Source: a virus
Lineage: Duplodnaviria; Heunggongvirae; Uroviricota; Caudoviricetes
Strand: one strand, 5' to 3'
Length of the DNA: 64,000 bases
Virus record (IMG/VR): IMGVR_UViG_3300022555_000011
Span: 83,381-147,380 of that record
Shown here: positions 1 to 64,000 of the stretch, one piece after another
Layout of the letters: the number at the start of each line of letters is the position of its first letter
Numbering within the stretch: position 1 is the stretch's first letter
The notes under the pieces: model-generated
Told to the model about the DNA's origin: nothing
The model's database searches: none
Seen by the model: the letters and a program-made list of their open reading frames with translations, nothing else
Program-made: the position numbers and the translations under genes

Positions 1-51
1 GTTTATTTATATTATTTATACAGATTGCTTTCATATTTTATTTTTTTGTAA

Positions 52-231
52 TTAATTGTGATATATTGTTCCTGGATGTAATATCCATTTTTTATCAGTT
101 ACTATATTGCCACATTCTTCAATAGTGTAATAAACGTTAAAGAAAAAAATGTATTTATCTTTTGGTTTTATAATTTCTAATTTTTTTCCATTAATAAGAG
201 TCAATTTAATTGGTTTATTTTTTTTCCCCAT
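52..231 (-). CDS. small hypothetical protein (59 aa), below ORF-track cutoff
   Basis: hand translation from ATG at 229-231 to TAA at 52-54: MGKKNKPIKLTLINGKK... Confidence 0.25.
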   Translation of the reverse strand: MGKKNKPIKLTLINGKKLEIIKPKDKYIFFFNVYYTIEECGNIVTDKKWILHPGTIYHN

Positions 232-259
232 ATTTTATTTTTTATAAATTATTTATTTT

Positions 260-598
260 TTAAATTAAAGCTATATTTTCATCTTCAACTTCTAATGTTT
301 CTATAATTTCTTCATCTTTTTTAAGATAAATTTTATTATCATCCCATCTCTGATATGCATCAAAATTTAATTCATAACCTTCATAATCCCCATAAGGATA
401 TATTTTTTGACCCTCTGTTAGAGTATATTTTTTTGTATTAGGACCTTGTAATAAATTGTAACACATATTAGCATTTGTAGTTATGTTATTTATTATAACT
501 TTATTTTCATCTTTATTATCTATAATTTGATTTAATTCTGATGTTAATTGATTTAATGCTTTTGAGTACGATGTTTCTGTAATTTTTATTGTTTTCAT
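260..598 (-). CDS. hypothetical small protein, MKTIKI family (tandem paralog of 617..961)
   Basis: ORF track; N-term MKTIKITETSYS and C-term NKIYLKKDEEIIE..EDEN shared with neighbour. Confidence 0.5.
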   Translation of the reverse strand: MKTIKITETSYSKALNQLTSELNQIIDNKDENKVIINNITTNANMCYNLLQGPNTKKYTLTEGQKIYPYGDYEGYELNFDAYQRWDDNKIYLKKDEEIIETLEVEDENIALI

Positions 599-616
599 TT
601 ATTTAATTTATTTTTA

Positions 617-961
617 TTATAATAAAATATCATTTTCATCTTCAATTTCAATAATTTCAATAATTTCATCTTCCTTTTTAAGATAGATTTTATTATCGTT
701 CCATTTTTGTAATTGATCAACAATTAGTGGTAAATTATAAAAAATGCCAAGTTGAAAAAATGGTAGTGATTTATCATTTTCATCTCTACTAGATTTTTGG
801 GAATTAAGAGAATAAAATAAAGAATCTTGTAATATAGAAGCAATATTACCATTTGTCACCATACTATTTATTATATTCTTATCTATAATTTCATTTAGTT
901 CCGTTGTTAAATGCTTTAAGGACTCTGTGTATTTGCTTTCTGCAATTTTTATTGTTTTCAT
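617..961 (-). CDS. hypothetical small protein, MKTIKI family paralog
   Basis: ORF track; MKTIKIAESKYTES N-term, conserved C-terminal block. Confidence 0.5.
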   Translation of the reverse strand: MKTIKIAESKYTESLKHLTTELNEIIDKNIINSMVTNGNIASILQDSLFYSLNSQKSSRDENDKSLPFFQLGIFYNLPLIVDQLQKWNDNKIYLKKEDEIIEIIEIEDENDILL

Positions 962-1001
962 TTTATAAGTTTTTATTTTTATATATAATAAATTATGAGT
1001 T

Positions 1002-1568
1002 ATGTTTAAAAATAATTATAAAATGAAAACTTACGAACAATTTACACAAAAATCAGATTTAATTAAATTAAAAGAATATCAAGTTAAATATATTTCACCT
1101 TTTTTTAAGAAATTAGGTTATAATGATATTGAAGTTAATTTTGAATTGTGGGAAGATTCAGGTAAAATAGATCCAACAGAATTTGATAGTGAGAAAGATA
1201 TGATAAAAATTAAGCCAGAATTTGTAAAATATATTTTATTAAAAGGAGACACTTGTGGCTGGTTAATTCACGAAACTGCTCATCATATTGCACATATTAA
1301 AAATATAATTGATGATAATGTAGAATATCCAGCAAATAAGATAGAAAGATTTACATACTCTTGTCAATTTAAATATTTACAAGAAAAAGGATTAAAATCT
1401 ATTGATCAATTAAAAAACGATAGATATTTTAAACATGAATTTTCTGGTGGTTCTAATAATGACGAAAAAAGAATGCCAATATTATCATTATATTGGAAAA
1501 CCCCAGATGTTTGGATTAAGAATCCAGATAAAATTACACCAGAATTACAAAAATTAATAAATATATGA
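1002..1568 (+). CDS. HExxH zinc-metallopeptidase-like protein with CTS-like N-terminus (probable start at 1023, MKTYEQFTQK)
   Basis: HETAHH motif (GWLIHETAHHIAH); second Met gives T4 CTS-like MKTYEQF. Confidence 0.5.
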   Translation: MFKNNYKMKTYEQFTQKSDLIKLKEYQVKYISPFFKKLGYNDIEVNFELWEDSGKIDPTEFDSEKDMIKIKPEFVKYILLKGDTCGWLIHETAHHIAHIKNIIDDNVEYPANKIERFTYSCQFKYLQEKGLKSIDQLKNDRYFKHEFSGGSNNDEKRMPILSLYWKTPDVWIKNPDKITPELQKLINI

Positions 1569-1960
1569 AAATACTAAAACTTAATGAATCTTTATATAGT
1601 GGTAAAATTGATAATCTTTATAAAAAATCAATTTTATATGAAAGTGTTAAATTAAAAGAAGAATCATTAAAAATTATTAATGAATATCTTGAATATAATT
1701 TAGAATTTAGAAAAAAATATTTTATAAATTATAAAAATACATTTAATAATGTATTTGGTGGTGGAAGTATTGTAAATCCAACAGACATTGAAGATAATGA
1801 AATTATTGAATTTGAGTTGGAAAATAATAGATTTTTATTAAATAATAAGAGAGGAACTAAACATTGGTTAACACAAAAAGAGACATTAGAACTTTTAAGT
1901 TTTGTAAATAATCCAGATTTAATAAGTTTAGTAAGATCACAAAAGAAATACAATATTTAA
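1565..1960 (+). CDS. CTS-like/KYNI family small protein
   Basis: N-term MKILKLNE, C-term SQKKYNI, ATGA overlap with upstream gene. Confidence 0.5.
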   Translation: MKILKLNESLYSGKIDNLYKKSILYESVKLKEESLKIINEYLEYNLEFRKKYFINYKNTFNNVFGGGSIVNPTDIEDNEIIEFELENNRFLLNNKRGTKHWLTQKETLELLSFVNNPDLISLVRSQKKYNI

Positions 1961-2114
1961 AGTCGGTATATATAAAAATTTTTTTTTAGAATTCTGTTTT
2001 TTCTAAAAAATCCTTAACCAATATATTAAAATTAAGGAATATTTTTTTATATATCTTATTTTCAGAGGGAAGAGATAGATTTTTATATATAGTAAAAAAT
2101 AATCATAAAGATAT

Positions 2115-2678
2115 ATGCCATTAGCACACTTTACAGCAGTGGAATCTCACAGAGAAAAGTGGGAACCTATACACCTTAATTTATTTGAGGCAACAATTAT
2201 TTTGCCTCAAGTTTTACAATCAATACATCCAAATGCAACACATTTGCTTTTGGAAAATACAGTTGAAGCTAATATGCCAACTTATCCAATACTTGCAACC
2301 GCAGAACAAAGATTTAAGTATTCAACTCGTCTTTTTGTTATGATGCCAGAGTCAACATCTATTAAGGATTTGAAAATTAAATTCAATCTTAATCAAAATG
2401 ATGATTATCAAATATTCTGTTTTAAAATGCTGAAAGATTGGTATGATTTAGCATGGAATAATGAAACTGGTACACTTCATTATAAGAAAAATTTAGTTGG
2501 TGATATTATTATACATCAACATGATAAAGAAGGTAAAGTTATTAGACGTGTAACTTATCATAATGCAATGATGTTAGCATTCTCTGGAATGGAATCATTA
2601 AATTGGGCATCAGGCACAGAAATAATGAGTCTTGATACAACATTTGCTGCAGACTACTGGGAAGATTTCTACTATTAG
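2115..2678 (+). CDS. hypothetical protein
   Basis: 187-aa ORF, no recognisable motif. Confidence 0.5.
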   Translation: MPLAHFTAVESHREKWEPIHLNLFEATIILPQVLQSIHPNATHLLLENTVEANMPTYPILATAEQRFKYSTRLFVMMPESTSIKDLKIKFNLNQNDDYQIFCFKMLKDWYDLAWNNETGTLHYKKNLVGDIIIHQHDKEGKVIRRVTYHNAMMLAFSGMESLNWASGTEIMSLDTTFAADYWEDFYY

Positions 2679-2801
2679 GCCCAAGTGCCTTATTTTAAGG
2701 TACTTTAAGAAAAGATATAATGAAAATTATATCTTTTTTTATTTTTATGATTATTGGGAACAACTTTTTATTTTTTATAAACTATATAAAATAAAAAAGA
2801 T

Positions 2802-3503
2802 ATGGAGAAAATATGTAGAATTTGTGGAAAGCCAAAAAATATAGAAGAATTTCATAAGAAAAAAGATACTCCAGATGGACATAGAAATGAGTGTAAAGAG
2901 TGTGTAAAAGGCATTCAAAAAAAATATAAAGAAGTTCCTGGATTTAAAGAAAAACAAAAAGAATATGATCAGAATTATTATTCTGAAAATAGATTAAAAT
3001 TATTGGAAAATAAAAAAGAATATCATAAAGAAAATAGAGACAAAATTCTTGTTCAAAAAGAACAATATAGAAATGATCCAAATAATGTTGATAAGATTAA
3101 AGATTATTTGAAAAATTATAGACTTGAAAATAAAGATAAATCAAAAGAATGGAGACAAAATAATAGACCTATATTAGCAAAAAATCAAGAAAATTATAGA
3201 TTAAATAATCCTCATATAGTTGCCTGGAGAAGTTTGCTTTATTCAACTTTAAAAAGGCTTGGTACTAAAAAACAAGGTCACACTATAGATATGTTAGGAT
3301 ATTCAGCATTACAACTAAAAGAACACATAGAAATCCAATTTTTGCCTGGAATGACTTGGGAAAATCACGGTGAGTGGCACATAGATCATGTAAGACCAGT
3401 GACTAATTTTCCAACAACAGAGGATGTTAAAATTGTTTGTGCATTAGAAAATTTACAACCTTTATGGGGATTTGATAATTTGTCAAAATCAAGTAGATAT
3501 TAA
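2802..3503 (+). CDS. HNH homing endonuclease with N-terminal CxxC zinc ribbon (paralog of 43568..44335)
   Basis: CRICGK...CKEC; WHIDHVRPV...NLQPLW..N HNH motif. Confidence 0.7.
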   Translation: MEKICRICGKPKNIEEFHKKKDTPDGHRNECKECVKGIQKKYKEVPGFKEKQKEYDQNYYSENRLKLLENKKEYHKENRDKILVQKEQYRNDPNNVDKIKDYLKNYRLENKDKSKEWRQNNRPILAKNQENYRLNNPHIVAWRSLLYSTLKRLGTKKQGHTIDMLGYSALQLKEHIEIQFLPGMTWENHGEWHIDHVRPVTNFPTTEDVKIVCALENLQPLWGFDNLSKSSRY

Positions 3504-3510
3504 AAATCGC

Positions 3511-3756
3511 TTATTCAGTTTGTGTTTCAGGTGTTGGAATACTTTTAACTTTAGGTTTAACAAAGCACATAATAATAAGAGCTAAAACTGCTAATCCATC
3601 AGCAATAAGTGCAGCACTTTTTTGTGCATAGGTAAAATCTGTTCCACCAGACATTCCAATAAAAAGTCCAAGAACAAATGCACCAGCCATAGGTAGTAGT
3701 GCGTACCATTTCCATCCACGAAACCAAGCGACGATTGTAAGAATAATTTGTAACAT
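3511..3756 (-). CDS. small membrane protein (holin-like, 2 TM)
   Basis: 81 aa, hydrophobic helices, charged C-terminus. Confidence 0.4.
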   Translation of the reverse strand: MLQIILTIVAWFRGWKWYALLPMAGAFVLGLFIGMSGGTDFTYAQKSAALIADGLAVLALIIMCFVKPKVKSIPTPETQTE

Positions 3757-3952
3757 AATGAGTGATTTTAATTTGATTTTTATATGAAATATTGTATAAA
3801 ATGTTTAATATTTTCTGTATATGTAGGTGAATAGTGTCAATCTGTCTATGAAAACTGTCAATCCATCTATTTATCAGTTATTTATCAATAACTTATATTA
3901 AGTTTGTGTATATATAAGATATAAAAACAAATTTAAAAACAATTAAAAGATT

Positions 3953-4420
3953 ATGAAAACACTTAGCACAAACACAAAATTGGTTCTAGCATTTTTTGCT
4001 GGAATGTTATTCTTACTATTAGTAAATGTAGGAAGAGGTCACAACAGACACGAAAAATTCAATCATGAAAAATTCGCTCAAGCTGGAAAAGTTGAGATGA
4101 AAAAAGATTGTAACTGTGAAGGTAAAAATTTCAGATTTGAAGGTCGTCAAAATTTTAGACACAATGGACCTGAGATGAGAGGAATGAGAAATCCTGAAAT
4201 GAGAGGAATGAGAAATCCTGAAATGAAAGGTAGATTTAATCCTGCTATGAGAGATTCTAATATGAGGGATCATAGATTTTCATATTATCATATGGAAAGA
4301 CCTATTAACAGAGTTCCTATAATGTTGGATGAAATTGTAATTACAGCACCTAAACTTAGTTATGTTCCAACAACAAATATGATTGGTGAAGTTGTTGTTT
4401 TTGCACAAAAACTTAGTTAA
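3953..4420 (+). CDS. secreted repeat protein (signal peptide, PEMRGMRN repeats)
   Basis: N-terminal hydrophobic signal; 27-nt tandem coding repeats. Confidence 0.45.
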   Translation: MKTLSTNTKLVLAFFAGMLFLLLVNVGRGHNRHEKFNHEKFAQAGKVEMKKDCNCEGKNFRFEGRQNFRHNGPEMRGMRNPEMRGMRNPEMKGRFNPAMRDSNMRDHRFSYYHMERPINRVPIMLDEIVITAPKLSYVPTTNMIGEVVVFAQKLS

Positions 4421-4437
4421 TAAAAACTTAGATACAT

Positions 4438-4468
4438 TAAAAGCCTCAATTTGAGGCTTTTTTTATTT
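4438..4468. terminator. bidirectional intrinsic terminator
   Basis: AAAAGCCTCAAATTGAGGCTTTTTTT. Confidence 0.7.
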
Positions 4469-5125
4469 TACATATATGTCTAATGTATTTGGGAATTTAA
4501 CTGAATAATCTGACCATGCTGAATAGAATGATAGATATGCTGAGCCAGTTCCATACCACATAATATCAACTTTTGGATATCCGTATGGTGGATTTGTGCC
4601 ATAAAATTGCATTACTTTTCCATTTTTAATGTTAAAAGAATAACTAATTACATCTGTAGAATATTTTGGAGGTTGTCCTGTTTGATCATATTGAGGTATT
4701 AACGTATATGTTTCTGTTGATTTTAGTGTAGGAGTTTTATTACCTTCTATTTTCCAATATGGTCCTTGCTTATAATATAGATTCAGAGTTTCTTTCCAAG
4801 AACCAAGTGTTAGGTTTAATTCACTATAATTCAATCTAGTGATGCCTGATATTATTGGTTCTCTTGTTTTTGTGACCATTGGCATTAGTTGGCAAATTAC
4901 TTTTGCACTATTTTGTCCAGATATAATATGAAATGGAGGATCTACTGTCCAAGTATAATTTTTTGGTCCTGGTTTTGATAATACAAACCCCTCATAAGTG
5001 AAGCTGTATAATATTTGTGGATCTGAATATCCTGGCGGTGTGTTTGGATATGAATGTGCAATACCATTGTTATCAAAGTCATAAACATATTCAATATCAT
5101 TTATATTATATGTTGGTATAATCAT
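4463..5125 (-). CDS. hypothetical protein
   Basis: 220-aa ORF sharing bidirectional terminator with 3953..4420. Confidence 0.5.
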   Translation of the reverse strand: MIIPTYNINDIEYVYDFDNNGIAHSYPNTPPGYSDPQILYSFTYEGFVLSKPGPKNYTWTVDPPFHIISGQNSAKVICQLMPMVTKTREPIISGITRLNYSELNLTLGSWKETLNLYYKQGPYWKIEGNKTPTLKSTETYTLIPQYDQTGQPPKYSTDVISYSFNIKNGKVMQFYGTNPPYGYPKVDIMWYGTGSAYLSFYSAWSDYSVKFPNTLDIYVK

Positions 5126-5200
5126 TTTAAGAGTTTTCTTTTATATATTAATTTTAGGGGACAGAATTGTTTTAATATATAAAATAAAAATTTAATAAAG

Positions 5201-6157
5201 ATGGCTGATAATTTTAAAAATAAACAAGAACAAGAAGCTCTAAAGTATTTGGAGCAGAATTTTGTAGGTGATCAGGACAATAGTTTGGATAATATACAAA
5301 AAGCTGATTTATCTTATTTGGATAATGTACCTTCTAATGAATATATGGTTATACCATTGGAAATTTTGCCTTGCGGATTATTTTATAAACCTGGCACAAA
5401 GATTAGTATTAGAGCTGCTAAAGTTCAAGAAGTTCAGGCTTACTCTGTTGTAGATGATAAAAATTATTTAGATATAACAGAAAAAATGAATGGTATTTTA
5501 AGTTCTTGTGTTAAATATGTTTATGGAAATGGCATGCAAGGATCTTATAAAGATGTGAGAGATGGAGATAGATTGTTTTTAATTTTTATGATAAGAGAAT
5601 TAACATTTCCAGGTGGTAAAAATTTAACAAAAGATGCAGTTTGTGAAAATTGTGGACATGAGTTTAAAATGGAGTTGAGGGCAACTAGTTCTAATAAAGT
5701 TCAAAAAACATTTGTGAATTATGAGATGCCAGAAAAACTTGTAAAGTTTTTTGATAAAAATGAAAGAGTTTTTGTATTTAATATTGATGGTGTTGATTAT
5801 AAATTAGCACCTCCAACTATTGGTATTCAAGAAATTTTCTTTGGTGATATTAAGAATAAAATTCAAATAGATAAAAATCCTAATGTTGCATTTTTGAAAC
5901 TTGCATCATTTTTACTTCATGATAGAATTAAAATTACTGAAGAAGGTATAAAAGCTAAAGAACAGGAGTTTAAGAATCTAAGTATGAAAACATTCCAAAT
6001 TTTGAATCATGCAGTCGGTCAAATATTATTTGGTATTAAAGAAATGAAATGTGATTGTCCATCGTGTGGTCTGGAGGTCCGCACCGATATGAGCTTTCCC
6101 TCAGGAGCCTCAGACATTTTCGTTATTCCAGATGCCATTGACGAATATTTTGGATAG
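5201..6157 (+). CDS. hypothetical protein with two CxxC zinc-ribbon motifs
   Basis: CENCGHEF...CDCPSCG. Confidence 0.5.
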   Translation: MADNFKNKQEQEALKYLEQNFVGDQDNSLDNIQKADLSYLDNVPSNEYMVIPLEILPCGLFYKPGTKISIRAAKVQEVQAYSVVDDKNYLDITEKMNGILSSCVKYVYGNGMQGSYKDVRDGDRLFLIFMIRELTFPGGKNLTKDAVCENCGHEFKMELRATSSNKVQKTFVNYEMPEKLVKFFDKNERVFVFNIDGVDYKLAPPTIGIQEIFFGDIKNKIQIDKNPNVAFLKLASFLLHDRIKITEEGIKAKEQEFKNLSMKTFQILNHAVGQILFGIKEMKCDCPSCGLEVRTDMSFPSGASDIFVIPDAIDEYFG

Positions 6158-6389
6158 TAAATTTGGGTTTATGGATATTCAAGGTATTGCACCAAGATAT
6201 ATAAATGAATTATCTTGGTGGGAATATGAAGAATATGTGAAGAGGTTAAATGATAAAATTGAGAAGGAAAATAAGCAACAACAAGAGTCTCATAAAAATC
6301 AACAACAAGTGCCTAATATGTCTGATTATTCTAAAAAAATACCAAATGTTAGTTCTATGATGAATAATTTAGGAAAATATAAACCATAA
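6132..6389 (+). CDS. hypothetical protein (Q/N-rich)
   Basis: ORF track. Confidence 0.3.
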   Translation: MPLTNILDSKFGFMDIQGIAPRYINELSWWEYEEYVKRLNDKIEKENKQQQESHKNQQQVPNMSDYSKKIPNVSSMMNNLGKYKP

Positions 6390-6433
6390 CAGTTGAAAAT
6401 CAAAGGAGTTTCATAATTATATGTGAGACTTTT

Positions 6434-6703
6434 TTGATTTTAAATTATAATATATATAGAAAAACAATCACAACTATGAAGAAACTTAAAAACTATGATC
6501 AATTTGTAAAGGAGTCCTTTACATTAACTTTAGATCAATTGCCTACTATTGGCGATATTGTTGATAAAGTAAATTGGAAAGAAGGTGAAAAAATCGCTTT
6601 TATAGATTTTAAAGGTATTAAAAATATACCAGTTCACATTGCAGGCAAAGAAGCTGAGATGGATTTAGAAATTGAAAATACACTTGAAGTAGAAAAAGCA
6701 TAA
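6434..6703 (+). CDS. small CTS-like protein (likely true start at 6476, MKKLKNYDQFVKE)
   Basis: internal Met gives CTS-like N-terminus. Confidence 0.4.
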   Translation: MILNYNIYRKTITTMKKLKNYDQFVKESFTLTLDQLPTIGDIVDKVNWKEGEKIAFIDFKGIKNIPVHIAGKEAEMDLEIENTLEVEKA

Positions 6704-6718
6704 TTTATATATATTTTT

Positions 6719-7180
6719 ATGGGAAATTCTAATGAAAAATTAATGGAAGCAACAGAAAGCCATAAACTTTCTGGTGTTGTACTTATTTATAATAATAAGA
6801 TATTGTTGGTGCGCCCTAAGAAATTCAAAAGAAAAATGAGAAAATGGTCTATTCCAAAGGGACATATAGAAGAAAAAATGACAAAAATTCAAACAGCATT
6901 AAAAGAATTGAAGGAAGAATCAACAGTAAAATTGAAAAAAAGACATTTGAAGGGTAGTCCAAAGGTGATTATCGATTATTTTAAAGCTGGTGCTTACAAG
7001 AAATTAACTTGCTATATTGTTAGAATAGAAAGAGAAGAGATGAATGTTAAATTATTTAATGATATGATATTAGGTAATTTTTTGAAAGGTGAAACAGTTG
7101 AAGCTGGATTTTTTTCAAAAGAAGATGCAACAAAGATTATAGAAAGACATCAATTAGATTTATTAAAATTCTTAGATTAA
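6719..7180 (+). CDS. Nudix-like hydrolase
   Basis: PKGHIEEKMTKIQTALKELKEESTV approximates Nudix box GX5EX7REUXEEXGU. Confidence 0.45.
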   Translation: MGNSNEKLMEATESHKLSGVVLIYNNKILLVRPKKFKRKMRKWSIPKGHIEEKMTKIQTALKELKEESTVKLKKRHLKGSPKVIIDYFKAGAYKKLTCYIVRIEREEMNVKLFNDMILGNFLKGETVEAGFFSKEDATKIIERHQLDLLKFLD

Positions 7181-7183
7181 TAT

Positions 7184-8092
7184 ATGAGTAGGAGATTGAC
7201 AACTGAGCAATTTATAGAAAAATCAAATGAAGTTCATAATAATAAATATGATTATAGCCTGGTTTGTTATAAAAATAATTTTACTAAGGTAAAAATTATA
7301 TGTCCTGAACATGGAGTGTTCGAACAAAGACCAAGTGGTCATATTTATTTAGAACAAGGCTGTCCTATATGTTATGGAAATAAAAAAATAACAAGAGATG
7401 AGTTTATAAAAAGTGCAATTGATATACATGATGATAAATATGATTATAGTTTAGTTGATTATAAAAACAATTTCACTAAAGTAAAAATAATATGTCCAGT
7501 TCATGGTATATTTGAACAAAAACCAAATAATCATATAATACAAAAACGTGGTTGTTTAAGATGTTCAGGTAAAAATTTGAAAACTACAGAAGAGTTTATA
7601 TTATTTGCTAAAAATATTCACGGAGATTTATATGATTATAGTTTAGTAAATTATAGTAATAGCCTTACAAATGTTAAGATTATATGTAAAAAACATGGTG
7701 TATTTGAACAACGACCAGATTCTCATATTTGCAGAAGTCATGGTTGTCCAATATGTAAAAATAGTAAAGGTGAGCAAATTATAATTAATGCATTGAATGA
7801 TAATAATTTTTCATTTGTTAGACAGAAGGAATTTTTGGAATGTAAGGATAAAAAAGCTTTACCATTTGACTTTTATTTACCAAGCCAAAATTTGTGTATA
7901 GAATACGATGGATTACAACACTTTGAACCAGTTGAATTTTGGGGTGGTATTGAAAATTTAGAATATGTCAAAAAGCACGATCAAATTAAAACTAATTATT
8001 GTAGAGATAATGATATTAAATTAATTAGAATTAAGTATAATAGGAAATTAAGTTCTATTGATATTTTAGAAAAAATATATAATTATGATTAA
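7184..8092 (+). CDS. homing-endonuclease-like protein: three zinc-ribbon repeats plus C-terminal PD-(D/E)xK-like nuclease domain
   Basis: 3x KYDYSLV.Y.NNFTKVKIICP.HG.FEQ.P..H...GCP.C; C-term IEYDGLQHF...K. Confidence 0.45.
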   Translation: MSRRLTTEQFIEKSNEVHNNKYDYSLVCYKNNFTKVKIICPEHGVFEQRPSGHIYLEQGCPICYGNKKITRDEFIKSAIDIHDDKYDYSLVDYKNNFTKVKIICPVHGIFEQKPNNHIIQKRGCLRCSGKNLKTTEEFILFAKNIHGDLYDYSLVNYSNSLTNVKIICKKHGVFEQRPDSHICRSHGCPICKNSKGEQIIINALNDNNFSFVRQKEFLECKDKKALPFDFYLPSQNLCIEYDGLQHFEPVEFWGGIENLEYVKKHDQIKTNYCRDNDIKLIRIKYNRKLSSIDILEKIYNYD

Positions 8093-8969
8093 TAAGGAGT
8101 TATGTTTTTTTGACTTAGATAATACACTTTGGTATATAAAGAGTGATATATGGGTTATTGATAAAAATAAACCAGCAGTTCCAATATTTAAGATTTCTCC
8201 TATTGAATTCGCTTTAATTAAAAGTGGAATTTATGTTAAAGATGATATTCTAATTGAATATAATAATGAAAAATTTTATATCTCTAAAGATATAATGGAG
8301 AGAATTTTAAGAAAAAATAAAAACACCAGATTAGGCAATTTAGGAATATCTTACAGTGAATATTTTGATGATGATATTTTAAATAAAAAAGATGTACAAC
8401 TATTACTCAATAATGTTAAACATCTTATAGGTAAAAATATCGAGATTGGACTTTTAACAGCCAGAAGTGATAGAAAAAAACACACACCTTTACTTAATAA
8501 ATTAAGACTTAAATTAAAAGAATACGGATTAGAGATAGATAAAATATATTTCGTTTCTGAATCTATTAGAATAACTGGTCACCAAGATAGAGTGTTTTAT
8601 GATAAGAATAAAGTTCTTTTGAGTCATTTAATTGGCTTAACAATAGATAATGATAGATTTATGCCAGTTAAAAAAGATGCTTATAATAAAGTTTATTTTT
8701 ATGATGATGTTAAATCCAATACTGCTAATCTTAATAATTTACAAGATTATTTTGATTATTTAGTTAGAAATAGTGATAGTGAGTGTGTAGAGTTCATAAA
8801 TAATAGACTTGACAATAATGAATTAATTTTAGTAAATAATTTGATTACAAATAATGAAGTAAATCCTTTTGAAACAAATGTAATTAAATTAAAATCACCA
8901 GTTAAGTATCCTATGAGAGTTGAAGATAAGAAACTTACTGTAAAATTTGAAAATTTTAGAAAGTATTAA
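8085..8969 (+). CDS. HAD-superfamily phosphatase
   Basis: N-terminal FFDLDNTLW (DxDxT motif I). Confidence 0.5.
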   Translation: MINKELCFFDLDNTLWYIKSDIWVIDKNKPAVPIFKISPIEFALIKSGIYVKDDILIEYNNEKFYISKDIMERILRKNKNTRLGNLGISYSEYFDDDILNKKDVQLLLNNVKHLIGKNIEIGLLTARSDRKKHTPLLNKLRLKLKEYGLEIDKIYFVSESIRITGHQDRVFYDKNKVLLSHLIGLTIDNDRFMPVKKDAYNKVYFYDDVKSNTANLNNLQDYFDYLVRNSDSECVEFINNRLDNNELILVNNLITNNEVNPFETNVIKLKSPVKYPMRVEDKKLTVKFENFRKY

Positions 8970-10309
8970 TTTCTTGTAACTACAACTGTTGAAGTTTTTA
9001 TTGTTCCTTTACCATCTTTTACTTTACATGTATATGTTGTTTCTGGTAATCTGGCTTTTAATGGATTATTATAATATGGAATATTTGGTATTACAGTTCT
9101 AACTCCATCATCATCTCCATCTAAATCGTTTGGATCTCTTGGTATAATATTTCCATTTATATCTGTCCATTCATATGAGAATTGATAATCACTTCCAGAC
9201 GCTTCAACTGATAATTTTACTTCTTTACCTTTACTAACAACAGAAGGTTCTGCTTTTGCTTTTACTGTTAGTGAAATACTATCCATTTTCTTTTTAGCTT
9301 TGTTTAATGCAGATGTTACTTTATTTAATAATCCTAATACAACTGTAAGTGCAGCTAATATAGTTACAAATATTCCAAATATCATATTAATTTGTGCTAT
9401 AACTGGTTGAGCTTCTTTTGGTAATAATAAACCAATAGTGTCAATTATTACTAATAACGGTAATATTTCTGCTGTTTTTTGTTGTAATTTTTTTATAGCT
9501 TCCATCATTGTTAGTACAGCAGTCATAGCAGTTGGGATTCCTGCACCAAATGGTAAAATAACTATTGACGATACTAATGCAGCTATTGATGTTGCTATGG
9601 TTGCTATAGTTGTTGGTATTGCTATTGTGAATTCTCCTAATTTAATTCCTAATTGTACTAAACCATTTTCTAAATCTTTTATTTGCTGGTTTATTTTTTT
9701 CCACATTGGATGATTTTCATCAATTGGTGGCTGATAATCTTCATCTCCAGGTTGTGCTACGCAAGCAGGATCTATTTTATCATTATCATATAGTTTACCA
9801 TTCTTATAATAAATTTTACCATAAATACATAGTTGTGCATCTTCTTCTGATAATGGGGGATTAAATGATGCACCTTGCATTATTAACATTTTTTTTGCAA
9901 TTTGTCTTTGAGTTAATAATTTTGGCTTAATAGCTTTGCTCCAAATGTCTGCTGGAACTTTTGATACTGGAGGTAATCCAATTACTTGTAATTCTGTTAT
10001 TTTTTTCTGTAAGTCATCTTTAGATTTTGTTAATTCTGTTGTTGAAGCTGTATTAAATGTGGTTCCGCTATCTACTGTTGATTTAACTGGTGGAATTGTT
10101 GTATTTTTTGTTGTAGATGAATTTGTTGTAGTTAGAGTCATATTTTCAACACCAGGATAAGAATCTTTTAATCCTAAAATTGCCTCTTGAACTAAAATAT
10201 CATTTGTAGCTGCGAATGATGGAGTACCTGAATATATTTGAGTGCCATTATCATATACTATTACCCATTTTTTAGGACCAAGAGTACCAAATTTATATGT
10301 AAATGCCAT
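8966..10309 (-). CDS. membrane-anchored protein with C-terminal Ig-like region (possible virion protein)
   Basis: two long hydrophobic segments; Thr/Ser-rich N-terminal half. Confidence 0.45.
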   Translation of the reverse strand: MAFTYKFGTLGPKKWVIVYDNGTQIYSGTPSFAATNDILVQEAILGLKDSYPGVENMTLTTTNSSTTKNTTIPPVKSTVDSGTTFNTASTTELTKSKDDLQKKITELQVIGLPPVSKVPADIWSKAIKPKLLTQRQIAKKMLIMQGASFNPPLSEEDAQLCIYGKIYYKNGKLYDNDKIDPACVAQPGDEDYQPPIDENHPMWKKINQQIKDLENGLVQLGIKLGEFTIAIPTTIATIATSIAALVSSIVILPFGAGIPTAMTAVLTMMEAIKKLQQKTAEILPLLVIIDTIGLLLPKEAQPVIAQINMIFGIFVTILAALTVVLGLLNKVTSALNKAKKKMDSISLTVKAKAEPSVVSKGKEVKLSVEASGSDYQFSYEWTDINGNIIPRDPNDLDGDDDGVRTVIPNIPYYNNPLKARLPETTYTCKVKDGKGTIKTSTVVVTRN

Positions 10310-10356
10310 GAATTAATTATTTTTTATTTATATATAAAAATGAATCATTCTTAAAA

Positions 10357-10488
10357 TGATTTTTAAATTTTAATATATAAAAAAAAATAAATGATAAATA
10401 TGAAAAATTTATATTCTAAAAATGATTTTTAAATTTTAATATATAAAAAAAAATAAATGATAAATATGAAAAATTTATATTCTAAAAA
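10357..10488. repeat. 2 x 66-bp tandem duplication including start region of gene 10457
   Basis: unit TGATTTTTAAATTTTAATATATAAAAAAAAATAAATGATAAATATGAAAAATTTATATTCTAAAAA at 10357 and 10423. Confidence 0.7.
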
Positions 10489-11443
10489 TGAGTTCTTAAA
10501 TCTTCAAAAAGAAGGTGAGATGATCAATGAAGGTTTTATTGGTAAAATGTTCAAAGGTTTATATGCCAGTATTGTGAAATATTCTAAAAATGTTAAAGGG
10601 TCAAAAGAGATAGATAAAGTTTATGTTAACTATCAAAAAGAAGTAGATAAAGCTTTTGCAAAATTTGGAAATATTGGTACAGCGGAAGCAACTAATACTG
10701 CTATTAAAAATACTAATGCTGCACCATCAGGTAGAACCGTAGATAATATAAATATATCTTACGAAATTTCTCAAAAATTATACGAGGCTGATGCTGGCAC
10801 AACTCCGCCAGAGGAAACACCAGAACAACAGGCAAAAAATACTGAAGAACAGAAAACTCTGGCAAATTTAACACCTCAAAAATTAGAGGAAATTTCTAAG
10901 CTAACAAAAAATAGAATTGAAGAATTAAAGAAAGAATTAGAAACTGCAATAAATACAATTGTCTCAAAATTGTCTAAAAATCCAGATTATTCATCAGATA
11001 AATTGTCAAAATATGCAACTATTAAAAAAAATGAATTTAATTCATATGTTTATAATCAATGGTATGGTGTTTATCAAAAGACTGGTGATCAAGCAAAATT
11101 AGAAGAAATAATAAAATCCAAAAAAGCTGCAGAAGCTGCTCTTAAGCAATCAATAGACCAAATAACTTCTAATATATCTGAAACTCAACTTGAAATAAAA
11201 TTAGGTGTTACATATTTATATAAAAATTCAGAAGGTAAAAATATTCAAGTAAAGGTAATTGGTAGATCGGTTGGTAAAAATCAAGACAATGAAGAAACTA
11301 CAAATCCAGAACATAAAACAATGTGGAAAGTTGGCAAAACAGCAGATGAGGTCACTCCAGTGGTAATAAAATTAGATGAAGTTGTGCCAAATGTTAGATT
11401 CTGGGTAGCACCATCAACACTTAAAGCGATACCAACACCTTGA
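10457..11443 (+). CDS. hypothetical protein
   Basis: 328-aa ORF; start region tandemly duplicated upstream. Confidence 0.5.
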   Translation: MINMKNLYSKNEFLNLQKEGEMINEGFIGKMFKGLYASIVKYSKNVKGSKEIDKVYVNYQKEVDKAFAKFGNIGTAEATNTAIKNTNAAPSGRTVDNINISYEISQKLYEADAGTTPPEETPEQQAKNTEEQKTLANLTPQKLEEISKLTKNRIEELKKELETAINTIVSKLSKNPDYSSDKLSKYATIKKNEFNSYVYNQWYGVYQKTGDQAKLEEIIKSKKAAEAALKQSIDQITSNISETQLEIKLGVTYLYKNSEGKNIQVKVIGRSVGKNQDNEETTNPEHKTMWKVGKTADEVTPVVIKLDEVVPNVRFWVAPSTLKAIPTP

Positions 11444-12324
11444 ACAATTTAACACCATATAGTGAATTTTTAACAGAAGGCAACTTGTCTCCTGTATCTA
11501 TTTTTTTAAAAGCTCAGTATAATAATATATTTAAGGAACCAAATCAAAACTTGAATAATTTATTTACTACTTTTATAAAAAAAGCAGATGTAGATAAAAA
11601 TGTTCCAAATTTATATCAAAGATATGTCAGGGCAAGTCAGACAATAATACAAAATGAAATAAATAATGCTGAAACAACTGATGCTATTAATAAATTAGTG
11701 ACAGATGAAATAAAATATTTTTATTTTTCTCTAAAATCTGTTATAAATAAACTTCAGAATGATGAATTTACAATGAAAGGTATATTTAAAGAATCTGGTG
11801 ATAGAGCATTACAATATTTGATGTGTGGTAGTGATGAAAAAGTTGATATGATGCCAGAAGACCAATTTGCTAATGCTGTAACTAATTATATTAATAAACC
11901 AAAAAGTGGTTCAGATCCTGGTGGCGCTATTGCCCAGATAAAAAATAAAGTAGGTTTAGACACCCAACCACAACAGGCAACACCTGCAACAGAAAGTATT
12001 ATGAATAATATTTATAAGATTTTAGAAGCTGATGAACCAGCAACAACAGACCCAGCCGCAGATTTAGTAAAATATAAAAAGAGTGCTATAGAGTGGGTTA
12101 ATAAGTCATTGTTTGACTTATTAAAGCCTAAAATTCAAGTATTAACCAAGTTAGGTGCAACCAATAGCAATAGTGTTGATCAGCTCTCAAAACAGATGAA
12201 AAGTACTACCAATGACAATGCTAAGAAAATGATTATAAATAAAATTATGAATATGGATAAAGTTGAATTGTCAGCGTTAGCAAAATCATTAGGATTTAGT
12301 GAAGAAGAAATAGGACAAATATAA
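11440..12324 (+). CDS. hypothetical protein
   Basis: ATGA overlap with upstream gene. Confidence 0.5.
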   Translation: MNNLTPYSEFLTEGNLSPVSIFLKAQYNNIFKEPNQNLNNLFTTFIKKADVDKNVPNLYQRYVRASQTIIQNEINNAETTDAINKLVTDEIKYFYFSLKSVINKLQNDEFTMKGIFKESGDRALQYLMCGSDEKVDMMPEDQFANAVTNYINKPKSGSDPGGAIAQIKNKVGLDTQPQQATPATESIMNNIYKILEADEPATTDPAADLVKYKKSAIEWVNKSLFDLLKPKIQVLTKLGATNSNSVDQLSKQMKSTTNDNAKKMIINKIMNMDKVELSALAKSLGFSEEEIGQI

Positions 12325-12325
12325 T

Positions 12326-12727
12326 ATGGAAATTAAAAAATTTGAAGCTTATAGAGGACCAGATTTGATGAATTTGAATAGAGATAAATTTATCAACGAA
12401 CTTATAGATCTTTTTACTGATTGTGAAATATTTGGATACACAAGTAATGGAACTAGTTATACAACTGATGAAGAGATTTTAATTGTTTATCTCACTAAAG
12501 AGGTAAAACCTGGTAAATTTGTTAATAAAGCGGTAAAATTGGATCTATCTAATCTTGGAATAGAAATAGGCACTCAAGAATTTGATGATGAAAAAGAAGA
12601 TTTTAATGATTTTATACCAGAAATTAATTTAGACACACCATATGCGCATAAAGTTAAAGAATTTTCTGAACCACTTAGAAAAGAATATGTGCCAATTAAA
12701 AAAAATGTAGGTAAATTTAATATTTAA
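12326..12727 (+). CDS. CTS-like/KFNI family small protein
   Basis: MEIKKFEAYRG ... NVGKFNI. Confidence 0.5.
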   Translation: MEIKKFEAYRGPDLMNLNRDKFINELIDLFTDCEIFGYTSNGTSYTTDEEILIVYLTKEVKPGKFVNKAVKLDLSNLGIEIGTQEFDDEKEDFNDFIPEINLDTPYAHKVKEFSEPLRKEYVPIKKNVGKFNI

Positions 12728-12775
12728 TTTTTTATTCAAATTTTATTATTATCTTTGTATATTAAATCAAAAACT

Positions 12776-12931
12776 ATGAGCCTTTACTTAGAACAAATTG
12801 AACATCTTGAAAGAGCACTTGGTCGTAAGTCCAAGTCTAGAAAGTGGCACAAAAACCAACGTAATCGCAAGATTCGTAGAGTTAAACAAGACGAAGTTCC
12901 TCATATAAAATATAATGGTTGGGAATACTAA
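12776..12931 (+). CDS. small highly basic protein (51 aa), not in ORF track
   Basis: hand translation MSLYLEQIEHLERALGRKSKSRKWHKNQRNRKIRRVKQDEVPHIKYNGWEY; locally GC-richer. Confidence 0.35.
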   Translation: MSLYLEQIEHLERALGRKSKSRKWHKNQRNRKIRRVKQDEVPHIKYNGWEY

Positions 12932-13220
12932 AATGAAAATATTTGATTTTAATTTATTTAAGAAAAAGAAAGAACCAAAACCTAAAACAATATTGAGTGA
13001 CGAAGAAAAATTCAATGTTGAAAATTTTAATGATTGGTTTAATACTATTTACGATGGCTATACTGGTCGTCCTGGTGCACCTGGAATATTTTTGAGAACT
13101 GATAAACTTGGAAATAATATGATTGAAGATTGGTTTGAATATCTAAATGTTGAATATTCATATGCAGAAGTTATTAAAATGCATGAACTGGTCAGATTAA
13201 ATTGGAAATCACAATACTAA
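12915..13220 (+). CDS. hypothetical protein
   Basis: ORF track. Confidence 0.4.
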   Translation: MVGNTKMKIFDFNLFKKKKEPKPKTILSDEEKFNVENFNDWFNTIYDGYTGRPGAPGIFLRTDKLGNNMIEDWFEYLNVEYSYAEVIKMHELVRLNWKSQY

Positions 13221-13221
13221 A

Positions 13222-13971
13222 ATGAAAACATATTCTAAATTTATTGAATTGACAAATAATTTTAAAATTCAAGACTTTCCTTCTGAATTAGTTAATGAAG
13301 GTTTAATAAGAAGTTTTGATTATAATATATTTGTTGATAAATTAAATAAACTGTTTAAAAAATATGGTAAGACCGTTTTAATTGAACAAAGTCATCAAGG
13401 AGTATTAATAACTTTTGAAAATCATGTTTTTAATAAACATTTATATACGGAACTACTTTCATTATTAAATGTTTGCGGCTATGTTATGTCATATTATTAT
13501 TATGAATATTTTGATTTTGATAAAGTAAAGATTGGCAAGGCAGGTGAAAAAGAGATATTTAATAAAAAGTATGATCTAATGATGATAAATATTATAAAAA
13601 AATATGATATTGAAAATTATAAAGGCTTACCAGAATATTTATATCATGTAACCGAAAAAAAATATCTAGAAAAAATACTAAAAAAAGGATTAATACCAAA
13701 AGCAAAAAATAAAATAGAAGAACATCCAGAAAGAATATATTTTACAGATACTATTGATGGCGCAGAAGATTTTAGAGAAATACTTGAAGATAGATTAAAT
13801 TTAAACTTTGATGATATTATCATATTAAAAATTAATACAAAACTATTAAATAAAATAAAATTATATTACGATCCAACTTTTTTCGAAACCGAATATGAGT
13901 ATGAAAATAATTTATATAAAGCATTTTATACTTACGATAATATCTCACCTTATTCAATAGAAATTATATAA
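13222..13971 (+). CDS. CTS-tagged protein, C-terminal domain weakly Tpt1/ADP-ribosyltransferase-like
   Basis: MKTYSKFIELT N-term; YHVTEKKYLEKILKKGLIP...RIYFTD. Confidence 0.45.
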   Translation: MKTYSKFIELTNNFKIQDFPSELVNEGLIRSFDYNIFVDKLNKLFKKYGKTVLIEQSHQGVLITFENHVFNKHLYTELLSLLNVCGYVMSYYYYEYFDFDKVKIGKAGEKEIFNKKYDLMMINIIKKYDIENYKGLPEYLYHVTEKKYLEKILKKGLIPKAKNKIEEHPERIYFTDTIDGAEDFREILEDRLNLNFDDIIILKINTKLLNKIKLYYDPTFFETEYEYENNLYKAFYTYDNISPYSIEII

Positions 13972-13983
13972 CACTAAAATAAA

Positions 13984-14481
13984 ATGGAAAAACTTACTTT
14001 TAAATTTATTAGAGCCGTTGGTTCTATATGGTCTTTGCTTATACATACCATATTGTTTATTGGTTCATTTTGTCTGTATTTTTTAGGTGCTAATTTACAA
14101 AGCATTTTACTTGTTCTTACAACAATTGTTTCACTTGAAGCTATTTATTTGGCTATTTTTATTCAAATGAGTGTTAACTTTCAATCAAAAAAATTGGATT
14201 TGGTACAAGAAGATGTTGAAGATATTCAAGAGGATATGGAAGATATCCAAAAAGATGTTAAAGAAATTCAAAAAGATGTTGATGAAATTCAAGAAGACGT
14301 AGAAGAAATTCAAGAGAATGTAGAAGAGGATGAAGACGAAGATGAGGATGATGATGATTCTGATCTTAAAAAAATTAAAGAAACATTAGAAATTCTTATG
14401 AAAGAAGTTATAGACCTTAAGAAACAATATAAAAATAATAGAATTATTAAAAAAGGTGGCAATGAAGATAAAAAAAGTTAA
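13984..14481 (+). CDS. membrane protein with acidic EDxxEIQ repeats
   Basis: 2 TM then (E/K)DV.EIQ repeats and DEDEDEDDDD. Confidence 0.5.
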   Translation: MEKLTFKFIRAVGSIWSLLIHTILFIGSFCLYFLGANLQSILLVLTTIVSLEAIYLAIFIQMSVNFQSKKLDLVQEDVEDIQEDMEDIQKDVKEIQKDVDEIQEDVEEIQENVEEDEDEDEDDDDSDLKKIKETLEILMKEVIDLKKQYKNNRIIKKGGNEDKKS

Positions 14482-14863
14482 TGAAATATCAGATTCTTCA
14501 GATATAATTAAAATTGAAGGTAAAAAATTTAGTGATAATTCTATTCCAGTAACTAATAGTAGAAAAGTTTTAGATTGGATTGTTAATACTCAATTCAAAA
14601 CTGAGAAAAATTTAATGCAAAATTTAATTGTTGAATTGACTGAACTTTTTGGAACATATAATAGAGGATTAAGGTTAGAGTTTTTAACAAAATTGTGGAT
14701 TTTAAAATATAAAGACATAACATTTAATGTTTTTACTGCAAAAGGTAAAGGAACATCAATTGAAATTGTTGATCAAGAATTTGAAGATATTAGATTTGGT
14801 AAGAAAGACAAAGAAATTATTGAATTTTTAGAAAAATTAACAATATTAGTAAATAAAAAATAA
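14456..14863 (+). CDS. hypothetical protein (MKIKKVNE N-term family)
   Basis: shares MKIKKVNE with 15078..15521. Confidence 0.45.
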   Translation: MAMKIKKVNEISDSSDIIKIEGKKFSDNSIPVTNSRKVLDWIVNTQFKTEKNLMQNLIVELTELFGTYNRGLRLEFLTKLWILKYKDITFNVFTAKGKGTSIEIVDQEFEDIRFGKKDKEIIEFLEKLTILVNKK

Positions 14864-15073
14864 ATGATAAAAGAAAAAGATAGAGTTATAGTTGACCTTG
14901 AAGTATATGATAAAGTAAAAGAATTTGGAAATCAAAATGAAATTATAAGTAGAACAAAAAATGGAATAAAGGCAACTGTAATTTTTCATAACAACAAAAG
15001 AGGATACGCAACAATACAATTTGATGATGATTTTTATTGTGGAATTGATACACAAGCATTAAAAATAATTTAA
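14864..15073 (+). CDS. hypothetical small protein
   Basis: ORF track. Confidence 0.4.
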   Translation: MIKEKDRVIVDLEVYDKVKEFGNQNEIISRTKNGIKATVIFHNNKRGYATIQFDDDFYCGIDTQALKII

Positions 15074-15077
15074 TAAT

Positions 15078-15521
15078 ATGAAAATTAAAAAAGTAAACGA
15101 GATGAAAAATTCTGATAATTTCATAGAATGGATCAATAATAGATCAGATAAAGATGAAATTATTGACATTTTGCAATTAGAAGGTGAAGAAGTTAGTCCA
15201 AATGTTTATGATTTTTATGGTGATATGATTAGTGGTGTAAAAATTGATGTCGACGAATTAGAAGGCTTTGGTACTTCTTGTGGTCGAAAAGATAATACCT
15301 GTTTTGATAATGAAATTATAGATTATCTTAAAGAATCTGGTGTAGATTATATTGTATCTACAATATTTTTAAATGAGCCAAATAAACTTGGACACTGTTT
15401 AATACCTTTTAAAAATGAAAAAGCGGCAAGAAAATTTTCAAAAATGATAGATGCTAGACTTGGGTCTTTATCCAGTCAAGGTGAAGTTAACGATGAATAT
15501 TTTTTCTTTGAAACTGAATAA
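15078..15521 (+). CDS. hypothetical protein (MKIKKVNE N-term family)
   Basis: ORF track; followed by terminator. Confidence 0.5.
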   Translation: MKIKKVNEMKNSDNFIEWINNRSDKDEIIDILQLEGEEVSPNVYDFYGDMISGVKIDVDELEGFGTSCGRKDNTCFDNEIIDYLKESGVDYIVSTIFLNEPNKLGHCLIPFKNEKAARKFSKMIDARLGSLSSQGEVNDEYFFFETE

Positions 15522-15534
15522 AAAATAATTTATA

Positions 15535-15563
15535 AAAAAACACCTTTTTAAGGTGTTTTTTGT
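15535..15563. terminator. bidirectional intrinsic terminator
   Basis: AAAAACACCTTTTTAAGGTGTTTTTTG. Confidence 0.65.
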
Positions 15564-15841
15564 TAAACTAATGTCAAAGAACCACTAGTAAATTCATATT
15601 CAAATGGTCCTTCATAGATAGATTGTTCATCGCTGTGAATATATACTACACTAGAAGTCATAAACCAAGTACAACAAACCAAATCTCCATCAATTGAACT
15701 GATAGTCATTTTAGGACCACCAGAGTTTAATGTAACAACATCACCTACTTTAAATTCATTCATAATATTTTTTATTTTAATATATAAGATATTATTTATA
15801 ATGTTTATGGAAAAATAAAATAAACTTTTAAAATTTTTCAA
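15563..15841 (-). CDS. hypothetical protein
   Basis: ORF track. Confidence 0.45.
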   Translation of the reverse strand: MKNFKSLFYFSINIINNILYIKIKNIMNEFKVGDVVTLNSGGPKMTISSIDGDLVCCTWFMTSSVVYIHSDEQSIYEGPFEYEFTSGSLTLV

Positions 15842-15986
15842 TATATACTAAAAACAATCAAAAATAGAAAAAAATGACTTTTTTTGATAAATATATAGAA
15901 TTATATTTTTTTATTTGGAAAAAGTCTTTATCTTTGTACAGAAATTAAGAATATAAAAAAACAAAACAAGATAATAAATAGAAATT

Positions 15987-16091
15987 ATGAAAAACATTAG
16001 GACAAATACAGCGACAGTGGCAACGACAACAACAGCCCCCGTAGGAGGCAGACCAGTCAGACTACGCTCAGGTGTATTGTACCTAATTTAA
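15987..16091 (+). CDS. possible 34-aa peptide preceding tRNA array
   Basis: hand translation MKNIRTNTATVATTTTAPVGGRPVRLRSGVLYLI; GC-rich; followed by terminator. Confidence 0.2.
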   Translation: MKNIRTNTATVATTTTAPVGGRPVRLRSGVLYLI

Positions 16092-16117
16092 TATATAGTT
16101 TAATTAGTTATCAAAAA

Positions 16118-16148
16118 AACCTGAGTTGTCAACCAACTCAGGTTTTTT
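16118..16148 (+). terminator. intrinsic terminator before tRNA array
   Basis: ACCTGAGTTGTCAACCAACTCAGGTTTTTTG. Confidence 0.65.
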
Positions 16149-16164
16149 GTTTTTAGTAAGTTAT

Positions 16165-16254
16165 CTAATAGTGGAGGAGTCAGGTTTACCTCGCTTGATT
16201 TGGGATCAAGAGGCAACGAAAGTTCATACGTGGGTTCGAATCCCACCTATTAGA
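16165..16254 (+). tRNA. tRNA-Pro(TGG)-like with class-II-like 19-nt variable arm
   Basis: acceptor CTAATAG/CTATTAG, anticodon arm CTTGA-TTTGGGA-TCAAG, T-arm GTGGG-TTCGAAT-CCCAC, discriminator A. Confidence 0.5.
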
Positions 16255-16316
16255 CAAGCTAGACTGTTAGAATTTCATAGACCGTTCAGAAAACGGAAGC
16301 TTAGAAATTCAGTTAT

Positions 16317-16391
16317 CGGGGTGTACTGCAGCTGGTTATACTACGGTGTTCTGGAAACATCGGTCCGCAGGTTCGAATCCTGTCACCCCGA
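16317..16391 (+). tRNA. tRNA-like, isotype uncertain (anticodon loop TCTGGAA, poor D-stem)
   Basis: perfect 7-bp acceptor CGGGGTG/CACCCCG, T-arm GCAGG-TTCGAAT-CCTGT. Confidence 0.35.
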
Positions 16392-16399
16392 CAAAAAAT

Positions 16400-16478
16400 G
16401 GTCCTGTATTGGCTCCGCCTTCTAAGCGAGATGTGCATAATGGAAATGAAAATGTGGGTTCGAGTCCCACCTGGATCA
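16400..16478 (+). tRNA. tRNA-like element A (paralog of 20881..20959), non-canonical interior
   Basis: T-arm GTGGG-TTCGAGT-CCCAC, acceptor GGTCCTG/CTGGATC with one T:T mismatch. Confidence 0.3.
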
Positions 16479-16494
16479 CTAAAAAATAATTGTT

Positions 16495-16746
16495 ATGAAT
16501 AAAGATGAATTTGTGAAATGGTTAGATGAAGATAGTAGTTTTTCAAGATCATATATAAATGATAATGATAATTGGGAAGAATTACAGAATTATGCAGAAT
16601 TTATTTTTGACTATTTGGAAGTAAATGAAAATTCTGCAACATTTAAATGGGAAGAATGGTATTGGGGTGGTAGAGAATATAGATCAACAGAATATTCATT
16701 TGACGAATTTATTGAAAGATATAATAATTTTGAATTAAGAAACTAA
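16495..16746 (+). CDS. hypothetical protein embedded in tRNA array
   Basis: ORF track, 83 aa. Confidence 0.45.
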   Translation: MNKDEFVKWLDEDSSFSRSYINDNDNWEELQNYAEFIFDYLEVNENSATFKWEEWYWGGREYRSTEYSFDEFIERYNNFELRN

Positions 16747-16810
16747 AAATTTCTTGTTCTTTGACATATTTAAGATTTAGAATTAGTGAAGATGTGAATC
16801 TTCACAAATT

Positions 16811-16887
16811 GGGGACGTAGCTCAATTGGCTAGAGCACTTGATTTGCATTCAAGAGGTTGGGATATCGTTCATCCTCGTCTCCACCA
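16811..16887 (+). tRNA. tRNA-Ala(TGC), CCA encoded
   Basis: GGGGACG acceptor with G3:U70, D-arm GCTC-AATTGGCTA-GAGC, anticodon loop TTTGCAT, 3' CGTCTCC-A-CCA. Confidence 0.6.
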
Positions 16888-16888
16888 T

Positions 16889-16961
16889 GGGTCATTGGTG
16901 AAGTTGACTATCACAGGAGTTTTGCACTCTCCAGTCACGGGTTTGATGCCCGTATGTATCC
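16889..16961 (+). pseudogene. degenerate tRNA-Ala-like pseudo-tRNA in tandem
   Basis: GGGTCAT...GTGA/TCAC D-stem, anticodon loop TTTGCAC, aberrant T-loop TTTGATG, 2 acceptor mismatches. Confidence 0.3.
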
Positions 16962-17029
16962 ACGATGTAGGGTTTTACGATTTTATATTTCCTTGAAACT
17001 TTTATAGTTGAGAAAGAAAAATCGAATTT

Positions 17030-17102
17030 GCAATTGTAGTTCAGTAGGTAGAATGCATCTGTGGTATAGATGATGTCGTGGGTTCGATTCCCACCTTTTG
17101 CT
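17030..17102 (+). tRNA. tRNA-Thr(GGT)
   Basis: TAGTTCAGTAGGTAGAAT D-arm, anticodon arm CATCT-GTGGTAT-AGATG, T-loop TTCGATT; 2 T:T mismatches in acceptor. Confidence 0.45.
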
Positions 17103-17158
17103 CTAAAATAAAGAAAACAAAAATGCTTTTTTGTTATATATAATAATAAAAAGTAAAT

Positions 17159-17842
17159 ATGAAATGGATAAAAGAATTAGATGAAAAAATAATAAATTTG
17201 GTTAAAAATGGCAAATCTTATAATGAAATTTCAGATGAAATTAATATGTCACCAAATTCTATTAGAAATAGATGTTTTAGATTAAATATAAAAAGTAGTA
17301 GTTATAAGAAAGATAAGACAAAAAAATTTTATTGTGTAGAATGCAATAAAGAATTTATTGATAATAAAGATAAAAATAGAAAATTTTGTAGTAATAGTTG
17401 TTCTGCAATATTTAATAATAAAACAATAACTAGAAAAAAAGTTACAGAAATTAAATTATGTTTAAATTGTAAATGTGAACTAGTTAATAAAAATAGTAAA
17501 TATTGTTCACAAAAATGTCAAATAGAATTTCAAACTGATAATCTTATAGAAAAATGGAAAAATGGTGAAATTGATGGTAACACTGGTATTAATAAAGAAG
17601 GTTTGTCTGTAACAATACGCAAATATATTATTAAAAAATATAACAATAAATGTTCAGTGTGTGGTTGGAATGAAGTTAATATTTTTACAGGTGTTGTCCC
17701 ATTAGAGGTTGACCATATTGATGGTAATCATTTAAATAGTAAAGAAGAAAATTTAAGACCTCTTTGTCCATCTTGTCATTCATTAACTGAATTTTATGGT
17801 GGTAGAAATAAAGGTAGAGGAAGAAAATATAGAAGAAAATAA
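17159..17842 (+). CDS. HNH homing endonuclease with tandem N-terminal zinc ribbons
   Basis: C..C...FCSNSCSAIFNN x2; EVDHIDGNHLN...LRPLCPSCHS. Confidence 0.7.
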   Translation: MKWIKELDEKIINLVKNGKSYNEISDEINMSPNSIRNRCFRLNIKSSSYKKDKTKKFYCVECNKEFIDNKDKNRKFCSNSCSAIFNNKTITRKKVTEIKLCLNCKCELVNKNSKYCSQKCQIEFQTDNLIEKWKNGEIDGNTGINKEGLSVTIRKYIIKKYNNKCSVCGWNEVNIFTGVVPLEVDHIDGNHLNSKEENLRPLCPSCHSLTEFYGGRNKGRGRKYRRK

Positions 17843-17844
17843 TT

Positions 17845-17930
17845 GCGAGAGTCGCATAGTGGTCGATTGCGCCAGCCTTCCAAGCTGGAAAGATAATATC
17901 ACACCGAGGGTTCGAATCCCTTTTCTCGCT
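17845..17930 (+). tRNA. tRNA-Gly(TCC) with class-II-like architecture (3-bp D-stem, about 16-nt variable arm)
   Basis: GCGAGAG acceptor, D-arm GCA-TAGTGGTCGAT-TGC, anticodon arm CCAGC-CTTCCAA-GCTGG (as in E. coli Gly-UCC), discriminator T. Confidence 0.5.
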
Positions 17931-17936
17931 CGTTTT

Positions 17937-18024
17937 GCAGTAATCTCCTAGTGGCCGATGGAACTGGGTTGCCAATCCAGTTAGTGAAAGCGCATCGTGG
18001 GTTCGAATCCCACTTACTGCTCCA
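17937..18024 (+). tRNA. tRNA-Gly(GCC) with class-II-like architecture, CCA encoded
   Basis: GCAGTAA/TTACTGC acceptor, D-arm TCC-TAGTGGCCGAT-GGA, anticodon arm CTGGG-TTGCCAA-TCCAG, 16-nt variable region, T-arm GTGGG-TTCGAAT-CCCAC, T-CCA. Confidence 0.55.
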
Positions 18025-18199
18025 AATTAAAATTAAAAATTATGAGTTCTAAAAACAAAAAAAGAAAAGAAAAAAATTGTTATTCAAATCATGGCTTTGC
18101 TTTGAAAGTAAGCGATATGAAATTGAAAAGATTACTTTATTTTAATGCTTCTATGAGAAGAAAAAATAATAAATTTGAAATAGAATAAAATATTAAAAT

Positions 18200-18275
18200 G
18201 CATCCTTCGCTTAGTTGGTTTTAAAGCATCTGTTTTACACACAGAGGATCGGCGGTTCGAATCCGTCAGGATGTA
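18200..18275 (+). tRNA. tRNA-Val(TAC)
   Basis: GCATCCT acceptor, D-arm GCTT-AGTTGGTTTTA-AAGC, anticodon arm TCTGT-TTTACAC-ACAGA, T-arm GGCGG-TTCGAAT-CCGTC. Confidence 0.6.
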
Positions 18276-18310
18276 CAAAATAAAAAGCAAATAAAAGACA
18301 AAGATGTGAT

Positions 18311-19210
18311 TTGACTTCAACTTTTTTTATATATAGTAATAAAATATGTATGGAAAATATGGAAAATAAAAAATGTCTTAATTGTGGTTGTTCACTAACA
18401 TATGAAAAAAGAAATAATAAATTTTGTGGAAGTTCATGTGCCGCTATTTTTAATAATAAAAATAGAAAAGGTAAATATGTTTATAATTTAAGTGAAACTG
18501 GATTAAATAACATTATTGAATCTAATAAAATTAATTTTCTTAAAAAAAGAAAACCTAAATTGTGCAAAAATTGTCAAAGTCCTTTTTATAACGAAAAAGG
18601 TGAAAAATTAAATTTTTGTTCTGATGATTGTAAAAAAGAATATAAAAAAGAAATTAAAGTTATTTCTGATGAAACTAAACAAAAGTTATCTAGTTCTTTG
18701 AAAAATTTTTATAAAACAGATGAAGGTGAAATAAATAAACAGAAATTAAGTTTATTATATATTGGAAAAATTTTTTCTGATGAATCTAAATTAAAATTAA
18801 GTATATCTGCTAAAAATAGATGTGAAGATATTAATGAAAGAATAAGATTGAGAGAAATCGGTAGAAAAGGAGGATTTGGTAAGAGTGGCTATACTATTAA
18901 TGGTATTTATTATCAGAGTACTTTTGAAAAAAAATGTTTTGAGTTTTTAGAAGAAAATAAAATAGAGTTTGAACCTCATAAGAGTTTGCCAGATTCTAGC
19001 AAAATATGTGATATATATTTTTCAGATAAAAATATATGGATTGAATTGGATGGAATTAATAGAGAAAAAAGAAAAAAATGGTTAAGTAAAGAATATAATT
19101 ATTGGTTAGATAAATTGAATGAATATAAAGAAAAAAAATTAGATTTTAAAATTTTTTATAATTATAATGAATTTATAGATTTTTTAAATACAAATGTCCC
19201 CATCGCTTAG
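18311..19210 (+). CDS. homing endonuclease: N-terminal zinc ribbon plus PD-(D/E)xK-like domain
   Basis: CLNCGCS...FCGSSCAAIFNN; ICDIYFSDKNIWIELDGINREK; stop TAG lies in downstream tRNA. Confidence 0.6.
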   Translation: MTSTFFIYSNKICMENMENKKCLNCGCSLTYEKRNNKFCGSSCAAIFNNKNRKGKYVYNLSETGLNNIIESNKINFLKKRKPKLCKNCQSPFYNEKGEKLNFCSDDCKKEYKKEIKVISDETKQKLSSSLKNFYKTDEGEINKQKLSLLYIGKIFSDESKLKLSISAKNRCEDINERIRLREIGRKGGFGKSGYTINGIYYQSTFEKKCFEFLEENKIEFEPHKSLPDSSKICDIYFSDKNIWIELDGINREKRKKWLSKEYNYWLDKLNEYKEKKLDFKIFYNYNEFIDFLNTNVPIA

Positions 19211-19271
19211 TTGGCTATAAAGCGTCTGTTTTACATGCAGAAGATCCAAGGTTCGAGTCCTTGTGGGGATA
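19196..19271 (+). tRNA. tRNA-Val(TAC) second copy, 5' 15 nt overlapped by endonuclease ORF
   Basis: GTCCCCA/TGGGGAT acceptor, same D-arm and anticodon arm as 18200..18275 (loop TTTACAT), T-loop TTCGAGT. Confidence 0.5.
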
Positions 19272-19280
19272 CAAATAAAT

Positions 19281-19354
19281 TTACGGATAGTTCAGTAGGT
19301 CAGAATACTTGTGTGACATGCAAGAGGTCGTGGGCTCGAATCCCACTCCGTAAA
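19281..19354 (+). tRNA. tRNA, anticodon loop GTGACAT (possibly Val-GAC)
   Basis: perfect acceptor TTACGGA/TCCGTAA, TAGTTCAGTAGGTCAGAAT D-arm, T-loop CTCGAAT. Confidence 0.4.
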
Positions 19355-19446
19355 CAAATTGTGATAAAATAATCAATATATTGTAATTTTTCTCACATTT
19401 TATATATTTTTTGAATATTTGTGATTTTTTTATCAATATATTTTAT

Positions 19447-19519
19447 GCAGTCTTAATATAGTTGGTTATTATTCTGGCTTTGTAACCCAGGTACGTGAGT
19501 TCGAATCTCACAGTCTGCT
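19447..19519 (+). tRNA. tRNA-Thr(TGT), class I
   Basis: acceptor GCAGTCT/AGTCTGC (1 mismatch), anticodon loop TTTGTAA, T-arm GTGAG-TTCGAAT-CTCAC. Confidence 0.45.
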
Positions 19520-19539
19520 CAAAAACTATTTTAATTTAC

Positions 19540-19610
19540 GCTTCTGTAATTTAATGTAAAATGCCGAATTCGTAACTCGGAGAATGCAAGTTCAAGACTT
19601 GTCAGAAGCT
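19540..19610 (+). tRNA. tRNA-Thr(CGT)-like with AT-rich D-arm lacking GG
   Basis: perfect acceptor GCTTCTG/CAGAAGC, anticodon loop TTCGTAA, T-loop TTCAAGA. Confidence 0.35.
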
Positions 19611-19623
19611 CAAAAACAAACAA

Positions 19624-19703
19624 CGAGGTTTTGGGGAGTCAGGTCACCCCGCCACATTTGGGATGTGGAGCAATTATCGCAGGTTCGAATCCTGCAACCT
19701 CGA
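19624..19703 (+). tRNA. tRNA-Pro(TGG) with 10-nt variable region
   Basis: CGAGGTT/AACCTCG acceptor, D-arm GGGG-AGTCAGGTCA-CCCC, anticodon arm CCACA-TTTGGGA-TGTGG, T-arm GCAGG-TTCGAAT-CCTGC, discriminator A. Confidence 0.55.
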
Positions 19704-19758
19704 CAATATTTAGGTTCAAATAGTATAAACTTGATATATTTTTATTACTATATACTAT

Positions 19759-20598
19759 ATGAATAATTATTTAGGATCAAAAGAGCATAAAGACAATGCA
19801 AGAAATTCAATTTTATTAGGATTAAAAAAATTAAAAGAATTAAAGGTAGAAAGAATTAAAAAATATTATTCCGAGCCATCTTTTTGTTTATGTTGTGATA
19901 AAGTATTAAGTTATGAAAAGAAGAATAATAAATTTTGCTCTAGTTCATGCTCTGCAAGTTATAATAATAAAGGACGAATAGTATCAGATGAGCAAAAAAA
20001 GAAAGTAAGTTTAAGTTTATCTGGCATTAAAAGAAACGAAAAATTAAGCGAAAATATTAAGGAACATAAAAGAATATGTTCATATTGCAAAAAAGAGTTC
20101 ATAGTATGGAGACTTAATAACAATACTTTATCACATAGTAAGCATTGTAGTTCTGGTTGTACTAATTCCAGTATGAAAGAAAAAGTTAGTTTGATAATAA
20201 AAGAAAAAGTTAAGAATGGAACACATAAAGGCTGGCAAAGTAGAAATATTGAAAGTTATCCAGAGAAATTTTTTAAGATAGTTTTAGAAAATAATGGGAT
20301 AAAATATAAATTCAATAAAGTTATTTCAAAAAGAAGTTTAGGTTTAGATTGTGATGCTAATTATTTTTTAGATTTTTATCTGAAAGATAAAAATATAGAT
20401 TTAGAAATAGATGGAAAGCAACATAATTATGAGGATAGAATAGAAAATGATGAATTAAGAGATTTTACATTGATAAAAAATGGATTTATAGTGTATAGAA
20501 TAAAGTGGAAAGAAATACAAACAAATGACGGTAAAAATTACATAAAAAATGAAATTGATAAGTTTTTAGAATTTTATAATAATGCCTTCTTCGCATAG
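19759..20598 (+). CDS. homing endonuclease: N-terminal zinc ribbon plus PD-(D/E)xK-like domain
   Basis: CLCCDK...FCSSSCSASYNN; LDFYLKDKNIDLEIDGKQH; stop TAG lies in downstream tRNA. Confidence 0.6.
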   Translation: MNNYLGSKEHKDNARNSILLGLKKLKELKVERIKKYYSEPSFCLCCDKVLSYEKKNNKFCSSSCSASYNNKGRIVSDEQKKKVSLSLSGIKRNEKLSENIKEHKRICSYCKKEFIVWRLNNNTLSHSKHCSSGCTNSSMKEKVSLIIKEKVKNGTHKGWQSRNIESYPEKFFKIVLENNGIKYKFNKVISKRSLGLDCDANYFLDFYLKDKNIDLEIDGKQHNYEDRIENDELRDFTLIKNGFIVYRIKWKEIQTNDGKNYIKNEIDKFLEFYNNAFFA

Positions 20599-20668
20599 CG
20601 GTCGATTGCACCTGACTTGTAATCAGGATCTGAATTAAGACACGTCGGTTCGAATCCGACAGAAGGCT
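20584..20668 (+). tRNA. tRNA with Thr(TGT) anticodon and class-II architecture (16-nt variable arm)
   Basis: perfect stems: GCCTTCT/AGAAGGC, D-arm GCA-TAGCGGTCGAT-TGC, CCTGA-CTTGTAA-TCAGG, GTCGG-TTCGAAT-CCGAC. Confidence 0.5.
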
Positions 20669-20674
20669 CAAAAT

Positions 20675-20746
20675 GGCTTCATAATTTAAGGGATAAAATT
20701 CGGGATTTCTAATCCCGCCATCTGAGTTCGAGTCTCAGTGAGGCTA
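20675..20746 (+). tRNA. tRNA-Arg(TCT)
   Basis: D-stem ATTT/AAAT, anticodon arm CGGGA-TTTCTAA-TCCCG, T-arm CTGAG-TTCGAGT-CTCAG. Confidence 0.55.
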
Positions 20747-20753
20747 CTATAAC

Positions 20754-20825
20754 GCAGAAGAAGCTCATTAGGTCGAGTAGGAGATTTCAATCTTCAGGTA
20801 GCGAGTTCGAATCTCGTCTTCTGCT
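20754..20825 (+). tRNA. tRNA-like with irregular anticodon arm (loop TTTCAA(T); TCA or TTC?)
   Basis: perfect acceptor GCAGAAG/CTTCTGC, D-arm GCTC-ATTAGGTC-GAGT, T-arm GCGAG-TTCGAAT-CTCGT. Confidence 0.35.
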
Positions 20826-20880
20826 CAAAAATATGTCGGGAACGGGAACGCACTGCTGGCGAGCAGCCCGCCGACACCAT

Positions 20881-20959
20881 GCACCTGTAATGGCGGAGTT
20901 TCCTAAACTCTATGTGCATAACGGAATGAAAAATGTGGGTTCGAATCCCATCTGGTGCC
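20881..20959 (+). tRNA. tRNA-like element B (paralog of 16400..16478)
   Basis: T-arm GTGGG-TTCGAAT-CCCAT, acceptor GCACCTG/CTGGTGC with T:T mismatch at same position as element A. Confidence 0.3.
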
Positions 20960-21047
20960 CAATTCTAAATCTTAAATTAATCTCTCTAAAAATATTAAAC
21001 TTTTATATTTTTTTAATTTATAATATTTTATAAATAAATTTTCAAAA

Positions 21048-21995
21048 ATGAGAGAGATAATTTTTAAAAACACAAAATTGAAGCCAATTGTACAGCAAAC
21101 TGAATATGGTCATGAGTGTACATTTGAAACCCTGTTCTTTGATGAAAGTAATCCTGATCTTATACGTGGCAAATTTAGTGATATTGTATTAAACAATATT
21201 TCTGGATCTGTATTGCATAGAAATTATGTTGAATATCTTAAAATAGCATATAATAATGATTATGGTATAGTTATTAGTCCTAATCATATTTGGTTCACAA
21301 TTCTTTGTAGTTTGGCAAAAATTATTAAAGATGATGCTGATCTATTTAAGAAGTTTTTTACCAAATCAGAAAAAGAAGAAAAAACAATAGTTGAGTTAAA
21401 AGAAGGTGGAGTAAGTATGATTGAGATGCCAATTGAAAAAATGATGGATTTAATTCTTAAACAATTACCATCTAAAATAAAAAAATCATATATTTTACCA
21501 AAAATTAGTACCACTACACCAGAATTTGAATTGGCTTGTGCAACTGCGTTTCTTGATACTTGTTCTCCTTATTATGATTATCGTTTTTATGGTTGTGGTT
21601 ATAATAAAATAAAAATTCTTGGCACAAAAAAGGATTATGAAGTTTTATCTAAATCATTTAATGATTTGATTAATAAACTTATTCCAGGACATTACAAGAT
21701 TGATAAGATAAATAAATTTTATGATTCTGTAAGTGAAACATTTCATAAAATTGATAGAAATTATGATGATGATAAATTTTGGGAAAGAATTCTTTGGACA
21801 GAATATGGATATATATCACAAAATTTAGATGGTTGGATTATGCCTTTGCAATTGCGTGATGCTCATTATGCAATTTGTGAATATACAGAAATATTATCAA
21901 ATAAAAAATATGCTTTTAGCACTGGTATATTTTCTTCAAAAATTGAGGATGGATATTTAATTCCTGAATTTGAAAAATTTATAGTGAGTTTATGA
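21048..21995 (+). CDS. hypothetical protein
   Basis: 315-aa ORF. Confidence 0.5.
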   Translation: MREIIFKNTKLKPIVQQTEYGHECTFETLFFDESNPDLIRGKFSDIVLNNISGSVLHRNYVEYLKIAYNNDYGIVISPNHIWFTILCSLAKIIKDDADLFKKFFTKSEKEEKTIVELKEGGVSMIEMPIEKMMDLILKQLPSKIKKSYILPKISTTTPEFELACATAFLDTCSPYYDYRFYGCGYNKIKILGTKKDYEVLSKSFNDLINKLIPGHYKIDKINKFYDSVSETFHKIDRNYDDDKFWERILWTEYGYISQNLDGWIMPLQLRDAHYAICEYTEILSNKKYAFSTGIFSSKIEDGYLIPEFEKFIVSL

Positions 21996-22171
21996 CAGAT
22001 AAAATACGCAATATTATTTTGATTATATTATTTATTATTGGAATTTTAGCAGTAATATTGATTGCTACGCTTGTTGAAATTCTTGCTGATATAGGAGCAG
22101 TTATTATTATTTTTTCTGGGTTTGCTGCATTTTTTGTGTTGCATTGGGATTGGTTTTCTAAGAAAAAATAA
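21992..22171 (+). CDS. small two-TM membrane protein (59 aa), not in ORF track
   Basis: hand translation MTDKIRNIILIILFIIGILAVILIATLVEILADIGAVIIIFSGFAAFFVLHWDWFSKKK; ATGA overlap. Confidence 0.4.
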   Translation: MTDKIRNIILIILFIIGILAVILIATLVEILADIGAVIIIFSGFAAFFVLHWDWFSKKK

Positions 22172-22201
22172 AAACATAATTTAACTAAAAAAGCCTGAAA
22201 A

Positions 22202-22230
22202 CCCTGAATTAAACTTTCAGGGTTTTTTTA
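22202..22230 (+). terminator. intrinsic terminator (first of tandem pair)
   Basis: CCCTGAATTAAACTTTCAGGGTTTTTTT. Confidence 0.65.
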
Positions 22231-22287
22231 TTTCTGTAGGATTTGGATTTTTTGTTCACTAAAAATATTACAAAAATTTAACTAAAA

Positions 22288-22322
22288 AAGCCTGAAAATA
22301 ATTCATTTTCAGGCTTTTTTTG
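22288..22322 (+). terminator. intrinsic terminator (second of tandem pair)
   Basis: AGCCTGAAAATAATTCATTTTCAGGCTTTTTTT. Confidence 0.65.
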
Positions 22323-23432
22323 TACTTATTGTATTTTTTATTTTTATATATAAAAGTAAAAACTACGGTGAAAAATTACAAAGAGAAAAAGGTATTGTTT
22401 ATACTAAAGAAGAGAGAAGATTACGGTCCTAAACATCATGATCATAAAAGTTTAAGTACTGGTTTATATAATTCTGCAAGATTTGTTAATGAGATGTTGG
22501 TTGAGAATGGTATTAATTCTCATATGGTTGTTGTTAATGATAATAATGATATTGATAGAGAGGTTACTAAACATAGACCAACTCATGTTGTTATTGAAGC
22601 ACTTTGGGTCGTGCCAGAAAAATTCGCAATTTTACATAAACTTCATCCTAATGTTAAATGGATAATAAGAATGCACAGTGAGATTCCATTTATAGCAAAT
22701 GAAGGAAATGCGATGACTTGGTTGGGTGAATATGTTAAATATGAAAATGTTAGTATTGCATTTAATGCAAAAAGAATCTTAAAAGATTTTAAATTTTACA
22801 TTAAAACAGAAATGAGTTGGTCAGAAAAAGAAGTTGATCATAGAGTATTATATTTTCCAAATTATTTTCCACAAGATTATAAGGTAAAAAAATATGATAA
22901 AAAGAAAGAAGTCCTTAATGTTGCTTGTTTTGGAGCTGTTAGACCTTTAAAGAATCATTTGAATCAGGCATTAGCTGCATTAAGGTTTGCAGAATCTCTT
23001 GGTAAGCATCTACATTTCCACATTAATGTTGGAAGGTTTGAAATGAAGGGAGATCCAGTTTATAAGAATTTGAAGGGTATGTTTGATCAACTTTCAAATA
23101 GTCATCATAAGTTAATTGAGCATGAATGGATGCCTAGAGAAGTTTTTTTAGAATTATGTGAAAAAATGGATATTGGAATGCAGGTTTCTTTTTCTGAAAC
23201 TTTTAATATTGTTGGCTGTGATTTGATTAGTCAGGGTGTTCCATTAATTGGATCTGCTGAAATTGTTTGGATGAATAAGTTATATATGGCTGATCCGACT
23301 AGTACTGATTGTATGGTTAATAAATTAAAACGTTTATATTTTCATCCATATTTTAATGTTATAACAAATCAACTATTATTAACTCGTTATACTAATACAT
23401 CTAAAAATATTTGGGTTAGTTATTTTAAGTAA
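22320..23432 (+). CDS. hypothetical protein, possibly glycosyltransferase-like (true start probably downstream of 22320)
   Basis: ORF track; N-terminal 15 aa read through terminator T-run. Confidence 0.35.
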   Translation: MYLLYFLFLYIKVKTTVKNYKEKKVLFILKKREDYGPKHHDHKSLSTGLYNSARFVNEMLVENGINSHMVVVNDNNDIDREVTKHRPTHVVIEALWVVPEKFAILHKLHPNVKWIIRMHSEIPFIANEGNAMTWLGEYVKYENVSIAFNAKRILKDFKFYIKTEMSWSEKEVDHRVLYFPNYFPQDYKVKKYDKKKEVLNVACFGAVRPLKNHLNQALAALRFAESLGKHLHFHINVGRFEMKGDPVYKNLKGMFDQLSNSHHKLIEHEWMPREVFLELCEKMDIGMQVSFSETFNIVGCDLISQGVPLIGSAEIVWMNKLYMADPTSTDCMVNKLKRLYFHPYFNVITNQLLLTRYTNTSKNIWVSYFK

Positions 23433-23452
23433 AATGTATTTATCATTATAGA

Positions 23453-23482
23453 AAAGCCTGGAAAAATTTTCAGGCTTTTTCT
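23453..23482 (+). terminator. intrinsic terminator
   Basis: AAGCCTGGAAAAATTTTCAGGCTTTTT. Confidence 0.6.
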
Positions 23483-23532
23483 GTTTTCTGTTTTTAGAAA
23501 ATTATATATATGTTTATAAAATAAGGTGAAAC

Positions 23533-26500
23533 ATGAGCGAATGGATTTTACAGTATGAAGAAGGTGAACCAATAAGAAGGAAATTAAATGAATTAAAAAG
23601 CACTGTTGATTTTATAGTTGCATCTGGTCTTACTTATACTTCTGGTACTTCTGGAACATCAGGTTCTGATGGAACTTCTGGTACATCTGGCACATCTGGT
23701 ACATCTGGCACATCTGGTACATCTGGTAAAGATGGTGTTTTTTTAGGAAGTTCAGGAAGTTCAGGCTTGTCTGGTGTTGATGGAACTTCAGGAACATCAG
23801 GCACGAATGGAACAGATGGAACATCAGGTACTAATGGGACGGATGGAACATCGGGCACTAACGGAACGGATGGTACATCGGGCACTAATGGAACTGATGG
23901 TACATCAGGTACTAACGGTACGAATGGAACGGATGGAACATCGGGCACTAACGGTACGAATGGAACTGATGGAACATCAGGCACAAATGGAACAGATGGA
24001 ACATCAGGCACGAATGGAACAGATGGAACATCAGGTACTAATGGGACGGATGGAACATCGGGCACTAACGGAACGGATGGAACATCGGGCACTAACGGTA
24101 CGAATGGAACGGATGGAACATCAGGTACTAACGGTACGAATGGAACGGATGGAACATCGGGCACTAACGGTACGAATGGAACGAATGGTACATCAGGCAC
24201 AAATGGTACATCTGGAACTAATGGTACATCAGGCACAAATGGTACATCTGGAACTAATGGTACATCAGGCACAAATGGTACATCTGGAACATCAGGAACG
24301 AATGGTACATCAGGCACGAATGGTACAAATGGTACAAATGGTACATCTGGAACGAATGGTACATCTGGAACGAATGGTACAAATGGTACATCTGGAACGA
24401 ATGGTACAAATGGTACAAATGGTACATCTGGAACGAATGGTACATCTGGAACGAATGGTACAAATGGCACATCTGGAACGAATGGCACAAATGGTACATC
24501 TGGAACGAATGGTACATCTGGAACGAATGGTACAAATGGTACATCTGGAACGAATGGTACATCTGGAACGAATGGTACAAATGGTACGAATGGTACAAAT
24601 GGTACATCTGGAACGAATGGTACATCAGGAACTTCAGGTGTTGGTATTTCTGGAACTAATGGAACATCAGGATCTTCTGGTATATCTTTAAATCCAAATG
24701 AATTAATAAATATACAATCAACTGGTGTATTGACTGGTGGTATTTTACAAATACCTTCAACTGGATCAACTGCTACATATTTTAATATAACAGATGGTAC
24801 TGGTTATATAATAAATAATTATACTGATCCATTAAATCCAATTAAAACTATTATAAGTTGGAGTGGATTAACAGGAATAACATCAGAATTTAGTTGGTTG
24901 GATGGTGAAGAATCAAATGTTGCAATTGATATAAATGGTAATGTTTTTCAACAAGTAAATCAATTTACAGATGCACAAAGAACAGATTTAATTGTATTAG
25001 GAACATTAGGACATTATGATGATGGTGGTGATATTGATTATGTTATACCAGAGCCAGTATCAATAACAGAGCCATTAGTTAAATTAGATAGTTTTTTACA
25101 AATGTTTGGCGCATTTAATGTTACTGGTAATGTTTTTTATGCTAATGGATCAAATTTAAATGTGAGTAAAACTGCTGGTGAGACATTTGATAATAATAAC
25201 AATTATTATATTGATAAAAAAACACCATCATTAGTTATTAGTGATTCGATATCAAAGTGTTGGTTTAATTATTATTTTAGAAGTGGTTCAACTTGGGAAT
25301 TTGGTGACTACACACAAAGCATTGACCCTAATAGATATGATACTGGAAATGGATTAACTGGTGTAACTGCTTCAGGATATACTATTCAAATGATATTCTA
25401 TTATGCTCCATTAGATAATGTTAGCCTAAATGTGGATATTCAATATGGTCAAAAGGTATATACTTCAAAAGAAAACGCTTTAGCAGATATAAATAATATA
25501 GTTGCAATTAATCCGTATTTAAATATGGATACATTTAGAGGATGGTTAATTGTTAAACAAGGTGCTACTGAGTTAAATAGTGATAATCAAGCAAGATTTA
25601 TTTCAGCAGGAAAGTTTGGTTTAGTGTCAAGTTCAACTGGAACAGGAGTAAGTGGAGGTATTACAACAGCTTCAAATATAGGTTTATATGGTCAAGGATT
25701 ATTTCACGATAAATTGGGTGTAGATTTAAGATTTAAAAATATAAATGCATATTCTGGTATAACAGTTATTGATAATCCTTCAAGTAATACATTGGATTTA
25801 TTTTTAACAAATATAAGTACTGGAACATCAGGCACATCAGGTACTAATGGTACATCTGGTACATCTGGAGTAGGAACTAATGGAACATCAGGTACATCTG
25901 GTGTTGGAACAAATGGAACATCAGGTACATCTGGTATAGGTATTTCTGGAACTAATGGAACATCAGGTACATCTGGAACTAACGGAACCTCAGGTACATC
26001 TGGAACTAACGGAACATCAGGCACATCTGGTATTTCTGGAACTAATGGAACTTCTGGCACAAATGGTACAAATGGAACTAATGGAACATCAGGTACATCT
26101 GGAGTAGGAACTAATGGAACATCTGGAACAAATGGAACATCAGGCACGTCTGGAGTAGGAACAAATGGAACATCAGGCACGTCTGGAGTAGGAACAAATG
26201 GAACATCAGGCACGTCTGGAGTAGGAACTAATGGAACAAATGGAACATCAGGTACATCTGGCGTTGGAACTAATGGAACATCAGGTACATCTGGAGTAGG
26301 AACATCTGGAACAAATGGAACATCAGGCACATCTGGTGTTGGAACAAATGGAACAAATGGAACATCAGGCACATCTGGTGTTGGAACAAATGGAACATCA
26401 GGTACATCAGGTGTAGGAACATCAGGAACTAATGGAACATCAGGAATAAATGGTGTTACTGGTGGTGTTACTATGTTATTTAGATTTAGTGGTTCTACAT

Positions 26501-27186
26501 TAGCAACTACAACAACTGGGTATACTCAATTTAATAATTTGACATTATCAAGTGTTACTCATTTATATGTTAGTGAAACAGATAGAAACGGTGCAAATAT
26601 AGATAAATATTTAGATTCAGTTGGTGTAGGAGATTATATTAAGATTTTTTCGGAACAAGATAATACAAAATTTCATTTATTTCAATTAAGTTCTGGATTC
26701 ACAAGTGGTGCTGGAGTAGATGATATGCCAGTAACATATATAGTAGGAAATGGAACATTTGCATTAAATGAGTTGATAGGATTTTCAACTGCAACAAAAG
26801 GAAATGCTGGTACTTCTGGCACAAATGGTGTAGGTATATCCAATATTACTTTTTTATTAGCAGTAGGAACTATATTAACAACTGGTACTAATAAAGCAAG
26901 AGTTACAGTTCCATATGTAGGAACAATATTAAAAGCATATGCAAGTTCTGGAACTGGACCACAAGGTGCGGACGATATTTTTGATATATATAGAAATGGT
27001 GTGAGTATATGGAATATTACGCAATCTAACAGATTAAAAATTTTAAGTGGTCAGACCTATGGAACTCAATCATCTTTTGATATAACTTCTATTGCAGAAG
27101 GTGATATTTTATCAATAGATGTAGATCAAGTTGGTAGTACAACACCAGGTGGAGATATATCAGTTCAATTAAAAATACAAATTTAA
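23533..27186 (+). CDS. collagen-like (GXY)n repeat tail-fibre-like protein
   Basis: two long G-T-S/G-T-N/G-T-D triplet-repeat regions flanking a globular domain; SD AAGGTGA upstream. Confidence 0.7.
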   Translation: MSEWILQYEEGEPIRRKLNELKSTVDFIVASGLTYTSGTSGTSGSDGTSGTSGTSGTSGTSGTSGKDGVFLGSSGSSGLSGVDGTSGTSGTNGTDGTSGTNGTDGTSGTNGTDGTSGTNGTDGTSGTNGTNGTDGTSGTNGTNGTDGTSGTNGTDGTSGTNGTDGTSGTNGTDGTSGTNGTDGTSGTNGTNGTDGTSGTNGTNGTDGTSGTNGTNGTNGTSGTNGTSGTNGTSGTNGTSGTNGTSGTNGTSGTSGTNGTSGTNGTNGTNGTSGTNGTSGTNGTNGTSGTNGTNGTNGTSGTNGTSGTNGTNGTSGTNGTNGTSGTNGTSGTNGTNGTSGTNGTSGTNGTNGTNGTNGTSGTNGTSGTSGVGISGTNGTSGSSGISLNPNELINIQSTGVLTGGILQIPSTGSTATYFNITDGTGYIINNYTDPLNPIKTIISWSGLTGITSEFSWLDGEESNVAIDINGNVFQQVNQFTDAQRTDLIVLGTLGHYDDGGDIDYVIPEPVSITEPLVKLDSFLQMFGAFNVTGNVFYANGSNLNVSKTAGETFDNNNNYYIDKKTPSLVISDSISKCWFNYYFRSGSTWEFGDYTQSIDPNRYDTGNGLTGVTASGYTIQMIFYYAPLDNVSLNVDIQYGQKVYTSKENALADINNIVAINPYLNMDTFRGWLIVKQGATELNSDNQARFISAGKFGLVSSSTGTGVSGGITTASNIGLYGQGLFHDKLGVDLRFKNINAYSGITVIDNPSSNTLDLFLTNISTGTSGTSGTNGTSGTSGVGTNGTSGTSGVGTNGTSGTSGIGISGTNGTSGTSGTNGTSGTSGTNGTSGTSGISGTNGTSGTNGTNGTNGTSGTSGVGTNGTSGTNGTSGTSGVGTNGTSGTSGVGTNGTSGTSGVGTNGTNGTSGTSGVGTNGTSGTSGVGTSGTNGTSGTSGVGTNGTNGTSGTSGVGTNGTSGTSGVGTSGTNGTSGINGVTGGVTMLFRFSGSTLATTTTGYTQFNNLTLSSVTHLYVSETDRNGANIDKYLDSVGVGDYIKIFSEQDNTKFHLFQLSSGFTSGAGVDDMPVTYIVGNGTFALNELIGFSTATKGNAGTSGTNGVGISNITFLLAVGTILTTGTNKARVTVPYVGTILKAYASSGTGPQGADDIFDIYRNGVSIWNITQSNRLKILSGQTYGTQSSFDITSIAEGDILSIDVDQVGSTTPGGDISVQLKIQI

Positions 27187-27203
27187 AAAACAATAATAAT
27201 AAC

Positions 27204-30200
27204 ATGGCAAAGCAATGGAGCACAATAGATTTTACAGAGTCGTATACAACAGGAAATACATATGATTCAACAAAAAATAGTATTTTTGGAGGTTTGGAAG
27301 TTACTAATGGTGTAATTCGAGTACCATTACCAAGGGTAATTCCATATCTTGAACAAGGTAATGGCGCATTACTAGCCAACTCCGTATATGCTGATTCAAA
27401 TTATATTTATACAGTTACTACAATGGCTACTGGTTTAACAGTTAGAGTAAACAGATGGAATAAAAAAACACAGATTTGGGCTGGATACATTATTATGACT
27501 TTATCTAAAGCATCAGAAATAAATACTTGTAGAGATATTTGGGTTAATTCTGGTTCTACAGAAGTGATTGTTGGTTTTACAGCAGCAACTGCATTACAAG
27601 GTGGACTTGCTTGGGTTTATGGACTTACTACAAATGATTGGGCTGGTGTAACTTTGCTTGCTGGTATTAATACAATTGCACCAAGAATGTGTTATTTAAT
27701 TAGATCAGGTGTTATTGATAGAACAGTTGTTGTTGGTTCTGGTACTAACTTTCAGTCTTATTCAACTCAAAACGGTACAACACTTGCTACACAAGCAGGT
27801 GCTGCTACATATACAGTTGCAACAGCAATTTATGCTACATCAGGATGGGCTGTTGCTTATGGAGGAGGATTATGGGTTTCAGCAGGTGAAGGAACAAACT
27901 CATTAGCTTGGTCTTATGATGGTATAACTTGGACAGCGATTGCTTCTGGTGTTGGTAACTTTTCTACAAGAGGTAGAGGTGTGTGTTATGGTGAAATTCC
28001 TGGAGTTGGTGGTAGATGGGTTGCTGTTGGTGTAGGTACAAACTCTATTATTTATTCTAATGATGGTGTAAACTGGGTTATTCCCGCACAAGGTATTACG
28101 GCTACTGGTGTGTTCACTACTGGCGCATATGGTGTGTGCTGGGATGGTACAAATTTCTGGGCAGTTGGTCAAGGTACAAATACATTAGCATCATCACCTG
28201 ATGGTATAAACTGGACTGGCTATGGTCAAGCTGCTGATGGTGGCGCAAATCACTCTCCATTCTCAACCGCAGGTTATGGCATTGCATATAATGGTAGTCA
28301 ATATGTTGCAATGGGAATTGGTGGTATGACAATGGCATATTCTTCTAATGGTACTCAATGGACAGCATGTGCTTCACCTCCATTTACACAAGGAAACGCT
28401 GTGTGTTGGGGTGCACAAGTAGGTAATATAGTTACACCAGGTACAGCAATTACACCAAGATGGTGTGCTGTTGGTATTGGAGCATCACATACAATAGCTT
28501 GGTCAACAGATGGTATTAACTGGACTGGTGCTGGTGTTACAATGTTTCCAGCAATTTCTGGTGGTAATGGTGTATGTTTTAATGGTACAGTATTTACAGC
28601 AGTAGGTACTAAGGGCGCTGGTTCATTTACTGCGGCATATTCACATGATTGTGTGACTTGGAACGGTGTTTTAACTAATTTACCTCAGTTAATTGGACAA
28701 GCAGTTGGATGTAGTCCTGCTCCTAATATGTATCCTGCTAAAGTTGGATCTACAAATAATGTACTTTCAACTATTTCTAATATTGCATTGGATAATACAA
28801 ATAATACTGGTGTGAATAATGGTAATTGTAAAGTATATATAATACAGTCAACAAATTCTGTTGCTGCTCCTGCACTAACTTTATTAGATTTGAGTTCAGG
28901 ATTAACTTCACAAAATGGAATTATAACTGTTCCAGATACTTCAAGATTTAGTTCTGCAATTATGACATCAGAATATGCTTCTAACTTACCATCTGCTACT
29001 GTTTCACAGATTACAATTGCGTCACCAGGTGCTAATCATCCTGTTGGTATTTCAGGAGTCACTGCTTTATTCCTTACTCGTGGGACTGCGGCTGCAAGAG
29101 TCGGAAGAGTTGTTATAAGTAGATTTACTGCGGCAACGCCAACTACAAGAAGATCAAGACTTAATAATACCGCAACATTAACATTTGCTTCACACAACTT
29201 TACTGTTAACCAAAGAGTTATTGTTTATGGATTTACTGGTGTTAGTGGTGTGACTTATAATAATGGTGGATTTGGAAAAGAACCAGGTATTCAAGTAGTT
29301 ATAACATTTGCTAATGCAACAACGATTCAATATGTAAATATTGGACCTAACGAAGCTGATATGCCTGATACAAATGGAAGAGTAATCGCAACATTAATTG
29401 GTGAAGATGATTATATAACTGATATTCCACCATTAGGTGCAACAATTCAACAGCCTGTAAATAACTGGGCAGGACTTGCATATGATTCGTTTAATGATTA
29501 TTTTATAATTTTAAGTAATGGTTCATTTAGAAATTATAGGGGAATTTATAATCCAGGTTTACCATTAGAAAGATTTTGGGGTATAGTAAATTTTGAAACT
29601 AATCCAATTGCTGGTGCATATTTACCTGCTGTAGCTGCAACGATGCTTTCTGTGAGAATTGGCTATGCTGATAGAACATTAATAGTACCAAGACAAGGTT
29701 TGACTGCCGCCGTTCCAGCTGCTCAACAATTATTATTAATAGAAGTTGGAGCACAAGGATCTTATGTTATAACAAAAGAAATTCTCACAACTAATGCGAC
29801 TGCTTTTTATAGAGTATATACATCTGAAAAAAGAGGTGGTAGTGGAAGTTATTCAAAAGAAAGATATGATATTTATTATAGAACAACTGGTATTTCTGAT
29901 AATTCAGGTGCATGGACTATAATTAATGACGAAGCATCTTTATATAATGTGACAGCGGCGGCTTCAATTCAGTTTAAGATAGTTTTTGATATACTTAATT
30001 GGACTTGTATTTCACCTGAGATTACTTCACTGGGCTTAACTTGGGAAGATGGTGTTACTTCTGATAGTCATTATCAACCATCAGTTGGTAAATCATCAGT
30101 GTCAGGTAAACAGTTTGCTTGGAAATTCGCTACACCTTTTGCACTTTCTGGAGGTACTATTCCAAATTTAAGAGTTAGATTATATGATGCTGTTTCTGGT

Positions 30201-30389
30201 GTTATGCAATGTGATGATAATACTGATACTAATCCAGCTTCTGGTAGTTTTCAAATAACAACTAATGATGGCGCTAACTGGACTAACTGGACAAATGCAG
30301 ATAAAGGAAATGAAACTACTTATTTGAGATATACACCTGCTTCAACGGCAAATAATATAATAATTAAGGCAGTATTAACATTATTATAA
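27204..30389 (+). CDS. BNR/Asp-box beta-propeller protein (tail fibre / receptor-binding candidate)
   Basis: repeated S-x-D-G-x-x-W-T motifs (SYDGITWT, SNDGVNWV, SPDGINWT, STDGINWT, SSNGTQWT). Confidence 0.6.
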   Translation: MAKQWSTIDFTESYTTGNTYDSTKNSIFGGLEVTNGVIRVPLPRVIPYLEQGNGALLANSVYADSNYIYTVTTMATGLTVRVNRWNKKTQIWAGYIIMTLSKASEINTCRDIWVNSGSTEVIVGFTAATALQGGLAWVYGLTTNDWAGVTLLAGINTIAPRMCYLIRSGVIDRTVVVGSGTNFQSYSTQNGTTLATQAGAATYTVATAIYATSGWAVAYGGGLWVSAGEGTNSLAWSYDGITWTAIASGVGNFSTRGRGVCYGEIPGVGGRWVAVGVGTNSIIYSNDGVNWVIPAQGITATGVFTTGAYGVCWDGTNFWAVGQGTNTLASSPDGINWTGYGQAADGGANHSPFSTAGYGIAYNGSQYVAMGIGGMTMAYSSNGTQWTACASPPFTQGNAVCWGAQVGNIVTPGTAITPRWCAVGIGASHTIAWSTDGINWTGAGVTMFPAISGGNGVCFNGTVFTAVGTKGAGSFTAAYSHDCVTWNGVLTNLPQLIGQAVGCSPAPNMYPAKVGSTNNVLSTISNIALDNTNNTGVNNGNCKVYIIQSTNSVAAPALTLLDLSSGLTSQNGIITVPDTSRFSSAIMTSEYASNLPSATVSQITIASPGANHPVGISGVTALFLTRGTAAARVGRVVISRFTAATPTTRRSRLNNTATLTFASHNFTVNQRVIVYGFTGVSGVTYNNGGFGKEPGIQVVITFANATTIQYVNIGPNEADMPDTNGRVIATLIGEDDYITDIPPLGATIQQPVNNWAGLAYDSFNDYFIILSNGSFRNYRGIYNPGLPLERFWGIVNFETNPIAGAYLPAVAATMLSVRIGYADRTLIVPRQGLTAAVPAAQQLLLIEVGAQGSYVITKEILTTNATAFYRVYTSEKRGGSGSYSKERYDIYYRTTGISDNSGAWTIINDEASLYNVTAAASIQFKIVFDILNWTCISPEITSLGLTWEDGVTSDSHYQPSVGKSSVSGKQFAWKFATPFALSGGTIPNLRVRLYDAVSGVMQCDDNTDTNPASGSFQITTNDGANWTNWTNADKGNETTYLRYTPASTANNIIIKAVLTLL

Positions 30390-30404
30390 AAATAAATATA
30401 AAAT

Positions 30405-30629
30405 ATGATACATAATCTAAAAATAGATAGGGATGCATTTATAGCAATTGTTGATGGTAGAAGAAAATTTGATTTTAGACCTAATGATAGAATATATGAT
30501 ATTGGTGATACAATAATTCATAGTGATGAAATTAATAATACTTGTGAGAGTGTTATCACGTATATTATGTATGATAGTCCTCTTTTATCTTTAAGTGGAT
30601 TTATAATAATATCAATTGAATTGAAATAA
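30405..30629 (+). CDS. hypothetical small protein
   Basis: ORF track. Confidence 0.35.
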   Translation: MIHNLKIDRDAFIAIVDGRRKFDFRPNDRIYDIGDTIIHSDEINNTCESVITYIMYDSPLLSLSGFIIISIELK

Positions 30630-30631
30630 TT

Positions 30632-30841
30632 ATGGCAATATCTGATATAGTATATACAGAATCTGATTATTTTATAATGGAATTGACTGGTATCACTGGT
30701 ACGGTAAATGATATTGTATTTGATAATCCATTAATAGATGAAATAATAGGCGTAAATGGTACTGCAAATGATGTTTTATTCGATGATAATACAGTAAGTG
30801 AGATACCAAATGTTTTGATTACTGATTTTGGCTTTATATAA
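30632..30841 (+). CDS. hypothetical small protein
   Basis: ORF track. Confidence 0.35.
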   Translation: MAISDIVYTESDYFIMELTGITGTVNDIVFDNPLIDEIIGVNGTANDVLFDDNTVSEIPNVLITDFGFI

Positions 30842-30912
30842 AAATAAAAAATAGAGTTACTTTTGATGGAATCAATGTATAAATTATAAATTAAAGTTTT
30901 AATATATACTTT

Positions 30913-31623
30913 ATGGAGTATTTAAAAACTTTTGAGTCTTATAATGATGATTTAATTTTAGAAAGATTGGATCTTCAGCCATTATTGAATTTATTAAAAT
31001 CATCAGTAAATAAAAATGCTATTGCAACATTAATTGTTGGTAGTTTATTGGCTGTATCAAGTGTTGCACAAGCAACTAATTTTATAGAAAATAGAACAGA
31101 TTTGGATCATAAAGATAAAGTTGTATTAGTTCAAGCTATTAAAAAATATCATGATCCATTAACATTGAGATTAAGTCATTCTGGTTGGGATCATATAAGA
31201 AAGCACGAAAAATTAAAATTGCAGGCGTATTCAATTGGTGATGGAATGATTACTATTGGATATGGTCATGCACTACCAGTTGATGAGTCTAAATATAAAG
31301 TTGGAGATAAGATTTCTGTTAAAACTGCAAATAATTTATTTATTCAGGATATGAATGTTGCAGCTAAGGGTGTTAAAAGAATATTTGAAGAATGGAAAGA
31401 GCAGGGTATTAATATTAAACTTACTCAAAATCAATATGATGTGCTTGTGAGTTTGGCATACAATCTTGGTGTCACCGATTTACGAACAAGTAATTTCATT
31501 CAATTTATTAAGGAAAATAAACTTACTAGAGCTGCTAAGCAAATTAGAATTACTGGTATCAGTGAAAAATTTCCTGGATTGGAGAAGAGAAGATTAGAAG
31601 AATATAAAATGTTTATATCTTAA
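30913..31623 (+). CDS. GH24 (T4-type) lysozyme with CTS-like N-terminus and signal/anchor segment
   Basis: MEYLKTFESYND; AIATLIVGSLLAVSSVAQA; E..11..D.GMITIGYGH; QYDVLVSLAYNLG. Confidence 0.7.
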   Translation: MEYLKTFESYNDDLILERLDLQPLLNLLKSSVNKNAIATLIVGSLLAVSSVAQATNFIENRTDLDHKDKVVLVQAIKKYHDPLTLRLSHSGWDHIRKHEKLKLQAYSIGDGMITIGYGHALPVDESKYKVGDKISVKTANNLFIQDMNVAAKGVKRIFEEWKEQGINIKLTQNQYDVLVSLAYNLGVTDLRTSNFIQFIKENKLTRAAKQIRITGISEKFPGLEKRRLEEYKMFIS

Positions 31624-31755
31624 AATCGTTTTCGAGAATATCCTTGATTATAATGATTTTTAAATAGGTCTCCAAGTAATCCTTTAGAATGTGCTGCGTT
31701 CTTCCGTCCAATAATTACGACTTTCAAATGTTTTTAGATATTTCATTTATATCTC

Positions 31756-32049
31756 TTAAATATTAAATTTTATTGTTTGTAATTTTAATTTAAAATTATC
31801 AATTTCTTCTGTTGTTAATTTTCTTTCAATTGAAGTTCCAGGTGTATCATCATAATATTCTTTTATTCCATTTTCTTTTAGTAAGATGAAAGTGTGCATA
31901 TTTATAATATCAAGTTTATAATCTTTTCTATATTTAATTGTTACAATTTTTCCTGGTATATAATTTGATTTATAATTTTTAATTAAAACATAATCATTTT
32001 CTTTGTAAATCTGAAATTCTATTTCTTCAAATGTTTTTAGGTATTTCAT
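31756..32049 (-). CDS. CTS/KYNI family small protein
   Basis: MKYLKTFEEIEF ... TIKFNI. Confidence 0.5.
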   Translation of the reverse strand: MKYLKTFEEIEFQIYKENDYVLIKNYKSNYIPGKIVTIKYRKDYKLDIINMHTFILLKENGIKEYYDDTPGTSIERKLTTEEIDNFKLKLQTIKFNI

Positions 32050-32405
32050 AGATTATATTTTATTAATGTTTCTAATTCTTTATCATCGTCAGAATAAGCT
32101 ACGACATCACTATATTGAAATGAATGATAGTATAATGGGTTATTTTTATCCATTTGAGAATTACCCCAAGATGAAAAATGATTTAAAATATTATTTGGTA
32201 TATTTTTATACTTAACATGAATAAAAATAGATTTTGTATCTATAATTTTTCCTATATTAGTATTTATAAATTTTTCAAATTCTGTATAATTAGATGAAAA
32301 ATTATTACGTTCTCTGCATTTTATTATGACATAATCACAATCTTTCGGTCTATTACTTCTATTAAATGAGAATACAACTTCTTCAAACTGTTTTAGATGT
32401 TTCAT
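32046..32405 (-). CDS. CTS/KYNI family small protein
   Basis: MKHLKQFEEVVF ... LIKYNL. Confidence 0.5.
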   Translation of the reverse strand: MKHLKQFEEVVFSFNRSNRPKDCDYVIIKCRERNNFSSNYTEFEKFINTNIGKIIDTKSIFIHVKYKNIPNNILNHFSSWGNSQMDKNNPLYYHSFQYSDVVAYSDDDKELETLIKYNL

Positions 32406-33499
32406 AGATTAAATTTATTTGAAATTTGTTTTAATTTTACAGTTTCTCTATTTTTTAATCTTTGTTCATTGGTTCTTTTTAATTTATCAACGAATTTTTT
32501 AACAAAGTCTTCAACAGAAATATTTTCTCCAGAATCATATCTAGATACTAAATTACCATTTCTGAATTCATTTGTTCTTGGATTATTTTTTATACTACGA
32601 ACTTGTACAATAAATTTTGTGTTATATCTGTAAATTCCTCTATTTATAGTTTCAATACTAAATATTTTACATCCATAATCATCATCTAATAGGAATATTG
32701 TTTCCTCTACACAAAGACTTGATGATGTTTCTTTTAAATGTTTTGAAAATTCTTCTTGAATTTTTTCTTTTAATTTATCTTTTTCTTCTTGTTCTAAATA
32801 ATTTTCTCTTTCGATTGGATTAGATGAATCTTTTCTAGGATACTGCATAGATTCGTTTTTAATGAATTTTTTAAATTTAGTGAATATTCCTTGTTTTTGA
32901 GAGTCAGTACCGAAAGAAAATTGAGTTTTTTGTTCTGATTTATAAGGTTCTGTAATGTCTAGAATTACAGGAGGTTTTTTATTACTATATAGTTGACTTT
33001 TTGAATAATTATAAAAATCAAATTGCGGATTTTTTCTTTTTATTTTTTTAAGTAAATCTTCTGTTATTTTTTCATTTTTTTTACTAAGATCATTATAATT
33101 TTCTGTAGATATACCAATTGCAAATGCATTTTCATTTCTTAATCTATAAAAGAAAACAAATTTTGTATTAAGGTCATATATTCTACTACCTTTTTCTACC
33201 AGCTCTAATGCTTCTCCCATTGTGCTATGATAAAATGACATATTTCTTTGTGCAACATATAAATCACCATCAGATGTTCCAATAGCTCTTACATTATCTT
33301 CAAAATTTTTTAGTGTTTTAGGATTTTTGAATAGTGCTATTTTTTTATCATAAGGATCTTTAACATATGCAACTGGCGGTATTTTAGAGATATAGTTTTG
33401 ATATTTATATTCAAAATCTTTATTAGGATTTTCAAAATAAAATCTTTTTTCTGCATATTCGTCAGCTACACCTTCATTAAATTTTTTAATATGATTCAT
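32402..33499 (-). CDS. CTS/KYNI family protein (365 aa)
   Basis: MNHIKKFNEGVAD ... ISNKFNL. Confidence 0.5.
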   Translation of the reverse strand: MNHIKKFNEGVADEYAEKRFYFENPNKDFEYKYQNYISKIPPVAYVKDPYDKKIALFKNPKTLKNFEDNVRAIGTSDGDLYVAQRNMSFYHSTMGEALELVEKGSRIYDLNTKFVFFYRLRNENAFAIGISTENYNDLSKKNEKITEDLLKKIKRKNPQFDFYNYSKSQLYSNKKPPVILDITEPYKSEQKTQFSFGTDSQKQGIFTKFKKFIKNESMQYPRKDSSNPIERENYLEQEEKDKLKEKIQEEFSKHLKETSSSLCVEETIFLLDDDYGCKIFSIETINRGIYRYNTKFIVQVRSIKNNPRTNEFRNGNLVSRYDSGENISVEDFVKKFVDKLKRTNEQRLKNRETVKLKQISNKFNL

Positions 33500-33786
33500 A
33501 TATTATATTTAGCTAAATTTTTTTTGTATTCAAATTTGAATATTTCTTTCGGTTTTAGTTTTCTTTTTATTTCAGTATCGACATTATTAAGAGTTACTAA
33601 TTTGTTTTTATCTAAATCAAAAACTTCAATTTTATATTGAACCTTGTTTTGCCCATATAAATATTGTAATCCAATTACTTTTGCATAATGATCGTATGGA
33701 GTTCCACCATCAAAATATACATAACTATAATTATATTTTACAGGTATGTGTGGTATACTAGTTTCAAACATTTTTAAATATTTCAT
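33496..33786 (-). CDS. CTS/KYNI family small protein
   Basis: MKYLKMFETS ... NLAKYNI. Confidence 0.5.
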   Translation of the reverse strand: MKYLKMFETSIPHIPVKYNYSYVYFDGGTPYDHYAKVIGLQYLYGQNKVQYKIEVFDLDKNKLVTLNNVDTEIKRKLKPKEIFKFEYKKNLAKYNI

Positions 33787-34073
33787 ACATTATATTTATT
33801 AATTCTCTCTTCATAATCATATTTCTCTATTTCTTCTGATGTTAATAACCTAACTATTTCTTTTTCTTGTATTGCATCTTCCTCACCATTCGGATATTTA
33901 ATATAATATGGAGACTCACTAAATCTTGAATAATCTATATCAATTATTTTTGCAAGGGAATGTGGTGGAATACTTAGATTGTTTAAGTTTTTTGTTAGTA
34001 ACTTAACATTTATCAAAATATAATCATTAATCTTATATCTTCTATATGCTTCAAACTTTTTTAAATATTTCAT
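33783..34073 (-). CDS. CTS/KYNI family small protein
   Basis: MKYLKKFEAYRR ... RINKYNV. Confidence 0.5.
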   Translation of the reverse strand: MKYLKKFEAYRRYKINDYILINVKLLTKNLNNLSIPPHSLAKIIDIDYSRFSESPYYIKYPNGEEDAIQEKEIVRLLTSEEIEKYDYEERINKYNV

Positions 34074-34118
34074 ATAATATCTATATATAATTTTTTATGT
34101 ATAAAAAAATGATTACAT

Positions 34119-34835
34119 TTGCATATGATGACACGATTACAAGAATACTTTGAAGATCAAATTAGAATTTTTAATGAACATCATTCCAGATTGCTCATAG
34201 ATGTGACTGAGGAAGATATTCATAAGATAAGAACTACACTTAAAAGACTGAAAAATTTTAACATCTTACTAGATGGCTTACTTTTCAGAGATAAGGATTT
34301 CCCCACGGGCTTTACTAATTTATTTAAACTGTCAGGTGAGATCAGAGATATTCAAATCCAGCAAAAGATTTTAGCAGATTATAAAGATCCTTATCAATTA
34401 TATCTTTCTGAAATGCTTGAAAAGAAACTAGAGCTTTTTAAGATTAAAGAAAGCTTTCAAGAAGAATTTAAACATTTGAGTGATAAATTGGATCGAATAG
34501 AGGAATTTCATATTGATGAACAAATCCTAGCAAATGTTAATTCTAGAGTGGAGATTGGACTGTCTGATATTTGCAATATAGAAATTACACCAACAAATTT
34601 GCATGAGATAAGAATCAGATTAAAGAGAATTTATTATACTCTTTTAATGTTGGATGAAAAGTCTAAGATTAATAAGATAGATGATATTCAGGAAACAATC
34701 GGATTGTGGCATGACCATGATGTTACTATTGAGAGAATAACTGAATTTGATAATGATTTAGAAATAATTGATTCTTTATCAAAGAAAAGAGATGATTTTT
34801 ATAAAAAATCTTTAGAATTACTTAAAGAATTATAA
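34119..34835 (+). CDS. hypothetical protein
   Basis: 238-aa ORF. Confidence 0.5.
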   Translation: MHMMTRLQEYFEDQIRIFNEHHSRLLIDVTEEDIHKIRTTLKRLKNFNILLDGLLFRDKDFPTGFTNLFKLSGEIRDIQIQQKILADYKDPYQLYLSEMLEKKLELFKIKESFQEEFKHLSDKLDRIEEFHIDEQILANVNSRVEIGLSDICNIEITPTNLHEIRIRLKRIYYTLLMLDEKSKINKIDDIQETIGLWHDHDVTIERITEFDNDLEIIDSLSKKRDDFYKKSLELLKEL

Positions 34836-35765
34836 TTACATACTTATTTTATCTAGTTCTGAAATTTTATTCCAATCTATTGCTAATAAAAATTCTATAT
34901 CATCTGTTGACGGCCTTACTGTTGATATGTATTTAATAAACAATTCATTATCAACTGGACTATTCATATCCTTAATATATCCTTTTTTTACCATATAACT
35001 TTTAAATGTTTTCCATCTAGCGAATATTTCTGGCGCTGATGATAAATATTCAATATGATTTATTGTTTTATCAGATAAATCCTTAATTAATTTTTTTATT
35101 TCTTGACCACTTTTATTAAATCTTGCGCCAAAAATAGATGCATATTTCCTATGTATATAATTTTCATCTTTATCTTTTACACTTTTATCAATAAATTGAG
35201 GTAGATTTAATTCTACACTTAAATCACCTTTTTGACCTAATAAAGCATCTACGTAGTGATAAATTTCATGAACTAATGTATTAACTAAATCATCATCATT
35301 TTCATACATTTTATTAACAATAATTATATTTTCAGTTGAAGTTTTATTTAGTTTAAATAATGGATAATAAATTGGATTTCTGCCCATTGATTTTTCAAGA
35401 TCGCCAAGTTTCATATACAATGCAACAGTAGTTTTTTTAAGTATGTTTTTGCCAGTTGGATTAGCAAATTTTATTGTTATATTTCTCAATGAATCTAGAA
35501 TGTATGATTTTACATCAGATTTAAATCTTGGTGAAATTTTAATTTGTTCTATGATGTTTGTTTTTAGACTATCTATTTGGTGTTTTTGATCAGATGTGCC
35601 GTCATATGATGCTGAGTTGACTATTGTATATAAATTGTTTATCTCACTGTAATTATTAACTGTAGTATAACCAGCATATAACATAGTTAAGTACATTGCA
35701 ACATCCCAAAATTTTATCTTTTCATCTATATGTTCATATTGAGTAAATTCTTTAATGTATTTCAT
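34836..35765 (-). CDS. CTS-tagged HExxH zinc-metallopeptidase-like protein
   Basis: MKYIKEFTQYEH N-term; LVHEIYHYVDA. Confidence 0.5.
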   Translation of the reverse strand: MKYIKEFTQYEHIDEKIKFWDVAMYLTMLYAGYTTVNNYSEINNLYTIVNSASYDGTSDQKHQIDSLKTNIIEQIKISPRFKSDVKSYILDSLRNITIKFANPTGKNILKKTTVALYMKLGDLEKSMGRNPIYYPLFKLNKTSTENIIIVNKMYENDDDLVNTLVHEIYHYVDALLGQKGDLSVELNLPQFIDKSVKDKDENYIHRKYASIFGARFNKSGQEIKKLIKDLSDKTINHIEYLSSAPEIFARWKTFKSYMVKKGYIKDMNSPVDNELFIKYISTVRPSTDDIEFLLAIDWNKISELDKISM

Positions 35766-35801
35766 ATAATATATATTAAAAAAAATTATAAAAAAAGAGA
35801 T

Positions 35802-36194
35802 TCAAACTTTGAATCTCTTTTTCATTTTTAAACATTTGCCTATTACTTTATGCGGATCAAATTTTTTAGTTATTTTTTTATATGTTGGTTTTTGATGAAA
35901 AGGTGTCGCACCAGACGAACCAGATGTTCCTGTAGAAAAATATATCAATGGTTTATTATCACCATAGTTGTGAATTATATTTTCATCATATAGTAATTTG
36001 AATAATTTGATTATTTGACCATTAGTTGTGCTTATGTTTAATAGTTTCAACTTCCTAATATTAGTTGATGATAAATGATAACATGTTTGTACAACAATAC
36101 CATTTATTGAATCTTCCACAATTTCAATTTCAGGAAAAGTGTGAATAAATTCTCTAATTATTTCATTGTTACTATTTACTATTTTAAAATACAT
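35802..36194 (-). CDS. hypothetical protein (MYFKI family, intact paralog)
   Basis: ORF track. Confidence 0.45.
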   Translation of the reverse strand: MYFKIVNSNNEIIREFIHTFPEIEIVEDSINGIVVQTCYHLSSTNIRKLKLLNISTTNGQIIKLFKLLYDENIIHNYGDNKPLIYFSTGTSGSSGATPFHQKPTYKKITKKFDPHKVIGKCLKMKKRFKV

Positions 36195-36634
36195 TTTCTA
36201 TTTCAAATTTTAATTTTTCAATTAAAATATCAGCAATTGACATTTCTGGAGTTTCACTAGTATTGATATTTAGATCGAAATTTAAATCAGTAGAAGAAGG
36301 TTTTGAACCACTTGATCCACTTGTTCCACTTCTACCATTTGTTCCACTAGAACCAGTAGTACCAGATTCTTGATAAAATTGAGGTTTTTCTTCACTAAGA
36401 GTAATTAACTCTTTATCGTACAATAATGTTTGCAATGTTTTCAATCTTTTTTTTTGCAGATTCATCATGCAAACTTAGAATTTTAATTTTTCTAATTTGT
36501 TTTATGTCTAGATAATAGTAATCCATAATTGGATGTTTAAATCTATCATCATTCATTTTTTCTACTTCTGAAAAAGTACTGATAACTTTATCAATTTCTT
36601 CTTTTTCTTGCCATTTTTTAATTGTAAAATACAT
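36184..36634 (-). pseudogene. MYFKI-family paralog split by frameshift at an A9 tract (pseudogene or slippage-dependent)
   Basis: ORFs 36413..36634 and 36184..36468 match N- and C-parts of 35802..36194; frames switch at A9 (36447-36455). Confidence 0.4.
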
Positions 36635-36865
36635 AAACTTTTTTTATTTTTTATATACATAATCTAACAATTAGTTTAGATAAAAATATTTTGAAAATAA
36701 ATTAAACTTTTCAATTTTCCTAAACTATAAACTTATTACACTTTTCTGAAAAGAAAAAAGTTCATTGGAAATAGAAAAATATGACATTTTTTAAAAAATA
36801 TATAATAATGTTGAAAATTTCTTAAACTTTTTAATTTTTTTGAAATAACAATATATTCGTTCTTT

Positions 36866-37275
36866 GACAAAACATAAAAATTATTGATGAATACATACAG
36901 CGACAAAAAACCCTTATATGGAAAAAATCGTATTCAGTTAATTTTTATAAAAATATAATACTCATAAAGAATACATTCTGCAAAATCTAAAAACTAGATA
37001 AATAACAGAAAAGCTGTGAGTGTGTAAGTGTTTTTAACTTTTCTAAGGTTTCCACTTTGTTTGCACACCACTATAAATAGGCTAAAACAGAACAAAAAAT
37101 TTTGAAAAGAAAGTTTACTCTGGGTTTTTGAGAAAAACCCTTGTATTCTGTTGAGATTTTCACATCTAGACCTATGGATCTGTACGGATTCGGCTGGCCT
37201 GGAACAAATCCTAGGTTTTGATACCTGGGTGAAGATCCCAACTAAATGAATTTTTAGTTGGGATTTTTTATTTAA
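36866..37275 (+). ncRNA. candidate structured non-coding transcript / long 5' leader
   Basis: about 650-bp ORF-free region, TTGACA-like element near 36866, local GC-rich hairpins, ends in terminator. Confidence 0.25.
37243..37275 (+). terminator. intrinsic terminator upstream of 37312
   Basis: ATCCCAACTAAATGAATTTTTAGTTGGGATTTTTT. Confidence 0.6.
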
Positions 37276-37298
37276 TAACAAAAACAAAAAAAAACAAA

Positions 37299-37305
37299 AA
37301 GGAGG
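37299..37305 (+). promoter_or_regulatory. strong Shine-Dalgarno AAGGAGG 7 nt upstream of ATG 37312
   Basis: seen in sequence. Confidence 0.6.
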
Positions 37306-37311
37306 TTTATT

Positions 37312-37746
37312 ATGCAATCAGCATCAAATTTAGTAAATGTGACAAGACAAGAAAATACCTTAACAAATAATGGTATGGTAACAAATTCAACCAGTTTGAA
37401 TTCAAATGTTGATATGTTCTTTTTAGCGGGAGCTTCAAGGAAAATGTCAGAAAAAGATATTGAAACCCTTTTCCAAAAGGCGATTGTGGAAGATCCATCA
37501 GTTGCTTTAAAACTTATGTTCTGGTCAAGAGACCCAAGAGGTGGAGCTGGAGAAAGAAGGTTCTTTAGAATTTGTGCTATGTTTCTTCGTAAGAATTATC
37601 CAGAATATTTACTTAAAAATTTGAAACATATTGCTGAATATGGAAGATATGATGATTTGACTTTTTTGTTGAGCGAAGGTGAAAATGATAAAGTGGATAA
37701 AGAAATTCTATCATATATAAAAGAAACTTTAGAAGGTGACAAATGA
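37312..37746 (+). CDS. N-terminal piece of a DUF2828/TROVE-vWA-like protein
   Basis: FWSRDPRGGAGERRFFRICAMFLR; gene interrupted by LAGLIDADG ORF. Confidence 0.45.
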   Translation: MQSASNLVNVTRQENTLTNNGMVTNSTSLNSNVDMFFLAGASRKMSEKDIETLFQKAIVEDPSVALKLMFWSRDPRGGAGERRFFRICAMFLRKNYPEYLLKNLKHIAEYGRYDDLTFLLSEGENDKVDKEILSYIKETLEGDK

Positions 37747-38611
37747 TTATATTGATTTTAGTGTAATTGACTCTGAATTAAAAGCATATTTAATTGGATT
37801 TTTTTATGCTGATGCTACTTTATCAGAGTATGTGATTTCAGTTAGGTTATCAATAAAAGATAAAGCACATCTTGAGAAATTGGCAAATATTTTAGATAAG
37901 CCAACTTCTATTAAAGATGTAAAAAATAAAAATGGTAAAATTTATAAAGCGATTGGTTTTAATATATGTAGTAAACAAACTGTTGACTCATTGAGAAAAA
38001 TTGGATTTGTTGTAAATAAGACTTATCAAATTGATGATGTTGTTTTTAATAATGTTCCTGATAATTTAAAAAGACATTTTGCCAGAGGATTTTTAGATGG
38101 TGATGGTACTATATTTTTTTCAAAATGGAAAGATAAAAAACATAATTGGAATAGAAATCCAAGATGCTCTGTCGGTTTTGTTTCTTATAATAGTAGATTA
38201 TTAGAAACTATTAAAAATTGGTTACAACAAGTTCTAAATTTGGAAGATAAAAATATTAAAAGTGATAATTTTGAAGATTTAGAAAAAAATGAAAAATATT
38301 GGAGACTTATTTATAGTGGAAATAGAGTTAGTAAAAAAATATTAGATTTACTATATGATAATTCCACAATTTATATGGACAGAAAATATGAAAAATATTT
38401 AGAAATTGCTGTATATACACCTAAAGGTTATCATTTTAATACTGCTGAAAAAGTTTGGAAGGTTCCTTATAAGGATGAATTTAATAAACAAAAAGCAAAG
38501 AGATTTAAAGATGAAGTTGATGCACAGAATTTTTTAAAAGATATAAAAAACAATAACAATAAAAATAAAATTAAGACGTATGAAAAATTTATTAGCAAAA
38601 TGGTTAAGTAG
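37736..38611 (+). CDS. LAGLIDADG homing endonuclease (GTG start)
   Basis: KAYLIGFFYADATL and FARGFLDGDGTIFF double LAGLIDADG motifs. Confidence 0.7.
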   Translation: MTNDYIDFSVIDSELKAYLIGFFYADATLSEYVISVRLSIKDKAHLEKLANILDKPTSIKDVKNKNGKIYKAIGFNICSKQTVDSLRKIGFVVNKTYQIDDVVFNNVPDNLKRHFARGFLDGDGTIFFSKWKDKKHNWNRNPRCSVGFVSYNSRLLETIKNWLQQVLNLEDKNIKSDNFEDLEKNEKYWRLIYSGNRVSKKILDLLYDNSTIYMDRKYEKYLEIAVYTPKGYHFNTAEKVWKVPYKDEFNKQKAKRFKDEVDAQNFLKDIKNNNNKNKIKTYEKFISKMVK

Positions 38612-39563
38612 AAAAGGATATGAATTTAACAAGGTTCGTAAGTATATGGGATTATCCCCAAAGGAATATCGTAAACTTGTTGTTGGTTTATCAAATACTG
38701 TTGAGCAAAAAATGTGTGCAAAGGATTGGGAAGAAATTACCTATTCACATGTACCTTCAGTTGCTATGAACAAGTATAGAAAAGCATTCTTAAAGAATGA
38801 TATGGGCCGTTTCAATGAGTATATTGAACTGGTACACGAAGGTAAGGAAGAAATCAAGGCTGGTGTTTTGTTTCCACATATGTTATATGAAGCTTGGAAG
38901 AGACATGAAGATAAAAGAGCAGTCGAGGCACAATGGAATAATCTTCCAGACTTCATGGCAGATTCGAATGAGAGAGTCATTCCAGTTTGCGACGTATCAG
39001 GTAGTATGTCAGGTCTTCCAATGTCAGTTTCAGTAGCATTGGGTGTATATATGTCTGAAAGAAATAGAAGTATTTTCAAGGACGCATTTATTACATTCTC
39101 AAGTGAACCAACAATGCAATATTTGAAAGGTTCATTGTATGAAAGACTTCGTCAGTTGGAAAGTGCTGAATGGGGTATGAGCACTAACTTAGAAGGTGTT
39201 TATAAGTTGATATTGAATAAAGCAACTAAGAATAACCTTCCAGAGAGCGAAATGCCAACTAAAATATTGATTATTTCTGATATGGAATTTAATCAATGTG
39301 CTCAAAATGGAAATGATACTGCTTTATCAATGATAAAGAGAATGTATTCTGAGGCTGGTTATAAATTGCCAGATATCATTTTCTGGAATGTTAATGGTAG
39401 ACTTGGTAATGTTCCTTCAAACTTTAAAGCAAAGAATGTAGGACTAGTTTCAGGATTCAGTCCAGCAATATTAAAATCTGTTCTATCAGGTAGCATTGAT
39501 ACACCAGAAAGTTTGATGTTGAAAACTATAAATAGTGAAAGGTACCAACCAATCACAGCTTAA
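38580..39563 (+). CDS. C-terminal piece: vWA-domain protein
   Basis: VIPVCDVSGSMSG MIDAS motif; ILIISDMEFNQ. Confidence 0.55.
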   Translation: MKNLLAKWLSRKGYEFNKVRKYMGLSPKEYRKLVVGLSNTVEQKMCAKDWEEITYSHVPSVAMNKYRKAFLKNDMGRFNEYIELVHEGKEEIKAGVLFPHMLYEAWKRHEDKRAVEAQWNNLPDFMADSNERVIPVCDVSGSMSGLPMSVSVALGVYMSERNRSIFKDAFITFSSEPTMQYLKGSLYERLRQLESAEWGMSTNLEGVYKLILNKATKNNLPESEMPTKILIISDMEFNQCAQNGNDTALSMIKRMYSEAGYKLPDIIFWNVNGRLGNVPSNFKAKNVGLVSGFSPAILKSVLSGSIDTPESLMLKTINSERYQPITA

Positions 39564-39564
39564 A

Positions 39565-39595
39565 TAAAAAAAACCTCTTCGGAGGTTTTTTTATT
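39565..39595 (+). terminator. intrinsic terminator
   Basis: AAAAAACCTCTTCGGAGGTTTTTTT. Confidence 0.7.
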
Positions 39596-39909
39596 TTAAA
39601 TATTTTTGTATATTTGTTGTAATAAATATGTAATTATGAAAAAAAATAAATCTGATAGAATCAAACAGGAGTTTTCAGAAAATAAAGATGGTTCAAGATC
39701 ACCATAATCTATACCACAAATAATCGCCATTAGTATTCGTTATTCTTAATATTTAATTTTTCTTGTAATTCTTCAAGTGTGTATTTATTATATGCTGCTA
39801 TTAATACTTTTAGTTTTAATTCATCATTAATATTTTCTGGTTTAATTCTAAGATCATCAGGCTTACTTCTAGCCCATCTTCTATTTTCACTTGTAATCAT
39901 ATTGTTTAA

Positions 39910-40983
39910 TTATTTTTTGAATAAGTCTGAAATAGATGCGTGTGTATTTACTCTATTTATAGACTTTGCTATTAAGTCTGCTACACTTATAACTTTTATT
40001 TTATCTGATTTGATTGTCAATGGAATTGTGTCAGTGATTATAATTTCTGTAATTTTAGATTTTTCAATTCTCTCATATGCTGGACCTGATAAAACTGCGT
40101 GTGGAATACAAGCTCTTACACTTAATGCTCCTTTTTTGTTTATTAAAATATCAGCGGCTGTAGTAATTGTTCCAGCAGTGTCAATAATATCATCAATAAA
40201 AATAACATTACAACCATTAACGTCTCCAATAAGTTCCATTTTATCTATCGTATTTGCAACACTTCTTTCTTTATACATAAAGATCATTCTAGTCTTAAAG
40301 TGCTCTGCATAAGGTTTTACTCTTTTTCCGCCACCTTCATCTGGTGAGCCAATGACCATATTTTTAAGGTTTAATGTTTCAATATATGGCATAAAAACAT
40401 AAGAACTTTTTAATGCGTCAACTGGAATATTGAAAAATCCACTAATTTGATCTGCATGAAGGTCTATTGTTATGATTCTGGTTGCTCCTGCGGTTTGAAT
40501 TATGTCCGCTAACATTTTAGCTGTGATTGGAACTCTTGGTCTATCTTTTCTATCTTGTCTTGCCCATCCAAAGTATGGAATAACTGCAACAATGTCTTTT
40601 GCTGATGCCCTCTTAGCTGCATCAATCATTTGAAGTAATTCAAAAACACTGTCAGATGATGAGATGAGATATTTTAGATATTCTCTGGCTTCTTCTTGTT
40701 TTTCTGGTGGTATAAGTTGTACTATTCTCTCAGCTTCATTATAAGATGAATATAGAGAGGATATGAGGAAGACCTTATCACCTCTTACATTTTCATCTAA
40801 ACCATGGCAAAACTCACCGTCTGAGAAAACTTTGAAATTACTTTTGCTTAGTTCGACACCATATGAAGAAGCTATTTGTTCTGCTAAATAGATTGATTTA
40901 GAACTTGAAAAAATTTTTACTGACATATTTTCTTTTAATTTGGGGTTTATATGAAAAATATTGTTAAAAGTTTTGTTCGTCAC
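39910..40983 (-). CDS. prs: ribose-phosphate pyrophosphokinase (PRPP synthetase)
   Basis: GWARQDRK, DLHADQISGFFNIPVD, DDIIDTAGT. Confidence 0.85.
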   Translation of the reverse strand: MTNKTFNNIFHINPKLKENMSVKIFSSSKSIYLAEQIASSYGVELSKSNFKVFSDGEFCHGLDENVRGDKVFLISSLYSSYNEAERIVQLIPPEKQEEAREYLKYLISSSDSVFELLQMIDAAKRASAKDIVAVIPYFGWARQDRKDRPRVPITAKMLADIIQTAGATRIITIDLHADQISGFFNIPVDALKSSYVFMPYIETLNLKNMVIGSPDEGGGKRVKPYAEHFKTRMIFMYKERSVANTIDKMELIGDVNGCNVIFIDDIIDTAGTITTAADILINKKGALSVRACIPHAVLSGPAYERIEKSKITEIIITDTIPLTIKSDKIKVISVADLIAKSINRVNTHASISDLFKK

Positions 40984-41038
40984 GCAATATAAGAATCTTT
41001 TTTAAAACAAAAAAAATTCAGATTTCTCTGAATTTTTT
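40950..41038. repeat. direct repeat copy A (about 88 bp, includes prs 5' end, A-run, terminator hairpin)
   Basis: near-identical to 41959..42046. Confidence 0.6.
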
Positions 41039-41040
41039 AT
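41012..41040. terminator. bidirectional terminator (inside repeat copy A)
   Basis: AAAAAATTCAGATTTCTCTGAATTTTTT. Confidence 0.6.
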
Positions 41041-41054
41041 TTTAACATTATTTA

Positions 41055-41807
41055 TTAAATACTAACATCTTTTATAACCCAAAGGTCATCTGCCAAATTA
41101 TTATTTGTTACATAAGCATAAGGTATAGTGAAATAGCCTTTCATTCCCCAATTTGGACCCCAACTATTTCTAACAATGAATCTTTGTGTAGAATCATCAT
41201 AACCAACACAAAGAACAGCATGACCACCAAGCACAGTTTCATTTTTAGCTGGCATTGGTACAATCCCAGTTTTTGCAACAGTATCAGATTCAAAACTTGT
41301 ATAGACTGTAAATCCAAATACAAAAGGATCACCAGCAGCAAGACATTGTTTAAGAGAATTCAAATCTTGTGGTACTCTTGAATAAACTTTAGATACATAT
41401 TTTAATCCTTCTTTAAATGCCGTTGTTGATGGCTTTGTTTTAAATTTTGAAATAACATATGGCCAAGTTGTTTCATTGCAAGCACCTTGTGTGCTCACAG
41501 CTTTCATACCATCACGTATCATTGCACCAGAATCTTGTTTTACTGTATTTTCAATAACTCTTTCGTTATAATATATAAATAATCTAGATGGCACAAAAGG
41601 TTTAGGGTCTTTTTTCTTTATTTGTTCATATTCTATTGAGCCAGCGATTGCATTTCCTGTGCATGATCCAAGTTGACCTTGATCATAAACTGGTGGACAT
41701 AAAGGTGATAAATCAACCTTAGGCGGCAAAGTAATGGGAGCCATTACTTTATAAGTGTAGTCTCTTTGATCTGGTAGATCAGGCTTCCAACCATAATTTT
41801 TTTTCAT
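41055..41807 (-). CDS. papain-like (C1A) cysteine protease
   Basis: QGQLGSCTGNA (Cys), GGHAVLCVGYDD (His), NSWGPNWGMKGY. Confidence 0.75.
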   Translation of the reverse strand: MKKNYGWKPDLPDQRDYTYKVMAPITLPPKVDLSPLCPPVYDQGQLGSCTGNAIAGSIEYEQIKKKDPKPFVPSRLFIYYNERVIENTVKQDSGAMIRDGMKAVSTQGACNETTWPYVISKFKTKPSTTAFKEGLKYVSKVYSRVPQDLNSLKQCLAAGDPFVFGFTVYTSFESDTVAKTGIVPMPAKNETVLGGHAVLCVGYDDSTQRFIVRNSWGPNWGMKGYFTIPYAYVTNNNLADDLWVIKDVSI

Positions 41808-41958
41808 AAGTTTTTTTTTATTCTATATATTAATAAACAAAAAATGAAAAATTCACTAAATAAATAAAAATAATAAATAGACATTATGCTAAGTTTTTTT
41901 GGTGGTAAAAGTAAAATGGGAGAATGGATATATCAATTCATTCCAAAAGATATAGCAA

Positions 41959-42046
41959 CGAAAAATATTGTTAAAAGTTTTTTATACTGAACGAATCTAC
42001 GGAACTTTTTTAAAACAAAAAAATCCAGATTTCTCTGGATTTTTTT
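41959..42046. repeat. direct repeat copy B
   Basis: GAAAAATATTGTTAAAAGTTTT...TTTTAAAACAAAAAAATCCAGATTTCTCTGGATTTTTTT. Confidence 0.6.
42018..42046. terminator. bidirectional terminator (inside repeat copy B)
   Basis: AAAAAATCCAGATTTCTCTGGATTTTTTT. Confidence 0.6.
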
Positions 42047-42062
42047 GTTTATATTTTTCAGA

Positions 42063-42893
42063 TTATTTGCCTCCTGCGTTATAAACTGGTGTTGCACTAC
42101 CAAAGATGAAGGTAAGATTTGCATCTTTTTTATCTTTAACCAATTCAACTTTTTCTTTCTCAATTTCAAGATGCCTTAAACTTAGATATTCTGAAACTGA
42201 CATACCCATTTCGTTTTTATATGCCTTGTCAGCAATAGCCTTATTGATTTCTGCTTGTTTCCTTGCGAATTCGGCATCTGCCCTTGCATTCTGTGTTAGA
42301 ATACTTTGATTTTGTGCGGCTGTTAATTTAGTTTCTGTTAATACTTGTTCTGGTGGTGTAATAGCACCAATGGAAACTTGAAGAATTTCAACAGGCAAAT
42401 TTAATTTCTTTGCATAAGCAGTAATGTCTGTAAAAATGTCTCGTTCAAGTTGTGCAGAAATCTCACGTTTACTTGCCAAGTCAAACATCTTAAATGCACA
42501 AGCCTTGTCTCGTACCATTGTTCTAAATGATGCTTGTAAACTATGTTTATACCATTCTGCGGAAAATTTTTCATAAAGTACTGGTGTATTACCACTTTGA
42601 ACTAGAACTTTAAGATATGCACTAAATGAAACTGGTGTGTTATCAGAAGGAATCATATTTACGAAATCTTCTGTAATTGTTTCAGGAGTGATGGCGAACT
42701 CTTTATGATCTGTAGTGAACACACACCAAGTAGAACCTGCTGAAACTGGAGTCTTGTCAACACCACCATGACCAAAGAACATAGGCTTGTAAATCAACAC
42801 AGATTCAACACCTGCATCTGGCTGAACTCGGTAACAACTTGTCAATGACAATGCAAAAAGCAACGAAAGAAATAGAAACTTAAAATTTTTCAT
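42063..42893 (-). CDS. SPFH/band-7 domain lipoprotein
   Basis: lipobox LTSC; Ala/Gln-rich C-terminal helix typical of SPFH. Confidence 0.55.
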   Translation of the reverse strand: MKNFKFLFLSLLFALSLTSCYRVQPDAGVESVLIYKPMFFGHGGVDKTPVSAGSTWCVFTTDHKEFAITPETITEDFVNMIPSDNTPVSFSAYLKVLVQSGNTPVLYEKFSAEWYKHSLQASFRTMVRDKACAFKMFDLASKREISAQLERDIFTDITAYAKKLNLPVEILQVSIGAITPPEQVLTETKLTAAQNQSILTQNARADAEFARKQAEINKAIADKAYKNEMGMSVSEYLSLRHLEIEKEKVELVKDKKDANLTFIFGSATPVYNAGGK

Positions 42894-42953
42894 GTTTAGA
42901 AATTTTATGTGAATAATGTTTATAAGAATGACTACAAAGATAAAACTAATTTT

Positions 42954-43133
42954 TTAAATAAAAAAGGAATTTCCACAATCTGGACAATATTTTTCATCTA
43001 TTTCATCTTTTGAAAAAGATTTATCATAAGTACATTCGCCAACAACATCTTCAATTTTCAGATCATTAAAACAATAAGGACACTGCATTATAGCATCCTG
43101 TTCCCTCATTGTATCTAAATCAAAAAAACTCAT
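42954..43133 (-). CDS. small zinc-ribbon protein (59 aa), not in ORF track
   Basis: hand translation MSFFDLDTMREQDAIMQCPYCFNDLKIEDVVGECTYDKSFSKDEIDEKYCPDCGNSFFI. Confidence 0.35.
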   Translation of the reverse strand: MSFFDLDTMREQDAIMQCPYCFNDLKIEDVVGECTYDKSFSKDEIDEKYCPDCGNSFFI

Positions 43134-43187
43134 AATATTTAAGTATTTATTATGGACAAAGATAATTAAAATATTTCAACAATACAA

Positions 43188-43337
43188 TTATTCTCGAGCT
43201 TTTTTTATAAGAAATTCAATATATTCAGATTTGCTTAATTTTTTTTCTTGTAGATATTTTTCAAGTTTTTCATTAAGTTCTTTATCTATTGTTATTCCAA
43301 TAGATTTTTTTTTTGATTCTGATTTTGGTCTTACCAT
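43188..43337 (-). CDS. ribbon-helix-helix (CopG/Arc-like) small DNA-binding protein (49 aa)
   Basis: hand translation MVRPKSESKKKSIGITIDKELNEKLEKYLQEKKLSKSEYIEFLIKKARE. Confidence 0.4.
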   Translation of the reverse strand: MVRPKSESKKKSIGITIDKELNEKLEKYLQEKKLSKSEYIEFLIKKARE

Positions 43338-43434
43338 TTCATTATGATTTTTTTTTATTATAGTCAAAAAAATATTTAAAAATGGAAAAATATGACTTTA
43401 TTTTATTTATATATACCTATAAAATACCTATTTT

Positions 43435-43614
43435 ATGAAAAAGATAAAAACTAAAGAAAAGATTTCAGTTGCTTTAAGCATTGAAATTAGAGAATATTTA
43501 AAAAGTAATATTGAAAACACTTCAAAATATATTGAATATTTGATATATGAGGATTTGATTAAAAATAATGCAATTGAAAAAAAAGAATATTATAGTTATG
43601 AAAAAAATATGTAA
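43435..43614 (+). CDS. ribbon-helix-helix-like small protein (59 aa), divergent from 43188..43337
   Basis: hand translation MKKIKTKEKISVALSIEIREYLKSNIENTSKYIEYLIYEDL... Confidence 0.35.
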   Translation: MKKIKTKEKISVALSIEIREYLKSNIENTSKYIEYLIYEDLIKNNAIEKKEYYSYEKNM

Positions 43615-44335
43615 AAGATGTGTTGAGGATAAGAATGTTGAGGAGTTTAGAAAACATATAGGAATTTGTAAAAAATGCGAGGCTGAAAAATCTTTAGAAT
43701 ACTATAAAGACAATAAAGAAAAAATAAAAGAACGGTCTAAAAATTATAACAATACATATAATGGTAGTGATAAATGTAAGGAAACTAAAAAGAGATGGAG
43801 AAAAACCAATGTTGATAATATAAAGAAATATAATAAAGAAAAACATATAAAGAGTTATCCAAATAATAAAATAGAAATATGTGAAAAAAATAGAAATTAT
43901 CGTAGTAATAATTTAGAAAAATTTAGAAATAGAGAAAAAATAAAAAGGGATGATGATTCATATAGAGAATATAGACGAAAATATATTAAAGCACATTCTG
44001 AAAAAAATCCTCATGTCTATGCTTGGAGATCGTTATTAAGAAATGCTTTAAAAAGGCTTGGTATGAAAAAAGAAGGTAAGACTATTGACATATTGGGATT
44101 TTCAGCATTAGATTTAAAAATAGTCATAGAAAATAAATTTACTACAGGAATGACTTGGGAAAATTATGGAGAATGGCACATTGATCATATAAAGCCAGTT
44201 ATATTATTTGGTTATGATACTAATCCTTCTATTGTTAATGCTTTGACTAACTTGAATCCAATGTGGTCTACAAATAGAGTTATTGATGGAATTTTATATG
44301 AAGGAAATTTAAACAAAGGAAAGAAATTTAACTAA
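43568..44335 (+). CDS. HNH homing endonuclease (paralog of 2802..3503; likely start MKKICKRC near 43598)
   Basis: CKRC...CKKC; WHIDHIKPV...NLNPMWS.N. Confidence 0.7.
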   Translation: MQLKKKNIIVMKKICKRCVEDKNVEEFRKHIGICKKCEAEKSLEYYKDNKEKIKERSKNYNNTYNGSDKCKETKKRWRKTNVDNIKKYNKEKHIKSYPNNKIEICEKNRNYRSNNLEKFRNREKIKRDDDSYREYRRKYIKAHSEKNPHVYAWRSLLRNALKRLGMKKEGKTIDILGFSALDLKIVIENKFTTGMTWENYGEWHIDHIKPVILFGYDTNPSIVNALTNLNPMWSTNRVIDGILYEGNLNKGKKFN

Positions 44336-44350
44336 ATAAAAATAAAATCT

Positions 44351-45550
44351 ATGGCAAAAACACCAGCACTTCATTCATATTTCGGTGGAAAGAATCGTTT
44401 CGAAGATTACATAAAACCTATTGTACCATTAAATTATAAAGTATATCTGGAGCCATTTGCTGGCTCGTTTGGCGTTTATTTTTTTCTTGATATGCCAAAA
44501 GATACTAAGGTTATATATAATGATATAAATAGGGATCAGGCAAATTTAGTTGCATGTTCAAAGCAGTATGAAAAATTTTATGATTATCTGAAAAATGAAT
44601 TAGATTCTGTCACAGGATCATTATATTGTAAAGAAACTGATTCTGAATTGATAAAAATTCATTATAAAGAATTATATTATTCATTAAAAAAATCTAACTT
44701 TAGAAATGAAACTTTTAATATTCCAGATTTTAAAAGAGCATCATTATATTCTTTTCTTTTGACATCAGCATTTTCAAGTTGTTCATATACTGCAGCTGGG
44801 TTTAGTGGATTTAAATTGAAAACTTTTTTGAATAAATTGAAAAATGTAGAATTACAAAAAAAATTAGATAAAATAAATATATTTGAGACATTGAGTTTTG
44901 AGGAAATTATAATGAAGTATGATTCGCCAGATACATTTATTTATTTAGATCCTCCGTATAATTCCGTTGAGAAAAAAGGATCAGATGATCAAAGAGCTGG
45001 TTGGTATGGAACAAAAGATGAATTTGGTCAAAAAGAACATATCCAATTGTTAGAATTGTTAAAAACAACAAAATCAAGATGGGCTCTTTCTTATTATGAT
45101 TTCCCAGCATTATCTGAGCACCTTCCAAAAGACAAATATACTTGGTTAGAAAAAGATTTTTTTAGATCATCTGCAAGTTTTTCAGATACTAAAGATACAA
45201 AAGGTACGGAATTACTAATTTTAAATTATGATCCTAAACTTATTACAAGTTCAACTCCTATTTCTGAGAAATTAGTTGATGAAATTGAAGAAGCAAATGG
45301 GGGAGCTTTTATTGCACCATTAAAAGAGGATGTGAAAATACTCAAAGATTTTGTAGAAAAACTTGTATCAAATCAGAAGGATCTTGAACCAGAATATGCA
45401 AAAGTTGTAAATGATCATTTTTGGGAATTAGTTGAAAAGAAAGACTTGAAAGTTGAAGAAGTTAAGAAGGATTTGAAAGTTGAAGAAGTTAAGAAAGACT
45501 TGAACGTTGAAGAAGTAAAAAAAGAAGAAATAGATGACTTTTGGTTATGA
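44351..45550 (+). CDS. Dam-type N6-adenine DNA methyltransferase
   Basis: EPFAGSFGVYFF (motif I), IYLDPPYN (motif IV); C-terminal KKDLKVEEV x3. Confidence 0.7.
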   Translation: MAKTPALHSYFGGKNRFEDYIKPIVPLNYKVYLEPFAGSFGVYFFLDMPKDTKVIYNDINRDQANLVACSKQYEKFYDYLKNELDSVTGSLYCKETDSELIKIHYKELYYSLKKSNFRNETFNIPDFKRASLYSFLLTSAFSSCSYTAAGFSGFKLKTFLNKLKNVELQKKLDKINIFETLSFEEIIMKYDSPDTFIYLDPPYNSVEKKGSDDQRAGWYGTKDEFGQKEHIQLLELLKTTKSRWALSYYDFPALSEHLPKDKYTWLEKDFFRSSASFSDTKDTKGTELLILNYDPKLITSSTPISEKLVDEIEEANGGAFIAPLKEDVKILKDFVEKLVSNQKDLEPEYAKVVNDHFWELVEKKDLKVEEVKKDLKVEEVKKDLNVEEVKKEEIDDFWL

Positions 45551-45999
45551 GAACAGAATATTTATTGTTGTGTAAAAAGAATTACTATTCTGATAGTGGA
45601 AATACTTTTTTAAATTTATTTAAGAAGCCTATGTTTGTAAAGGGTCAAAAGTATAAAGTTGTAAAAGAAGTTATTACTTTTCCATATTCAACATCAAATG
45701 CTTCTGCATATTCAACAACATCAACAACACCTAGTTCTTCTGGTTCAACATCAATATTAATTGCTAATCCTCCATCATATTCAGGATTAACATCAACAAC
45801 CACAACAAGTATTGGATCAACAACAACAACGACTACATCTACAACATATCCAGCTAGTTATAATTGGACGAGTTATACTATAAATAGTACTCAAATTTCT
45901 GAAACATTTATATCTGATTATTTTTACACATTAAGAGAAGAGAGACAAATTAAATTATCTAAATTAAAGGAAGTCAATGAAAAAGAAGAAATATTATAG
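45541..45999 (+). CDS. Ser/Thr-rich hypothetical protein
   Basis: ORF track. Confidence 0.4.
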   Translation: MVMRTEYLLLCKKNYYSDSGNTFLNLFKKPMFVKGQKYKVVKEVITFPYSTSNASAYSTTSTTPSSSGSTSILIANPPSYSGLTSTTTTSIGSTTTTTTSTTYPASYNWTSYTINSTQISETFISDYFYTLREERQIKLSKLKEVNEKEEIL

Positions 46000-46132
46000 A
46001 AAAATAGTTATTGATAATAAAGAATAATTTAAATCCTTGTATATCAGAATCTGGTGGTTTTTATGCTGCTTGTTTAGAAGATGCTTTTACTTATAATGAT
46101 ATGATAGAAATGATAATAAATGATGCATTAAG

Positions 46133-46393
46133 ATGAAAGTTGTGTGTAATTCAATTGATCGCTATTCATACAACAAAGATGAGGTTTATGATTGTGAAAT
46201 AATTTACTATAATAATAAATTGGTTTATCATGTATTAAATCCAGAATGGCATAAAATGATGAGAACATTGTGTAAAGGTGCAAATTATGGATGTTGTGAT
46301 AAATTTCAAAAAGAATATTTTGATAAATATTTCATAGATATAAAAGAACAAAGAAAAATAAAATTGGAAAGAATAAATGCAATTAATATTTAG
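46133..46393 (+). CDS. hypothetical small Cys-rich protein
   Basis: ORF track. Confidence 0.4.
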   Translation: MKVVCNSIDRYSYNKDEVYDCEIIYYNNKLVYHVLNPEWHKMMRTLCKGANYGCCDKFQKEYFDKYFIDIKEQRKIKLERINAINI

Positions 46394-46850
46394 AAATACT
46401 ATAAATTATTTTGATAAATATGTTATTAAAGAAATAGTTGAATCAACTGGTTTCTTTTATGACATTGAGATTCCTATTGCTGTTGGACTTGTAGAAAGTA
46501 CAATTAAAGATGGCGAAGATTATAAATTTTTATTTGCTGAAATTTATGGAAAAACTGTGGCTTATACTTGTTATGGTTCAATTGAAGGTACTATTGGAGG
46601 CTATGATTTATATTGGATAGTCACCCATAATGATTACAGAGGTCAGGGCATAGGCAAATTGTTATTAGAGGAAACTCATCATCGGATAAAGGAAGAAGGT
46701 GGAAGGTATCTTATAGCTGAGACGTCATCAATTGAGAAGTACTTACCAACTCACAAATTTTATGAAAGTAATGGATATATTAAAGAAGCAACCATTAGAG
46801 ATTTTTATAGAATTGGTGATGATAAAATAATTTATTTGAAATTGTTATGA
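46377..46850 (+). CDS. GNAT family acetyltransferase
   Basis: WIVTHNDYRGQGIGKLLLEE. Confidence 0.6.
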   Translation: MQLIFRNTINYFDKYVIKEIVESTGFFYDIEIPIAVGLVESTIKDGEDYKFLFAEIYGKTVAYTCYGSIEGTIGGYDLYWIVTHNDYRGQGIGKLLLEETHHRIKEEGGRYLIAETSSIEKYLPTHKFYESNGYIKEATIRDFYRIGDDKIIYLKLL

Positions 46851-47299
46851 CAGAAGTTATAAAAATAATTATACCATTTGGTGTTAAAAATAAACTTAAT
46901 AGGATTTATACCAAGGAAAATTTTGAGCCACACATTCAAAAATTTTTAGACAATAGACCTAAATATGGAACTTTTATGGATTTAGTAGAGTCAGGAAGTA
47001 TAGATATTAGCAAAATTTCACATTCTATTGATGATATTTGGGTTAAAGATGAAAAGCTGATTGGTAAGATAACAATATTGGACACTCCTTACGGAAAAAT
47101 TCTTCAAAAGTTATATGATAGTGATGAATATTTTTCTGTAAGACCAATGTCTTTAGGCTCTGTTAATTCTGATTGTTTTGTAACGATTAATGAGTTGATA
47201 ACATTCAATATTGCGACTATTGACAATGATCCATACCTTGCAATAAAAGATATTAGAAGAATAAAATTAAAAAAAATAGAAAAAAATTATGAAAGTTAA
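46847..47299 (+). CDS. hypothetical protein
   Basis: ORF track. Confidence 0.45.
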   Translation: MTEVIKIIIPFGVKNKLNRIYTKENFEPHIQKFLDNRPKYGTFMDLVESGSIDISKISHSIDDIWVKDEKLIGKITILDTPYGKILQKLYDSDEYFSVRPMSLGSVNSDCFVTINELITFNIATIDNDPYLAIKDIRRIKLKKIEKNYES

Positions 47300-47350
47300 A
47301 ATTGTAAACAAATCGGAACGTGGTGAAGGCGGATTTGGAAGTACAGGAAA

Positions 47351-47686
47351 ATGAAAGAAGATATGTCAGCATTTATATTGGAAGCAGTTAAGAAAATGAA
47401 CAATTATCTTAAAGATATTATCGTGGTTGAAATTTTGGATACTGAAATGACAAGAAAATATCCAGATAATTACGCAAAATTTGGATATTTGGGCGCTATA
47501 ATTTTATTAACTTGTAATAATAGAAGTCAAAAAATTTTTCTAAAACATAGTTATGCAGAGAATATGTGTTTTTATCCTAGTATGATAGATGGCTTTATGT
47601 GTGATGTTACTAGAGATGATTTGCAAAAAATTATACTTAAATACGACAGAATTAAAAAATTAAAAAAAATAAATGAAGCCAATTAA
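47351..47686 (+). CDS. hypothetical protein
   Basis: ORF track. Confidence 0.45.
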   Translation: MKEDMSAFILEAVKKMNNYLKDIIVVEILDTEMTRKYPDNYAKFGYLGAIILLTCNNRSQKIFLKHSYAENMCFYPSMIDGFMCDVTRDDLQKIILKYDRIKKLKKINEAN

Positions 47687-48014
47687 TGCAACCTGGACAC
47701 AGCGAATGTACGAAGATGTGAAATATTTTGGTATTTTTGAATATAAATTTGAAAGTAAAGAAGAAAGAAAAATTGTTGAAAGACATTTTAATGTTGAACA
47801 TATCCTTACAGATAAAATCTATTATTCAATAGATAATAAAATATTGCGTAAATTAAAACTTTTTAAAATTTCTGATAATGAGATATATAAAATAATTCAG
47901 AAAATACTTGACAATTCAACCGTTGCTAATTTATCGTGGAAACTTAGTGAAGAATTAGCAAAAGAAATAGATAAGGAAATTATAAAAGAGTTATTTAAGT
48001 TAGGAAAAGTTTAA
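47673..48014 (+). CDS. hypothetical protein
   Basis: ORF track. Confidence 0.45.
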   Translation: MKPINATWTQRMYEDVKYFGIFEYKFESKEERKIVERHFNVEHILTDKIYYSIDNKILRKLKLFKISDNEIYKIIQKILDNSTVANLSWKLSEELAKEIDKEIIKELFKLGKV

Positions 48015-48328
48015 TACTTGAAAAATGGATTATCTTTTAATGCATCAAATCCTTTTTCATATCTTTCACAAATTTCAAGAAAATTATCAACTTCATTTTC
48101 TTCGAGATTAAACCATTCACCTTCCATTCTGTTTATTTTATAATAACGATGTACGGCAGTTTCTAATTTTCTATTATATTTCGTAGGGAATTTATATAGT
48201 TCGTATATTTTATAAGGATTGCCAGTTTGTAGAGGTTTTATTCTACTTTGAATTGTTCCTGTGGTGAAACCAATTTTGTAAACTGTATTTGAATCATTTG
48301 TGTTTTCTAATATATAAACAAATCCCAT
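48011..48328 (-). CDS. T5orf172/GIY-YIG-like domain protein
   Basis: GFVYILEN...VYKIGFTTGTIQSRIKPLQTGNP. Confidence 0.5.
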   Translation of the reverse strand: MGFVYILENTNDSNTVYKIGFTTGTIQSRIKPLQTGNPYKIYELYKFPTKYNRKLETAVHRYYKINRMEGEWFNLEENEVDNFLEICERYEKGFDALKDNPFFKY

Positions 48329-48379
48329 AATTATAAAGAATAATTTTTATTATATATTTATAATTATGGGTTTAATTTT

Positions 48380-49489
48380 TTATACTGGTTGAGAATCTGC
48401 TTTAATTTTATTAATAGCAGTTTGAAGATTTTGTTTTTCTTGTGGACCTAATTGATTAGTATCAGCACAATATAATTCTGCGCTATGTTTATAGAATTGT
48501 CCGTCTTTATCTATTAAAAATCTAAGTTGTCCAGTGCCAGGTCTAAAAATAAGAACTACAAGATTTCCTTGAAATCCTCCTTCTAATTTTATTCCTAAAT
48601 CTTCTATTTCCTGTTTTACTTCTGGACTGATTTCATTTATAAGAGATTCTTTAACGCTTTTAACATGATGAATTTGCTTATCAGAAAATCCTGGTTCTTG
48701 AATAACATCACCACCTAATCTCATTTTTGCATTATAAGCATCTGTTTTACTAGGAGTTTCAATAATTATTTTACCATCTTTTTGTTTTAGTTTACCTAAA
48801 TTTGGTCTATCTGATGTTTCTAAATCTGTTTCGTCTATATTAACTTTAACAAAACTATCTTCATATTCACCAACAGATTCTAAAAATTTTCCGAATGTTT
48901 TTATCTTTTTCATATTATGATTTATTTTTTCTTGTTGTATTCTTGGTTGTGCAGATACTGGCTGTTGACTTGCTGGTGGTGTACTATGTACTTTAACTGT
49001 ATCTGTTTGAGGTACAGGAGCTGGTTGAGCAGTTGCAACTGCAGCTTGTTGTACTGATTTTTGTTCTTCTTGTTTTTTTACTTGATATTCATCTTCAGTG
49101 TATTCTACAACTTTAGGATCTATTTTAATATCAATAAATTGACCACCTCTAATTTCACCACTTTCTATTGTACCTTTAAAAAATTTACCTTTATATATGA
49201 TACCTGATTTGAATGTTCCATCTCTCCAAACTCCATTGTACCATACTCCATTTTGCCAAGTGCCGTATCTCCATTCTCCATCTCTCCAAACACCGAAATA
49301 CCAAGAGCCATTATACCAAATACCTGCATTCCAAACTAATGTATTTTCAAATATTTCAAGTCTTGCATTTTTAATTTCAGCATTGACCATCCAATTAAAT
49401 TTGTTTTTAATTAGAATTTCGTCAATCTTCCATTGCTCTGTGTAGGTTTGACCGTTGAATTTAAGTTCGGAGTAACGATTATCAGACAT
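48380..49489 (-). CDS. MORN-repeat protein
   Basis: YNGSWYFGVWRDGEWRYGTWQNGVWYNGVWRDGTF. Confidence 0.45.
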   Translation of the reverse strand: MSDNRYSELKFNGQTYTEQWKIDEILIKNKFNWMVNAEIKNARLEIFENTLVWNAGIWYNGSWYFGVWRDGEWRYGTWQNGVWYNGVWRDGTFKSGIIYKGKFFKGTIESGEIRGGQFIDIKIDPKVVEYTEDEYQVKKQEEQKSVQQAAVATAQPAPVPQTDTVKVHSTPPASQQPVSAQPRIQQEKINHNMKKIKTFGKFLESVGEYEDSFVKVNIDETDLETSDRPNLGKLKQKDGKIIIETPSKTDAYNAKMRLGGDVIQEPGFSDKQIHHVKSVKESLINEISPEVKQEIEDLGIKLEGGFQGNLVVLIFRPGTGQLRFLIDKDGQFYKHSAELYCADTNQLGPQEKQNLQTAINKIKADSQPV

Positions 49490-50830
49490 ATTTATATTAT
49501 ATTTTTATTATATATAAATTTTTAATTTTAATTTTTACAATATGTTATTATATATAGTTCTGTAATTTCTTACATTCTTTTCCTAATTCTATGACTGAAC
49601 TAATGTTCTGGTCTTCAAAGGCGTTAATTTGGGTGAACTCAACCCTATTTTTAAAATTCGTTTTCCTTCATTTTCAATATTCTTTGCGGCATTAAAATCT
49701 CTATCGTGATTTGAACCACATTTTGGACAAATCCAATTGCGATCATTTAATGTTAAATCATCTTTCTTATATCCACAATTAGAACATAATTTACTTGAAG
49801 GAAACCATCTATCTATTTCAATTATATCTCTACCATACCAACTTGCTTTATATTTTAATATTTCTTTAAATCTATATAAACTTAATTCATTTATTGATTT
49901 TGCTAAACAATGATTTTTAATCATTCCTTTAACATTTAAATTTTCTATTACTATAACTTGGTTTTCGTTAAGTAATTTATTTGTAATCGAATGTAGATAG
50001 TATTCTTTTTTATTATTTAATTTTTCGTAAAATCTTGCTAATTTAATTCTTGACTTTTCTTTATTCTTGCTATTATTTTCTTTTCTTGAATGCAATTGAT
50101 GAAGTTTTTTTAACTTATCTTCATTATTTCTTCTAATCTTGATATTATCAAAATTAATTCCATCAGAACCAACAATGAAAGTTTTTATACCAACATCAAT
50201 TCCAATTACTTTATTAGTATTTGGTAATTTTTTATTATTATCTCTATCAATTAAAATAGATAAATAATATTTATTTGATCTTGTTTTTGTTAGTGTTATT
50301 GATTTTATCTTTTTTTGATTTTTATTAATAAATTTTTCATCATTTTTTGAACATTTATAATGAATACAATTTAACGACCTAGTTAAATTTATCATATTGC
50401 CTGTTATTCCAATAATAGCATCACTAGGAAATCTACAAGATTGTTTGTTGTCTTTTTTTGATTTAAATTTTGGAAATCCATAATCATTTTTGAAAAATGA
50501 TTTATATGCGCTTTCTAGATTTATGAGTGTTTGTTGAATAACTTTAGAATGACTATCTCTAATCCAAATATACTCAGTTTTTAGTGATGTTAGATATTTT
50601 CCAACTTCCCCAAACGAAGTAGATTTTTTATTTTCATTATATTCATTTATTTTATATGATAAGCAATTATTATAAACAAATCTACAAGTACCCAGCATCT
50701 TATTTATATAAGATTGCTGATTTTCGTTTGGATAAATTTTTATTTTAATTGCCTTTAACATAAGTATAATAATTTTATACTCTATATATAAATAAAATAA
50801 AGTCATATTTTTCTATTTTTGTAACTTTCT
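49490..50830 (-). mobile_element. tnpB-only IS200/IS605-like element (ends not defined)
   Basis: TnpB ORF; no tnpA seen. Confidence 0.3.
49589..50806 (-). CDS. tnpB: TnpB (IS200/IS605 OrfB) RuvC-like nuclease with C-terminal zinc finger
   Basis: N-term IKIKIYPNENQQSYINKMLGTCRFVYNNCL; GIDVGIK; CSNCGYKK...CPKCGSNHDRDFNAAKNI. Confidence 0.75.
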   Translation of the reverse strand: MTLFYLYIEYKIIILMLKAIKIKIYPNENQQSYINKMLGTCRFVYNNCLSYKINEYNENKKSTSFGEVGKYLTSLKTEYIWIRDSHSKVIQQTLINLESAYKSFFKNDYGFPKFKSKKDNKQSCRFPSDAIIGITGNMINLTRSLNCIHYKCSKNDEKFINKNQKKIKSITLTKTRSNKYYLSILIDRDNNKKLPNTNKVIGIDVGIKTFIVGSDGINFDNIKIRRNNEDKLKKLHQLHSRKENNSKNKEKSRIKLARFYEKLNNKKEYYLHSITNKLLNENQVIVIENLNVKGMIKNHCLAKSINELSLYRFKEILKYKASWYGRDIIEIDRWFPSSKLCSNCGYKKDDLTLNDRNWICPKCGSNHDRDFNAAKNIENEGKRILKIGLSSPKLTPLKTRTLVQS

Positions 50831-50882
50831 TATAAGGGAACCACTATAAGAATATATATACTTAAAAAATAATAATTTTGTT

Positions 50883-51692
50883 ATGTCAAGTTTTTATGTA
50901 GATAAAGCAACTGGTGAAAAAGTCAGTATAATAAGTGAGGATACGAATTTTTATGTATTAAATAATAGTGTTAGTATTAAGAAAGATGTCTTTGCTAGAA
51001 AATATGAGCAAGAAGTGGAGATTGACCCTAATAGTTTTTTTAGTACTAACTATTCAACAGATCCATTATTAAATATTGCTAATCAAATCAGAAATATAGA
51101 TAGTAGTAAAGTGAATGAAAATCAAGGTGGTGGTGCTAGTGTTAAATTTGTTCAAGCACCAGTTATTCTTTCTGATACATCATTACCACCAGGAGGTGTT
51201 GTAAAACAACCTCAAATGGAAGGTGAAATTAAACTGTCTAAGGAACAAAAAGATGCTATGTTGGCTCAATGGAGACAAAGTATGCCTGGCGCACAAGGTG
51301 CTCCAGAACCAAAAAATTGGGATGATGAAGAAGAAAGACTCTTTAATGAACTAGATCCTGTTGCAATTCAAGAAGCACAATCAAGACCACAACGTGTTAA
51401 ACCAGTAGAACAACCAAAAGTTGATCCAATTCAAATGATGTTTAAAATGTTTAAAAATAATTATCCAGTTAAATTAAGCGTTTTAATAGAAGAAAATATA
51501 CCTAATCCAACATTTATTGGAATGGTTCAAGAAAATGTTGAAGCTGATGCTGTTGAATATTATGCAAATTTAATATCAGACAAATTATTAAAAGATCCTT
51601 CTAAACTTAAAGATCAAATTTATAATCAACTTAAAAGTATTATAAATAAAGAGTTGGGTATTGTAGAGGAAGAAAAAGAAAAAGAAGAATAA
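50883..51692 (+). CDS. hypothetical protein
   Basis: ORF track. Confidence 0.5.
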   Translation: MSSFYVDKATGEKVSIISEDTNFYVLNNSVSIKKDVFARKYEQEVEIDPNSFFSTNYSTDPLLNIANQIRNIDSSKVNENQGGGASVKFVQAPVILSDTSLPPGGVVKQPQMEGEIKLSKEQKDAMLAQWRQSMPGAQGAPEPKNWDDEEERLFNELDPVAIQEAQSRPQRVKPVEQPKVDPIQMMFKMFKNNYPVKLSVLIEENIPNPTFIGMVQENVEADAVEYYANLISDKLLKDPSKLKDQIYNQLKSIINKELGIVEEEKEKEE

Positions 51693-51693
51693 T

Positions 51694-52059
51694 ATGACGA
51701 ACATAGACAATGAACTTATAAGACTTAGAAAGTTTAAGGAGTTTCAAATGAAGATAACCAAAATGTCTGGATATCTTGCTGATTATTATATTGATAGAGC
51801 AATAGAATCTGATGATTATTCTGATATTTCTAGTTATTTGATAGATTATTTTGAAAGTTATGATATTGGATATTTGGTTTCTAAATATAACGAATTTGGA
51901 TTAAATGAAAAAATTGAGGATTTTGATTTTGATATTTCTGAATGGTATAAAGTTAGAGATTCAAAGGAAGTTTTAAGTAACTGGACTGAGACCAAAAATA
52001 TGGATGAAGACGAATATATTCAGTATATGATTGAAAAAAGAAAAAATGAAACAGAATAA
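51694..52059 (+). CDS. hypothetical protein
   Basis: ORF track. Confidence 0.45.
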   Translation: MTNIDNELIRLRKFKEFQMKITKMSGYLADYYIDRAIESDDYSDISSYLIDYFESYDIGYLVSKYNEFGLNEKIEDFDFDISEWYKVRDSKEVLSNWTETKNMDEDEYIQYMIEKRKNETE

Positions 52060-52430
52060 TGATTGCTGAACAATATATTAATGAAGGTATAAGAATAAGA
52101 AAAGCATATATTCAAAACTTAAAAGAGATTTTAAAGCAGGAACCTATTATTTTAGAGAGAAAGAATTTTTTCGAAAAAATAAAAGATGAAATGGAAGCCA
52201 CTGTTAAGTCTGATTTAAATGAAGTTAAAAAAATGTTGGAACTTAATAATAAGTTGATAGTTATAGAGAAAGAAATAAAAAATATTCAAGATATAATTAA
52301 ACCATATTATGATAAAATAGAGAATTTAAAAACAGATAGAGATAAATTGTATTTAGCAATAACAAGCAAGTATCCTGGAATTAAACAGGAAGAGATAGAA
52401 AAAGATATAATGTCTAGAGTTGATGAATGA
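52059..52430 (+). CDS. coiled-coil hypothetical protein
   Basis: ORF track. Confidence 0.45.
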   Translation: MIAEQYINEGIRIRKAYIQNLKEILKQEPIILERKNFFEKIKDEMEATVKSDLNEVKKMLELNNKLIVIEKEIKNIQDIIKPYYDKIENLKTDRDKLYLAITSKYPGIKQEEIEKDIMSRVDE

Positions 52431-52891
52431 AACATTTTTTAATTATATTAGTATTATTATTGTGCAGTTGTGCAACTATGAAGAATTTCTATTCTCAGTA
52501 TGATGCATATTATATTATAAAGCAAAATAATTTATTATTTGTTCAATTAACATTAAATGATAAACCTACATTATTTTTACTTGATACTGGTTCAAGCAAA
52601 TCATTTTTAGATATAAATAAAGCAACAACTTATCATTTCACTTATATAGATAAACCTATTGAAAAATATGCTGGTATTGGAGGTTTGGAAAATATTTACA
52701 CTGTTGTAGATTATGAAATTAAAGGGATGCATATTGCATTTCTTGGCATCAGTTTAGAAGAATTAAATCCATATTTCAAAAAAGATAATTTGAAAATTGC
52801 TGGTCTTATTGGATCTGATTATTTGATTATTAGAAATGCGATAATAGATTATGAAAATTCGATACTTTATTTAAAAAGGGGAAATATATGA
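52427..52891 (+). CDS. retropepsin-like (clan AA) aspartic peptidase, lipoprotein
   Basis: LLLCSC signal; FLLDTGSSKSFLD; AGLIGSDYL. Confidence 0.5.
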   Translation: MKHFLIILVLLLCSCATMKNFYSQYDAYYIIKQNNLLFVQLTLNDKPTLFLLDTGSSKSFLDINKATTYHFTYIDKPIEKYAGIGGLENIYTVVDYEIKGMHIAFLGISLEELNPYFKKDNLKIAGLIGSDYLIIRNAIIDYENSILYLKRGNI

Positions 52892-52998
52892 ATAAAATAG
52901 ATAAAGTTAAAGATTGTTAAATGATGTTAAAATTATATTAAATTGACCTTTTTCGGTATATTTTATTTATATATAATAATAAATAAAAGTATATATAC

Positions 52999-54243
52999 TT
53001 GAAATTAACTGAAAGACATATAATAACAAAATATCATCCTAACTTTAAAGAGTGTGATGATTTATGTTTTAAATCAAAAAATATCTATAACAGGTCACTA
53101 TATCTAATCAAAGAAGACTTGAAAGACAATAAATATGATGTTCTTAATAAATTATTTAATTATATGAAATCAGAAGATTGTTTTAAGGAATTACCTATGA
53201 AAGTTGCGACAGCAACCACAATTCAGGTTCAAAAAATATATAAATCATTCTTTAAATCAATGATATATTATGGTAAAAATCCTACAAAATATAAAAGTAG
53301 GCCAGAACAACCAAGGTTTTTAAGCAAAGAAAAGGGTAGATTTATAATATCGTATAATTATCAAGCAATATCAAAAAAAGTATTTAAGGCAGCAAACAAG
53401 ATCAAACTATCAGGAACAAATATTGAATTTACTACCAAATTAAAAGATTTTGAAACAATTGATTGTGTTAGAATTATACCAAGATTAAATCAGTATATTA
53501 TTGAAGTGTGCTATACTTTTAATGAAAGATCACAGGTTAGAGACAATAAAAGATATGGTTCTATTGATTTAGGTGTAAGCAATTTAGCAACATTCACATC
53601 AAGTATTAAAGGATTTCAACCATTAATTTTTAATGGAAAACCATTAAAATCAATAAATCAGTATTATAATAAAAAAATGGCTTTAATGAAGTCAAAACTT
53701 GAGTTAGTAAATAAGAAAAAATCAAGTAAAAAATTAAGGTTATTAACAAATAAAAGAAACAATAAGGTAGATAATTATTTACATAAAGCAAGCAAAGAAA
53801 TAGTTAAAACTTTAGTTGCTAATAATATGTCAAAATTAGTTATTGGTAAAAATGATGGTTGGAAGTTTGAAACCAAAATGTCAAAGCAATCTAATCAAAA
53901 TTTTATTCAGATACCACATAGTAGATTTATACAAATGATCCAGTATAAATGCGAAAAAGAGGGTATTCGTGTTATCGTTCAAGAAGAAAGTTATACCAGT
54001 AAAGCATCTTTCTTGAATTTAGATGTTATGCCAATTTACGATAAGAATAATGATACCATGCACATATTTAGTGGATATCGTAAATCAAGAGGTTTATATA
54101 AAGTTAAGTCCGATGGACGGTCTATCAATGCTGATATAAATGGTAGTTATAACATATTAAGAAAAGCAATTCCAAATGTTTTTTCAAATGGAATAGAGGG
54201 TTTTGTAGTTAACCCAAAAGTTATTAAATTAACTTTAAACTAA
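52999..54243 (+). CDS. tnpB: TnpB-like RuvC nuclease lacking the C-terminal CxxC zinc finger
   Basis: IDLGVSNLATF, ESYTSKAS, NADINGSYNILRKA. Confidence 0.65.
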   Translation: MKLTERHIITKYHPNFKECDDLCFKSKNIYNRSLYLIKEDLKDNKYDVLNKLFNYMKSEDCFKELPMKVATATTIQVQKIYKSFFKSMIYYGKNPTKYKSRPEQPRFLSKEKGRFIISYNYQAISKKVFKAANKIKLSGTNIEFTTKLKDFETIDCVRIIPRLNQYIIEVCYTFNERSQVRDNKRYGSIDLGVSNLATFTSSIKGFQPLIFNGKPLKSINQYYNKKMALMKSKLELVNKKKSSKKLRLLTNKRNNKVDNYLHKASKEIVKTLVANNMSKLVIGKNDGWKFETKMSKQSNQNFIQIPHSRFIQMIQYKCEKEGIRVIVQEESYTSKASFLNLDVMPIYDKNNDTMHIFSGYRKSRGLYKVKSDGRSINADINGSYNILRKAIPNVFSNGIEGFVVNPKVIKLTLN

Positions 54244-54279
54244 TTTATTTATTTAATATATAACTTAGAAACTATTAGT

Positions 54280-54500
54280 TCTTTGAAAATTTGGGGGTGC
54301 ATGTTTTGACAGTAATGTAGAATGAGGTTATCAGCAAGTATCGCATTGTCTAGAGTGGCGATTAATAAATTAGTGGGTATAAACAATAAATGGCGAAGCA
54401 CATACGCATATCGTTACTTCTAAATCAACAATCGCAGTTGCTGGAACTGTAGTTGAGACCGAAGTTTCTGTAGCCTAAACAGGAAAACCAGAACATTCTT
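54280..54500 (+). ncRNA. candidate TnpB-associated omega-RNA / structured ncRNA
   Basis: 470-bp ORF-free, GC-richer region directly 3' of tnpB; hairpin GGGGAG-TCGTA-TCCCC; terminator at 54678. Confidence 0.3.
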
Positions 54501-54677
54501 TTTCGTAAACGATTTTGAGATTATCATAAATGGTTAGAGGATTTAATAATTACCTTTTCAAAATTATTTATTTTTGTTTGTTTTAGAAAAAATAAAATAA
54601 ACTTGTAGAAGATGCCAAAAGGCGTTATTGGACGGGGAGTCGTATCCCCCACCTCCACATCTGATAATCAGATAGTT

Positions 54678-54712
54678 AAGAGTTGATAAGAAATTATCAA
54701 CTCTTTTTTTGT
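54678..54712 (+). terminator. intrinsic terminator
   Basis: AGAGTTGATAAGAAATTATCAACTCTTTTTTT. Confidence 0.65.
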
Positions 54713-54759
54713 TTTAAATATGGATTAAAATTTTTTTATATATAAAAGAAAAATAAAGA

Positions 54760-55581
54760 ATGAGTATATATAGAAGAAGAATCTCAAAAGGTAAACTTAC
54801 ATCAAGAGACGAATCAAGAGTTAGAGCTATGCAAGAAATTTTGCACGGTGAAGAAATTACAACCACGACGACGACAACTAGTCCATTCACATATACACAA
54901 CTTGCTGGTGGTATTGGTCAATATACTCAAGGTGTTTCTTTAACTGGAAGCACTCCGTTTGTAGGTGGAAGTGGTTCATATGCATTTAATGGAACTAATG
55001 GATTTATTGAAATTTATCCAGGTTCTGATACTGCATTAGGTACTGGAGATTATACAATTGAATGGTTTTATAATGAGAATATGCAAAAGGATCATCCTAG
55101 ATTTTTTAGTATTGGAAATTATTATGATGGTGCAACGATGGATTGTTCTGTTGAAGCTGATTTATGGTGGTTTGGTGAGAATGGTGCATGGGTTAGTGTT
55201 ATTCCTCCAAACTACAATACAAGTCCAAATATAGGTGGTGATTTGATTGGTCAATGGCATCACTTTGCAATTGTTCGCATTAGTGGATTCACATCTATGT
55301 ATAAGGATGCTAATTTAAAAACCTCATTTGTAGATAATAATAATCTAAATAATATTACAACGCCTTTGATTATTTCACAAGATGATAAATTGAGTGATCC
55401 AGAGTGCTATATAAATGGCTTAATATCAAATTTTAGATGGATTAAAGGATTGGGTATTTATACACAAGCAGGATTCACAGTGCCTACGAGTGATTTAACT
55501 GAAACAGCATCAGCAAATCCATATGGTGGAAGTTACACTGAGGCAATTGGTAGTGGATATACTAAATTTTTATTAATTTAA
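54760..55581 (+). CDS. concanavalin-A-like lectin/LamG-domain protein (structural candidate)
   Basis: ALGTGDYTIEWFYNEN; SGFTSMYKDANL. Confidence 0.4.
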   Translation: MSIYRRRISKGKLTSRDESRVRAMQEILHGEEITTTTTTTSPFTYTQLAGGIGQYTQGVSLTGSTPFVGGSGSYAFNGTNGFIEIYPGSDTALGTGDYTIEWFYNENMQKDHPRFFSIGNYYDGATMDCSVEADLWWFGENGAWVSVIPPNYNTSPNIGGDLIGQWHHFAIVRISGFTSMYKDANLKTSFVDNNNLNNITTPLIISQDDKLSDPECYINGLISNFRWIKGLGIYTQAGFTVPTSDLTETASANPYGGSYTEAIGSGYTKFLLI

Positions 55582-55627
55582 AATATGGTTATAAAATTTT
55601 TATATATAATAAAAAAATAAAATTATT

Positions 55628-55903
55628 ATGGCACTAGAACTTCAAAGAATAGATCCTTGGGATGGAGATAGTAATACAGGATTAACATATTATGGTTATG
55701 CAACAGCAGGTACACAAGATACAGATGCATTATGGTCGATTTCAAGAAAAACTGTTGTTGGAGGTGTTTTAAAATATGAATATCCTTATATAACTGGAAC
55801 AACAATGGCAAATACATATCCAGCAATAGATGTAAACAATGTAACTTATTTACAATTATCTGGACTTGTTTGGGCGGATAGAGCAGGATATATTTATAAA
55901 TAA
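55628..55903 (+). CDS. hypothetical protein
   Basis: ORF track. Confidence 0.45.
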   Translation: MALELQRIDPWDGDSNTGLTYYGYATAGTQDTDALWSISRKTVVGGVLKYEYPYITGTTMANTYPAIDVNNVTYLQLSGLVWADRAGYIYK

Positions 55904-55918
55904 ATAAAAAATAAAAAT

Positions 55919-56755
55919 ATGAAAAAATTTAGCACGTTAGATACAGAAATTAAACAAAAATATGAATTGAAAGATTCACTTAGGAATCAGATTTATTCAT
56001 TGATAGAGAATACTATTTTACTTAAATTTTCAAGTGATAAATCTGTGCATGCAGATATAGATATTCATGGTAAAGAAGAATTGGTTGAAAAGATTAAAGG
56101 TTTGATTGATGATGTTAGAATTAAAGAAAGAACTTTAACATTAGAAACAGTTAAGAAAAATGTTTATAGAAATTTCGATATGAAATGGTTGAATGAACAA
56201 ATCGAAAATTTAAAAAAGTTTAAAATTGGATCTGAGTTTGTTTTACTTGAAAAAATTCAAGATTCAAGAGTGGAAAATCAATATAAAGCAAGTGTTCTTA
56301 GTTATTTTTCAAAAAAATTGTTTGAAGATAAAAAAATTGGTGAATTTGAATTTGATTATGATCCATCAGAAGGTATATTTAAATTTGTTGATGAAGCTGA
56401 TGGCATAGTTGTAAAAGCTACACCATTTTATAATGATAATAGTGGATTTCCAATTGAAGTTTTTGATGAAGATCAAGCAGAATCTCACATATTTATGGAA
56501 CAAAGAGATTTTAATATTGAAGAACTTCTTTATAGAAGATATAGAGAGATAATGGAAAAATTTTTAATTGAAGATTATGAGAGTTTGATTAAAAAGGTTA
56601 ATAAATTTGATGAACAAAATGGTGCAGAAGATGTTAAACCAGAGCCAATAGAAGATTTTGATAATGGTGAAATTTCAGAAGTTGAAAAAAACAACCCAGA
56701 TTTATACCCACCAAGATGGAAAGAAGTTGATGGAGCAATGAGTGGAATGAAATAA
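55919..56755 (+). CDS. hypothetical acidic protein
   Basis: ORF track. Confidence 0.5.
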   Translation: MKKFSTLDTEIKQKYELKDSLRNQIYSLIENTILLKFSSDKSVHADIDIHGKEELVEKIKGLIDDVRIKERTLTLETVKKNVYRNFDMKWLNEQIENLKKFKIGSEFVLLEKIQDSRVENQYKASVLSYFSKKLFEDKKIGEFEFDYDPSEGIFKFVDEADGIVVKATPFYNDNSGFPIEVFDEDQAESHIFMEQRDFNIEELLYRRYREIMEKFLIEDYESLIKKVNKFDEQNGAEDVKPEPIEDFDNGEISEVEKNNPDLYPPRWKEVDGAMSGMK

Positions 56756-56785
56756 AAAAAAAGAGGCAATTGCCTCTTTTTTTAT
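56755..56785. terminator. bidirectional terminator between convergent genes
   Basis: AAAAAAAAGAGGCAATTGCCTCTTTTTTT. Confidence 0.7.
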
Positions 56786-58614
56786 TTCTTACTTTTAACT
56801 AGTTTTAATATATCTTCATCAGACATATCATTAACCCTGTTTCGTATGTCATTAGCATCAACTCTATCCTTTCTAACTTCTTCACTTTTAATGAATTTGT
56901 GTTCAACAGTGTCTTGAGATGCACTAGATTTAATATTTATAGTTAAATTATGAAAATATGTAGTTGGAATGACATTTTCATTAGAATCAACATACTTAAT
57001 TTCAACTAAGTCACCTTCTCTACTTAAACTAAGCTCAGAAGCAATGTTACTATTAATCTGAAATGAATGAGAATTATTCTTGAACATTAAATAGTACATT
57101 TTATCTGAGCCACTTAATTCCCAACCCATACGATAAATAACATCATTAATTTTGTTTAACTGAATTGCATTATCTGTAACGATTTGGCCATTGCGTTCCA
57201 TAAGGATTTTCTGATATGCGGCTAATGCTTTAGCAGGTGTTTCACCAAAAGCCACCCTTTTAGTCGATGTTTCTACAATCGCTAAGCCTTCATAATTGTA
57301 TTTTTGACCTAAAACTGGCACAAGTGCTGAAAGAATACCATATACATTTTCATAAACTACTTGACCACTTGCATGCATATTTTTGAAGCTAACTTTGGCA
57401 TTAACTGCACCAACAATTGCATCTTCTGTTCCACCATTATCAGTTAATACATAATTAGTTGCCTTTCCAGTTCTAGAATTTACATACATAATACTCAACA
57501 TACTATGGTCTGAATTATTTGTGGATGTTATAGGGATAGCAAATACACATTCATTTTCAGTTGAATAATTAAGAGTTACATTCTCTGATTGTTTAAGACC
57601 TCTTTTACCAGACCAACTATTAACCCAACCACCTTGATATAGACCCCAATAATCTACGTAACTTGAAGCAATTTCTGCTGGCATTACTCTATCAATCCAA
57701 GATGGAGTGGTTCCGATTGGAATAATACCACTATCTGTTCCAGTTTGAGGATTAAAGGCAATCACACCTTCAACAACTAAACCAGAATATCCAATAGTTG
57801 GTTTACACACTGTAACCACATAGAATACTTCACCATTATTATCAGATTCAAATGAATAGTCCATTAAAACTTTATTAGGATATTTACGATATAACATACG
57901 TTCTAGATTGTCACCAAAAAATGCTTCTGGTGTATATTTCATTTTAACGTTATTTATCAATTTCGGTGTTGCATATGGATCTGTTGCACTTACTTTAACA
58001 TATCCAGGTACACAATCTACATTTAACCATACAAAATAACCTGTAAAATCTAATGGAATAAGATAGACATATTCTAAGCCATTTTTACCTTCAATTTTCT
58101 GTAGTGTTATGTGATTTCCTGATAGTTGAAATTGACTACCATCTTTAACTACAGTTTTAGCCATAGAAAATGCGTAATTTGGTGGAACTAACCTAATGTT
58201 TGTTGGATCAATTTGTTTTGTGTCCTGTGTCCAATGTTTTTCTGTTTTATCACTAATTGTACCAATAAGTTTAGCATAATCAGATGATCTAAACATACCA
58301 GAAGTTCCAATAGCATAACCTATTATAACAACAATAGAGCCAATTGCAAGTAAAATTGATGGTACATTAACTGAATCTTCATCAATAGAACTACCAACAA
58401 CAGCAGAAATAACAAATAGAATAAATAACCAACCACCAATCCAACCTCCTAGAGGATATGCAAGTGACGGCATTAGACCATAAAAAATAAGCCATGATAG
58501 AAAAACATAGATTACTCCAGTGATAATGAAGGTTGGTGTTTTGCTATCTGATTTTGATAAAAGAATAGGAAGTGCTCCTACAATAGCAACGATTAAAGAA
58601 ATTAAGAAAATCAT
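56782..58614 (-). CDS. polytopic membrane protein with large extracytoplasmic domain
   Basis: about 5 N-terminal TM helices. Confidence 0.5.
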   Translation of the reverse strand: MIFLISLIVAIVGALPILLSKSDSKTPTFIITGVIYVFLSWLIFYGLMPSLAYPLGGWIGGWLFILFVISAVVGSSIDEDSVNVPSILLAIGSIVVIIGYAIGTSGMFRSSDYAKLIGTISDKTEKHWTQDTKQIDPTNIRLVPPNYAFSMAKTVVKDGSQFQLSGNHITLQKIEGKNGLEYVYLIPLDFTGYFVWLNVDCVPGYVKVSATDPYATPKLINNVKMKYTPEAFFGDNLERMLYRKYPNKVLMDYSFESDNNGEVFYVVTVCKPTIGYSGLVVEGVIAFNPQTGTDSGIIPIGTTPSWIDRVMPAEIASSYVDYWGLYQGGWVNSWSGKRGLKQSENVTLNYSTENECVFAIPITSTNNSDHSMLSIMYVNSRTGKATNYVLTDNGGTEDAIVGAVNAKVSFKNMHASGQVVYENVYGILSALVPVLGQKYNYEGLAIVETSTKRVAFGETPAKALAAYQKILMERNGQIVTDNAIQLNKINDVIYRMGWELSGSDKMYYLMFKNNSHSFQINSNIASELSLSREGDLVEIKYVDSNENVIPTTYFHNLTINIKSSASQDTVEHKFIKSEEVRKDRVDANDIRNRVNDMSDEDILKLVKSKK

Positions 58615-58664
58615 CTTTTTTAATTTTAGTTAATAAATATGATACAAAGATAATATATTTTTTC

Positions 58665-58697
58665 AAAAAAAAAGAGCCTTTGGCTCTTTTTTTTTAT
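58665..58697 (-). terminator. intrinsic terminator after hsp20
   Basis: AAAAAAAAAGAGCCTTTGGCTCTTTTTTTTTT. Confidence 0.65.
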
Positions 58698-59128
58698 TTA
58701 ATTGTGATTTTAATGTTCTCTTTCTTTTCTTCTTGTTTTAATTTTGGAATTTCTACAATTAATATTCCATTATCCATAGTTGCTGAAATTTCATCCTTGT
58801 TTACACCTTTAGGAATTGCGAAACTTCTTTCAAAACTAGATTTGTAGAATTCTCTTCTGTAATAACTTTCATTTTTTTCTTCTTTATTATCTTCAACATT
58901 TGAAGAAATTTTAAGAACATCATTCTCTAATTCAATTTTAATATCTTCTTTTTTGAGACCTGGTGCTGAAATCTCAACAAGATATTCATTTTCATTTTCT
59001 GAAACATTTGATAATCCACCATTTCTTGTTAATGATGCTGGTAGATAATAATCAAAATCATTATCAAAAAACTTCCTTGCTAAATCCAAAAATGGACTTT
59101 CTGATCTGTTAACTAAACTTCTATTCAT
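58694..59128 (-). CDS. small heat-shock protein (Hsp20/alpha-crystallin)
   Basis: EISAPGLKKEDIKIELENDVLKIS ... DNGILIVEIPK. Confidence 0.8.
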   Translation of the reverse strand: MNRSLVNRSESPFLDLARKFFDNDFDYYLPASLTRNGGLSNVSENENEYLVEISAPGLKKEDIKIELENDVLKISSNVEDNKEEKNESYYRREFYKSSFERSFAIPKGVNKDEISATMDNGILIVEIPKLKQEEKKENIKITIK

Positions 59129-59250
59129 ATTCTTTCATTTATTTTTTAGGTTTTTAACCTTGTTTATTATGATTATAAATAAACAATATGTGTGCCAAAT
59201 AAAATATATGATGGTTTGTCTGAATAGTTTAATAAATATATGTCAAAATG

Positions 59251-61131
59251 TCAGTTTATTGATATTACATTACCAGAAGTGTTCAAAACAAAATTGTAAG
59301 TTTTATTATTTACTGTAATTGAATTGATCATATTTTGATTATCTCTTGTAATAGGTATTTTTTTAGACGAAATATTACCATTTAAATCATTATAATAGAA
59401 TATAGTTGAATTTGTACCTAAACTATATATGTCAGCGTAAAATAAAAATTGATTTATTGGTTCAATAGATTTTTTATTAAACCTAATAATTGCTAATTCT
59501 AACACTTTTTCTGAATTTGTGAACCATTCATTTGATAGTGATGCAAAAAATTCTTGTGGATTATTGGTAAAAAAATCTGAAAAATCTGGTGTGCTACTAC
59601 CCCTTAGATAATTTGAAGAAATTGTACCAGCTTGTTTAATAATTTGATTTTTTCTTGAAAACAATTTTTCATTTACATTAATATAATATGCATCAACAAT
59701 ATGATTAATTTCATGTGATAATGCTGAACAAAATACTGAGGTCACACCAGGGCTAACATCATTTGGAAATTGATTTTCAGGATATTGACCTATTGGATAT
59801 GAAAATGAATTAACAGCCCCATAACTACCTCCAAGCCCAACACTATATGTTTTTCCTAAGAAGTCACTAAATGAAATTCCACTTAAATTGTGTAGTTTGC
59901 TTGGTATTAAACTTAAAATATCTTGTGCGAATTTTTTTTGATTCTTATCTAATTTTGAATTATCAAAAAGTACGATTTGATTATTTTTCCAAATTGATAA
60001 ATATTCATCTGTTAAACCTAAAGTTACACCAATTTCATCTATGATATTGCTTGTTAATTCCTTAGTGTTTATAAGTGTACCATGAATTCTTTCTCTATTC
60101 CAGATTATTGAAGATTCTGATGTTTGGTCATATACTTTTCCTTTTTTAAATTCTGAATGAGAACGAATTAATTTGGTATAAAAATTATAAATAGTGTCTC
60201 TTAGTATATCATTTTTAGGTAAAAAATTTACTGTGTATCCTATAAATACATTAGCATTCGTGAATTTCTTCCTAATTGCTTCATTATTTTGAAGAGTTGG
60301 TATTAGGTTATTTGGATAGTCTTTGATTATAGTTCTTATATTTTTAATTGAGCCAGATAATGTCCAATCTTCAATTAATGGATAAAAATTAGTGACTATT
60401 GGAGTATTCCACATAAGTTCATTGCTAAATTTAAATCCGAATGGTATTGCAATACTATTCATTGCATAATCATCAATTTTTGGATTACAATATGAAGTAT
60501 AGCTCCAACCAAGGCCAGCAATTAAAACTCCTCCCCCATTTTGAACAAAATTCTTTATAACTAAAACTTCAGATTCAGAATATGGCACAGCATTATTCCA
60601 GTCATTCCCAAATAAAACTATTCCAACATTTTTTAGATCATTTTCAGTTATTTTGTTATTAGTGTTTGTAATTGTAAATCCATTAGATTCTAATTCTTTC
60701 AATAATACTGTCATATTATTAATATTGGCAAATCCATTTTTTATTAATATTTTTTTATTGTCTGAATTTAACCATTTCATAGAATTTACGAAAAATTTTA
60801 AGTTGTCATATTTACCATCAGTTAATAATAATCCTTCATGACCAACAGCCATGACTTTACCTTTTCCGTATTGTGTGGCAACTGAAACAATAGAAAAACC
60901 ATTATCACCAAGAGATATGTCTCCAGATGCGATTGGCATAACATTGGAATTTAAGATGTAAATTGGACTTAAATATCCACCAGACAATGTATCAACTTCA
61001 TTTGTAATATTTATGGCATTAGCAACAACTGGTGCTAACATTTCAAATTGCGGAATTTGTATATCTGGTTCTAATTCTCTTTTAGAGCAACTAACAAGTA
61101 GAATAATAAGAAATAATAGAAAATATCTCAT
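59251..61131 (-). CDS. secreted lipoprotein with HExxH zinc-metallopeptidase motif (M60/enhancin-like?)
   Basis: lipobox LVSC; ALSHEINHIVDAYY. Confidence 0.4.
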   Translation of the reverse strand: MRYFLLFLIILLVSCSKRELEPDIQIPQFEMLAPVVANAINITNEVDTLSGGYLSPIYILNSNVMPIASGDISLGDNGFSIVSVATQYGKGKVMAVGHEGLLLTDGKYDNLKFFVNSMKWLNSDNKKILIKNGFANINNMTVLLKELESNGFTITNTNNKITENDLKNVGIVLFGNDWNNAVPYSESEVLVIKNFVQNGGGVLIAGLGWSYTSYCNPKIDDYAMNSIAIPFGFKFSNELMWNTPIVTNFYPLIEDWTLSGSIKNIRTIIKDYPNNLIPTLQNNEAIRKKFTNANVFIGYTVNFLPKNDILRDTIYNFYTKLIRSHSEFKKGKVYDQTSESSIIWNRERIHGTLINTKELTSNIIDEIGVTLGLTDEYLSIWKNNQIVLFDNSKLDKNQKKFAQDILSLIPSKLHNLSGISFSDFLGKTYSVGLGGSYGAVNSFSYPIGQYPENQFPNDVSPGVTSVFCSALSHEINHIVDAYYINVNEKLFSRKNQIIKQAGTISSNYLRGSSTPDFSDFFTNNPQEFFASLSNEWFTNSEKVLELAIIRFNKKSIEPINQFLFYADIYSLGTNSTIFYYNDLNGNISSKKIPITRDNQNMINSITVNNKTYNFVLNTSGNVISIN

Positions 61132-61225
61132 ATTTTTAATTTTTTATAAGTTATGAAACGCAAAGATAATATACTTTTTTGAAGTAAAAAATTATTTAGG
61201 ATCTAATTTATATAATATATAAATT

Positions 61226-61714
61226 ATGGAAAATCTTAAAACTATTAAATCTAAAATTCACAATTGGGAAACACTTAAGGATCAAATTGAAATTTGGCGA
61301 TCTGAAAATAAAAAAATAGTATTTACTAATGGATGCTTTGATATTATACATCGTGGTCATGTAGAATATTTATCGAAAGCTGCTGATTTTGGTGATATTC
61401 TTATAGTTGGGATGAATTCAGATAATTCACCATATTGGCTTACAAAAGGACCAAATAGACCAATCAATAACCAAGACACTAGATCAATAGTTTTATCATC
61501 TTTATTTTTTGTTGATGCTGTTGTTCATTTTCAAGAAGAAACACCAATAGAACTGATAAAAATGATAGTGCCTGATGTTTTAACAAAGGGTAAAGACTAT
61601 ATTACAGAGAATATAGTTGGGTATAGTGTTGTTAAGGAAAATGGAGGAGAAGTAATAACTGTTGAATTAACTGATGGTTATTCAACAACAAGTATTATTG
61701 AGAAATTACTTTAA
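61226..61714 (+). CDS. nucleotidyltransferase (cytidylyltransferase, RfaE-II/TagD-like)
   Basis: FTNGCFDIIHRGHVEYL HxGH motif. Confidence 0.7.
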   Translation: MENLKTIKSKIHNWETLKDQIEIWRSENKKIVFTNGCFDIIHRGHVEYLSKAADFGDILIVGMNSDNSPYWLTKGPNRPINNQDTRSIVLSSLFFVDAVVHFQEETPIELIKMIVPDVLTKGKDYITENIVGYSVVKENGGEVITVELTDGYSTTSIIEKLL

Positions 61715-62006
61715 TTTTTTTAGAACCGTTTTCAAAATTTTTATTCCAAACAGTTCTGGTTTTATCATCCTTAAAATCATCAAAAGCTGACCATCCTTTT
61801 TTCTTTTTTCCATCATTATAACCGTTTAGATAAACATTTTCATATCCTTTGGCTTTTACTTTTAATTTTTTATCTTCTGAGTTGACAATTGTGAAATCAG
61901 TTATTAATAATTCTGGATTATCTTTCAAATCTCTTATAATTATCTTATATTCAACATTTATATATTTTCCTGTTGATGCTTCTATAAATTGATTGTATGT
62001 TTTCAT
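61695..62006 (-). CDS. CTS-tagged small protein
   Basis: MKTYNQFIEAS closely matches T4 IPIII CTS MKTYQEFIAEA. Confidence 0.5.
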   Translation of the reverse strand: MKTYNQFIEASTGKYINVEYKIIIRDLKDNPELLITDFTIVNSEDKKLKVKAKGYENVYLNGYNDGKKKKGWSAFDDFKDDKTRTVWNKNFENGSKKIKVISQ

Positions 62007-62506
62007 ATGTTGTATTTATTTGCTGATATACCGATTATTATTTTATCTCTATATTTTTTTAATATTTTTGGATGGATTTCAGAAAAACGTAATATATCTT
62101 CAATGTCACCATTTGATTCTTCCACTCCATCTTCTATGAAAAATTTATAAAAACTATTAAAATCTCTATTAAATAAATCTTCTTGAAAATTATATAATAA
62201 TTCAGCACCTGCTTCTATTTTAAGTTTTTCTTTTTTTGTATTTAATTGCTCTAATTCTTTTTCTTTTTTTTCAATTTCTTTATCAATAGGCAAATATTCT
62301 AATACTTTTTTTAAATTTCTTGATTTTGCGAAATTTAAAGCTTTTTTATCTGTAAAATTCTTATACTCACTTAATTTTGTTTCATTTCCAACGACAGAAA
62401 TCCAATCTATAATACCACTGTCAGTATTTCCTGTAAAATCTTCAGCAAATTGTTTAACATCACTTGCTAAATTTTCGTTTATACTATTAAATCTTTCTAT
62501 TTTCAT
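62003..62506 (-). CDS. CTS/KYNI family protein
   Basis: MKIERFNSINEN ... SANKYNI. Confidence 0.5.
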   Translation of the reverse strand: MKIERFNSINENLASDVKQFAEDFTGNTDSGIIDWISVVGNETKLSEYKNFTDKKALNFAKSRNLKKVLEYLPIDKEIEKKEKELEQLNTKKEKLKIEAGAELLYNFQEDLFNRDFNSFYKFFIEDGVEESNGDIEDILRFSEIHPKILKKYRDKIIIGISANKYNI

Positions 62507-62778
62507 ATGTTATACTTTTTTGATATTGGTTCTATCATATACTTATCAATATCTTTTTTACTGGCTTTTTTTACTATATGAGATGGTCTTATAGATAAAT
62601 CACCATATATTCTATTATCTAAATCTGTTATAGTCCACCAATTATCAAATGCTTTTGATTTTTCTTTAATGACTCCTACTTTTATATCATATACACCTAC
62701 AGCTTTCTTTAATTTAAAAACAACAGTATCTCCTATTTCATATTCTTTTTTTGCTTCAAATGTTTTGATATATTTCAT
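62503..62778 (-). CDS. CTS/KYNI family small protein
   Basis: MKYIKTFEAKKEY ... ISKKYNI. Confidence 0.5.
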   Translation of the reverse strand: MKYIKTFEAKKEYEIGDTVVFKLKKAVGVYDIKVGVIKEKSKAFDNWWTITDLDNRIYGDLSIRPSHIVKKASKKDIDKYMIEPISKKYNI

Positions 62779-62807
62779 ACTAACTATATATTAAATTTAA
62801 AATGAAA

Positions 62808-62868
62808 AATCCTTCAATAGAAGGATTTTTTAACTTGCAATAAACACCTTTTTTCGGTGTTTATTGCA
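62808..62868 (-). terminator. double hairpin terminator
   Basis: ATCCTTCAATAGAAGGAT + TTGCAATAAACACC-TTTTTTC-GGTGTTTATTGCAA. Confidence 0.55.
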
Positions 62869-62870
62869 AT

Positions 62871-63848
62871 TTAAATTCTGATATTATTAAATAGAACATC
62901 CTGAAATCCAGAAGGTAAATACCTTCCATCTAATCTTGTCAAAGTTCTAGAAAATTTAATATTTTCTACTACTTTTTCTTTAAAATCAATATCTCTATTT
63001 TTCTTATAAATGTACAATATATCACTTAGTTGAGTTATAAATTCATCAGAGTCAAAATCAATTTCATTTGGAAATCTATCTTTGAACATTTTGTAAACTG
63101 TACTTGATCCAGCATCACCAATTCCTTTTAATTCTGGTGTAAACTTAACGACACTTAAAACATTATCTCCACTATCACCAGCAACCAATTTTTTGAAATA
63201 TGATTCTTCTTTATCAACTTCTTTAATTTTTGCTCTGCTTGTTACCTTATCAAAATAGTTCATAAAATCAATATTGTCATCAGCCATATCAAATATATCA
63301 CCTTCAGTGGTATCTTCAATGTGTTTTAAGAAAATTCTATGATTTTTTGGAACAAAAAGAACTTCATTTTGAAATTTATGATTATACATTATATTTATAT
63401 AATTTTCTGCAACACTAAATTTTAATAATTGGTGAATATCACCATCATTAGATAAAATTAGATTAGATGTACCTTCTTTATTTGTTTCATGCACAATATG
63501 AGCAATAATATCATCACCTTCAAAAGGATCTATTTGATATTGTAAACAATTGTGTCTATGTTTAATGTTTTCTTTGAATTTGTCAAATGTATCAAATACA
63601 AATTCCCAATCAATATCCAAATCTTTCTTTCTTTTACCTTTGTATTCTGGATATATGTTTTTTCTCCAATTTCTTTTGCTATCTGATATAACGTATATTA
63701 AATTAAACGGATATTCATGCGTTATTTTATTATAATCGTTTAGCAATAGTGTTTCTAAATCACCGTAAAGTGTTTTTAATTTATGTAAGATGAAGACGGA
63801 TCTGTAGAGACAATAATTTGCATCCAACACTAAATTCATTCTAATCAT
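62871..63848 (-). CDS. 5'-3' exonuclease / RNase H (FEN family, T4 rnh-like)
   Basis: LVLDANYCLYRSVF and VISDSKRNWRKNIYPEYKGKRKK. Confidence 0.55.
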   Translation of the reverse strand: MIRMNLVLDANYCLYRSVFILHKLKTLYGDLETLLLNDYNKITHEYPFNLIYVISDSKRNWRKNIYPEYKGKRKKDLDIDWEFVFDTFDKFKENIKHRHNCLQYQIDPFEGDDIIAHIVHETNKEGTSNLILSNDGDIHQLLKFSVAENYINIMYNHKFQNEVLFVPKNHRIFLKHIEDTTEGDIFDMADDNIDFMNYFDKVTSRAKIKEVDKEESYFKKLVAGDSGDNVLSVVKFTPELKGIGDAGSSTVYKMFKDRFPNEIDFDSDEFITQLSDILYIYKKNRDIDFKEKVVENIKFSRTLTRLDGRYLPSGFQDVLFNNIRI

Positions 63849-64000
63849 TTATTTATATTATTTTTTATTTATATATCATTTTTTTATTGATTTGTTTAAA
63901 TAGGAACTTCATTTATTTATATATACTTTATAGTTGATGGTAACTATAAAAAATAATTTAAATAAATGATATTAACAGAAAAAGTAAAAGTAAAAATAAA

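What the first reader, a model, noticed from the sequence alone, without database searches (positions are those of the whole stretch)
16165..16254. tRNA-Pro(TGG) with a 19-nt variable region, plus a second Pro(TGG) copy that differs by compensatory stem changes
The gene at 16165..16254 has the Pro anticodon arm CTTGA-TTTGGGA-TCAAG, discriminator A, and a 19-nt insert AGGCAACGAAAGTTCATAC between the anticodon and T arms. Part of the insert can form an AAC-GAAA-GTT hairpin. A second Pro(TGG) at 19624..19703 keeps the same D-loop (AGTCAGGT) and anticodon loop. All of its stems are changed in a compensatory way, and its variable region is 10 nt. Two isoacceptor copies that differ in stems and V-region length suggest functional diversification, not a sequencing artefact.
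Basis: seen in the sequence. Interest (0 to 1): 0.6.

Follow-up and report, generated by a model that had tools for sequence, protein, structure and literature searches.

The report
Phage proline tRNAs with extra arm
A giant-phage genome carries three genes for the same proline tRNA. One has a small conserved hairpin where ordinary proline tRNAs have a five-base loop, and this extra arm turns up in many phage tRNAs, almost never in bacterial genomes, with a purpose still unknown.

Summary
Both ARAGORN and Rfam call tRNA-Pro(UGG) genes at 16165-16254 (53.4 bits, 19-nt variable region) and 19624-19703 (53.5 bits, 10-nt variable region).

The window comes from a ~27% GC huge phage related to Lak and Mahaphage. 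Five relatives from other metagenomes keep the 19-nt region, and two of the three AAC-GAAA-GUU pairs change on both sides. It is therefore a real class-II-style variable arm on a class-I tRNA, not an artefact or intron.

Copies 1 and 2 are only 65% identical, and each has closer relatives in other phages. They are old, separate lineages, not recent duplicates.

The feature is widespread. I found 35 distinct long-arm Pro(UGG) genes in viral contigs, plus Thr, Gly, Lys, Gln, Asn and Cys examples, mostly capped by GNRA or UUCG tetraloops. The same scan of 185,579 species genomes gave 3 among its first 120 matches. Cultured phages phiCbK and RsoM2USA carry such tRNAs.

I found no paper describing this. 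Pro identity elements are intact.

The arm's role is inferred. The most likely roles are a steric shield against tRNA-targeting host enzymes (~0.4) or an inert, tolerated expansion (~0.3).

The parts
16165..16254 (+). tRNA-Pro(UGG) copy 1, positions 1-73. It is a class-I body with a 19-nt variable region, and no CCA is encoded.
   Evidence: ARAGORN. Rfam RF00005 53.4 bits. Across 6 relatives 100% of stem cells are paired and 11 of 24 pairs change on both sides.
16201..16203 (+). Anticodon TGG within the loop TTTGGGA (16199-16205), giving U33, G35, G36, G37.
   Evidence: Sequence. CCA makes up 65% and CCT 31% of Pro codons in the window's ORFs.
16211..16229 (+). Variable region AGGCAACGAAAGTTCATAC.
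   Evidence: Sequence. The Rfam alignment places it as an insertion between the anticodon and T arms.
16213..16225 (+). Variable-arm mini-helix. A possible G:C base pair (16213:16225) and a bulged C (16214) precede 3 bp AAC/GTT (16215-16217 with 16222-16224), capped by a GAAA tetraloop (16218-16221).
   Evidence: Two of the three inner pairs covary (AU:4/GC:2 and AU:5/UA:1). A distant clade (L041, L045) has the same layout with different sequence. The G:C pair and the bulge are invariant, so they are inferred only.
19624..19703 (+). tRNA-Pro(UGG) copy 2, from a separate lineage. Its variable region AGCAATTATC (19669-19678) has no predicted hairpin.
   Evidence: ARAGORN. Rfam 53.5 bits. Its MFE is a cloverleaf, z -2.73. 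Nearest relatives are L046, L004 and L042.
16317..16391 (+). tRNA-Pro(UGG) copy 3. It has a 5-nt variable loop, the anticodon loop UCUGGAA (C33, A37) and a D arm the covariance model cannot align.
   Evidence: ARAGORN. Rfam 30.4 bits against a gathering score of 29, with a local end across the D arm. Homologues occur in L007, L039 and L276.
16114..16148 (+). Terminator-like hairpin and T-run ending 16 nt upstream of copy 1.
   Evidence: Scan. A comparable hairpin sits upstream of the L007 homologue.
17845..17930 (+). tRNA-Gly(UCC) with a 17-nt variable region, in the same array.
   Evidence: ARAGORN. Rfam 55.2 bits. V region listed.
17937..18021 (+). tRNA-Gly(GCC) with a 16-nt variable region TTAGTGAAAGCGCATC (GU-GAAA-GC).
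   Evidence: ARAGORN. Rfam 50.7 bits. V region listed.
20584..20668 (+). tRNA-Thr(UGU) with a 16-nt variable region ATCTGAATTAAGACAC (TCT...AGA).
   Evidence: Rfam 57.6 bits. Relatives carry TCC-GAAA-GGA (L127, L049) and GGGC-TTCG-GCCC (Mahaphage, L149).

Best explanation
Shown (about 0.9). 16165-16254 is a genuine tRNA-Pro(UGG) gene of a Lak/Mahaphage-like huge phage. A class-I cloverleaf carries a class-II-style variable arm. After A44-G45 comes a small helix (probable G:C, one bulged C, three Watson-Crick pairs) capped by a GAAA tetraloop, then AUAC ending in C48 opposite G15. The arm is maintained by selection. The features that mark a bacterial tRNA-Pro are intact: G35, G36, G37, A73, and here C1:G72. 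It should therefore be charged with proline and read CCA/CCU, the phage's main Pro codons.

19624-19703 is a second Pro(UGG) gene from a different old lineage. Its 10-nt variable region looks like a shortened arm (compare RGC-loop-GC-AUC in its relatives). 16317-16391 is a third lineage. The array is a mosaic interrupted by homing-endonuclease-like ORFs.

The arm is one instance of a phage-wide habit of adding short tetraloop-capped variable arms to tRNAs that in cells have 4-5-nt variable loops.

Inferred (about 0.4). The arm does not change decoding or identity. It changes the surface of the anticodon/D-stem side of the molecule. This makes the phage tRNA a poor substrate for host tRNA-directed nucleases or toxins that dock there, while synthetase, EF-Tu and ribosome still accept it, as they accept Leu, Ser and Tyr tRNAs. 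Keeping several structurally different Pro(UGG) genes would then spread the risk.
For: - Gene calls and scores.
- Phage context: about 27% GC; similarity to LR756501 and Lak; lysozyme, collagen-repeat protein and other phage-type genes.
- Covariation: six relatives, 100% of cells paired, 11 of 24 pairs changed on both sides, including 2 of 3 in the variable hairpin; slid controls give 30-49% pairing.
- A distant clade (L041 TCT-GAAA-AGA, L045 TCC-GCAA-GGA) has the same G...C plus bulge plus 3 bp plus GNRA layout.
- Breadth: 35 distinct long-arm Pro(UGG) genes in IMG/VR loci. In 23 of those loci it is the only Pro(UGG) found, including arrays of 18-26 tRNAs.
- Tetraloops: 32 of 56 unique long variable regions in class-I isotypes have a GNRA or UUCG tetraloop closed by at least 2 pairs. 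Shuffles give a mean of 2.6 and a maximum of 8 in 1000.
- Frequency: in 36 loci chosen without regard to V length, 11 of 296 unique class-I-isotype tRNAs are 82 nt or longer.
- Cellular genomes: the D-loop-specific pattern gave 0 hits.
- Identity: A73 in 34 of 36 long-arm and 41 of 44 normal phage Pro tRNAs; C1:G72 or A1:U72 in both groups.
- Codon match.
- Separate lineages.
- Homing-endonuclease-like ORFs inside the array: HNH E 3.9e-6, DUF559 E 4.9e-8.
- Correlated core change: A9 is 27% in long-arm tRNAs against 63% in normal ones, and C9 occurs in 6 of 7 long-arm Thr against 3 of 49 normal Thr.
- Precedents from papers: phage tRNAs escape anticodon nucleases through structural changes (PMC10264068, PMC11464382, PMC11555353); a longer variable arm blocks PylRS by steric clash (PMC10810272).
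Against: - No expression, charging or nuclease data exist for any of these tRNAs.
- The hairpin is energetically marginal in the window's own sequence, and the MFE of copy 1 is not a cloverleaf.
- Only 6 close sequences support the covariation, and they are related, so the shuffle control overstates significance.
- Most phage tRNAs, including most in this array, lack the arm, so it cannot be a general requirement.
- Covariation shows that the hairpin forms, not that it is useful. An inert insert would also have to stay self-contained.
- Known tRNA-targeting defences mostly read the anticodon loop or the acceptor stem (PMC10264068, PMC11559606), not the variable side.
- One toxin (MenT3) and human SLFN11 actually prefer long-arm tRNAs (PMC11541572; reference list of PMC13056530).
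Confidence: 0.45

Rival explanations
1. Inert expansion segment. The variable loop is the one place where a tRNA tolerates insertions. Small insertions arose by slippage or recombination in fast-evolving phage arrays. They persist only when they fold into a compact, self-contained tetraloop hairpin that does not disturb the core. The arm has no function of its own.
For: - Arm sequences and lengths vary widely, 12-22 nt.
- Copy 2 and its relatives (L046, L143) have unstructured or decayed versions.
- Arms are gained and lost between close paralogues: in L038 the V region is AGCAT against the 19-mer.
- C(GNRA)G hairpins are simply the most stable small hairpins (established RNA thermodynamics).
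- The hairpin is worth only -0.8 kcal/mol in the window.
Against: - The same 19-mer is conserved while the acceptor and anticodon stems around it change (L065 against the window).
- Arms recur in many isotypes and in unrelated phages (27% GC megaphage, 66% GC phiCbK) yet are nearly absent from cellular genomes, which face the same mutational opportunity.
- Position 9 shifts together with the arm.
Confidence: 0.3
2. Positive handle or fold stabiliser. The arm is recognised by a phage-encoded partner (synthetase, modification or processing enzyme, protective protein). Or it stiffens the core of tRNAs made quickly and under-modified during infection.
For: - Huge phages encode synthetases and tRNA-modification enzymes (PMC7162821).
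- Class-II synthetases (Pro, Thr, Gly, Lys, Asn, Asp) approach tRNA from the variable-loop side (textbook knowledge).
- GNRA loops are common protein and RNA docking sites (general knowledge).
- The position-9 shift suggests the arm is integrated into the core.
Against: - No tRNA enzyme or synthetase was found among the 28 larger ORFs scanned in the 64-kb window.
- The affected isotypes span both synthetase classes.
- Arm sequences are not conserved between lineages, as a specific binding site would be.
- The phiCbK genome paper, as far as I searched its tRNA passages, mentions no tRNA-specific factor (PMC3556154).
Confidence: 0.17
3. Identity switch. The long arm plus A73 makes the tRNA a substrate for LeuRS (or SerRS), so CCN codons are partly read as Leu or Ser. 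This would resemble the nematode V-arm tRNAs that are charged with leucine.
For: - nev-tRNAs with Gly or Ile anticodons are leucylated (PMC3333845).
- A73 and arm orientation matter for Aquifex LeuRS (PMC2377443).
- Copy 1 has A73 and a variable arm.
Against: - The body is a tRNA-Pro body (C1:G72, G35, G36, G37, G15:C48, 4-bp D stem) and derives from normal-loop Pro tRNAs (76% identity to the L038 normal copy).
- Normal and long-arm phage Pro tRNAs share the same 1:72 and 73 pattern.
- The long-arm Gly and Thr tRNAs keep U73 and G1:C72/C2:G71, the Gly and Thr sets.
- The arm has 3-4 bp and there is no G73, which is too little for SerRS (PMC7609411).
- In 23 of 35 loci it is the only Pro(UGG) found.
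Confidence: 0.03
4. Pseudogene, assembly artefact, intron or mobile insertion. The extra 14 nt are an error, a spliced element like the Lak 'tRNA introns', or a decaying gene.
For: - Lak phages have tRNAs with enigmatic inserts (PMC6784885).
- The array does contain degenerate members: a 6-nt anticodon loop at 20754-20825 and sub-threshold tRNA-like genes.
Against: - The same insert is found in independent metagenomes, with compensatory changes.
- The score is 53 bits.
- The anticodon stem is intact, so the insert lies in the variable region and not at 37/38 where tRNA introns sit.
- A 3-bp hairpin has no bulge-helix-bulge motif and no room for a group I core (inference from the sequence).
Confidence: 0.03

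Closest known systems
Class II (type II) tRNAs: bacterial tRNA-Leu, tRNA-Ser, tRNA-Tyr (and Sec)
   Same: The variable region exceeds 10 nt and forms a stem-loop between positions 45 and 48. The stem is at the short end of the 3-7 bp range. Leu, Ser and Tyr tRNAs in the same phage loci also use GNRA caps (11 of 28). G9 is enriched, as in class II.
   Different: The isotype is Pro (and Gly, Thr, Lys, Gln, Asn and Cys elsewhere). The D arm is the 4-bp class-I type. The arm is not known to be an identity element. It is essentially confined to phages.
Noncanonical V-arm tRNAs of eukaryotes (nematode nev-tRNAs, PMC3333845; nov-tRNAs, Hamashima 2016, cited in PMC5389517)
   Same: A long variable arm is combined with an anticodon that is not Leu, Ser or Tyr.
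   Different: Those are Leu- or Ser-type bodies whose anticodon changed, and they are charged with Leu. Here a Pro-type body gained an arm and keeps the Pro identity elements. Those are eukaryotic nuclear genes and these are phage genes.
Phage tRNAs that escape tRNA-targeting defences (anticodon-loop variants, PMC10264068; T5 tRNA-Lys against PARIS, PMC11464382; T5 tRNA-Tyr against retron Eco7, PMC11555353)
   Same: They are redundant phage-encoded isoacceptors that differ structurally from host tRNAs. The proposed logic is the same: remain usable for translation but be unrecognisable to a nuclease.
   Different: The documented escape changes lie in the anticodon stem-loop or in expression level. 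A variable-arm addition has not been reported in the papers I could search. No nuclease is known for this phage or its host.
Variable-arm length as a steric anti-determinant for PylRS (PMC10810272)
   Same: It shows that lengthening the variable region can block one tRNA-binding protein by steric clash while translation continues.
   Different: That is an archaeal and engineered system with changes of 1-2 nt, not a 14-nt hairpin, and it has no link to phages.
Lak megaphage tRNAs 'with enigmatic introns' (PMC6784885)
   Same: The phage lineage is related and the tRNA genes are oversized.
   Different: Those inserts were predicted as anticodon-loop introns using the eukaryotic mode of tRNAscan. 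Here the anticodon arm is intact and the extra bases are in the variable region. The Lak-A1 Pro(UGG) in the homologous region is a normal 74-nt tRNA.

Membership tests
tRNA (Rfam RF00005) | Scores above the curated gathering threshold against the tRNA covariance model over its full length. | tested here: met
   Copy 1 scores 53.4 bits, copy 2 53.5 bits and copy 3 30.4 bits against a gathering score of 29, all over model positions 1-71.
tRNA (Rfam RF00005) | Cloverleaf with 7/4/5/5-bp stems and the conserved core bases U8, A14, G18-G19, U33 and the T-loop TTCRANY. | tested here: met
   Copies 1 and 2 have all stems Watson-Crick, plus T8, A14, G15, GG in the D-loop, U33 and TTCGAAT. Copy 3 fails on U33 (it has C33) and on the D arm.
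Bacterial-type tRNA-Pro | Anticodon G35-G36, G37 (the m1G site), discriminator A73 and C1:G72. These are the E. coli ProRS identity set, cited from my own knowledge of the identity literature. | tested here: met
   Copies 1 and 2 have UGG, G37, A73 and C1:G72. The nearest relatives of copy 1 have A1:U72 instead, as do 18 of 44 normal-loop phage Pro tRNAs.
Bacterial-type tRNA-Pro | Is aminoacylated with proline. | not testable with these tools
   This needs a charging assay or charged-tRNA sequencing.
Class II tRNA | Variable region longer than 10 nt with a helical stem of 3-7 bp (definition quoted in PMC11559606). | tested here: met
   Copy 1 has 19 nt, with a 3-bp stem supported by covariation and a possible fourth pair. 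Copy 2 has 10 nt with no stem, so it does not meet the feature.
Class II tRNA | Isotype is Leu, Ser or Tyr (bacteria), or Sec. | tested here: not met
   The anticodon is UGG and the body is Pro-type.
nev-/nov-tRNA (V-arm tRNA with a mismatched anticodon) | A Leu- or Ser-type body and identity set combined with a non-Leu/Ser anticodon. | tested here: not met
   The body is 76% identical to a normal-loop phage tRNA-Pro (L038:1610-1685). It has C1:G72, G15:C48 and a 4-bp D stem.
Intron-containing tRNA (as in Lak phages or archaea) | The insert interrupts the anticodon loop (37/38) or carries a bulge-helix-bulge motif, and is removed from the mature RNA. | tested here: not met
   The anticodon arm CTTGA-TTTGGGA-TCAAG is intact and the insert lies between the anticodon and T arms. 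No BHB motif can be drawn on a 3-bp hairpin. Removal itself was not testable.
tRNA pseudogene | Broken stems, a low model score, and no conservation beyond neutral expectation. | tested here: not met
   There are no broken pairs, the score is 53 bits, and compensatory changes occur across relatives.

The most novel reading that the evidence does not exclude
Phages systematically fit ordinary (class-I) tRNAs with a short tetraloop-capped variable arm, together with accompanying core changes such as at position 9. This would be a structural device that separates phage tRNAs from host tRNAs. It could block host tRNA-directed nucleases or toxins, or it could mark 'self' for phage factors. It would be a general layer of the phage-host conflict over tRNA that has not been described. 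The same arrays hold even more deviant adaptors: D-arm-less tRNA-Arg-like genes, C33 Pro tRNAs and Leu-anticodon tRNAs without the long arm. Huge phages would therefore be exploring tRNA architectures thought to be confined to organelles.
Probability: 0.3. Interest if true: 0.8.

Novelty: new variant of a known kind. Interest (0 to 1): 0.6.

Why it matters
Textbooks and tRNA-finding software assume that in bacteria and their viruses only Leu, Ser and Tyr (and Sec) tRNAs have a long variable arm. Here the rule is broken repeatedly, with evidence of selection, in phages from very different lineages and almost never in cellular genomes.

If the arm alters which proteins can dock on the tRNA, it adds a new kind of move to the current picture of phage tRNAs as counter-defence tools. 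So far that picture rests on anticodon-loop changes.

It also matters in practice. Such genes can be missed or mis-annotated. The RsoM2USA Pro gene lies under a 'hypothetical protein', and two D-arm-less tRNA-like genes here fall below Rfam's threshold.

Naturally tolerated arm insertions are also of interest for engineering orthogonal tRNAs. Two cultured phages, phiCbK and RsoM2USA, make the question experimentally approachable.

Tried and rejected
- Sequencing or assembly artefact: rejected. The same or covarying insert occurs in independent metagenomes.
- Intron: rejected. The anticodon arm is intact.
- Recent in-situ duplication of copies 1 and 2: rejected. They are 65% identical and each has nearer relatives elsewhere.
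- Leu or Ser mischarging: unlikely on identity elements.
- AT-rich tRNAs needing extra stability: rejected as a general cause, because arm-bearing tRNAs range from 44% to 63% GC.
- tRNA enzymes or synthetases in the window that might partner with the arm: none found among 28 larger ORFs.
- MFE folding as support for the hairpin: it gave none for the window sequence.
- BLAST of copy 1 against GenBank phages: no full-length relative. It did uncover phiCbK tRNA-Lys through its similar arm plus T arm.
- Cellulophaga phage hits to the long-arm Thr tRNA: these were a normal-length tRNA-Gly sharing only the D and anticodon arms.
- Lak-A1 homologous region: its Pro(UGG) is a normal 74-nt tRNA.
- Literature: nine full-text searches found no description of variable-arm-bearing class-I tRNAs in phages. 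This covers open-access papers and bioRxiv only.
- Alignment A2, made with a covariance model built from the six relatives (R1): the model matches all tRNAs, so I used A2 only to extract variable regions and not for pair statistics.
Full report
WHAT IS THERE

ARAGORN finds 17 tRNA genes on the + strand between 16165 and 20960. The Rfam tRNA model finds 16 of them above its gathering score, plus a tmRNA at 54293-54660.

The finding's two genes are both called. tRNA-Pro(UGG) at 16165-16254 scores 53.4 bits and the one at 19624-19703 scores 53.5 bits, against a gathering score of 29.

Read directly, copy 1 is CTAATAG-TG-GAGG-AGTCAGGTTTA-CCTC-G-CTTGA-TTTGGGA-TCAAG-[AGGCAACGAAAGTTCATAC]-GTGGG-TTCGAAT-CCCAC-CTATTAG-A. 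Copy 2 is CGAGGTT-TT-GGGG-AGTCAGGTCA-CCCC-G-CCACA-TTTGGGA-TGTGG-[AGCAATTATC]-GCAGG-TTCGAAT-CCTGC-AACCTCG-A.

It covers the anticodon arm, discriminator A, the 19-nt and 10-nt variable regions, the shared AGTCAGGT in the D-loop, and stems that differ only by double changes (11 of 21 pairs by my count).

There are three corrections:
- The D-loops differ in length (11 vs 10 nt).
- There is a third Pro(UGG) at 16317-16391, at 30.4 bits.
- Nearest-neighbour energies do not favour the AAC-GAAA-GUU hairpin. It has 0 kcal/mol on its own and adds -0.8 kcal/mol inside the cloverleaf, and the unconstrained MFE of copy 1 is not a cloverleaf.

CONTEXT

The window is about 27% GC. Parts of the tRNA region are 66-68% identical at the DNA level to the 735-kb huge phage LR756501 and to Prevotella Lak phages. 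It encodes a phage lysozyme, a collagen-repeat protein, a DNA methyltransferase, two TnpB-like proteins and others.

ORFs with HNH (E 3.9e-6), DUF559 (E 4.9e-8) and weak NUMOD3 matches sit between the tRNA genes. From my own knowledge, homing endonucleases inside tRNA clusters are familiar from T4 and T5.

CCA is 65% and CCT 31% of Pro codons in the window's ORFs. A UGG anticodon therefore fits the phage's own demand.

IS THE LONG VARIABLE REGION REAL AND STRUCTURED?

I scanned public collections for GAGTCAGGT...TTTGGGA...GGTTCGAATCC. In viral contigs, 36 of 37 matches had a normal-length spacing and one (L007) had the long form. The metagenome scan restricted to long forms gave eight loci.

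Five distinct relatives share copy 1's D and T arms, and four of them also its anticodon arm; L065 has covarying changes there. Their variable regions are:
- AGGCAACGAAAGTTCATAC (L038, L043, L065; identical to the window, with different acceptor stems)
- AGGCGACGAAAGTCCGAAC (L007)
- AGGCGACGAAAGTCCATAC (L044)
- AGGCATCGAAAGATCACAC (L039)

On the six-sequence alignment A1, every stem cell is a standard pair. Eleven of 24 pairs change on both sides, including two of the three hairpin pairs (A:U to G:C, and A:U to U:A). Sliding the partners by 1-3 columns drops pairing to 30-49%.

A more distant clade has different sequence but the same layout of G...C, one bulged base, three pairs and a GNRA loop: L041 AGTTCTGAAAAGACATTC and L045 CGTTCCGCAAGGACATC.

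The extra bases lie after an intact anticodon stem, so this is a variable arm and not an anticodon-loop intron of the kind reported for Lak phages (PMC6784885).

RELATION OF THE COPIES

Over 71 core columns, copies 1 and 2 are 65% identical. Copy 1 is 90-94% identical to the tRNAs of L039, L044, L007 and L038. Copy 2 is closest to tRNAs of other phages: L046 84%, L004 81%, L042 77%.

They are old, separate lineages brought together in one array, not a recently diverged pair.

Relatives of copy 2 have variable regions such as AGCTAATAAATAACGCATC, AGCCTAATAAGCATC and AGCGCAAGCATC. Copy 2's AGCAATTATC looks like a shortened arm; this is inference.

Copy 3 has the anticodon loop UCUGGAA (C33, A37) and a D arm the model skips. 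Its homologues in L007 and L276 also have C33, while L039 has U33.

A WIDER PATTERN

A looser scan of viral contigs (TTTGGGA, 18-34 nt, GGTTCGAATCC) returned 105 loci. ARAGORN on all loci fetched up to that point (1174 tRNAs) gave 43 Pro tRNAs of 82 nt or more, of which 35 are distinct. They come from contigs of many sizes, and the tRNAs range from 44% to 63% GC.

Their variable regions are nearly all short hairpins. Examples are TGA-GAAA-TCA, GAC-GGAA-GTC, GCC-GTAA-GGC, GTG-TTCG-CAC and GCG-GAAA-CGC.

The same loci contain long-arm Thr(UGU), Gly(UCC), Gln, Asn, Cys, Asp, Trp, Val and Met tRNAs.

Of 56 unique long variable regions in class-I isotypes, 32 have a GNRA or UUCG tetraloop closed by at least two pairs. 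Composition-preserving shuffles give a mean of 2.6 and a maximum of 8 in 1000. Leu, Ser and Tyr tRNAs of the same loci show 11 of 28.

In the 36 loci that had been selected through a normal-loop Pro tRNA, 11 of 296 unique class-I-isotype tRNAs are 82 nt or longer, about 3-4%. A few of these may be mis-typed class-II bodies.

In 23 of the 35 distinct loci the long-arm gene is the only Pro(UGG) in the fetched stretch, including arrays of 18-26 tRNAs. In 12 loci it sits beside a normal-loop Pro(UGG).

In this window, Gly(UCC) 17845-17930, Gly(GCC) 17937-18021 and Thr(UGU) 20584-20668 also have 16-17-nt variable regions.

CELLULAR GENOMES

The D-loop-specific pattern found nothing in one genome from each of 185,579 species. 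One of them lies in an 8.9-kb contig with 20 tRNAs that looks viral.

The rest are chance matches or, in some archaeal MAGs, what look by eye like Pro tRNAs with ordinary anticodon-loop introns. About 300 chance matches are expected in 596 Gb; that is my arithmetic.

Because the scan was truncated, this is a proportion and not a census. It does indicate strong enrichment in phages.

CULTURED EXAMPLES

BLAST of copy 1 against GenBank phages hit the 3' half of a tRNA-Lys of Caulobacter phage phiCbK, because the arm plus T arm are similar. phiCbK tRNA-Lys(CUU) has the variable region CAGCGAAAGCTCATC and tRNA-Lys(UUU) has TAGGCGTCCGCGCCTCACC. Both are annotated as tRNA-Lys of 88 and 91 nt. The genome paper does not comment on them (PMC3556154).

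The 635-kb phage LR745206 has one normal and three long-arm tRNA-Lys genes.

Ralstonia jumbo phage RsoM2USA has a Pro(UGG) with the variable region AGCATTAAATTGCATC. It is not annotated in its record, where the site lies under a 'hypothetical protein'.

IDENTITY

Copy 1 has G35, G36, G37, A73 and C1:G72, and G15 opposite C48. Across phage Pro tRNAs, A73 occurs in 34 of 36 long-arm and 41 of 44 normal genes. The 1:72 pair is C:G or A:U in both groups.

The long-arm Gly and Thr genes keep U73 with G1:C72 and C2:G71. Nothing points to a change of amino acid. This separates these genes from nematode nev-tRNAs, which are Leu-type bodies with foreign anticodons (PMC3333845).

One correlated change was seen. 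Position 9 is A in 27% of long-arm class-I-isotype tRNAs against 63% of normal ones. C9 is found in 6 of 7 long-arm Thr against 3 of 49 normal Thr. The sequences are related, so the p-values are only indicative. It hints that the arm is integrated with the tertiary core.

HOW IT MOST LIKELY WORKS

Shown: this is a well-formed tRNA-Pro gene with a selected variable-arm hairpin, and it is one case of a phage-wide feature.

Inferred: it decodes CCA/CCU as proline, and the arm changes the protein-accessible surface on the anticodon/D-stem side.

I favour a steric shield against host tRNA-directed enzymes, at about 0.4, for three reasons:
- Phage tRNAs are now known to rescue infection from tRNA-cleaving defences by being structurally different (PMC10264068, PMC11464382, PMC11555353).
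- Variable-arm length can exclude a tRNA-binding protein by clash (PMC10810272).
- The feature is phage-specific, independent of isotype, and often coexists with a normal copy.

Four points count against it:
- Known defences mainly read the anticodon loop or acceptor stem (PMC11559606).
- Some toxins prefer long-arm tRNAs (PMC11541572).
- Most phage tRNAs lack the arm.
- There are no experimental data.

The main rival, at about 0.3, is an inert insertion that survives only when it folds into a compact hairpin. A handle for a phage factor or a fold stabiliser comes third, at about 0.17.

NOVELTY

Nine full-text searches and targeted reading found no description of variable-arm-bearing class-I tRNAs in phages. 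The library lacks most subscription journals, so prior mention cannot be excluded.

I rate it a new variant of a known kind.

BY-PRODUCTS

Two paralogous tRNA-Arg-like genes, 16400-16478 (anticodon UCU) and 20881-20959 (anticodon CCU), have no D arm. A 5-nt connector replaces it, and an invariant 23-nt segment, AUGUGCAUAAYGGAA(A)UGAAAA(A)U, precedes a normal T arm.

They score 25.8 and 27.1 bits, below the gathering score. Homologues occur in four viral contigs. The acceptor and anticodon stems covary: 92.6% of cells are paired and 7 of 17 pairs change on both sides.

Other items are listed under 'noticed in passing'.

Noticed in passing
window 16400-16478 and 20881-20959 (+); homologues L276:8140-8240, L277:95-200, L278:6455-6560, L279 (- strand): Two paralogous tRNA-Arg-like genes (anticodons UCU and CCU) lack a D arm. 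They have a 7-bp acceptor stem, UA, a 5-nt connector NUGGC, an anticodon arm, an invariant 23-nt segment AUGUGCAUAAYGGAA(A)UGAAAA(A)U, and a normal T arm. They score below Rfam's gathering score (25.8 and 27.1 bits). ARAGORN misses one and misfolds the other. The acceptor and anticodon stems covary across 4 sequences (92.6% paired, 7 of 17 pairs changed on both sides). RNAfold pairs the connector with GUGCAU, which would extend the anticodon helix. D-arm-less tRNAs are otherwise known from animal mitochondria.
   Followed up: partly
window 16317-16391 (+); L007:1159-1233(-), L007:1078-1152(-), L276:4773-4848: The third tRNA-Pro(UGG) has C33 instead of the near-universal U33, A37 instead of G37, and a D arm the covariance model cannot align (30.4 bits). 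C33 is conserved in the L007 and L276 homologues and in the L007 Pro(CGG), while the L039 homologue has U33. This may be an anticodon-loop escape variant.
   Followed up: partly
window 17845-17930, 17937-18021, 20584-20668 (+): Gly(UCC), Gly(GCC) and Thr(UGU) in the same array also have 16-17-nt variable regions. The Thr arm covaries with relatives (TCT...AGA here, TCC-GAAA-GGA in L127 and L049, GGGC-TTCG-GCCC in Mahaphage LR756501). The long-arm Gly(UCC), Thr and Trp tRNAs, here and in relatives, share the D arm TC-GCAT-AGYGG..GA-TTGC with C9; the window's Gly(GCC) has C9 but a different D stem (TCCT/GGAA).
   Followed up: partly
window 20754-20825 (+); L276:7937-8011: A well-scoring tRNA (47.5 bits) has a 6-nt anticodon loop, UUUCAA. 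Its L276 homologue has the normal 7-nt loop UUUCCAA (Gly UCC). The window copy therefore has a one-base deletion in the anticodon, from a CC homopolymer error, a pseudogene, or a real 6-nt-loop tRNA.
   Followed up: partly
window 16255-16316 (+); L038:1692-1793(-), L043:277-378, L046:879-1042(-): The spacer after copy 1 holds the motif GTTAGAATTTCATAG...TAGAAATTCA, with a 7-bp outer stem GAATTTC/GAAATTC around an inner hairpin (MFE -12.0, z -1.95). The motif recurs, twice per locus, only in tRNA spacers of related phages, and once in this window. Its role is unknown; it could be a processing signal, a small RNA or a protein site.
   Followed up: partly
window 17159-17842, 18311-19210, 19759-20598 (+): Homing-endonuclease-like ORFs are interspersed among the tRNA genes: HNH plus Myb/HTH, a weak NUMOD3/zinc-ribbon match, and DUF559 (Vsr-like). 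The DUF559 ORF is the part most similar to Lak phages. They may drive the mosaic make-up of the array.
   Followed up: partly
L270 (phiCbK NC_019405) 2959-3045 and 3052-3142; L271 (LR745206) 7778-8043; L275 (RsoM2USA MG752970) 2995-3083: Cultured phages carry variable-arm class-I tRNAs. phiCbK has tRNA-Lys(CUU) with an AGC-GAAA-GCU arm and tRNA-Lys(UUU). A 635-kb phage has one normal and three long-arm tRNA-Lys genes. RsoM2USA has a Pro(UGG) with a 16-nt arm that is not annotated in its GenBank record.
   Followed up: partly
L045:653-727(-), L045:6316-6389(-); L267 (Leu gag, 74 nt): tRNAs with Leu anticodons (UAG, CAA, GAG) are only 74-75 nt long, so they lack the long variable arm that bacterial tRNA-Leu always has. 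The isotype is from the anticodon only and I did not check the folds.
   Followed up: no
window 54293-54660 (+), next to 52999-54243 (+): Rfam calls a tmRNA (53.8 bits against a gathering score of 47, with a poorly aligned middle). ARAGORN does not report one. It starts 50 nt after a TnpB-like ORF (OrfB_IS605 plus the Cas12f1-like TNB domain). A second TnpB-like ORF lies at 49589-50806 (-).
   Followed up: no
L169:1186-1273 (alphaproteobacterial MAG, 1.2-Mb contig): A chromosomal tRNA has a Pro UGG anticodon, a 3-bp D stem, G1:C72 and a 6-bp variable arm. It is a class-II-like body with a Pro anticodon, unlike the phage type.
   Followed up: no
window 16114-16148 (+): A strong terminator-like hairpin (15 pairs plus a T-run) ends 16 nt upstream of the first tRNA of the array. 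A similar arrangement occurs in L007. No convincing sigma-70 promoter lies between it and the tRNA.
   Followed up: no

Follow-up and report, generated by a model that had tools for sequence, protein, structure and literature searches.

A tandem pair of phage tRNA-Gly genes with a serine-type core and a long variable region

In textbooks, only Leu, Ser and Tyr tRNAs have a long variable arm. Two adjacent genes in the tRNA array of a giant phage nevertheless have glycine anticodons and a long variable (V) region. Which amino acid would such tRNAs carry, and are they working genes at all? They lie in a 64-kb window, by which we mean the whole stretch of DNA that was analysed. We argue that they are probably functional glycine-accepting elongator tRNAs that sit on a serine-type core, belong to a recurrent phage lineage and decode GGN. 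From the sequence evidence we would put this reading at roughly 0.7.

The gene pair

Both genes are confirmed as real. ARAGORN calls tRNA-Gly(tcc) at 17845-17931 and tRNA-Gly(gcc) at 17937-18024, and this automated folding keeps the Gly anticodons of the initial annotation rather than giving Ser or Leu ones. Against Rfam RF00005, which has a gathering score of 29, Gly(UCC) scores 55.2 bits and Gly(GCC) 50.7 bits. Each has the cloverleaf of that family, with 7 bp in the acceptor stem, 5 bp each in the anticodon and T stems, and a T loop of the GTTCGAATC type. A pattern of D loop, long V region and T loop has 3 matches in the window and its Gly-specific form has 2, with 0.00 expected for each from 100 dinucleotide-preserving shuffles.

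tRNA-Gly(UCC) occupies 17845..17930 on the plus strand. It is 86 nt up to U73 and its CCA is not encoded. The acceptor stem (17845-17851 / 17923-17929) is GCGAGAG/TTCTCGC with 1 G.U pair. It is followed by the D stem (17854-17856 / 17868-17870) around the D loop TAGTGGTCGAT (17857-17867), the anticodon arm (17872-17888) and, after the V region, the T arm (17906-17922). The anticodon TCC (17879..17881, plus strand) is in the loop CTTCCAA and would decode GGA/GGG. The V region AAAGATAATATCACACC (17889..17905, plus strand) is 17 nt long; its 3' tail CACACC is conserved and its last base is C48.

tRNA-Gly(GCC) occupies 17937..18024, also on the plus strand. It is 85 nt up to U73 (18021), and the CCA that had been ascribed to it is encoded at 18022-18024, in this second gene only. 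Its acceptor stem, GCAGTAA/TTACTGC, is at 17937-17943 / 18014-18020, its D stem at 17946-17948 / 17960-17962 and its D loop TAGTGGCCGAT at 17949-17959. The anticodon arm is 17964-17980 and the T arm 17997-18013. The anticodon GCC (17971..17973, plus strand), in the loop TTGCCAA, would decode GGU/GGC. The V region TTAGTGAAAGCGCATC (17981..17996, plus strand) is 16 nt long.

A class I tRNA has a 4-bp D stem and a 4-5-nt V region. Both of these genes have a 3-bp D stem, an 11-nt D loop UAGUGGYCGAU and a V region beyond the 10 nt at which class II begins. The initial annotation had described these D arms, the 16-17 nt V regions and 7-bp acceptor stems, and ARAGORN and a reading of the sequence agree with it on each. 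It had also claimed Gly anticodon loops and acceptor marks, and all of them can be read in both genes. The bacterial Gly identity set is U73, G1-C72, C2-G71, C35 and C36 (PMC9976931), and it is complete in both.

The surrounding array

An HNH homing-endonuclease-like ORF (17159..17842, plus strand; Pfam PF01844, E = 3.9e-6) stops 2 nt before tRNA-Gly(UCC). A related array, L032, has a class I Gly(GCC) at the position of this ORF. A tRNA-Thr(UGU) found by ARAGORN and Rfam at 20584..20668 (plus strand) uses the scaffold of the Gly pair, with the D arm GCA-TAGCGGTCGAT-TGC and a 16-nt V region containing TCT/AGA. The array also has a class I Thr(UGU), at 19447-19520. tRNA-Pro(UGG) at 16165..16254 (plus strand) has a 19-nt V region (AAC-GAAA-GTT) and a D arm unlike that of the Gly pair. 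As this gene shows, a long V region is a general trait in the window's array. Its V region recurs in L032 (10380-10472). In another Pro(UGG), at 19624-19703, the V region is 10 nt long.

Apart from this pair the 64-kb window yielded no Gly tRNA, class I or other. Glycine codons in the window are GGT (341), GGA (203), GGC (61) and GGG (10). With GCC for GGU/GGC and UCC for GGA/GGG, the pair would cover all 4 GGN codons of this AT-rich phage. An alternative genetic code was considered and rejected, as the window is tiled well by standard-code ORFs. An IMG/VR search with the neighbouring DUF4419 ORF (21048-21995) gave no match.

Comparison with known tRNAs

The class II reading of the initial annotation stands and can be narrowed. 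The D arm is specifically of the tRNA-Ser type and the V region is long, with a Gly anticodon and Gly acceptor identity. The D loop runs U13-A14-G15-Y16-G18-G19-Y20-C20a-G20b-A21-U22 as in tRNA-Ser, and the D arm of actinobacterial tRNA-Ser(UGA) is GCC-TAGTGGCCGAT-GGC. As in tRNA-Ser, the V region starts 1-2 nt past the anticodon stem and its last base is C48. A tRNA-Ser profile HMM gives the two genes 32.8 and 31.5 bits against 11.0 for a class I Gly control, and this match of 31-33 bits spans nearly their full length. The Leu profile gives 7.8 and 11.7 bits and the Tyr profile -0.5 to 14. A tRNA-Ser(GCT) from Streptomyces phage BillNye aligns to Gly(GCC) at 77.5% identity. When cellular genomes are scanned with the D-loop/long-V/T-loop pattern, 113/119 among the matches listed are tRNA-Ser. 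The top-scoring profile for both genes is long-V Thr, at 48.0 and 37.4 bits. Where they part from tRNA-Ser is in C2:G71 and U73 (Ser has G2:C71 and G73), in their Gly anticodons and in a V stem of 2-3 bp, where Ser has 4-8 bp.

Class I tRNA-Gly (such as that of LR756501 or the E. coli glyT-type tRNA-Gly2) is alike in the complementary features. It shares the anticodons and their loops, G1:C72, C2:G71, U73 and the 7/5 branch, but not the 3-bp D stem, the 11-nt Ser-type D loop or the 16-17-nt V region. The anticodon arm of Gly(UCC), CCAGCCTTCCAAGCTGG, matches the class I Gly(TCC) of LR756501 (L002 5462-5534) letter for letter, and over the acceptor, anticodon and T arms the two are 92% identical. 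A class I Gly profile gives Gly(UCC) 40.2 bits. Gly(GCC) gets 16.1 bits and matches over the T arm only.

Two other groups of tRNAs put a long V region on a foreign anticodon. The nematode nev-tRNAs are reported to be V-arm tRNAs with Gly or Ile anticodons that are tRNA-Leu-like and leucine-charged in vitro (PMC3333845, PMC4300185). The window genes are alike in having a long V region on a class I-family anticodon, Gly included, but they have a Ser-like core, Gly acceptor marks and U73, and their carriers are phages and some bacteria rather than nematodes. Hamashima et al. reportedly described non-canonical V-arm tRNAs of other eukaryotes in 2016. The allo-tRNAs are tRNA-Ser/Sec-like; their V arms are long, many of their anticodons are not those of Ser, and some are in phage-associated clusters (PMC5389517). 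In them the acceptor/T branch is 8/4 or 9/3, the D stem is long and capped by a tetraloop, and Ser identity is presumed (PMC5389517). The window genes instead have a 7/5 branch, a D stem of 3 bp closing an 11-nt loop, and cognate acceptor identity.

Recurrence of the scaffold

The initial annotation had treated the pair as a rarity on a par with the nev-tRNAs. This is refuted by the number of carriers. Exact-pattern scans for the D loop, long V region and T loop place the Gly form of the scaffold in 17 contigs of IMG/VR and in 74 from metagenomes. Over all isotypes it is in more than 117 viral contigs, chiefly as tRNA-Thr(UGU) but also as Gly, His, Asn, Trp and Met. The D-arm/V-region module is common to the Gly pair and a large phage tRNA-Thr(UGU) family. 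Another tandem long Gly(UCC)-Gly(GCC) pair is present in L247, and the nearest homologue of Gly(GCC) is a long-V Gly(GCC) at L104 3196-3283. As the initial annotation had proposed, a search for the D arm with a long V region reaches other genomes: besides viral contigs and metagenomes, cultured phages and Spirosoma have it. The phages include a jumbo phage of Pseudomonas (genus Pawinskivirus) and Cellulophaga phage phi4:1, whose long-V Asn is 89 nt long. In Pseudomonas phage HPP-Temi the tRNA-Thr(UGU) on this scaffold measures 87 nt (PP968062.1 16284-16370). A blastn search against GenBank phages returned a handful of matches and is too insensitive for tRNAs to gauge prevalence in cultured phages. 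The cellular-genome scan is dominated by actinobacterial tRNA-Ser, with at least 5 matches to long-V Thr/Gly. No published account of a long-V Gly/Thr scaffold family was found in the literature searched, most subscription journals being outside its scope.

Why would phages keep such a core? One can imagine that it is a poor substrate for shape-reading host defences, or for a phage-induced depletion of host tRNAs, and that phage translation continues on it. The candidate enzymes are anticodon nucleases, PARIS, Septu/PtuAB, toxSAS, GNAT toxins and Schlafen-type nucleases. There is a precedent, as phage tRNAs are reported to rescue infection from tRNA-targeting defences (PMC10264068, PMC11464382, PMC13096335). 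Like T5 tRNA-Lys, which is set against PARIS, the window genes are isoacceptors structurally unlike those of the host in an array with homing endonucleases. The known examples alter the anticodon loop or stem, however, while the window genes alter the core class.

In favour of such a purpose, long-V and class I versions often adjoin. With Thr(UGU) set aside, a long-V gene shares its locus with a class I gene of identical anticodon in 40/111 cases (36%) and class I genes have a second class I copy in 16%, a weak contrast, as the loci are incomplete and were chosen by the pattern. Long-V Thr(UGU) has a class I partner for only 6/97 genes and is usually the sole Thr(UGU) of its locus. A general rule of class I and long-V pairing was rejected for Thr(UGU) on these figures and is weakly supported for the rest. 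The toxin FaRel2 reads the acceptor stem, and that is unchanged in the Gly pair. Spirosoma has an 85-nt tRNA-Thr(UGU) on the scaffold, identical in 4 chromosomes and amid housekeeping genes. This implies that the architecture works in cells and that it is not intrinsically a phage counter-defence device. We regard defence evasion as a possible but doubtful reason for the serine-type core; stability or history may be the reason instead. The nuclease escape and the different modification route suggested by the initial annotation are speculative.

Identity elements

A serine-type core could also mean that the anticodon is misleading. SerRS, or LeuRS as with the nev-tRNAs, might charge the Gly pair, and GGN would then be read partly as Ser or Leu. 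The anticodon plays no part in serine identity, which is set chiefly by the variable arm and the tertiary shape (PMC9976931). Mukai et al. allow G73 or U73 in putative Ser-charged allo-tRNAs (PMC5389517), and the tRNA-Ser profile score of about 32 bits is in line with such a scenario. However, C2-G71 is a negative element against E. coli SerRS (PMC9976931). Among distinct tRNAs within the viral loci, all 11 long-V Gly and all 59 long-V Thr tRNAs have it. G1:C72 is equally constant (11/11 and 59/59), and U73 is found in 10/11 and 59/59. Serine tRNAs of the same contigs have G73 in 54/66 and G2:C71 in 58/66. Neither window gene has G2:C71, which most bacterial tRNA-Ser conserve (PMC9976931), or the G73 and long helical arm of a SerRS substrate. 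Their V stems are 3 bp at most, where a helical arm has 3-7 bp. The median V stem is 3 bp in long-V Gly and Thr; for Ser, over 98 genes of the same contigs, it is 5 bp (range 3-8).

LeuRS does no better as a candidate. Leu and Tyr tRNAs carry A73, which is in 48/48 long-V Leu genes and in neither member of the pair, and the Leu profile score is only 8-12 bits. The other isotypes point the same way: long-V His has C73 and G-1 (5/5 each), Asn G73 (8/9), Pro A73 (8/8), Val A73 (6/6) and Cys U73 (5/5). In most isotypes with enough examples the acceptor identity of a long-V tRNA follows its anticodon, not Ser, Leu or Tyr. It would be pointless to keep these marks if SerRS were the intended enzyme. 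The ORFs of the window also read well under the standard code. The altered charging suggested by the initial annotation is disfavoured on these grounds, and recoding of GGN is very unlikely.

We argue instead that the identity of the pair is set in the usual bacterial way. With G1:C72, C2:G71, U73, C35 and C36 in place the host GlyRS would charge them with glycine, assuming that it tolerates the Ser-type core. Thermus GlyRS additionally reads G10 and U16 (PMC9976931), and Gly(GCC) has U10. We found no clear bias among long-V isotypes towards substrates of class II synthetases (about 42 vs 34 distinct genes excluding Thr).

Covariation

Could the pair be pseudogenes or relics, decaying duplicates in a fast-evolving array rich in homing endonucleases, with the V region a junk insertion? 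The array does hold members that look damaged: a tRNA with a 6-nt anticodon loop (20754-20826), a weak Ala call (16889-16961, 34.5 bits) and a mis-paired 93-nt 'Arg' call. The long-V Asn of Cellulophaga phage phi4:1 is labelled tRNA-Pseudo in GenBank. However, an alignment of 13 distinct long-V Gly genes has 95.8% of its cells paired across the 4 cloverleaf helices, compared with 36-50% in slid controls. Covariation is strong in all 4 stems. Of 20 pairs, 15 vary on both sides, and the score is reached by 0/500 shuffles. The D loop, the T loop and the identity pairs G1:C72 and C2:G71 are invariant across these genes. The 17-nt V region of Gly(UCC) is found unchanged in five other contigs (L243, L260, L269, L278, L313), and in L243 it stands alongside compensatory changes in the acceptor stem. 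Since the window also yielded no Gly tRNA besides this pair, decay is a highly improbable account of them.

The variable region

What the expanded V region does in the folded tRNA is less clear cut. It would form a mini-hairpin of 2-3 bp at most, with the terminal C48 pairing to G15. The initial annotation had drawn a hairpin in each gene. That of Gly(UCC), GAT (17892-17894), AAT, ATC (17898-17900), is a weak candidate, as the V region alone folds at 0 kcal/mol (ViennaRNA). Its homologues keep GA..TC around a changing loop (AAT, AGA, GAA, AGT, GAAA), and covariation of these 2 candidate GA..UC pairs was never seen among them. The unconstrained full-length minimum free energy (MFE) fold of this gene is not a cloverleaf, with a z-score of only -1.72. 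A pairing of D-loop GUGGU with V-region AUCAC in the MFE fold was dropped, because inspection by eye showed no matching change of the V tail in D-loop variants that have C16.

The hairpin drawn for Gly(GCC), GTG/AAAG/CGC, is the thermodynamic register at -1.1 kcal/mol, and a V hairpin is retained in the full-length MFE fold. A rival register, G84-C91 and U85.G90 under a GAAA tetraloop, fits the homologues better and is common to them: GAC-GAAA-GTC in L104, AGC-GAAA-GCT in L061, L032 and L098, and TGC-GAAA-GCA in L018. Across the family a hairpin of at least 3 bp is possible in 93% of V regions of 13 nt or more vs 66% of shuffles, with 82 distinct stems. Small V hairpins with GNRA or UUCG loops are enriched.

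The least credible account, raised in the initial annotation as a possible refutation, has the 11-12 additional nt cut from the precursor as an intervening sequence to leave a class I tRNA-Gly. Even after such a cut the tRNA would have a 3-bp D stem and an 11-nt D loop of the Ser type, the usual companions of a long V region. V regions on the same D arm are graded in length (5, 7-8, 11-12 and 14-18 nt) and enriched for small GNRA/UUCG hairpins, and no bulge-helix-bulge motif was seen. Archaea have non-canonical introns at other tRNA positions, but we know of no tRNA splicing endonuclease in bacteria.

Origin of the pair

The most likely route, judged by resemblance between short sequences, would be remoulding from Ser to Thr to Gly. 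The module would have come from a tRNA-Ser-like gene through changes in its anticodon and acceptor determinants. The steps could be small. Ser UGA to Thr UGU is a change of 1 base, and G1:C72, C2:G71 and U73 are common to Thr and Gly. Module exchange or convergence may be the origin instead, as the acceptor, anticodon and T arms of Gly(UCC) are slightly nearer to class I Gly (92%) than to the closest long-V Gly (86%). We did not adopt a module swap for Gly(UCC), as 92% vs 86% over 49 nt is too small a gap to decide.

A wider scenario can be put forward tentatively. Phages may have two chassis for many class I identities (Thr, Gly, His, Asn, Pro, Val, Met, Trp and others), the second being serine-shaped and a disguise from shape-reading immunity or toxins, or from the phage's own depletion of host tRNAs. 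Each tRNA would keep its cognate synthetase identity, and the chassis would spread from one isoacceptor to another in arrays by remoulding or module exchange. We think this doubtful as a general account, but it would have consequences. If it is true, it would be a new general counter-defence principle, with natural class-II-like tRNAs of cognate identity.

Conclusions

The rule that a bacterial long arm occurs only in Leu, Ser and Tyr underlies tRNA classification, synthetase identity models and gene finders. A family with a serine-type core and its own acceptor identity would show that core and identity elements recombine in nature. It would offer natural molecules on which to test how far a class II core is accepted by GlyRS, ThrRS, EF-Tu, modification enzymes and tRNA-targeting toxins. 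These questions are directly testable, since cultured carriers exist in the Pawinskivirus Pseudomonas jumbo phage, Cellulophaga phage phi4:1 and Spirosoma. The long-V family would also provide ready-made scaffolds for tRNA engineering.

Two tRNA-Gly genes within an interrupted array

ARAGORN finds a tRNA-Gly with anticodon TCC at 17845-17931 and another, with anticodon GCC, at 17937-18024. They score 55.2 and 50.7 bits against the Rfam tRNA model, which has a gathering score of 29. Both have a 7-bp acceptor stem followed by U73, a 3-bp D stem, a 5-bp anticodon stem and a normal T arm. In the UCC and GCC genes respectively the D loops are TAGTGGTCGAT and TAGTGGCCGAT, the anticodon loops are CTTCCAA and TTGCCAA, and the variable regions span 17 and 16 nt. 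CCA is encoded by the GCC gene only. The initial annotation described 17845-18024 accurately in its stems, loops, U73, variable-region lengths and CCA, and ARAGORN bears out the Gly anticodons it proposed. A general pattern (Ser-type D loop, 8 nt or more of variable region, T loop) matches 3 times in the window and its Gly-specific form twice, where shuffles expect 0.00 for each.

The window has a G+C content of 27.8% and the standard code reads well. In blastn its only resemblances, all distant, are to the Lak megaphages and to LR756501, an uncultured phage of 735 kb. The two genes belong to a 17-gene tRNA array (16165-20960) in which endonuclease-like ORFs (HNH, NUMOD-like and DUF559) intervene. 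The HNH ORF (17159-17842), with a Myb/zinc-finger-like N-terminus, stops 2 nt 5' of tRNA-Gly(UCC); its place is taken by a class I Gly(GCC) in the related array of contig locus L032. The NUMOD3-like ORF (18311-19210) and the DUF559 ORF (19759-20598) also lie between array tRNA genes. The array has two tRNA-Pro(UGG) genes with variable regions of 19 and 10 nt. It also has a tRNA-Thr(UGU) (20584-20668) with a 16-nt variable region and a D arm nearly identical to that of the Gly(UCC) gene. The window yielded no class I Gly tRNA. Gly codons in its ORFs are GGT (341), GGA (203), GGC (61) and GGG (10), and under standard wobble rules the UCC and GCC anticodons jointly cover every Gly codon.

Other oddities occur in the array. 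Two homologous tRNA-like genes, 16402-16481 (+) and 20880-20958 (+), have no D arm, which is replaced by a 7-nt linker (TATTGGC and TAATGGC). Each has one T.T acceptor mismatch and a normal T arm. Their anticodon loops, CTTCTAA (UCU) and TTCCTAA (CCU), are both Arg, and they share a variable region of 22-23 nt, ATGTGCATAAYGGAA(A)TGAAAA(A)T. The first was missed by ARAGORN and matches a 'tRNA-Ser' of Alishewanella phages; the second was called as a mispaired 93-nt tRNA-Arg(CCT) at 20868-20960. The tRNA at 20754-20826 (+) has a 6-nt anticodon loop, which ARAGORN reports as 'tRNA-???' with anticodon 'tc' (Rfam 47.5 bits).

Elsewhere in the window there is an Rfam tmRNA match at 54293-54660 (+; 53.8 bits, gathering score 47), where ARAGORN reports no tmRNA. 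It lies 50 nt 3' of a TnpB-like gene (52999-54243, +; OrfB_IS605 and Cas12f1-like TNB). A second TnpB-like gene is at 49589-50806 (-). The window also encodes a protein of 1217 aa that contains collagen triple-helix repeats (Pfam E = 7e-53; 23533-27186, +), as well as a homologue of PRPP synthetase (39910-40983, -).

A serine-type core with predicted cognate identity

The core of both Gly genes is of the tRNA-Ser type. Profile HMMs were built from the tRNAs in the fetched contigs. The tRNA-Ser profile gives the window genes 32.8 and 31.5 bits over nearly their full length and a class I Gly control 11.0 bits. The Leu profile gives the window genes 8-12 bits and the Tyr profile -0.5 to 14 bits. 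The top profile for both is that of Thr genes with long variable regions (48.0 and 37.4 bits). The GCC gene is 77.5% identical to a tRNA-Ser(GCT) of a Streptomyces phage. Among the matches listed from cellular genomes the same pattern is tRNA-Ser in 113 of 119 genes, mostly actinobacterial tRNA-Ser(UGA), whose D arm is GCC-TAGTGGCCGAT-GGC.

The acceptor marks point elsewhere. Across 13 distinct Gly genes with long variable regions, pairing in the four cloverleaf helices reaches 95.8% (36-50% in slid controls), and G1:C72 and C2:G71 are invariant. Both sides change in 15 of the 20 pairs, and 0 of 500 shuffles attain the covariation score. In a census of all distinct tRNAs in viral loci, the long Gly genes have U73 in 10/11 and G1:C72 and C2:G71 in 11/11 each; in long Thr genes each of the three is present in 59/59. 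Other long genes have C73 and G-1 (His, 5/5 each), G73 (Asn, 8/9), A73 (Pro, 8/8; Val, 6/6) or U73 (Cys, 5/5). In contrast, Ser genes have G73 (54/66) and G2:C71 (58/66), and Leu and Tyr have A73. The bacterial glycine identity set is U73, G1-C72, C2-G71, C35 and C36, and C2-G71 counts as a negative element for the SerRS of E. coli (PMC9976931). We argue that the predicted identity of these genes is cognate to their own anticodon class, and not serine. Altered charging, which the initial annotation had offered, is disfavoured by acceptor marks that, in most isotypes with sufficient examples, match the gene's own anticodon class.

The variable region

The hairpins proposed in the variable regions are the weakest part of the observation. 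That of the GCC gene survives as a small hairpin (-1.1 kcal/mol), with its homologues favouring another register of 2-3 pairs and a GAAA tetraloop. The 17 nt of the UCC gene have no fold alone (0 kcal/mol), and its full-length RNA, folded without constraints, does not form a cloverleaf. UCC-type homologues retain GA..UC around a variable loop (AAU, AGA, GAA, AGU, GAAA), which fits a mini-hairpin of two or three pairs, although the candidate pairs never covary. Family-wide, variable regions fold at a mean of -1.80 kcal/mol vs -0.58 in shuffles, with GNRA loops frequent. Of the variable regions of at least 13 nt, 93% could pair into a hairpin of 3 bp or more (82 distinct stems); in shuffles the figure is 66%, and the highest among 500 was 79.5%. 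The median stem is 3 bp in long Gly and Thr genes vs 5 bp in Ser genes of the same contigs. The same D arm occurs with graded variable-region lengths of 5, 7-8, 11-12 and 14-18 nt. The last base is nearly always C, which would pair with G15.

Recurrence in phages and cells

Long Gly tRNAs are not the rarity first supposed. In complete scans the Gly-specific pattern was found in 17 IMG/VR contigs and 74 metagenome contigs. The D arm with a long variable region recurs in more than 117 IMG/VR contigs under the general pattern. As exact-pattern searches, these scans pick up a gene only if its D loop and T loop both match precisely. ARAGORN isotypes among the matches listed are Thr(UGU) 91 (51 distinct), Gly(UCC) 14, His 4, Ser 3, and Trp, Met and Asn 2 each; the by-catch isotypes are ARAGORN's alone, and some of them look unreliable, for example those of four long 'Phe' genes whose acceptors are mispaired.

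The UCC gene's variable region is identical in five contig loci (L243, L260, L269, L278 and L313), and the L243 acceptor stem differs from the window's by compensatory changes. With the D arm and variable region set aside, the long Gly(GCC) of locus L104 matches the window's GCC gene at 90% identity. Locus L247 also has the long UCC and GCC genes in tandem. Array order (Pro, Ala, Thr(GGU), Gly, Val, Thr, Arg) is broadly similar in L032, L061, L104 and the window.

Cultured phages carry such genes too. In Pseudomonas phage HPP-Temi (Pawinskivirus) the scaffold underlies a tRNA-Thr(UGU) of 87 nt, which the record annotates as a plain tRNA-Thr. Directly 3' of it is an 87-88-nt tRNA with a long variable region (locus L245, 9094-9180), annotated tRNA-Phe and given the anticodon AAA by ARAGORN. 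The same Ser-type D arm is seen in a Gly(UCC) of Cellulophaga phage phi4:1. The 89-nt tRNA-Asn(GTT) of this phage (locus L240, 5526-5614; KC821632.1 about 90400-90481) has U1:A72, G73 and a 5-bp variable arm (GAGAT/ATCTC), and is labelled 'tRNA-OTHER / tRNA-Pseudo' in GenBank. Genes of this kind may be systematically discarded as pseudogenes. The reverse oddity also exists: in viral loci L003-L119 and L240, 27 of the 95 tRNAs that ARAGORN calls Leu carry no more than 6 nt of variable region, such as the 76-nt tRNA-Leu(TAG) of phi4:1 (L240, 2832-2907), and all 23 distinct genes retain A73.

Five cellular genes among the matches listed encode a tRNA-Thr(UGU) of 85 nt on the scaffold (loci L131, 2011-2095; L178; L224; L237; L133). 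Four are identical and all from Spirosoma, with a Ser-type D arm and the variable arm GCGC-AA-GCGC. At the one Spirosoma locus examined the surroundings are housekeeping (DUF349, amidase and amylase genes), and a scan of four adjacent ORFs detected no integrase domain. The fifth, a similar gene, comes from an Eremiobacterota MAG, where its neighbours are tRNA-Tyr and tRNA-Gly(UCC). Since these copies occur in Spirosoma and Eremiobacterota genomes, the Ser-core architecture should be viable in ordinary cellular translation.

Origin and function

The window Gly genes share their Ser-type D-arm and variable-region module with the large phage tRNA-Thr(UGU) family. It is plausible that a tRNA-Ser-like gene was remoulded: Ser UGA to Thr UGU takes a single base, and Thr and Gly have acceptor marks in common. 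We can only infer this; the UCC gene outside its core is equally close to class I Gly genes and to long Gly genes. A class I twin is present in the same locus for 36% of long genes other than Thr(UGU), vs a 16% baseline; long Thr(UGU) almost never has one.

One can imagine that the Ser-type core is retained for evasion of tRNA-targeting defence. This is attractive by analogy, as phage tRNAs are documented to counter such immunity (PMC10264068, PMC11464382, PMC13096335), and the toxin FaRel2 targets exactly tRNA-Gly and tRNA-Thr. However, FaRel2 recognises the acceptor stem.

Known systems differ. Nev-tRNAs are nematode and Leu-charged in vitro (PMC3333845, PMC4300185), whereas the window genes are phage-borne with Gly acceptor marks. 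Allo-tRNAs have 8/4 or 9/3 branches and presumed Ser identity (PMC5389517), unlike the 7/5 branch and predicted cognate identity here. Phage tRNAs known to escape tRNA-targeting defence have altered anticodon loops or stems, with the core class unchanged. Searches of mainly open full-text literature turned up no description of a 7/5 phage tRNA that combines a Ser-type core with cognate non-Ser identity. We conclude that the window genes are predicted glycine-accepting elongator tRNAs that would decode phage GGN codons.

Follow-up and report, generated by a model that had tools for sequence, protein, structure and literature searches.

Why should a phage keep, in one place, a row of genes whose products begin alike and end alike? 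The question is raised by positions 31756-34073 of a 64,000-nucleotide stretch of viral DNA (the window), where five minus-strand ORFs lie head to tail with a 4-nt ATGA overlap at every junction.

The array and related genes in the window

The operon's first gene, cassette 1 (33783..34073, minus strand, as are all five), encodes a 96-aa protein with the termini MKYLKKFEA...NKYNV. It is followed by cassette 2 (33496..33786, 96 aa, MKYLKMFET...AKYNI), which has ATGA on both sides, by cassette 3 (32402..33499), a composite protein of 365 aa (MNHIKKFNE...NKFNL), by cassette 4 (32046..32405, 119 aa, MKHLKQFEE...IKYNL) and by cassette 5 (31756..32049, 97 aa, MKYLKTFEE...IKFNI), which ends on a TAA stop. 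The truncated start of a sixth cassette lies at 31684..31746 on the same strand (ATGAAATATCTAAAAACATTTGAA..., MKYLKTFESRNYWTEERSTF and a stop), with 0 mismatches to the start motif. The leader of the operon (34074..34096, minus strand) carries a putative promoter, the phage-wide TATATA promoter-like box (AAAAAATTATATATAGATATTAT), 14-16 nt ahead of the ATG; a sigma-70 promoter scan told little on DNA so rich in AT, with 45 found against 52 expected. The 24-nt start motif matches 7 times in the window where 0.05 matches are expected, and window ORFs bearing a motif at the protein end number 9 for the C-terminal tetrapeptide and 8 for the N motif, against background rates inside other proteins of 2.4e-4 per residue and 3.4e-5, respectively. 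By these counts the motifs recur far above chance. ORF coordinates, termini and chance tests thus agree with an earlier note on this DNA, which had described five overlapping genes with the common starts MK(Y/H)(L/I)KxF(E/N) and ends K(Y/F)N(I/L/V).

The same note held the middles of these proteins to be unrelated, which is wrong for four of the five genes, whose middles are homologous SH3/Tudor-like barrels; the 365-aa protein alone differs. The 96-, 96- and 97-aa proteins and the product of 62503-62778 show 26-40% mutual identity and match one family HMM, from whose building the termini were omitted, with E values from 2e-25 (cassette 1) through 6e-13 (cassette 2) to 2e-11 (1.9e-11 for cassette 5). 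The 119-aa protein falls in the same BLAST component through a second barrel subfamily with the pattern GDYVI...NIGxI...NIP (xDYVI...NIGKI...NIP... in cassette 4). An AF2 model of the barrel of cassette 1 (102 sequences, pLDDT 78.4) places strands at residues 18-22, 38-46, 56-59, 65-68 and 73-76 and a C-terminal helix at 79-94, a predicted five-stranded barrel of the SH3/Tudor-like (YorP-like) fold. Foldseek related it to Tudor, PWWP, SH3 and YorP structures with probabilities of 0.98-1.0 and E values of only 3e-3 to 3e-2, the top matches being LBR Tudor, YorP 2heq and a BFVD 'YorP protein'. The small YorP-like or Tudor-SH3 proteins of phages resemble the commonest cargo of the cassettes in fold and likewise have no assigned function; unlike the cassettes, they bear no terminal tags and are not organised in arrays. 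As for the composite cassette 3, its residues 216-365 match a 168-aa cassette from a relative, locus L023, at 48% identity, and no relatives of its N-terminal 215 aa were found across the related loci.

All further sites that the earlier note had listed are present, namely C-terminal motifs at 1565-1960, 12326-12727, 62003-62506 and 62503-62778 and N-terminal-like starts at 1023, 6476, 13222, 30913, 34836 and 61695. A second array (61695..62778, minus strand) consists of three genes: 62503-62778 (91 aa, both motifs, barrel family), 62003-62506 (167 aa, C-terminal motif, an inserted cassette missing from the related locus L019) and 61695-62006 (103 aa), which starts with MKTYNQFIEA, a leader like the capsid-targeting sequence (CTS) of phage T4. 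On the plus strand, a two-gene mini-array (1023..1960) joins 1023-1568 (leader MKTYEQF, end LINI) by an ATGA overlap to 1565-1960 (MKILKLNES...KKYNI), and a lone gene at 12326..12727 (MEIKKFEAY...GKFNI) ends on TAA with no overlapping start. Also on the plus strand are genes for a 75-aa protein with the looser leader MKKLKNYDQFV (6476..6703) and for a 249-aa protein with the leader MKTYSKFIEL (13222..13971), whose family profile matches DarT/Tpt1-type ADP-ribosyltransferase folds (8baq DarT, E 9.6e-5). At three of the extra window sites the N-termini are looser (MKILKLNE, MEIKKFEA and MKIERFNS). Two neighbours of the five-gene array share its N-terminal motif only: a convergent GH24 lysozyme gene (30913..31623, plus strand, MEYLKTFES; PF00959, E 1.7e-22) and a gene for a 309-aa putative metallopeptidase (34836..35765, minus strand, MKYIKEFTQ) with an HEIYH motif and a weak SprT-like match, which adjoins the array in relatives too (MKYIREFNQ in L023).

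Extent and turnover of the cassette superfamily

These cassettes belong to a very large, previously unannotated superfamily, with hundreds of members in metagenomes. We collected 383 cluster representatives at E<=1e-3, all of them full-length and of about 85-120 aa, and 182 matches fall on contigs of 531, 501, 400, 286 and 235 kb, among them CAZFOC010000002.1 (GCA_964520455.1, 235 kb), ERZ27297473 k141_239578 (531 kb) and IMGVR_UViG_3300044712_000732 (501 kb). The carriers are AT-rich viral contigs of up to 531 kb. Among 1311 unique ORFs, from under 1 Mb examined, 277 carry the N-terminal motif, 365 the C-terminal motif and 236 both; one relative, L021, has about 46 consecutive tagged genes, and IMG/VR holds 59 exact matches to the junction. 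Pfam gave no match above noise for the cassette proteins and PHROGs a single weak one to a family of no known function (E 0.0026). No match was returned when 14 array proteins, joined end to end, were run by tblastn on 50,697 phage records (INPHARED), or by a search of IMG/VR with the 365-aa protein, and a single-sequence homologue search recovered the query protein alone. A match in LR756504.1 rests on a single MKYFRTFE gene start. Scanning genome contigs with the junction pattern yielded 5 stretches, only one of which, on a Muribaculaceae-MAG contig with masked runs, contains a tagged ORF. A literature search for an earlier description of such arrays found none.

The carriers are probably AT-rich huge phages of Bacteroidota hosts. 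The replication genes of the clade are T4-like (gp32, RNase H, clamp loader, SbcCD), and the nearest deposited phages are huge phages of 634-735 kb together with Lak. The arrays sit amid replication and homing-endonuclease genes, outside the structural modules. We also considered an origin from a giant eukaryotic virus (NCLDV), given the 27% GC, collagen repeats, TnpB and ankyrin/LRR cargo; it was ruled out by flanks that carry bacterial IF3, T4 gp32, clamp loader and SbcCD, by ATGA-coupled operons and TAnnTTTG promoter boxes, and by nearest relatives that are huge phages.

Comparison with relatives shows that recombination adds and removes cassettes precisely at the K-Y-N-I-stop/M-K junction. 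In the syntenic locus L023 the flanks are 77-84% identical at the nucleotide level and nine cassettes stand against the window's five, the variation lying between the conserved CHAD and 309-aa flanks. Between the two loci, orthology covers just the last cassette and a portion of another, and cassette 5 alone has in L023 a clear orthologue over its full length (100 aa, 77% nt identity). Likewise, set against the 235-kb NCBI contig, the 167-aa gene 62003-62506 stands out as an insertion that runs from junction to junction, and in an ERZ1426824 variant the 365-aa gene is followed by a 44-aa ORF. Among the adjacent tagged pairs scored, 234 have the ATGA overlap and in-frame fusions were not seen. 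The locus is therefore hyperplastic because cassettes come and go at the junction, and the exchange across related phages that the earlier note had proposed is borne out by the nine versus five cassettes and by the 167-aa junction-bounded indel. Whatever the function of its members, the family offers a clear example from nature of evolution by cassettes, with a coding junction that also serves as the recombination site.

Conservation and portability of the termini

Sequence logos of 244 representatives read, in per cent, M99 K91 Y81 [LI]94 K90 x [FY]91 E90 at the start and K87 Y85/F9 N93 [LI]95 at the end. The N-tag is thus an octapeptide, M-K-Y-(L/I)-K-x-(F/Y)-E, predicted to be structurally free, with residues 1-10 of the AF2 model at pLDDT 51, against 83-92 over most of the barrel and helix. 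The C-tag is an amphipathic helix with the end (N/K)-K-(Y/F)-N-(L/I)-COOH. Tagged proteins have a median length of 109 aa and a median pI of 6.3 (10th-90th percentile 4.6-9.2), the window's own six lying between 6.6 and 9.5. The tags are portable between unrelated cargo: when trimmed of them, 83 middles fall into 53 BLAST components, and the cargo includes ankyrin (8) and LRR (6) repeats, and DMP19-like, HAD and methyltransferase proteins, while a GH24 lysozyme and an HExxH protein carry the N-tag without the C-tag.

Two other accounts of the common termini can be set against this pattern. The cassettes might form an ordinary family of paralogues, multiplied by tandem duplication, whose termini are the best-conserved parts of a shared fold and whose longer members arose by insertions. 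Such a view is in keeping with the single barrel family, defined by an HMM built without the termini, that takes in 4 of the 5 window genes and 20 of 83 array genes, with a second, related barrel subfamily that is also common, and with the modelled C-tag, which forms the end of a helix packed on the barrel. It sits poorly with tags on ankyrin and LRR proteins and an N-tag on a GH24 lysozyme, since such folds cannot be derived from an SH3 barrel, with an N-tag of low pLDDT for which no contacts are predicted, and with termini that exceed every core position in conservation across the 244 representatives; we regard it as improbable. The other account makes the junction a nucleic-acid signal, be it ATGA termination-reinitiation, an internal promoter or a gene-converted recombination box, and the peptide conservation its by-product. 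The 234 junctions with ATGA overlap, the indels that fall on junctions and a loose resemblance to KYNI-coding sequence of the non-coding DNA ahead of operon-first genes (TATATAGATATTATATG, AATATATATTATATG) could be read in this way. The codon analysis nevertheless disfavours a DNA or RNA element. Synonymous variation in the tags, at third positions and at the first position of Leu/Ile codons, equals or exceeds background (AAC for Asn 27% vs 13%, TAC for Tyr 14% vs 10.5%), and six Leu/Ile codons are in use at N-tag position 4. A third of the C-tags (119 of 365) stand before TAA or TAG with no overlapping start, the junctions of the window's array differ at synonymous sites and so are not homogenised, and Glu8 (GAA/GAG) and Phe/Tyr7 are retained although a rule of A/U-richness would permit many codons. 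This leaves a nucleic-acid signal very improbable, and it is on the codon analysis that we conclude that both tags are maintained by selection on the protein.

Possible destinations of the tagged proteins

What the family carries is, very probably, a portable address tag that acts at the protein level. Each product would consist of a bipartite terminal tag with exchangeable cargo between its halves, most commonly an SH3/Tudor-like barrel of about 100 aa and otherwise ankyrin or LRR repeats, and both halves would be read as an address by one common partner. The likeliest destination may be the prohead core, as for the T4 CTS, from which small packaged binder proteins would be co-injected with the DNA and act on host factors or defences. 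Glu8 could then be the P1 residue of an S77-type prohead protease; S77 proteases cleave after Glu (AXE in SPN3US, PMC7411985). Taken whole, a tagged cassette superfamily with T4-CTS-like capsid targeting is, by analogy, our best single hypothesis, held at somewhat less than an even chance. If the tags do encode delivery or packaging, no known repertoire of small addressed proteins comes near in size to that of these uncultured huge phages, and a 12-residue signature is enough to find their entire set from sequence directly. In huge Bacteroidota phages, hundreds of proteins now called 'hypothetical' would become a defined, testable class of candidate anti-defence or host-takeover binders, and the tag, like the T4 CTS, a portable means of loading foreign proteins into such capsids.

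The parallel with T4 rests on the MKTY leaders, the ART-like leader protein, the adjacent lysozyme, the T4-like replication genes and the S77 group of Lak, which belongs to jumbo-phage group 2.2, whose capsid is of the gp23 type and whose protease is an S77 enzyme (PMC7824862). In T4, as here, proteins that are small and otherwise unrelated (IPI, IPII, IPIII and Alt) begin with a conserved leader of few residues (PMC9026906, PMC3012670), and residues 4 and 7 of the CTS MKTYQEFIAE are the targeting determinants (PMC9026906, PMC8442874); we verified the IPII and IPIII leaders in AF158101. The octapeptide shares with this CTS M-K at positions 1-2, hydrophobic or aromatic residues at 4 (L/I, 94%) and 7 (F/Y, 91%) and a Glu near the end of the leader, a likeness and not a proof of homology. 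Closer still are three window genes inside or beside tagged operons that start MKTY(N/S/E)(Q/K)F(I/T) (MKTYNQFIEA, MKTYSKFIEL and MKTYEQF). For the first of these, likeness to the T4 CTS stands, with agreement at 6 of 10 positions (M1 K2 T3 Y4 F7 I8), and 'nearly identical', as the earlier note had it, is overstated. The T-even internal-protein loci are similarly variable, with conserved gene starts and an adjoining GH24 lysozyme (e-ipIII-ipII in T4), and the MKTYSKFIEL protein recalls Alt, an ART-like enzyme with a leader, in a T4-related lineage.

Against capsid targeting stand several differences. The motif reads MKY(L/I)Kx(F/Y)E instead of MKTYQEFIAE, and the gp21 site (L/I)xE expected behind the leader is not conserved, ending at E8 in only 23 of 244 representatives and at no other conserved position. 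The T4 processing determinants I8 and E10 are not conserved, MKTY-type leaders having E9 instead of E10; the 90% conserved Glu8 possibly reflects a different P3 preference. Although similar in size to the T4 internal proteins, the products are not highly basic, with a median pI near neutral against 9.3 and 9.5 for IPII and IPIII, and the T4 model has no counterpart for the second, equally conserved tag at the C-terminus. The arrays run from 5 to about 46 genes, with ATGA translational coupling, against 1-3 genes in T4, and a genome encodes from dozens to, probably, hundreds of distinct tagged proteins, far more than any packaged set known. A phmmer search with T4 gp21, gp22, gp23, gp24, gp67 and gp68 gave no match in the window, nor in related loci totalling 749 kb, which are array-centred, biased toward replication regions and drawn from incomplete genomes, and the arrays themselves lie outside structural modules. 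With T4 gp21 as the tblastn query against all phages, the matches listed were taken up by T4-like phages.

These differences leave room for the possibility, less probable than capsid targeting, that the tags dock their proteins onto a common intracellular hub, such as a chaperone of phage or host, a protease, an adaptor or a PDZ-like phi-x-phi-COOH reader. The proteins would then be made after infection as non-packaged host-takeover or anti-defence effectors, which we likewise hold to be possible more than probable. Y/F-N-L/I-COOH, the end of the C-tag, is of the form read by C-terminal-peptide binders. A near-neutral pI, arrays amid early/middle-type replication genes, cargo dominated by protein-binding modules (SH3/Tudor, ankyrin, LRR) and tags that are portable, selected at the protein level and modelled as unpacked would all suit a hub. 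No candidate hub was identified, the resemblance of the co-operonic MKTY leaders to the T4 CTS is left unexplained, and the size of about 100 aa and the conserved Glu8 suit packaging and processing equally well.

A bolder reading, which we put forward tentatively, takes both termini as a new two-part address code that owes nothing to the T4 CTS and the cassettes as a phage 'effectorome' of dozens to hundreds of small binders in each genome. SH3/Tudor, ankyrin, LRR and DNA-mimic-like proteins might conceivably all be routed to one machine, be it the prohead, an ejection apparatus or a reader of the PDZ or protease type. The repertoire, diversified by shuffling at the coding junction, would perhaps be a prokaryotic-virus counterpart of RxLR and PEXEL repertoires. 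Oomycete RxLR and Plasmodium PEXEL proteins form large, fast-evolving families with a short terminal motif in common and diverse binder or effector cargo, and belong to eukaryotic secretion or translocation systems unrelated in sequence and mechanism, so that the comparison is one of analogy only. In a more exotic variant, the Lys and Glu of the N-tag, the Lys and Asn of the C-tag and the aromatic residues could give rise to Lys-Asn isopeptide bonds by which the proteins are stapled or linked into chains.

Other systems resemble the tags in part. In encapsulin cargo-loading peptides and the C-terminal coat-binding helices of scaffolds, a short terminal peptide sends unrelated cargo inside an HK97-fold shell. 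The likeness to the cassettes is a short, often C-terminal address on unrelated cargo; the motif is another one, the cassette proteins are tagged at both ends, and shell binding is known for those systems only. The ejection (E) proteins of SPN3US and phiKZ show that giant-phage heads can hold many packaged proteins, with cleavage after Glu, propeptides proposed to be prohead-targeting and a C-terminal propeptide suggested as the protease's own targeting signal (PMC7411985, PMC5694885). These propeptides differ from the tags in their length of about 110-130 residues and share no octapeptide, the genes are not in cassette arrays, and the E proteins have no sequence similarity to the cassettes. 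Among the neighbours of the array, the lysozyme encoded at 30913..31623 combines its N-tag with a hydrophobic segment (residues 36-54) followed by the Phage_lysozyme domain, a layout that a membrane-anchored or SAR endolysin would fit as well as an ejection protein.

Tagged genes in the window and beyond

The array on the minus strand at 31756-34073 consists of five consecutive ORFs of 96, 96, 365, 119 and 97 aa with ATGA overlaps, which confirms the arrangement and the shared termini described in the earlier note; each of the further tagged sites that it listed was also found in the window. The proteins start with MKYLKKFEA, MKYLKMFET, MNHIKKFNE, MKHLKQFEE and MKYLKTFEE, where the first eight residues form the N-tag, and end with the C-tag, here KYNV, KYNI, KFNL, KYNL and KFNI. 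A sixth start, 9 bases past the final stop codon, matches the motif perfectly and begins a remnant of 20 codons (31746..31684). Seven matches to the 24-nt start motif lie in the window, where 0.05 are expected. Because the tag motifs are rare in the interiors of the other proteins of these phages (2.4e-4 per residue for the C-terminal tetrapeptide and 3.4e-5 for the N-motif), chance is ruled out for the nine C-tagged and eight N-tagged ORFs of the window. The N-tag without the C-tag is found on the GH24 lysozyme encoded at 30913-31623 and on an HExxH protein encoded at 34836-35765. In all relatives seen, the divergent neighbour of the array is a CHAD-domain protein (PF05235, E 5e-11; 34119-34835, plus strand), a domain unusual for a phage.

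No family in Pfam or PHROG covers the array proteins, and a tblastn search of 50,697 deposited phage genomes gave no match for the tagged families. An exhaustive profile search (E<=1e-3) yielded 383 cluster representatives, each full-length and about 85-120 aa. The termini are the best-conserved portions of the protein across 244 representatives, with percentages of M99 K91 Y81 [L/I]94 K90 x [F/Y]91 E90 for the N-terminus and K87 Y85(F9) N93 [L/I]95 for the C-terminus. Members reside on viral, AT-rich contigs (21-27% G+C) of up to 531, 501, 400, 330, 286 and 235 kb. The longest run, about 46 tagged genes in succession, lies at 3751-20342 of the 531-kb contig (ENA ERZ27297473 k141_239578); its middles include four or more recurrent families, among them two of barrel type, one of type 'YWxIP...WGW' and one of type 'KYxVW...DC(I/L)D', and one member has an ankyrin middle. 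In IMG/VR, 59 stretches match a strict 26-nt junction pattern. The 749 kb of related sequence contain 1311 unique ORFs, of which 277 have the N-tag and 365 the C-tag; these counts include 236 with both. The ATGA overlap was found in 234 of the adjacent tagged pairs scored, and no in-frame fusion of neighbours was seen among them. The tagged families are missing from the 636-kb huge phage LR756504.1 and from all other deposited phages. One LR756504.1 gene (~3020-3040) begins MKYFRTFE, and the non-coding TATATAATCTATG upstream of it resembles a KYNL-coding junction.

Cargo and its turnover at junctions

The middles, which had been called unrelated, are for the most part related. The two 96-aa proteins, the 97-aa protein and the product of 62503-62778 share 26-40% identity and match a family HMM built without both termini (E 2e-25 to 2e-11). 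The 119-aa protein is a member of another, related subfamily (xDYVI...NIGxI...NIP...). An AlphaFold2 model from a 102-sequence alignment (pLDDT 78.4) is a five-stranded barrel with a C-terminal helix, whose best fold matches, at weak E-values, are Tudor, PWWP, SH3 and YorP. The 365-aa protein is composite, with residues 216-365 48% identical to a relative's 168-aa cassette (tagged gene) and the first 215 residues without a match among the related loci compared. After trimming, 83 middles fell into 53 BLAST components. The 111 larger tagged proteins include 8 ankyrin and 6 LRR members as well as DMP19-like, HAD, methyltransferase and DnaJ-zinc-finger domains; with a TM-like segment in 1 of the 111, tagged proteins are predicted to be soluble. 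Their pI is near neutral (median 6.3).

Comparison across related phages bore out the claimed variation of the locus. Contig L023 is syntenic with 31.7-36.2 kb of the window, with flanks 77-84% identical, including the CHAD gene and an N-tagged 311-aa gene, and carries nine cassettes (114, 107, 98, 168, 94, 133, 111, 109 and 100 aa) against five in the window; the two sets correspond only in the final cassette and in part of one other. The 235-kb contig CAZFOC010000002.1 (L019) is 79-92% identical to 50-64 kb of the window and lacks the gene at 62003-62506. Its ...NKFNI*/MKTY... junction aligns with both junctions around that gene, so that the repeated ...K-Y-N-I-stop/Met-Lys... sequence flanks the 167-aa cassette on both sides. 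An ERZ1426824 variant has a 44-aa ORF downstream of the 365-aa gene. Hyperplasticity acting at junctions is thus demonstrated. An 8.3-kb block (23533-31623) is missing in L023, where the array adjoins the homologue of 22320-23432. The block encodes a collagen-repeat protein of 1217 aa, a protein of 1061 aa without relatives among deposited phages and the N-tagged lysozyme, and it also contains two small ORFs.

Nature and possible destination of the tags

Synonymous variation at tag positions equals or exceeds background: the Asn codon AAC is used at 27% (13% in background) and the Tyr codon TAC at 14% (10.5%), while N-tag position 4 draws on six Leu and Ile codons in their background proportions. 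Synonymous sites also differ among junctions of the array at 31756-34073. Together, tag codon usage and these within-array differences rule out both a purely nucleic-acid signal and homogenisation by gene conversion. A TAA or TAG stop without an overlapping start ends 119 of the 365 C-tagged ORFs. In the AlphaFold2 model the N-tag is unpacked (pLDDT 51, residues 1-10), and in heterogeneous cargo the C-tag reaches about 10-12 residues, [L/I]-K-K-[N/D/S]-[A/T/S]-[N/K]-K-[Y/F]-N-[L/I]-COOH. The tags are protein features and portable.

No prior description of the arrays or tags was found in the literature searched or in family libraries, and the known system that most resembles them is the T-even internal-protein/capsid-targeting sequence (CTS) locus. 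The T4 CTS is MKTYQEFIAE (PMC8442874), a leader that we checked in the T4 sequence; targeting requires residues 4 and 7, and processing residues 8 and 10 (PMC9026906). The leader of the array proteins retains M1 and K2 and is hydrophobic at position 4 and aromatic at position 7. MKTYNQFIEA, MKTYSKFIEL and MKTYEQF start three genes inside or beside tagged operons. One MKTY-leader gene is DarT/Tpt1-like, recalling T4 Alt, a packaged ADP-ribosyltransferase. Proteins of the 13222-13971 family (~230-270 aa) match the DarT ssDNA ADP-ribosyltransferase (8baq, E 9.6e-5) and Tpt1 over their C-terminal half; homologues have variable leaders (MKTYSKFIEL, MKYFKKFEGL, MKNF...), and an identical copy lies on the 235-kb contig. 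The array adjoins a GH24 lysozyme gene, as T4 ipIII and ipII adjoin gene e. S77 proteases cleave after Glu (PMC7411985), and Glu8 of the array leader is 90% conserved; however, the site (L/I)xE of the T4 prohead protease gp21, invoked in the earlier note, is not present as a conserved site in the leaders of the 244 representatives. Unlike T4 internal proteins, the tagged proteins are non-basic, and the number of different candidates is unprecedented; the C-tag is unexplained by a CTS, and further differences from the T-even locus lie in the motif, the presence of two tags, scale, cargo and translational coupling.

We consider it likely that the tags form a portable, protein-level address on a hyperplastic cassette family. 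Capsid targeting and injection would be the CTS-like destination, a specific assignment that we hold tentatively and at somewhat less than even chances. The neighbourhoods of arrays are of replication type, which counts against a CTS-like role; the flanks encode a T4 gp32-like SSB, bacterial IF3, a clamp loader, helicase, SbcCD, RNase H, homing endonucleases and transposases. The main rival, in which the tags would lead to a common intracellular hub, seems somewhat less likely than capsid targeting. A categorically new addressing system is a live possibility. Genes for a gp23-type capsid, portal and S77 protease were not found in the window or in 749 kb of array-centred related loci, and we infer their presence in the clade from jumbo-phage group 2.2, which includes Lak-B8 and is equipped with a gp23-type capsid, gp20 portal and S77 (T4 gp21) prohead protease (Iyer et al., PMC7824862).

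Phage lineage, probable host and other window contents

The window is densely coding (G+C 21-37%, mostly ~27%) and includes 17 tRNA genes, two TnpB, a collagen-repeat fibre, D12 methylase, PRPP synthetase, Hsp20, NUDIX and NMNAT-like genes. For its RNase H-like protein the nearest relatives (37.5-41% aa) come from uncultured huge phages of 634-735 kb (LR756501-4, LR745206), followed by Prevotella Lak phages and then T4-like phages. A TATATA box stands before most operons. Several lipoprotein genes instead have TAnnTTTG, the Bacteroidota -7 box, upstream, and these genes point to a Bacteroidota host. This element (TTATCTTTG) replaces the TATATA box at 56782-58614(-), 59251-61131(-), 42063-42893(-), 42954-43133(-) and 12776-12931(+), and some of these five genes have a lipoprotein-like signal at their start. 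In L019 56782-58614 is missing and 59251-61131 replaced; the genes look like moron-type insertions. A TTATATATA(A/G) box lies 20-30 nt upstream of most operon-first start codons in the window and merely 10-16 nt upstream of N-tagged gene starts (30913, 34073, 35765, 62778), which suggests very short leaders for tagged operons.

The 17 tRNA genes form an island (16100-21000) among HNH/homing-endonuclease-like ORFs (17159-17842, 18350-19210, 19759-20598), with an odd tRNA of 2-nt anticodon at 20754-20826 (ARAGORN). The TnpB/IS605-OrfB genes, with a Cas12f-like TNB domain, lie at 49589-50806 (-) and 52999-54243 (+), and transposase PHROGs recur beside arrays in related contigs. Besides the tRNA island, the window encodes a Ro/TROVE-like RNA-binding protein at 38580-39563 (and 37736-38611; PHROG 850, E 9e-106), a region for which the Pfam summary gives DUF2828/DUF7788.
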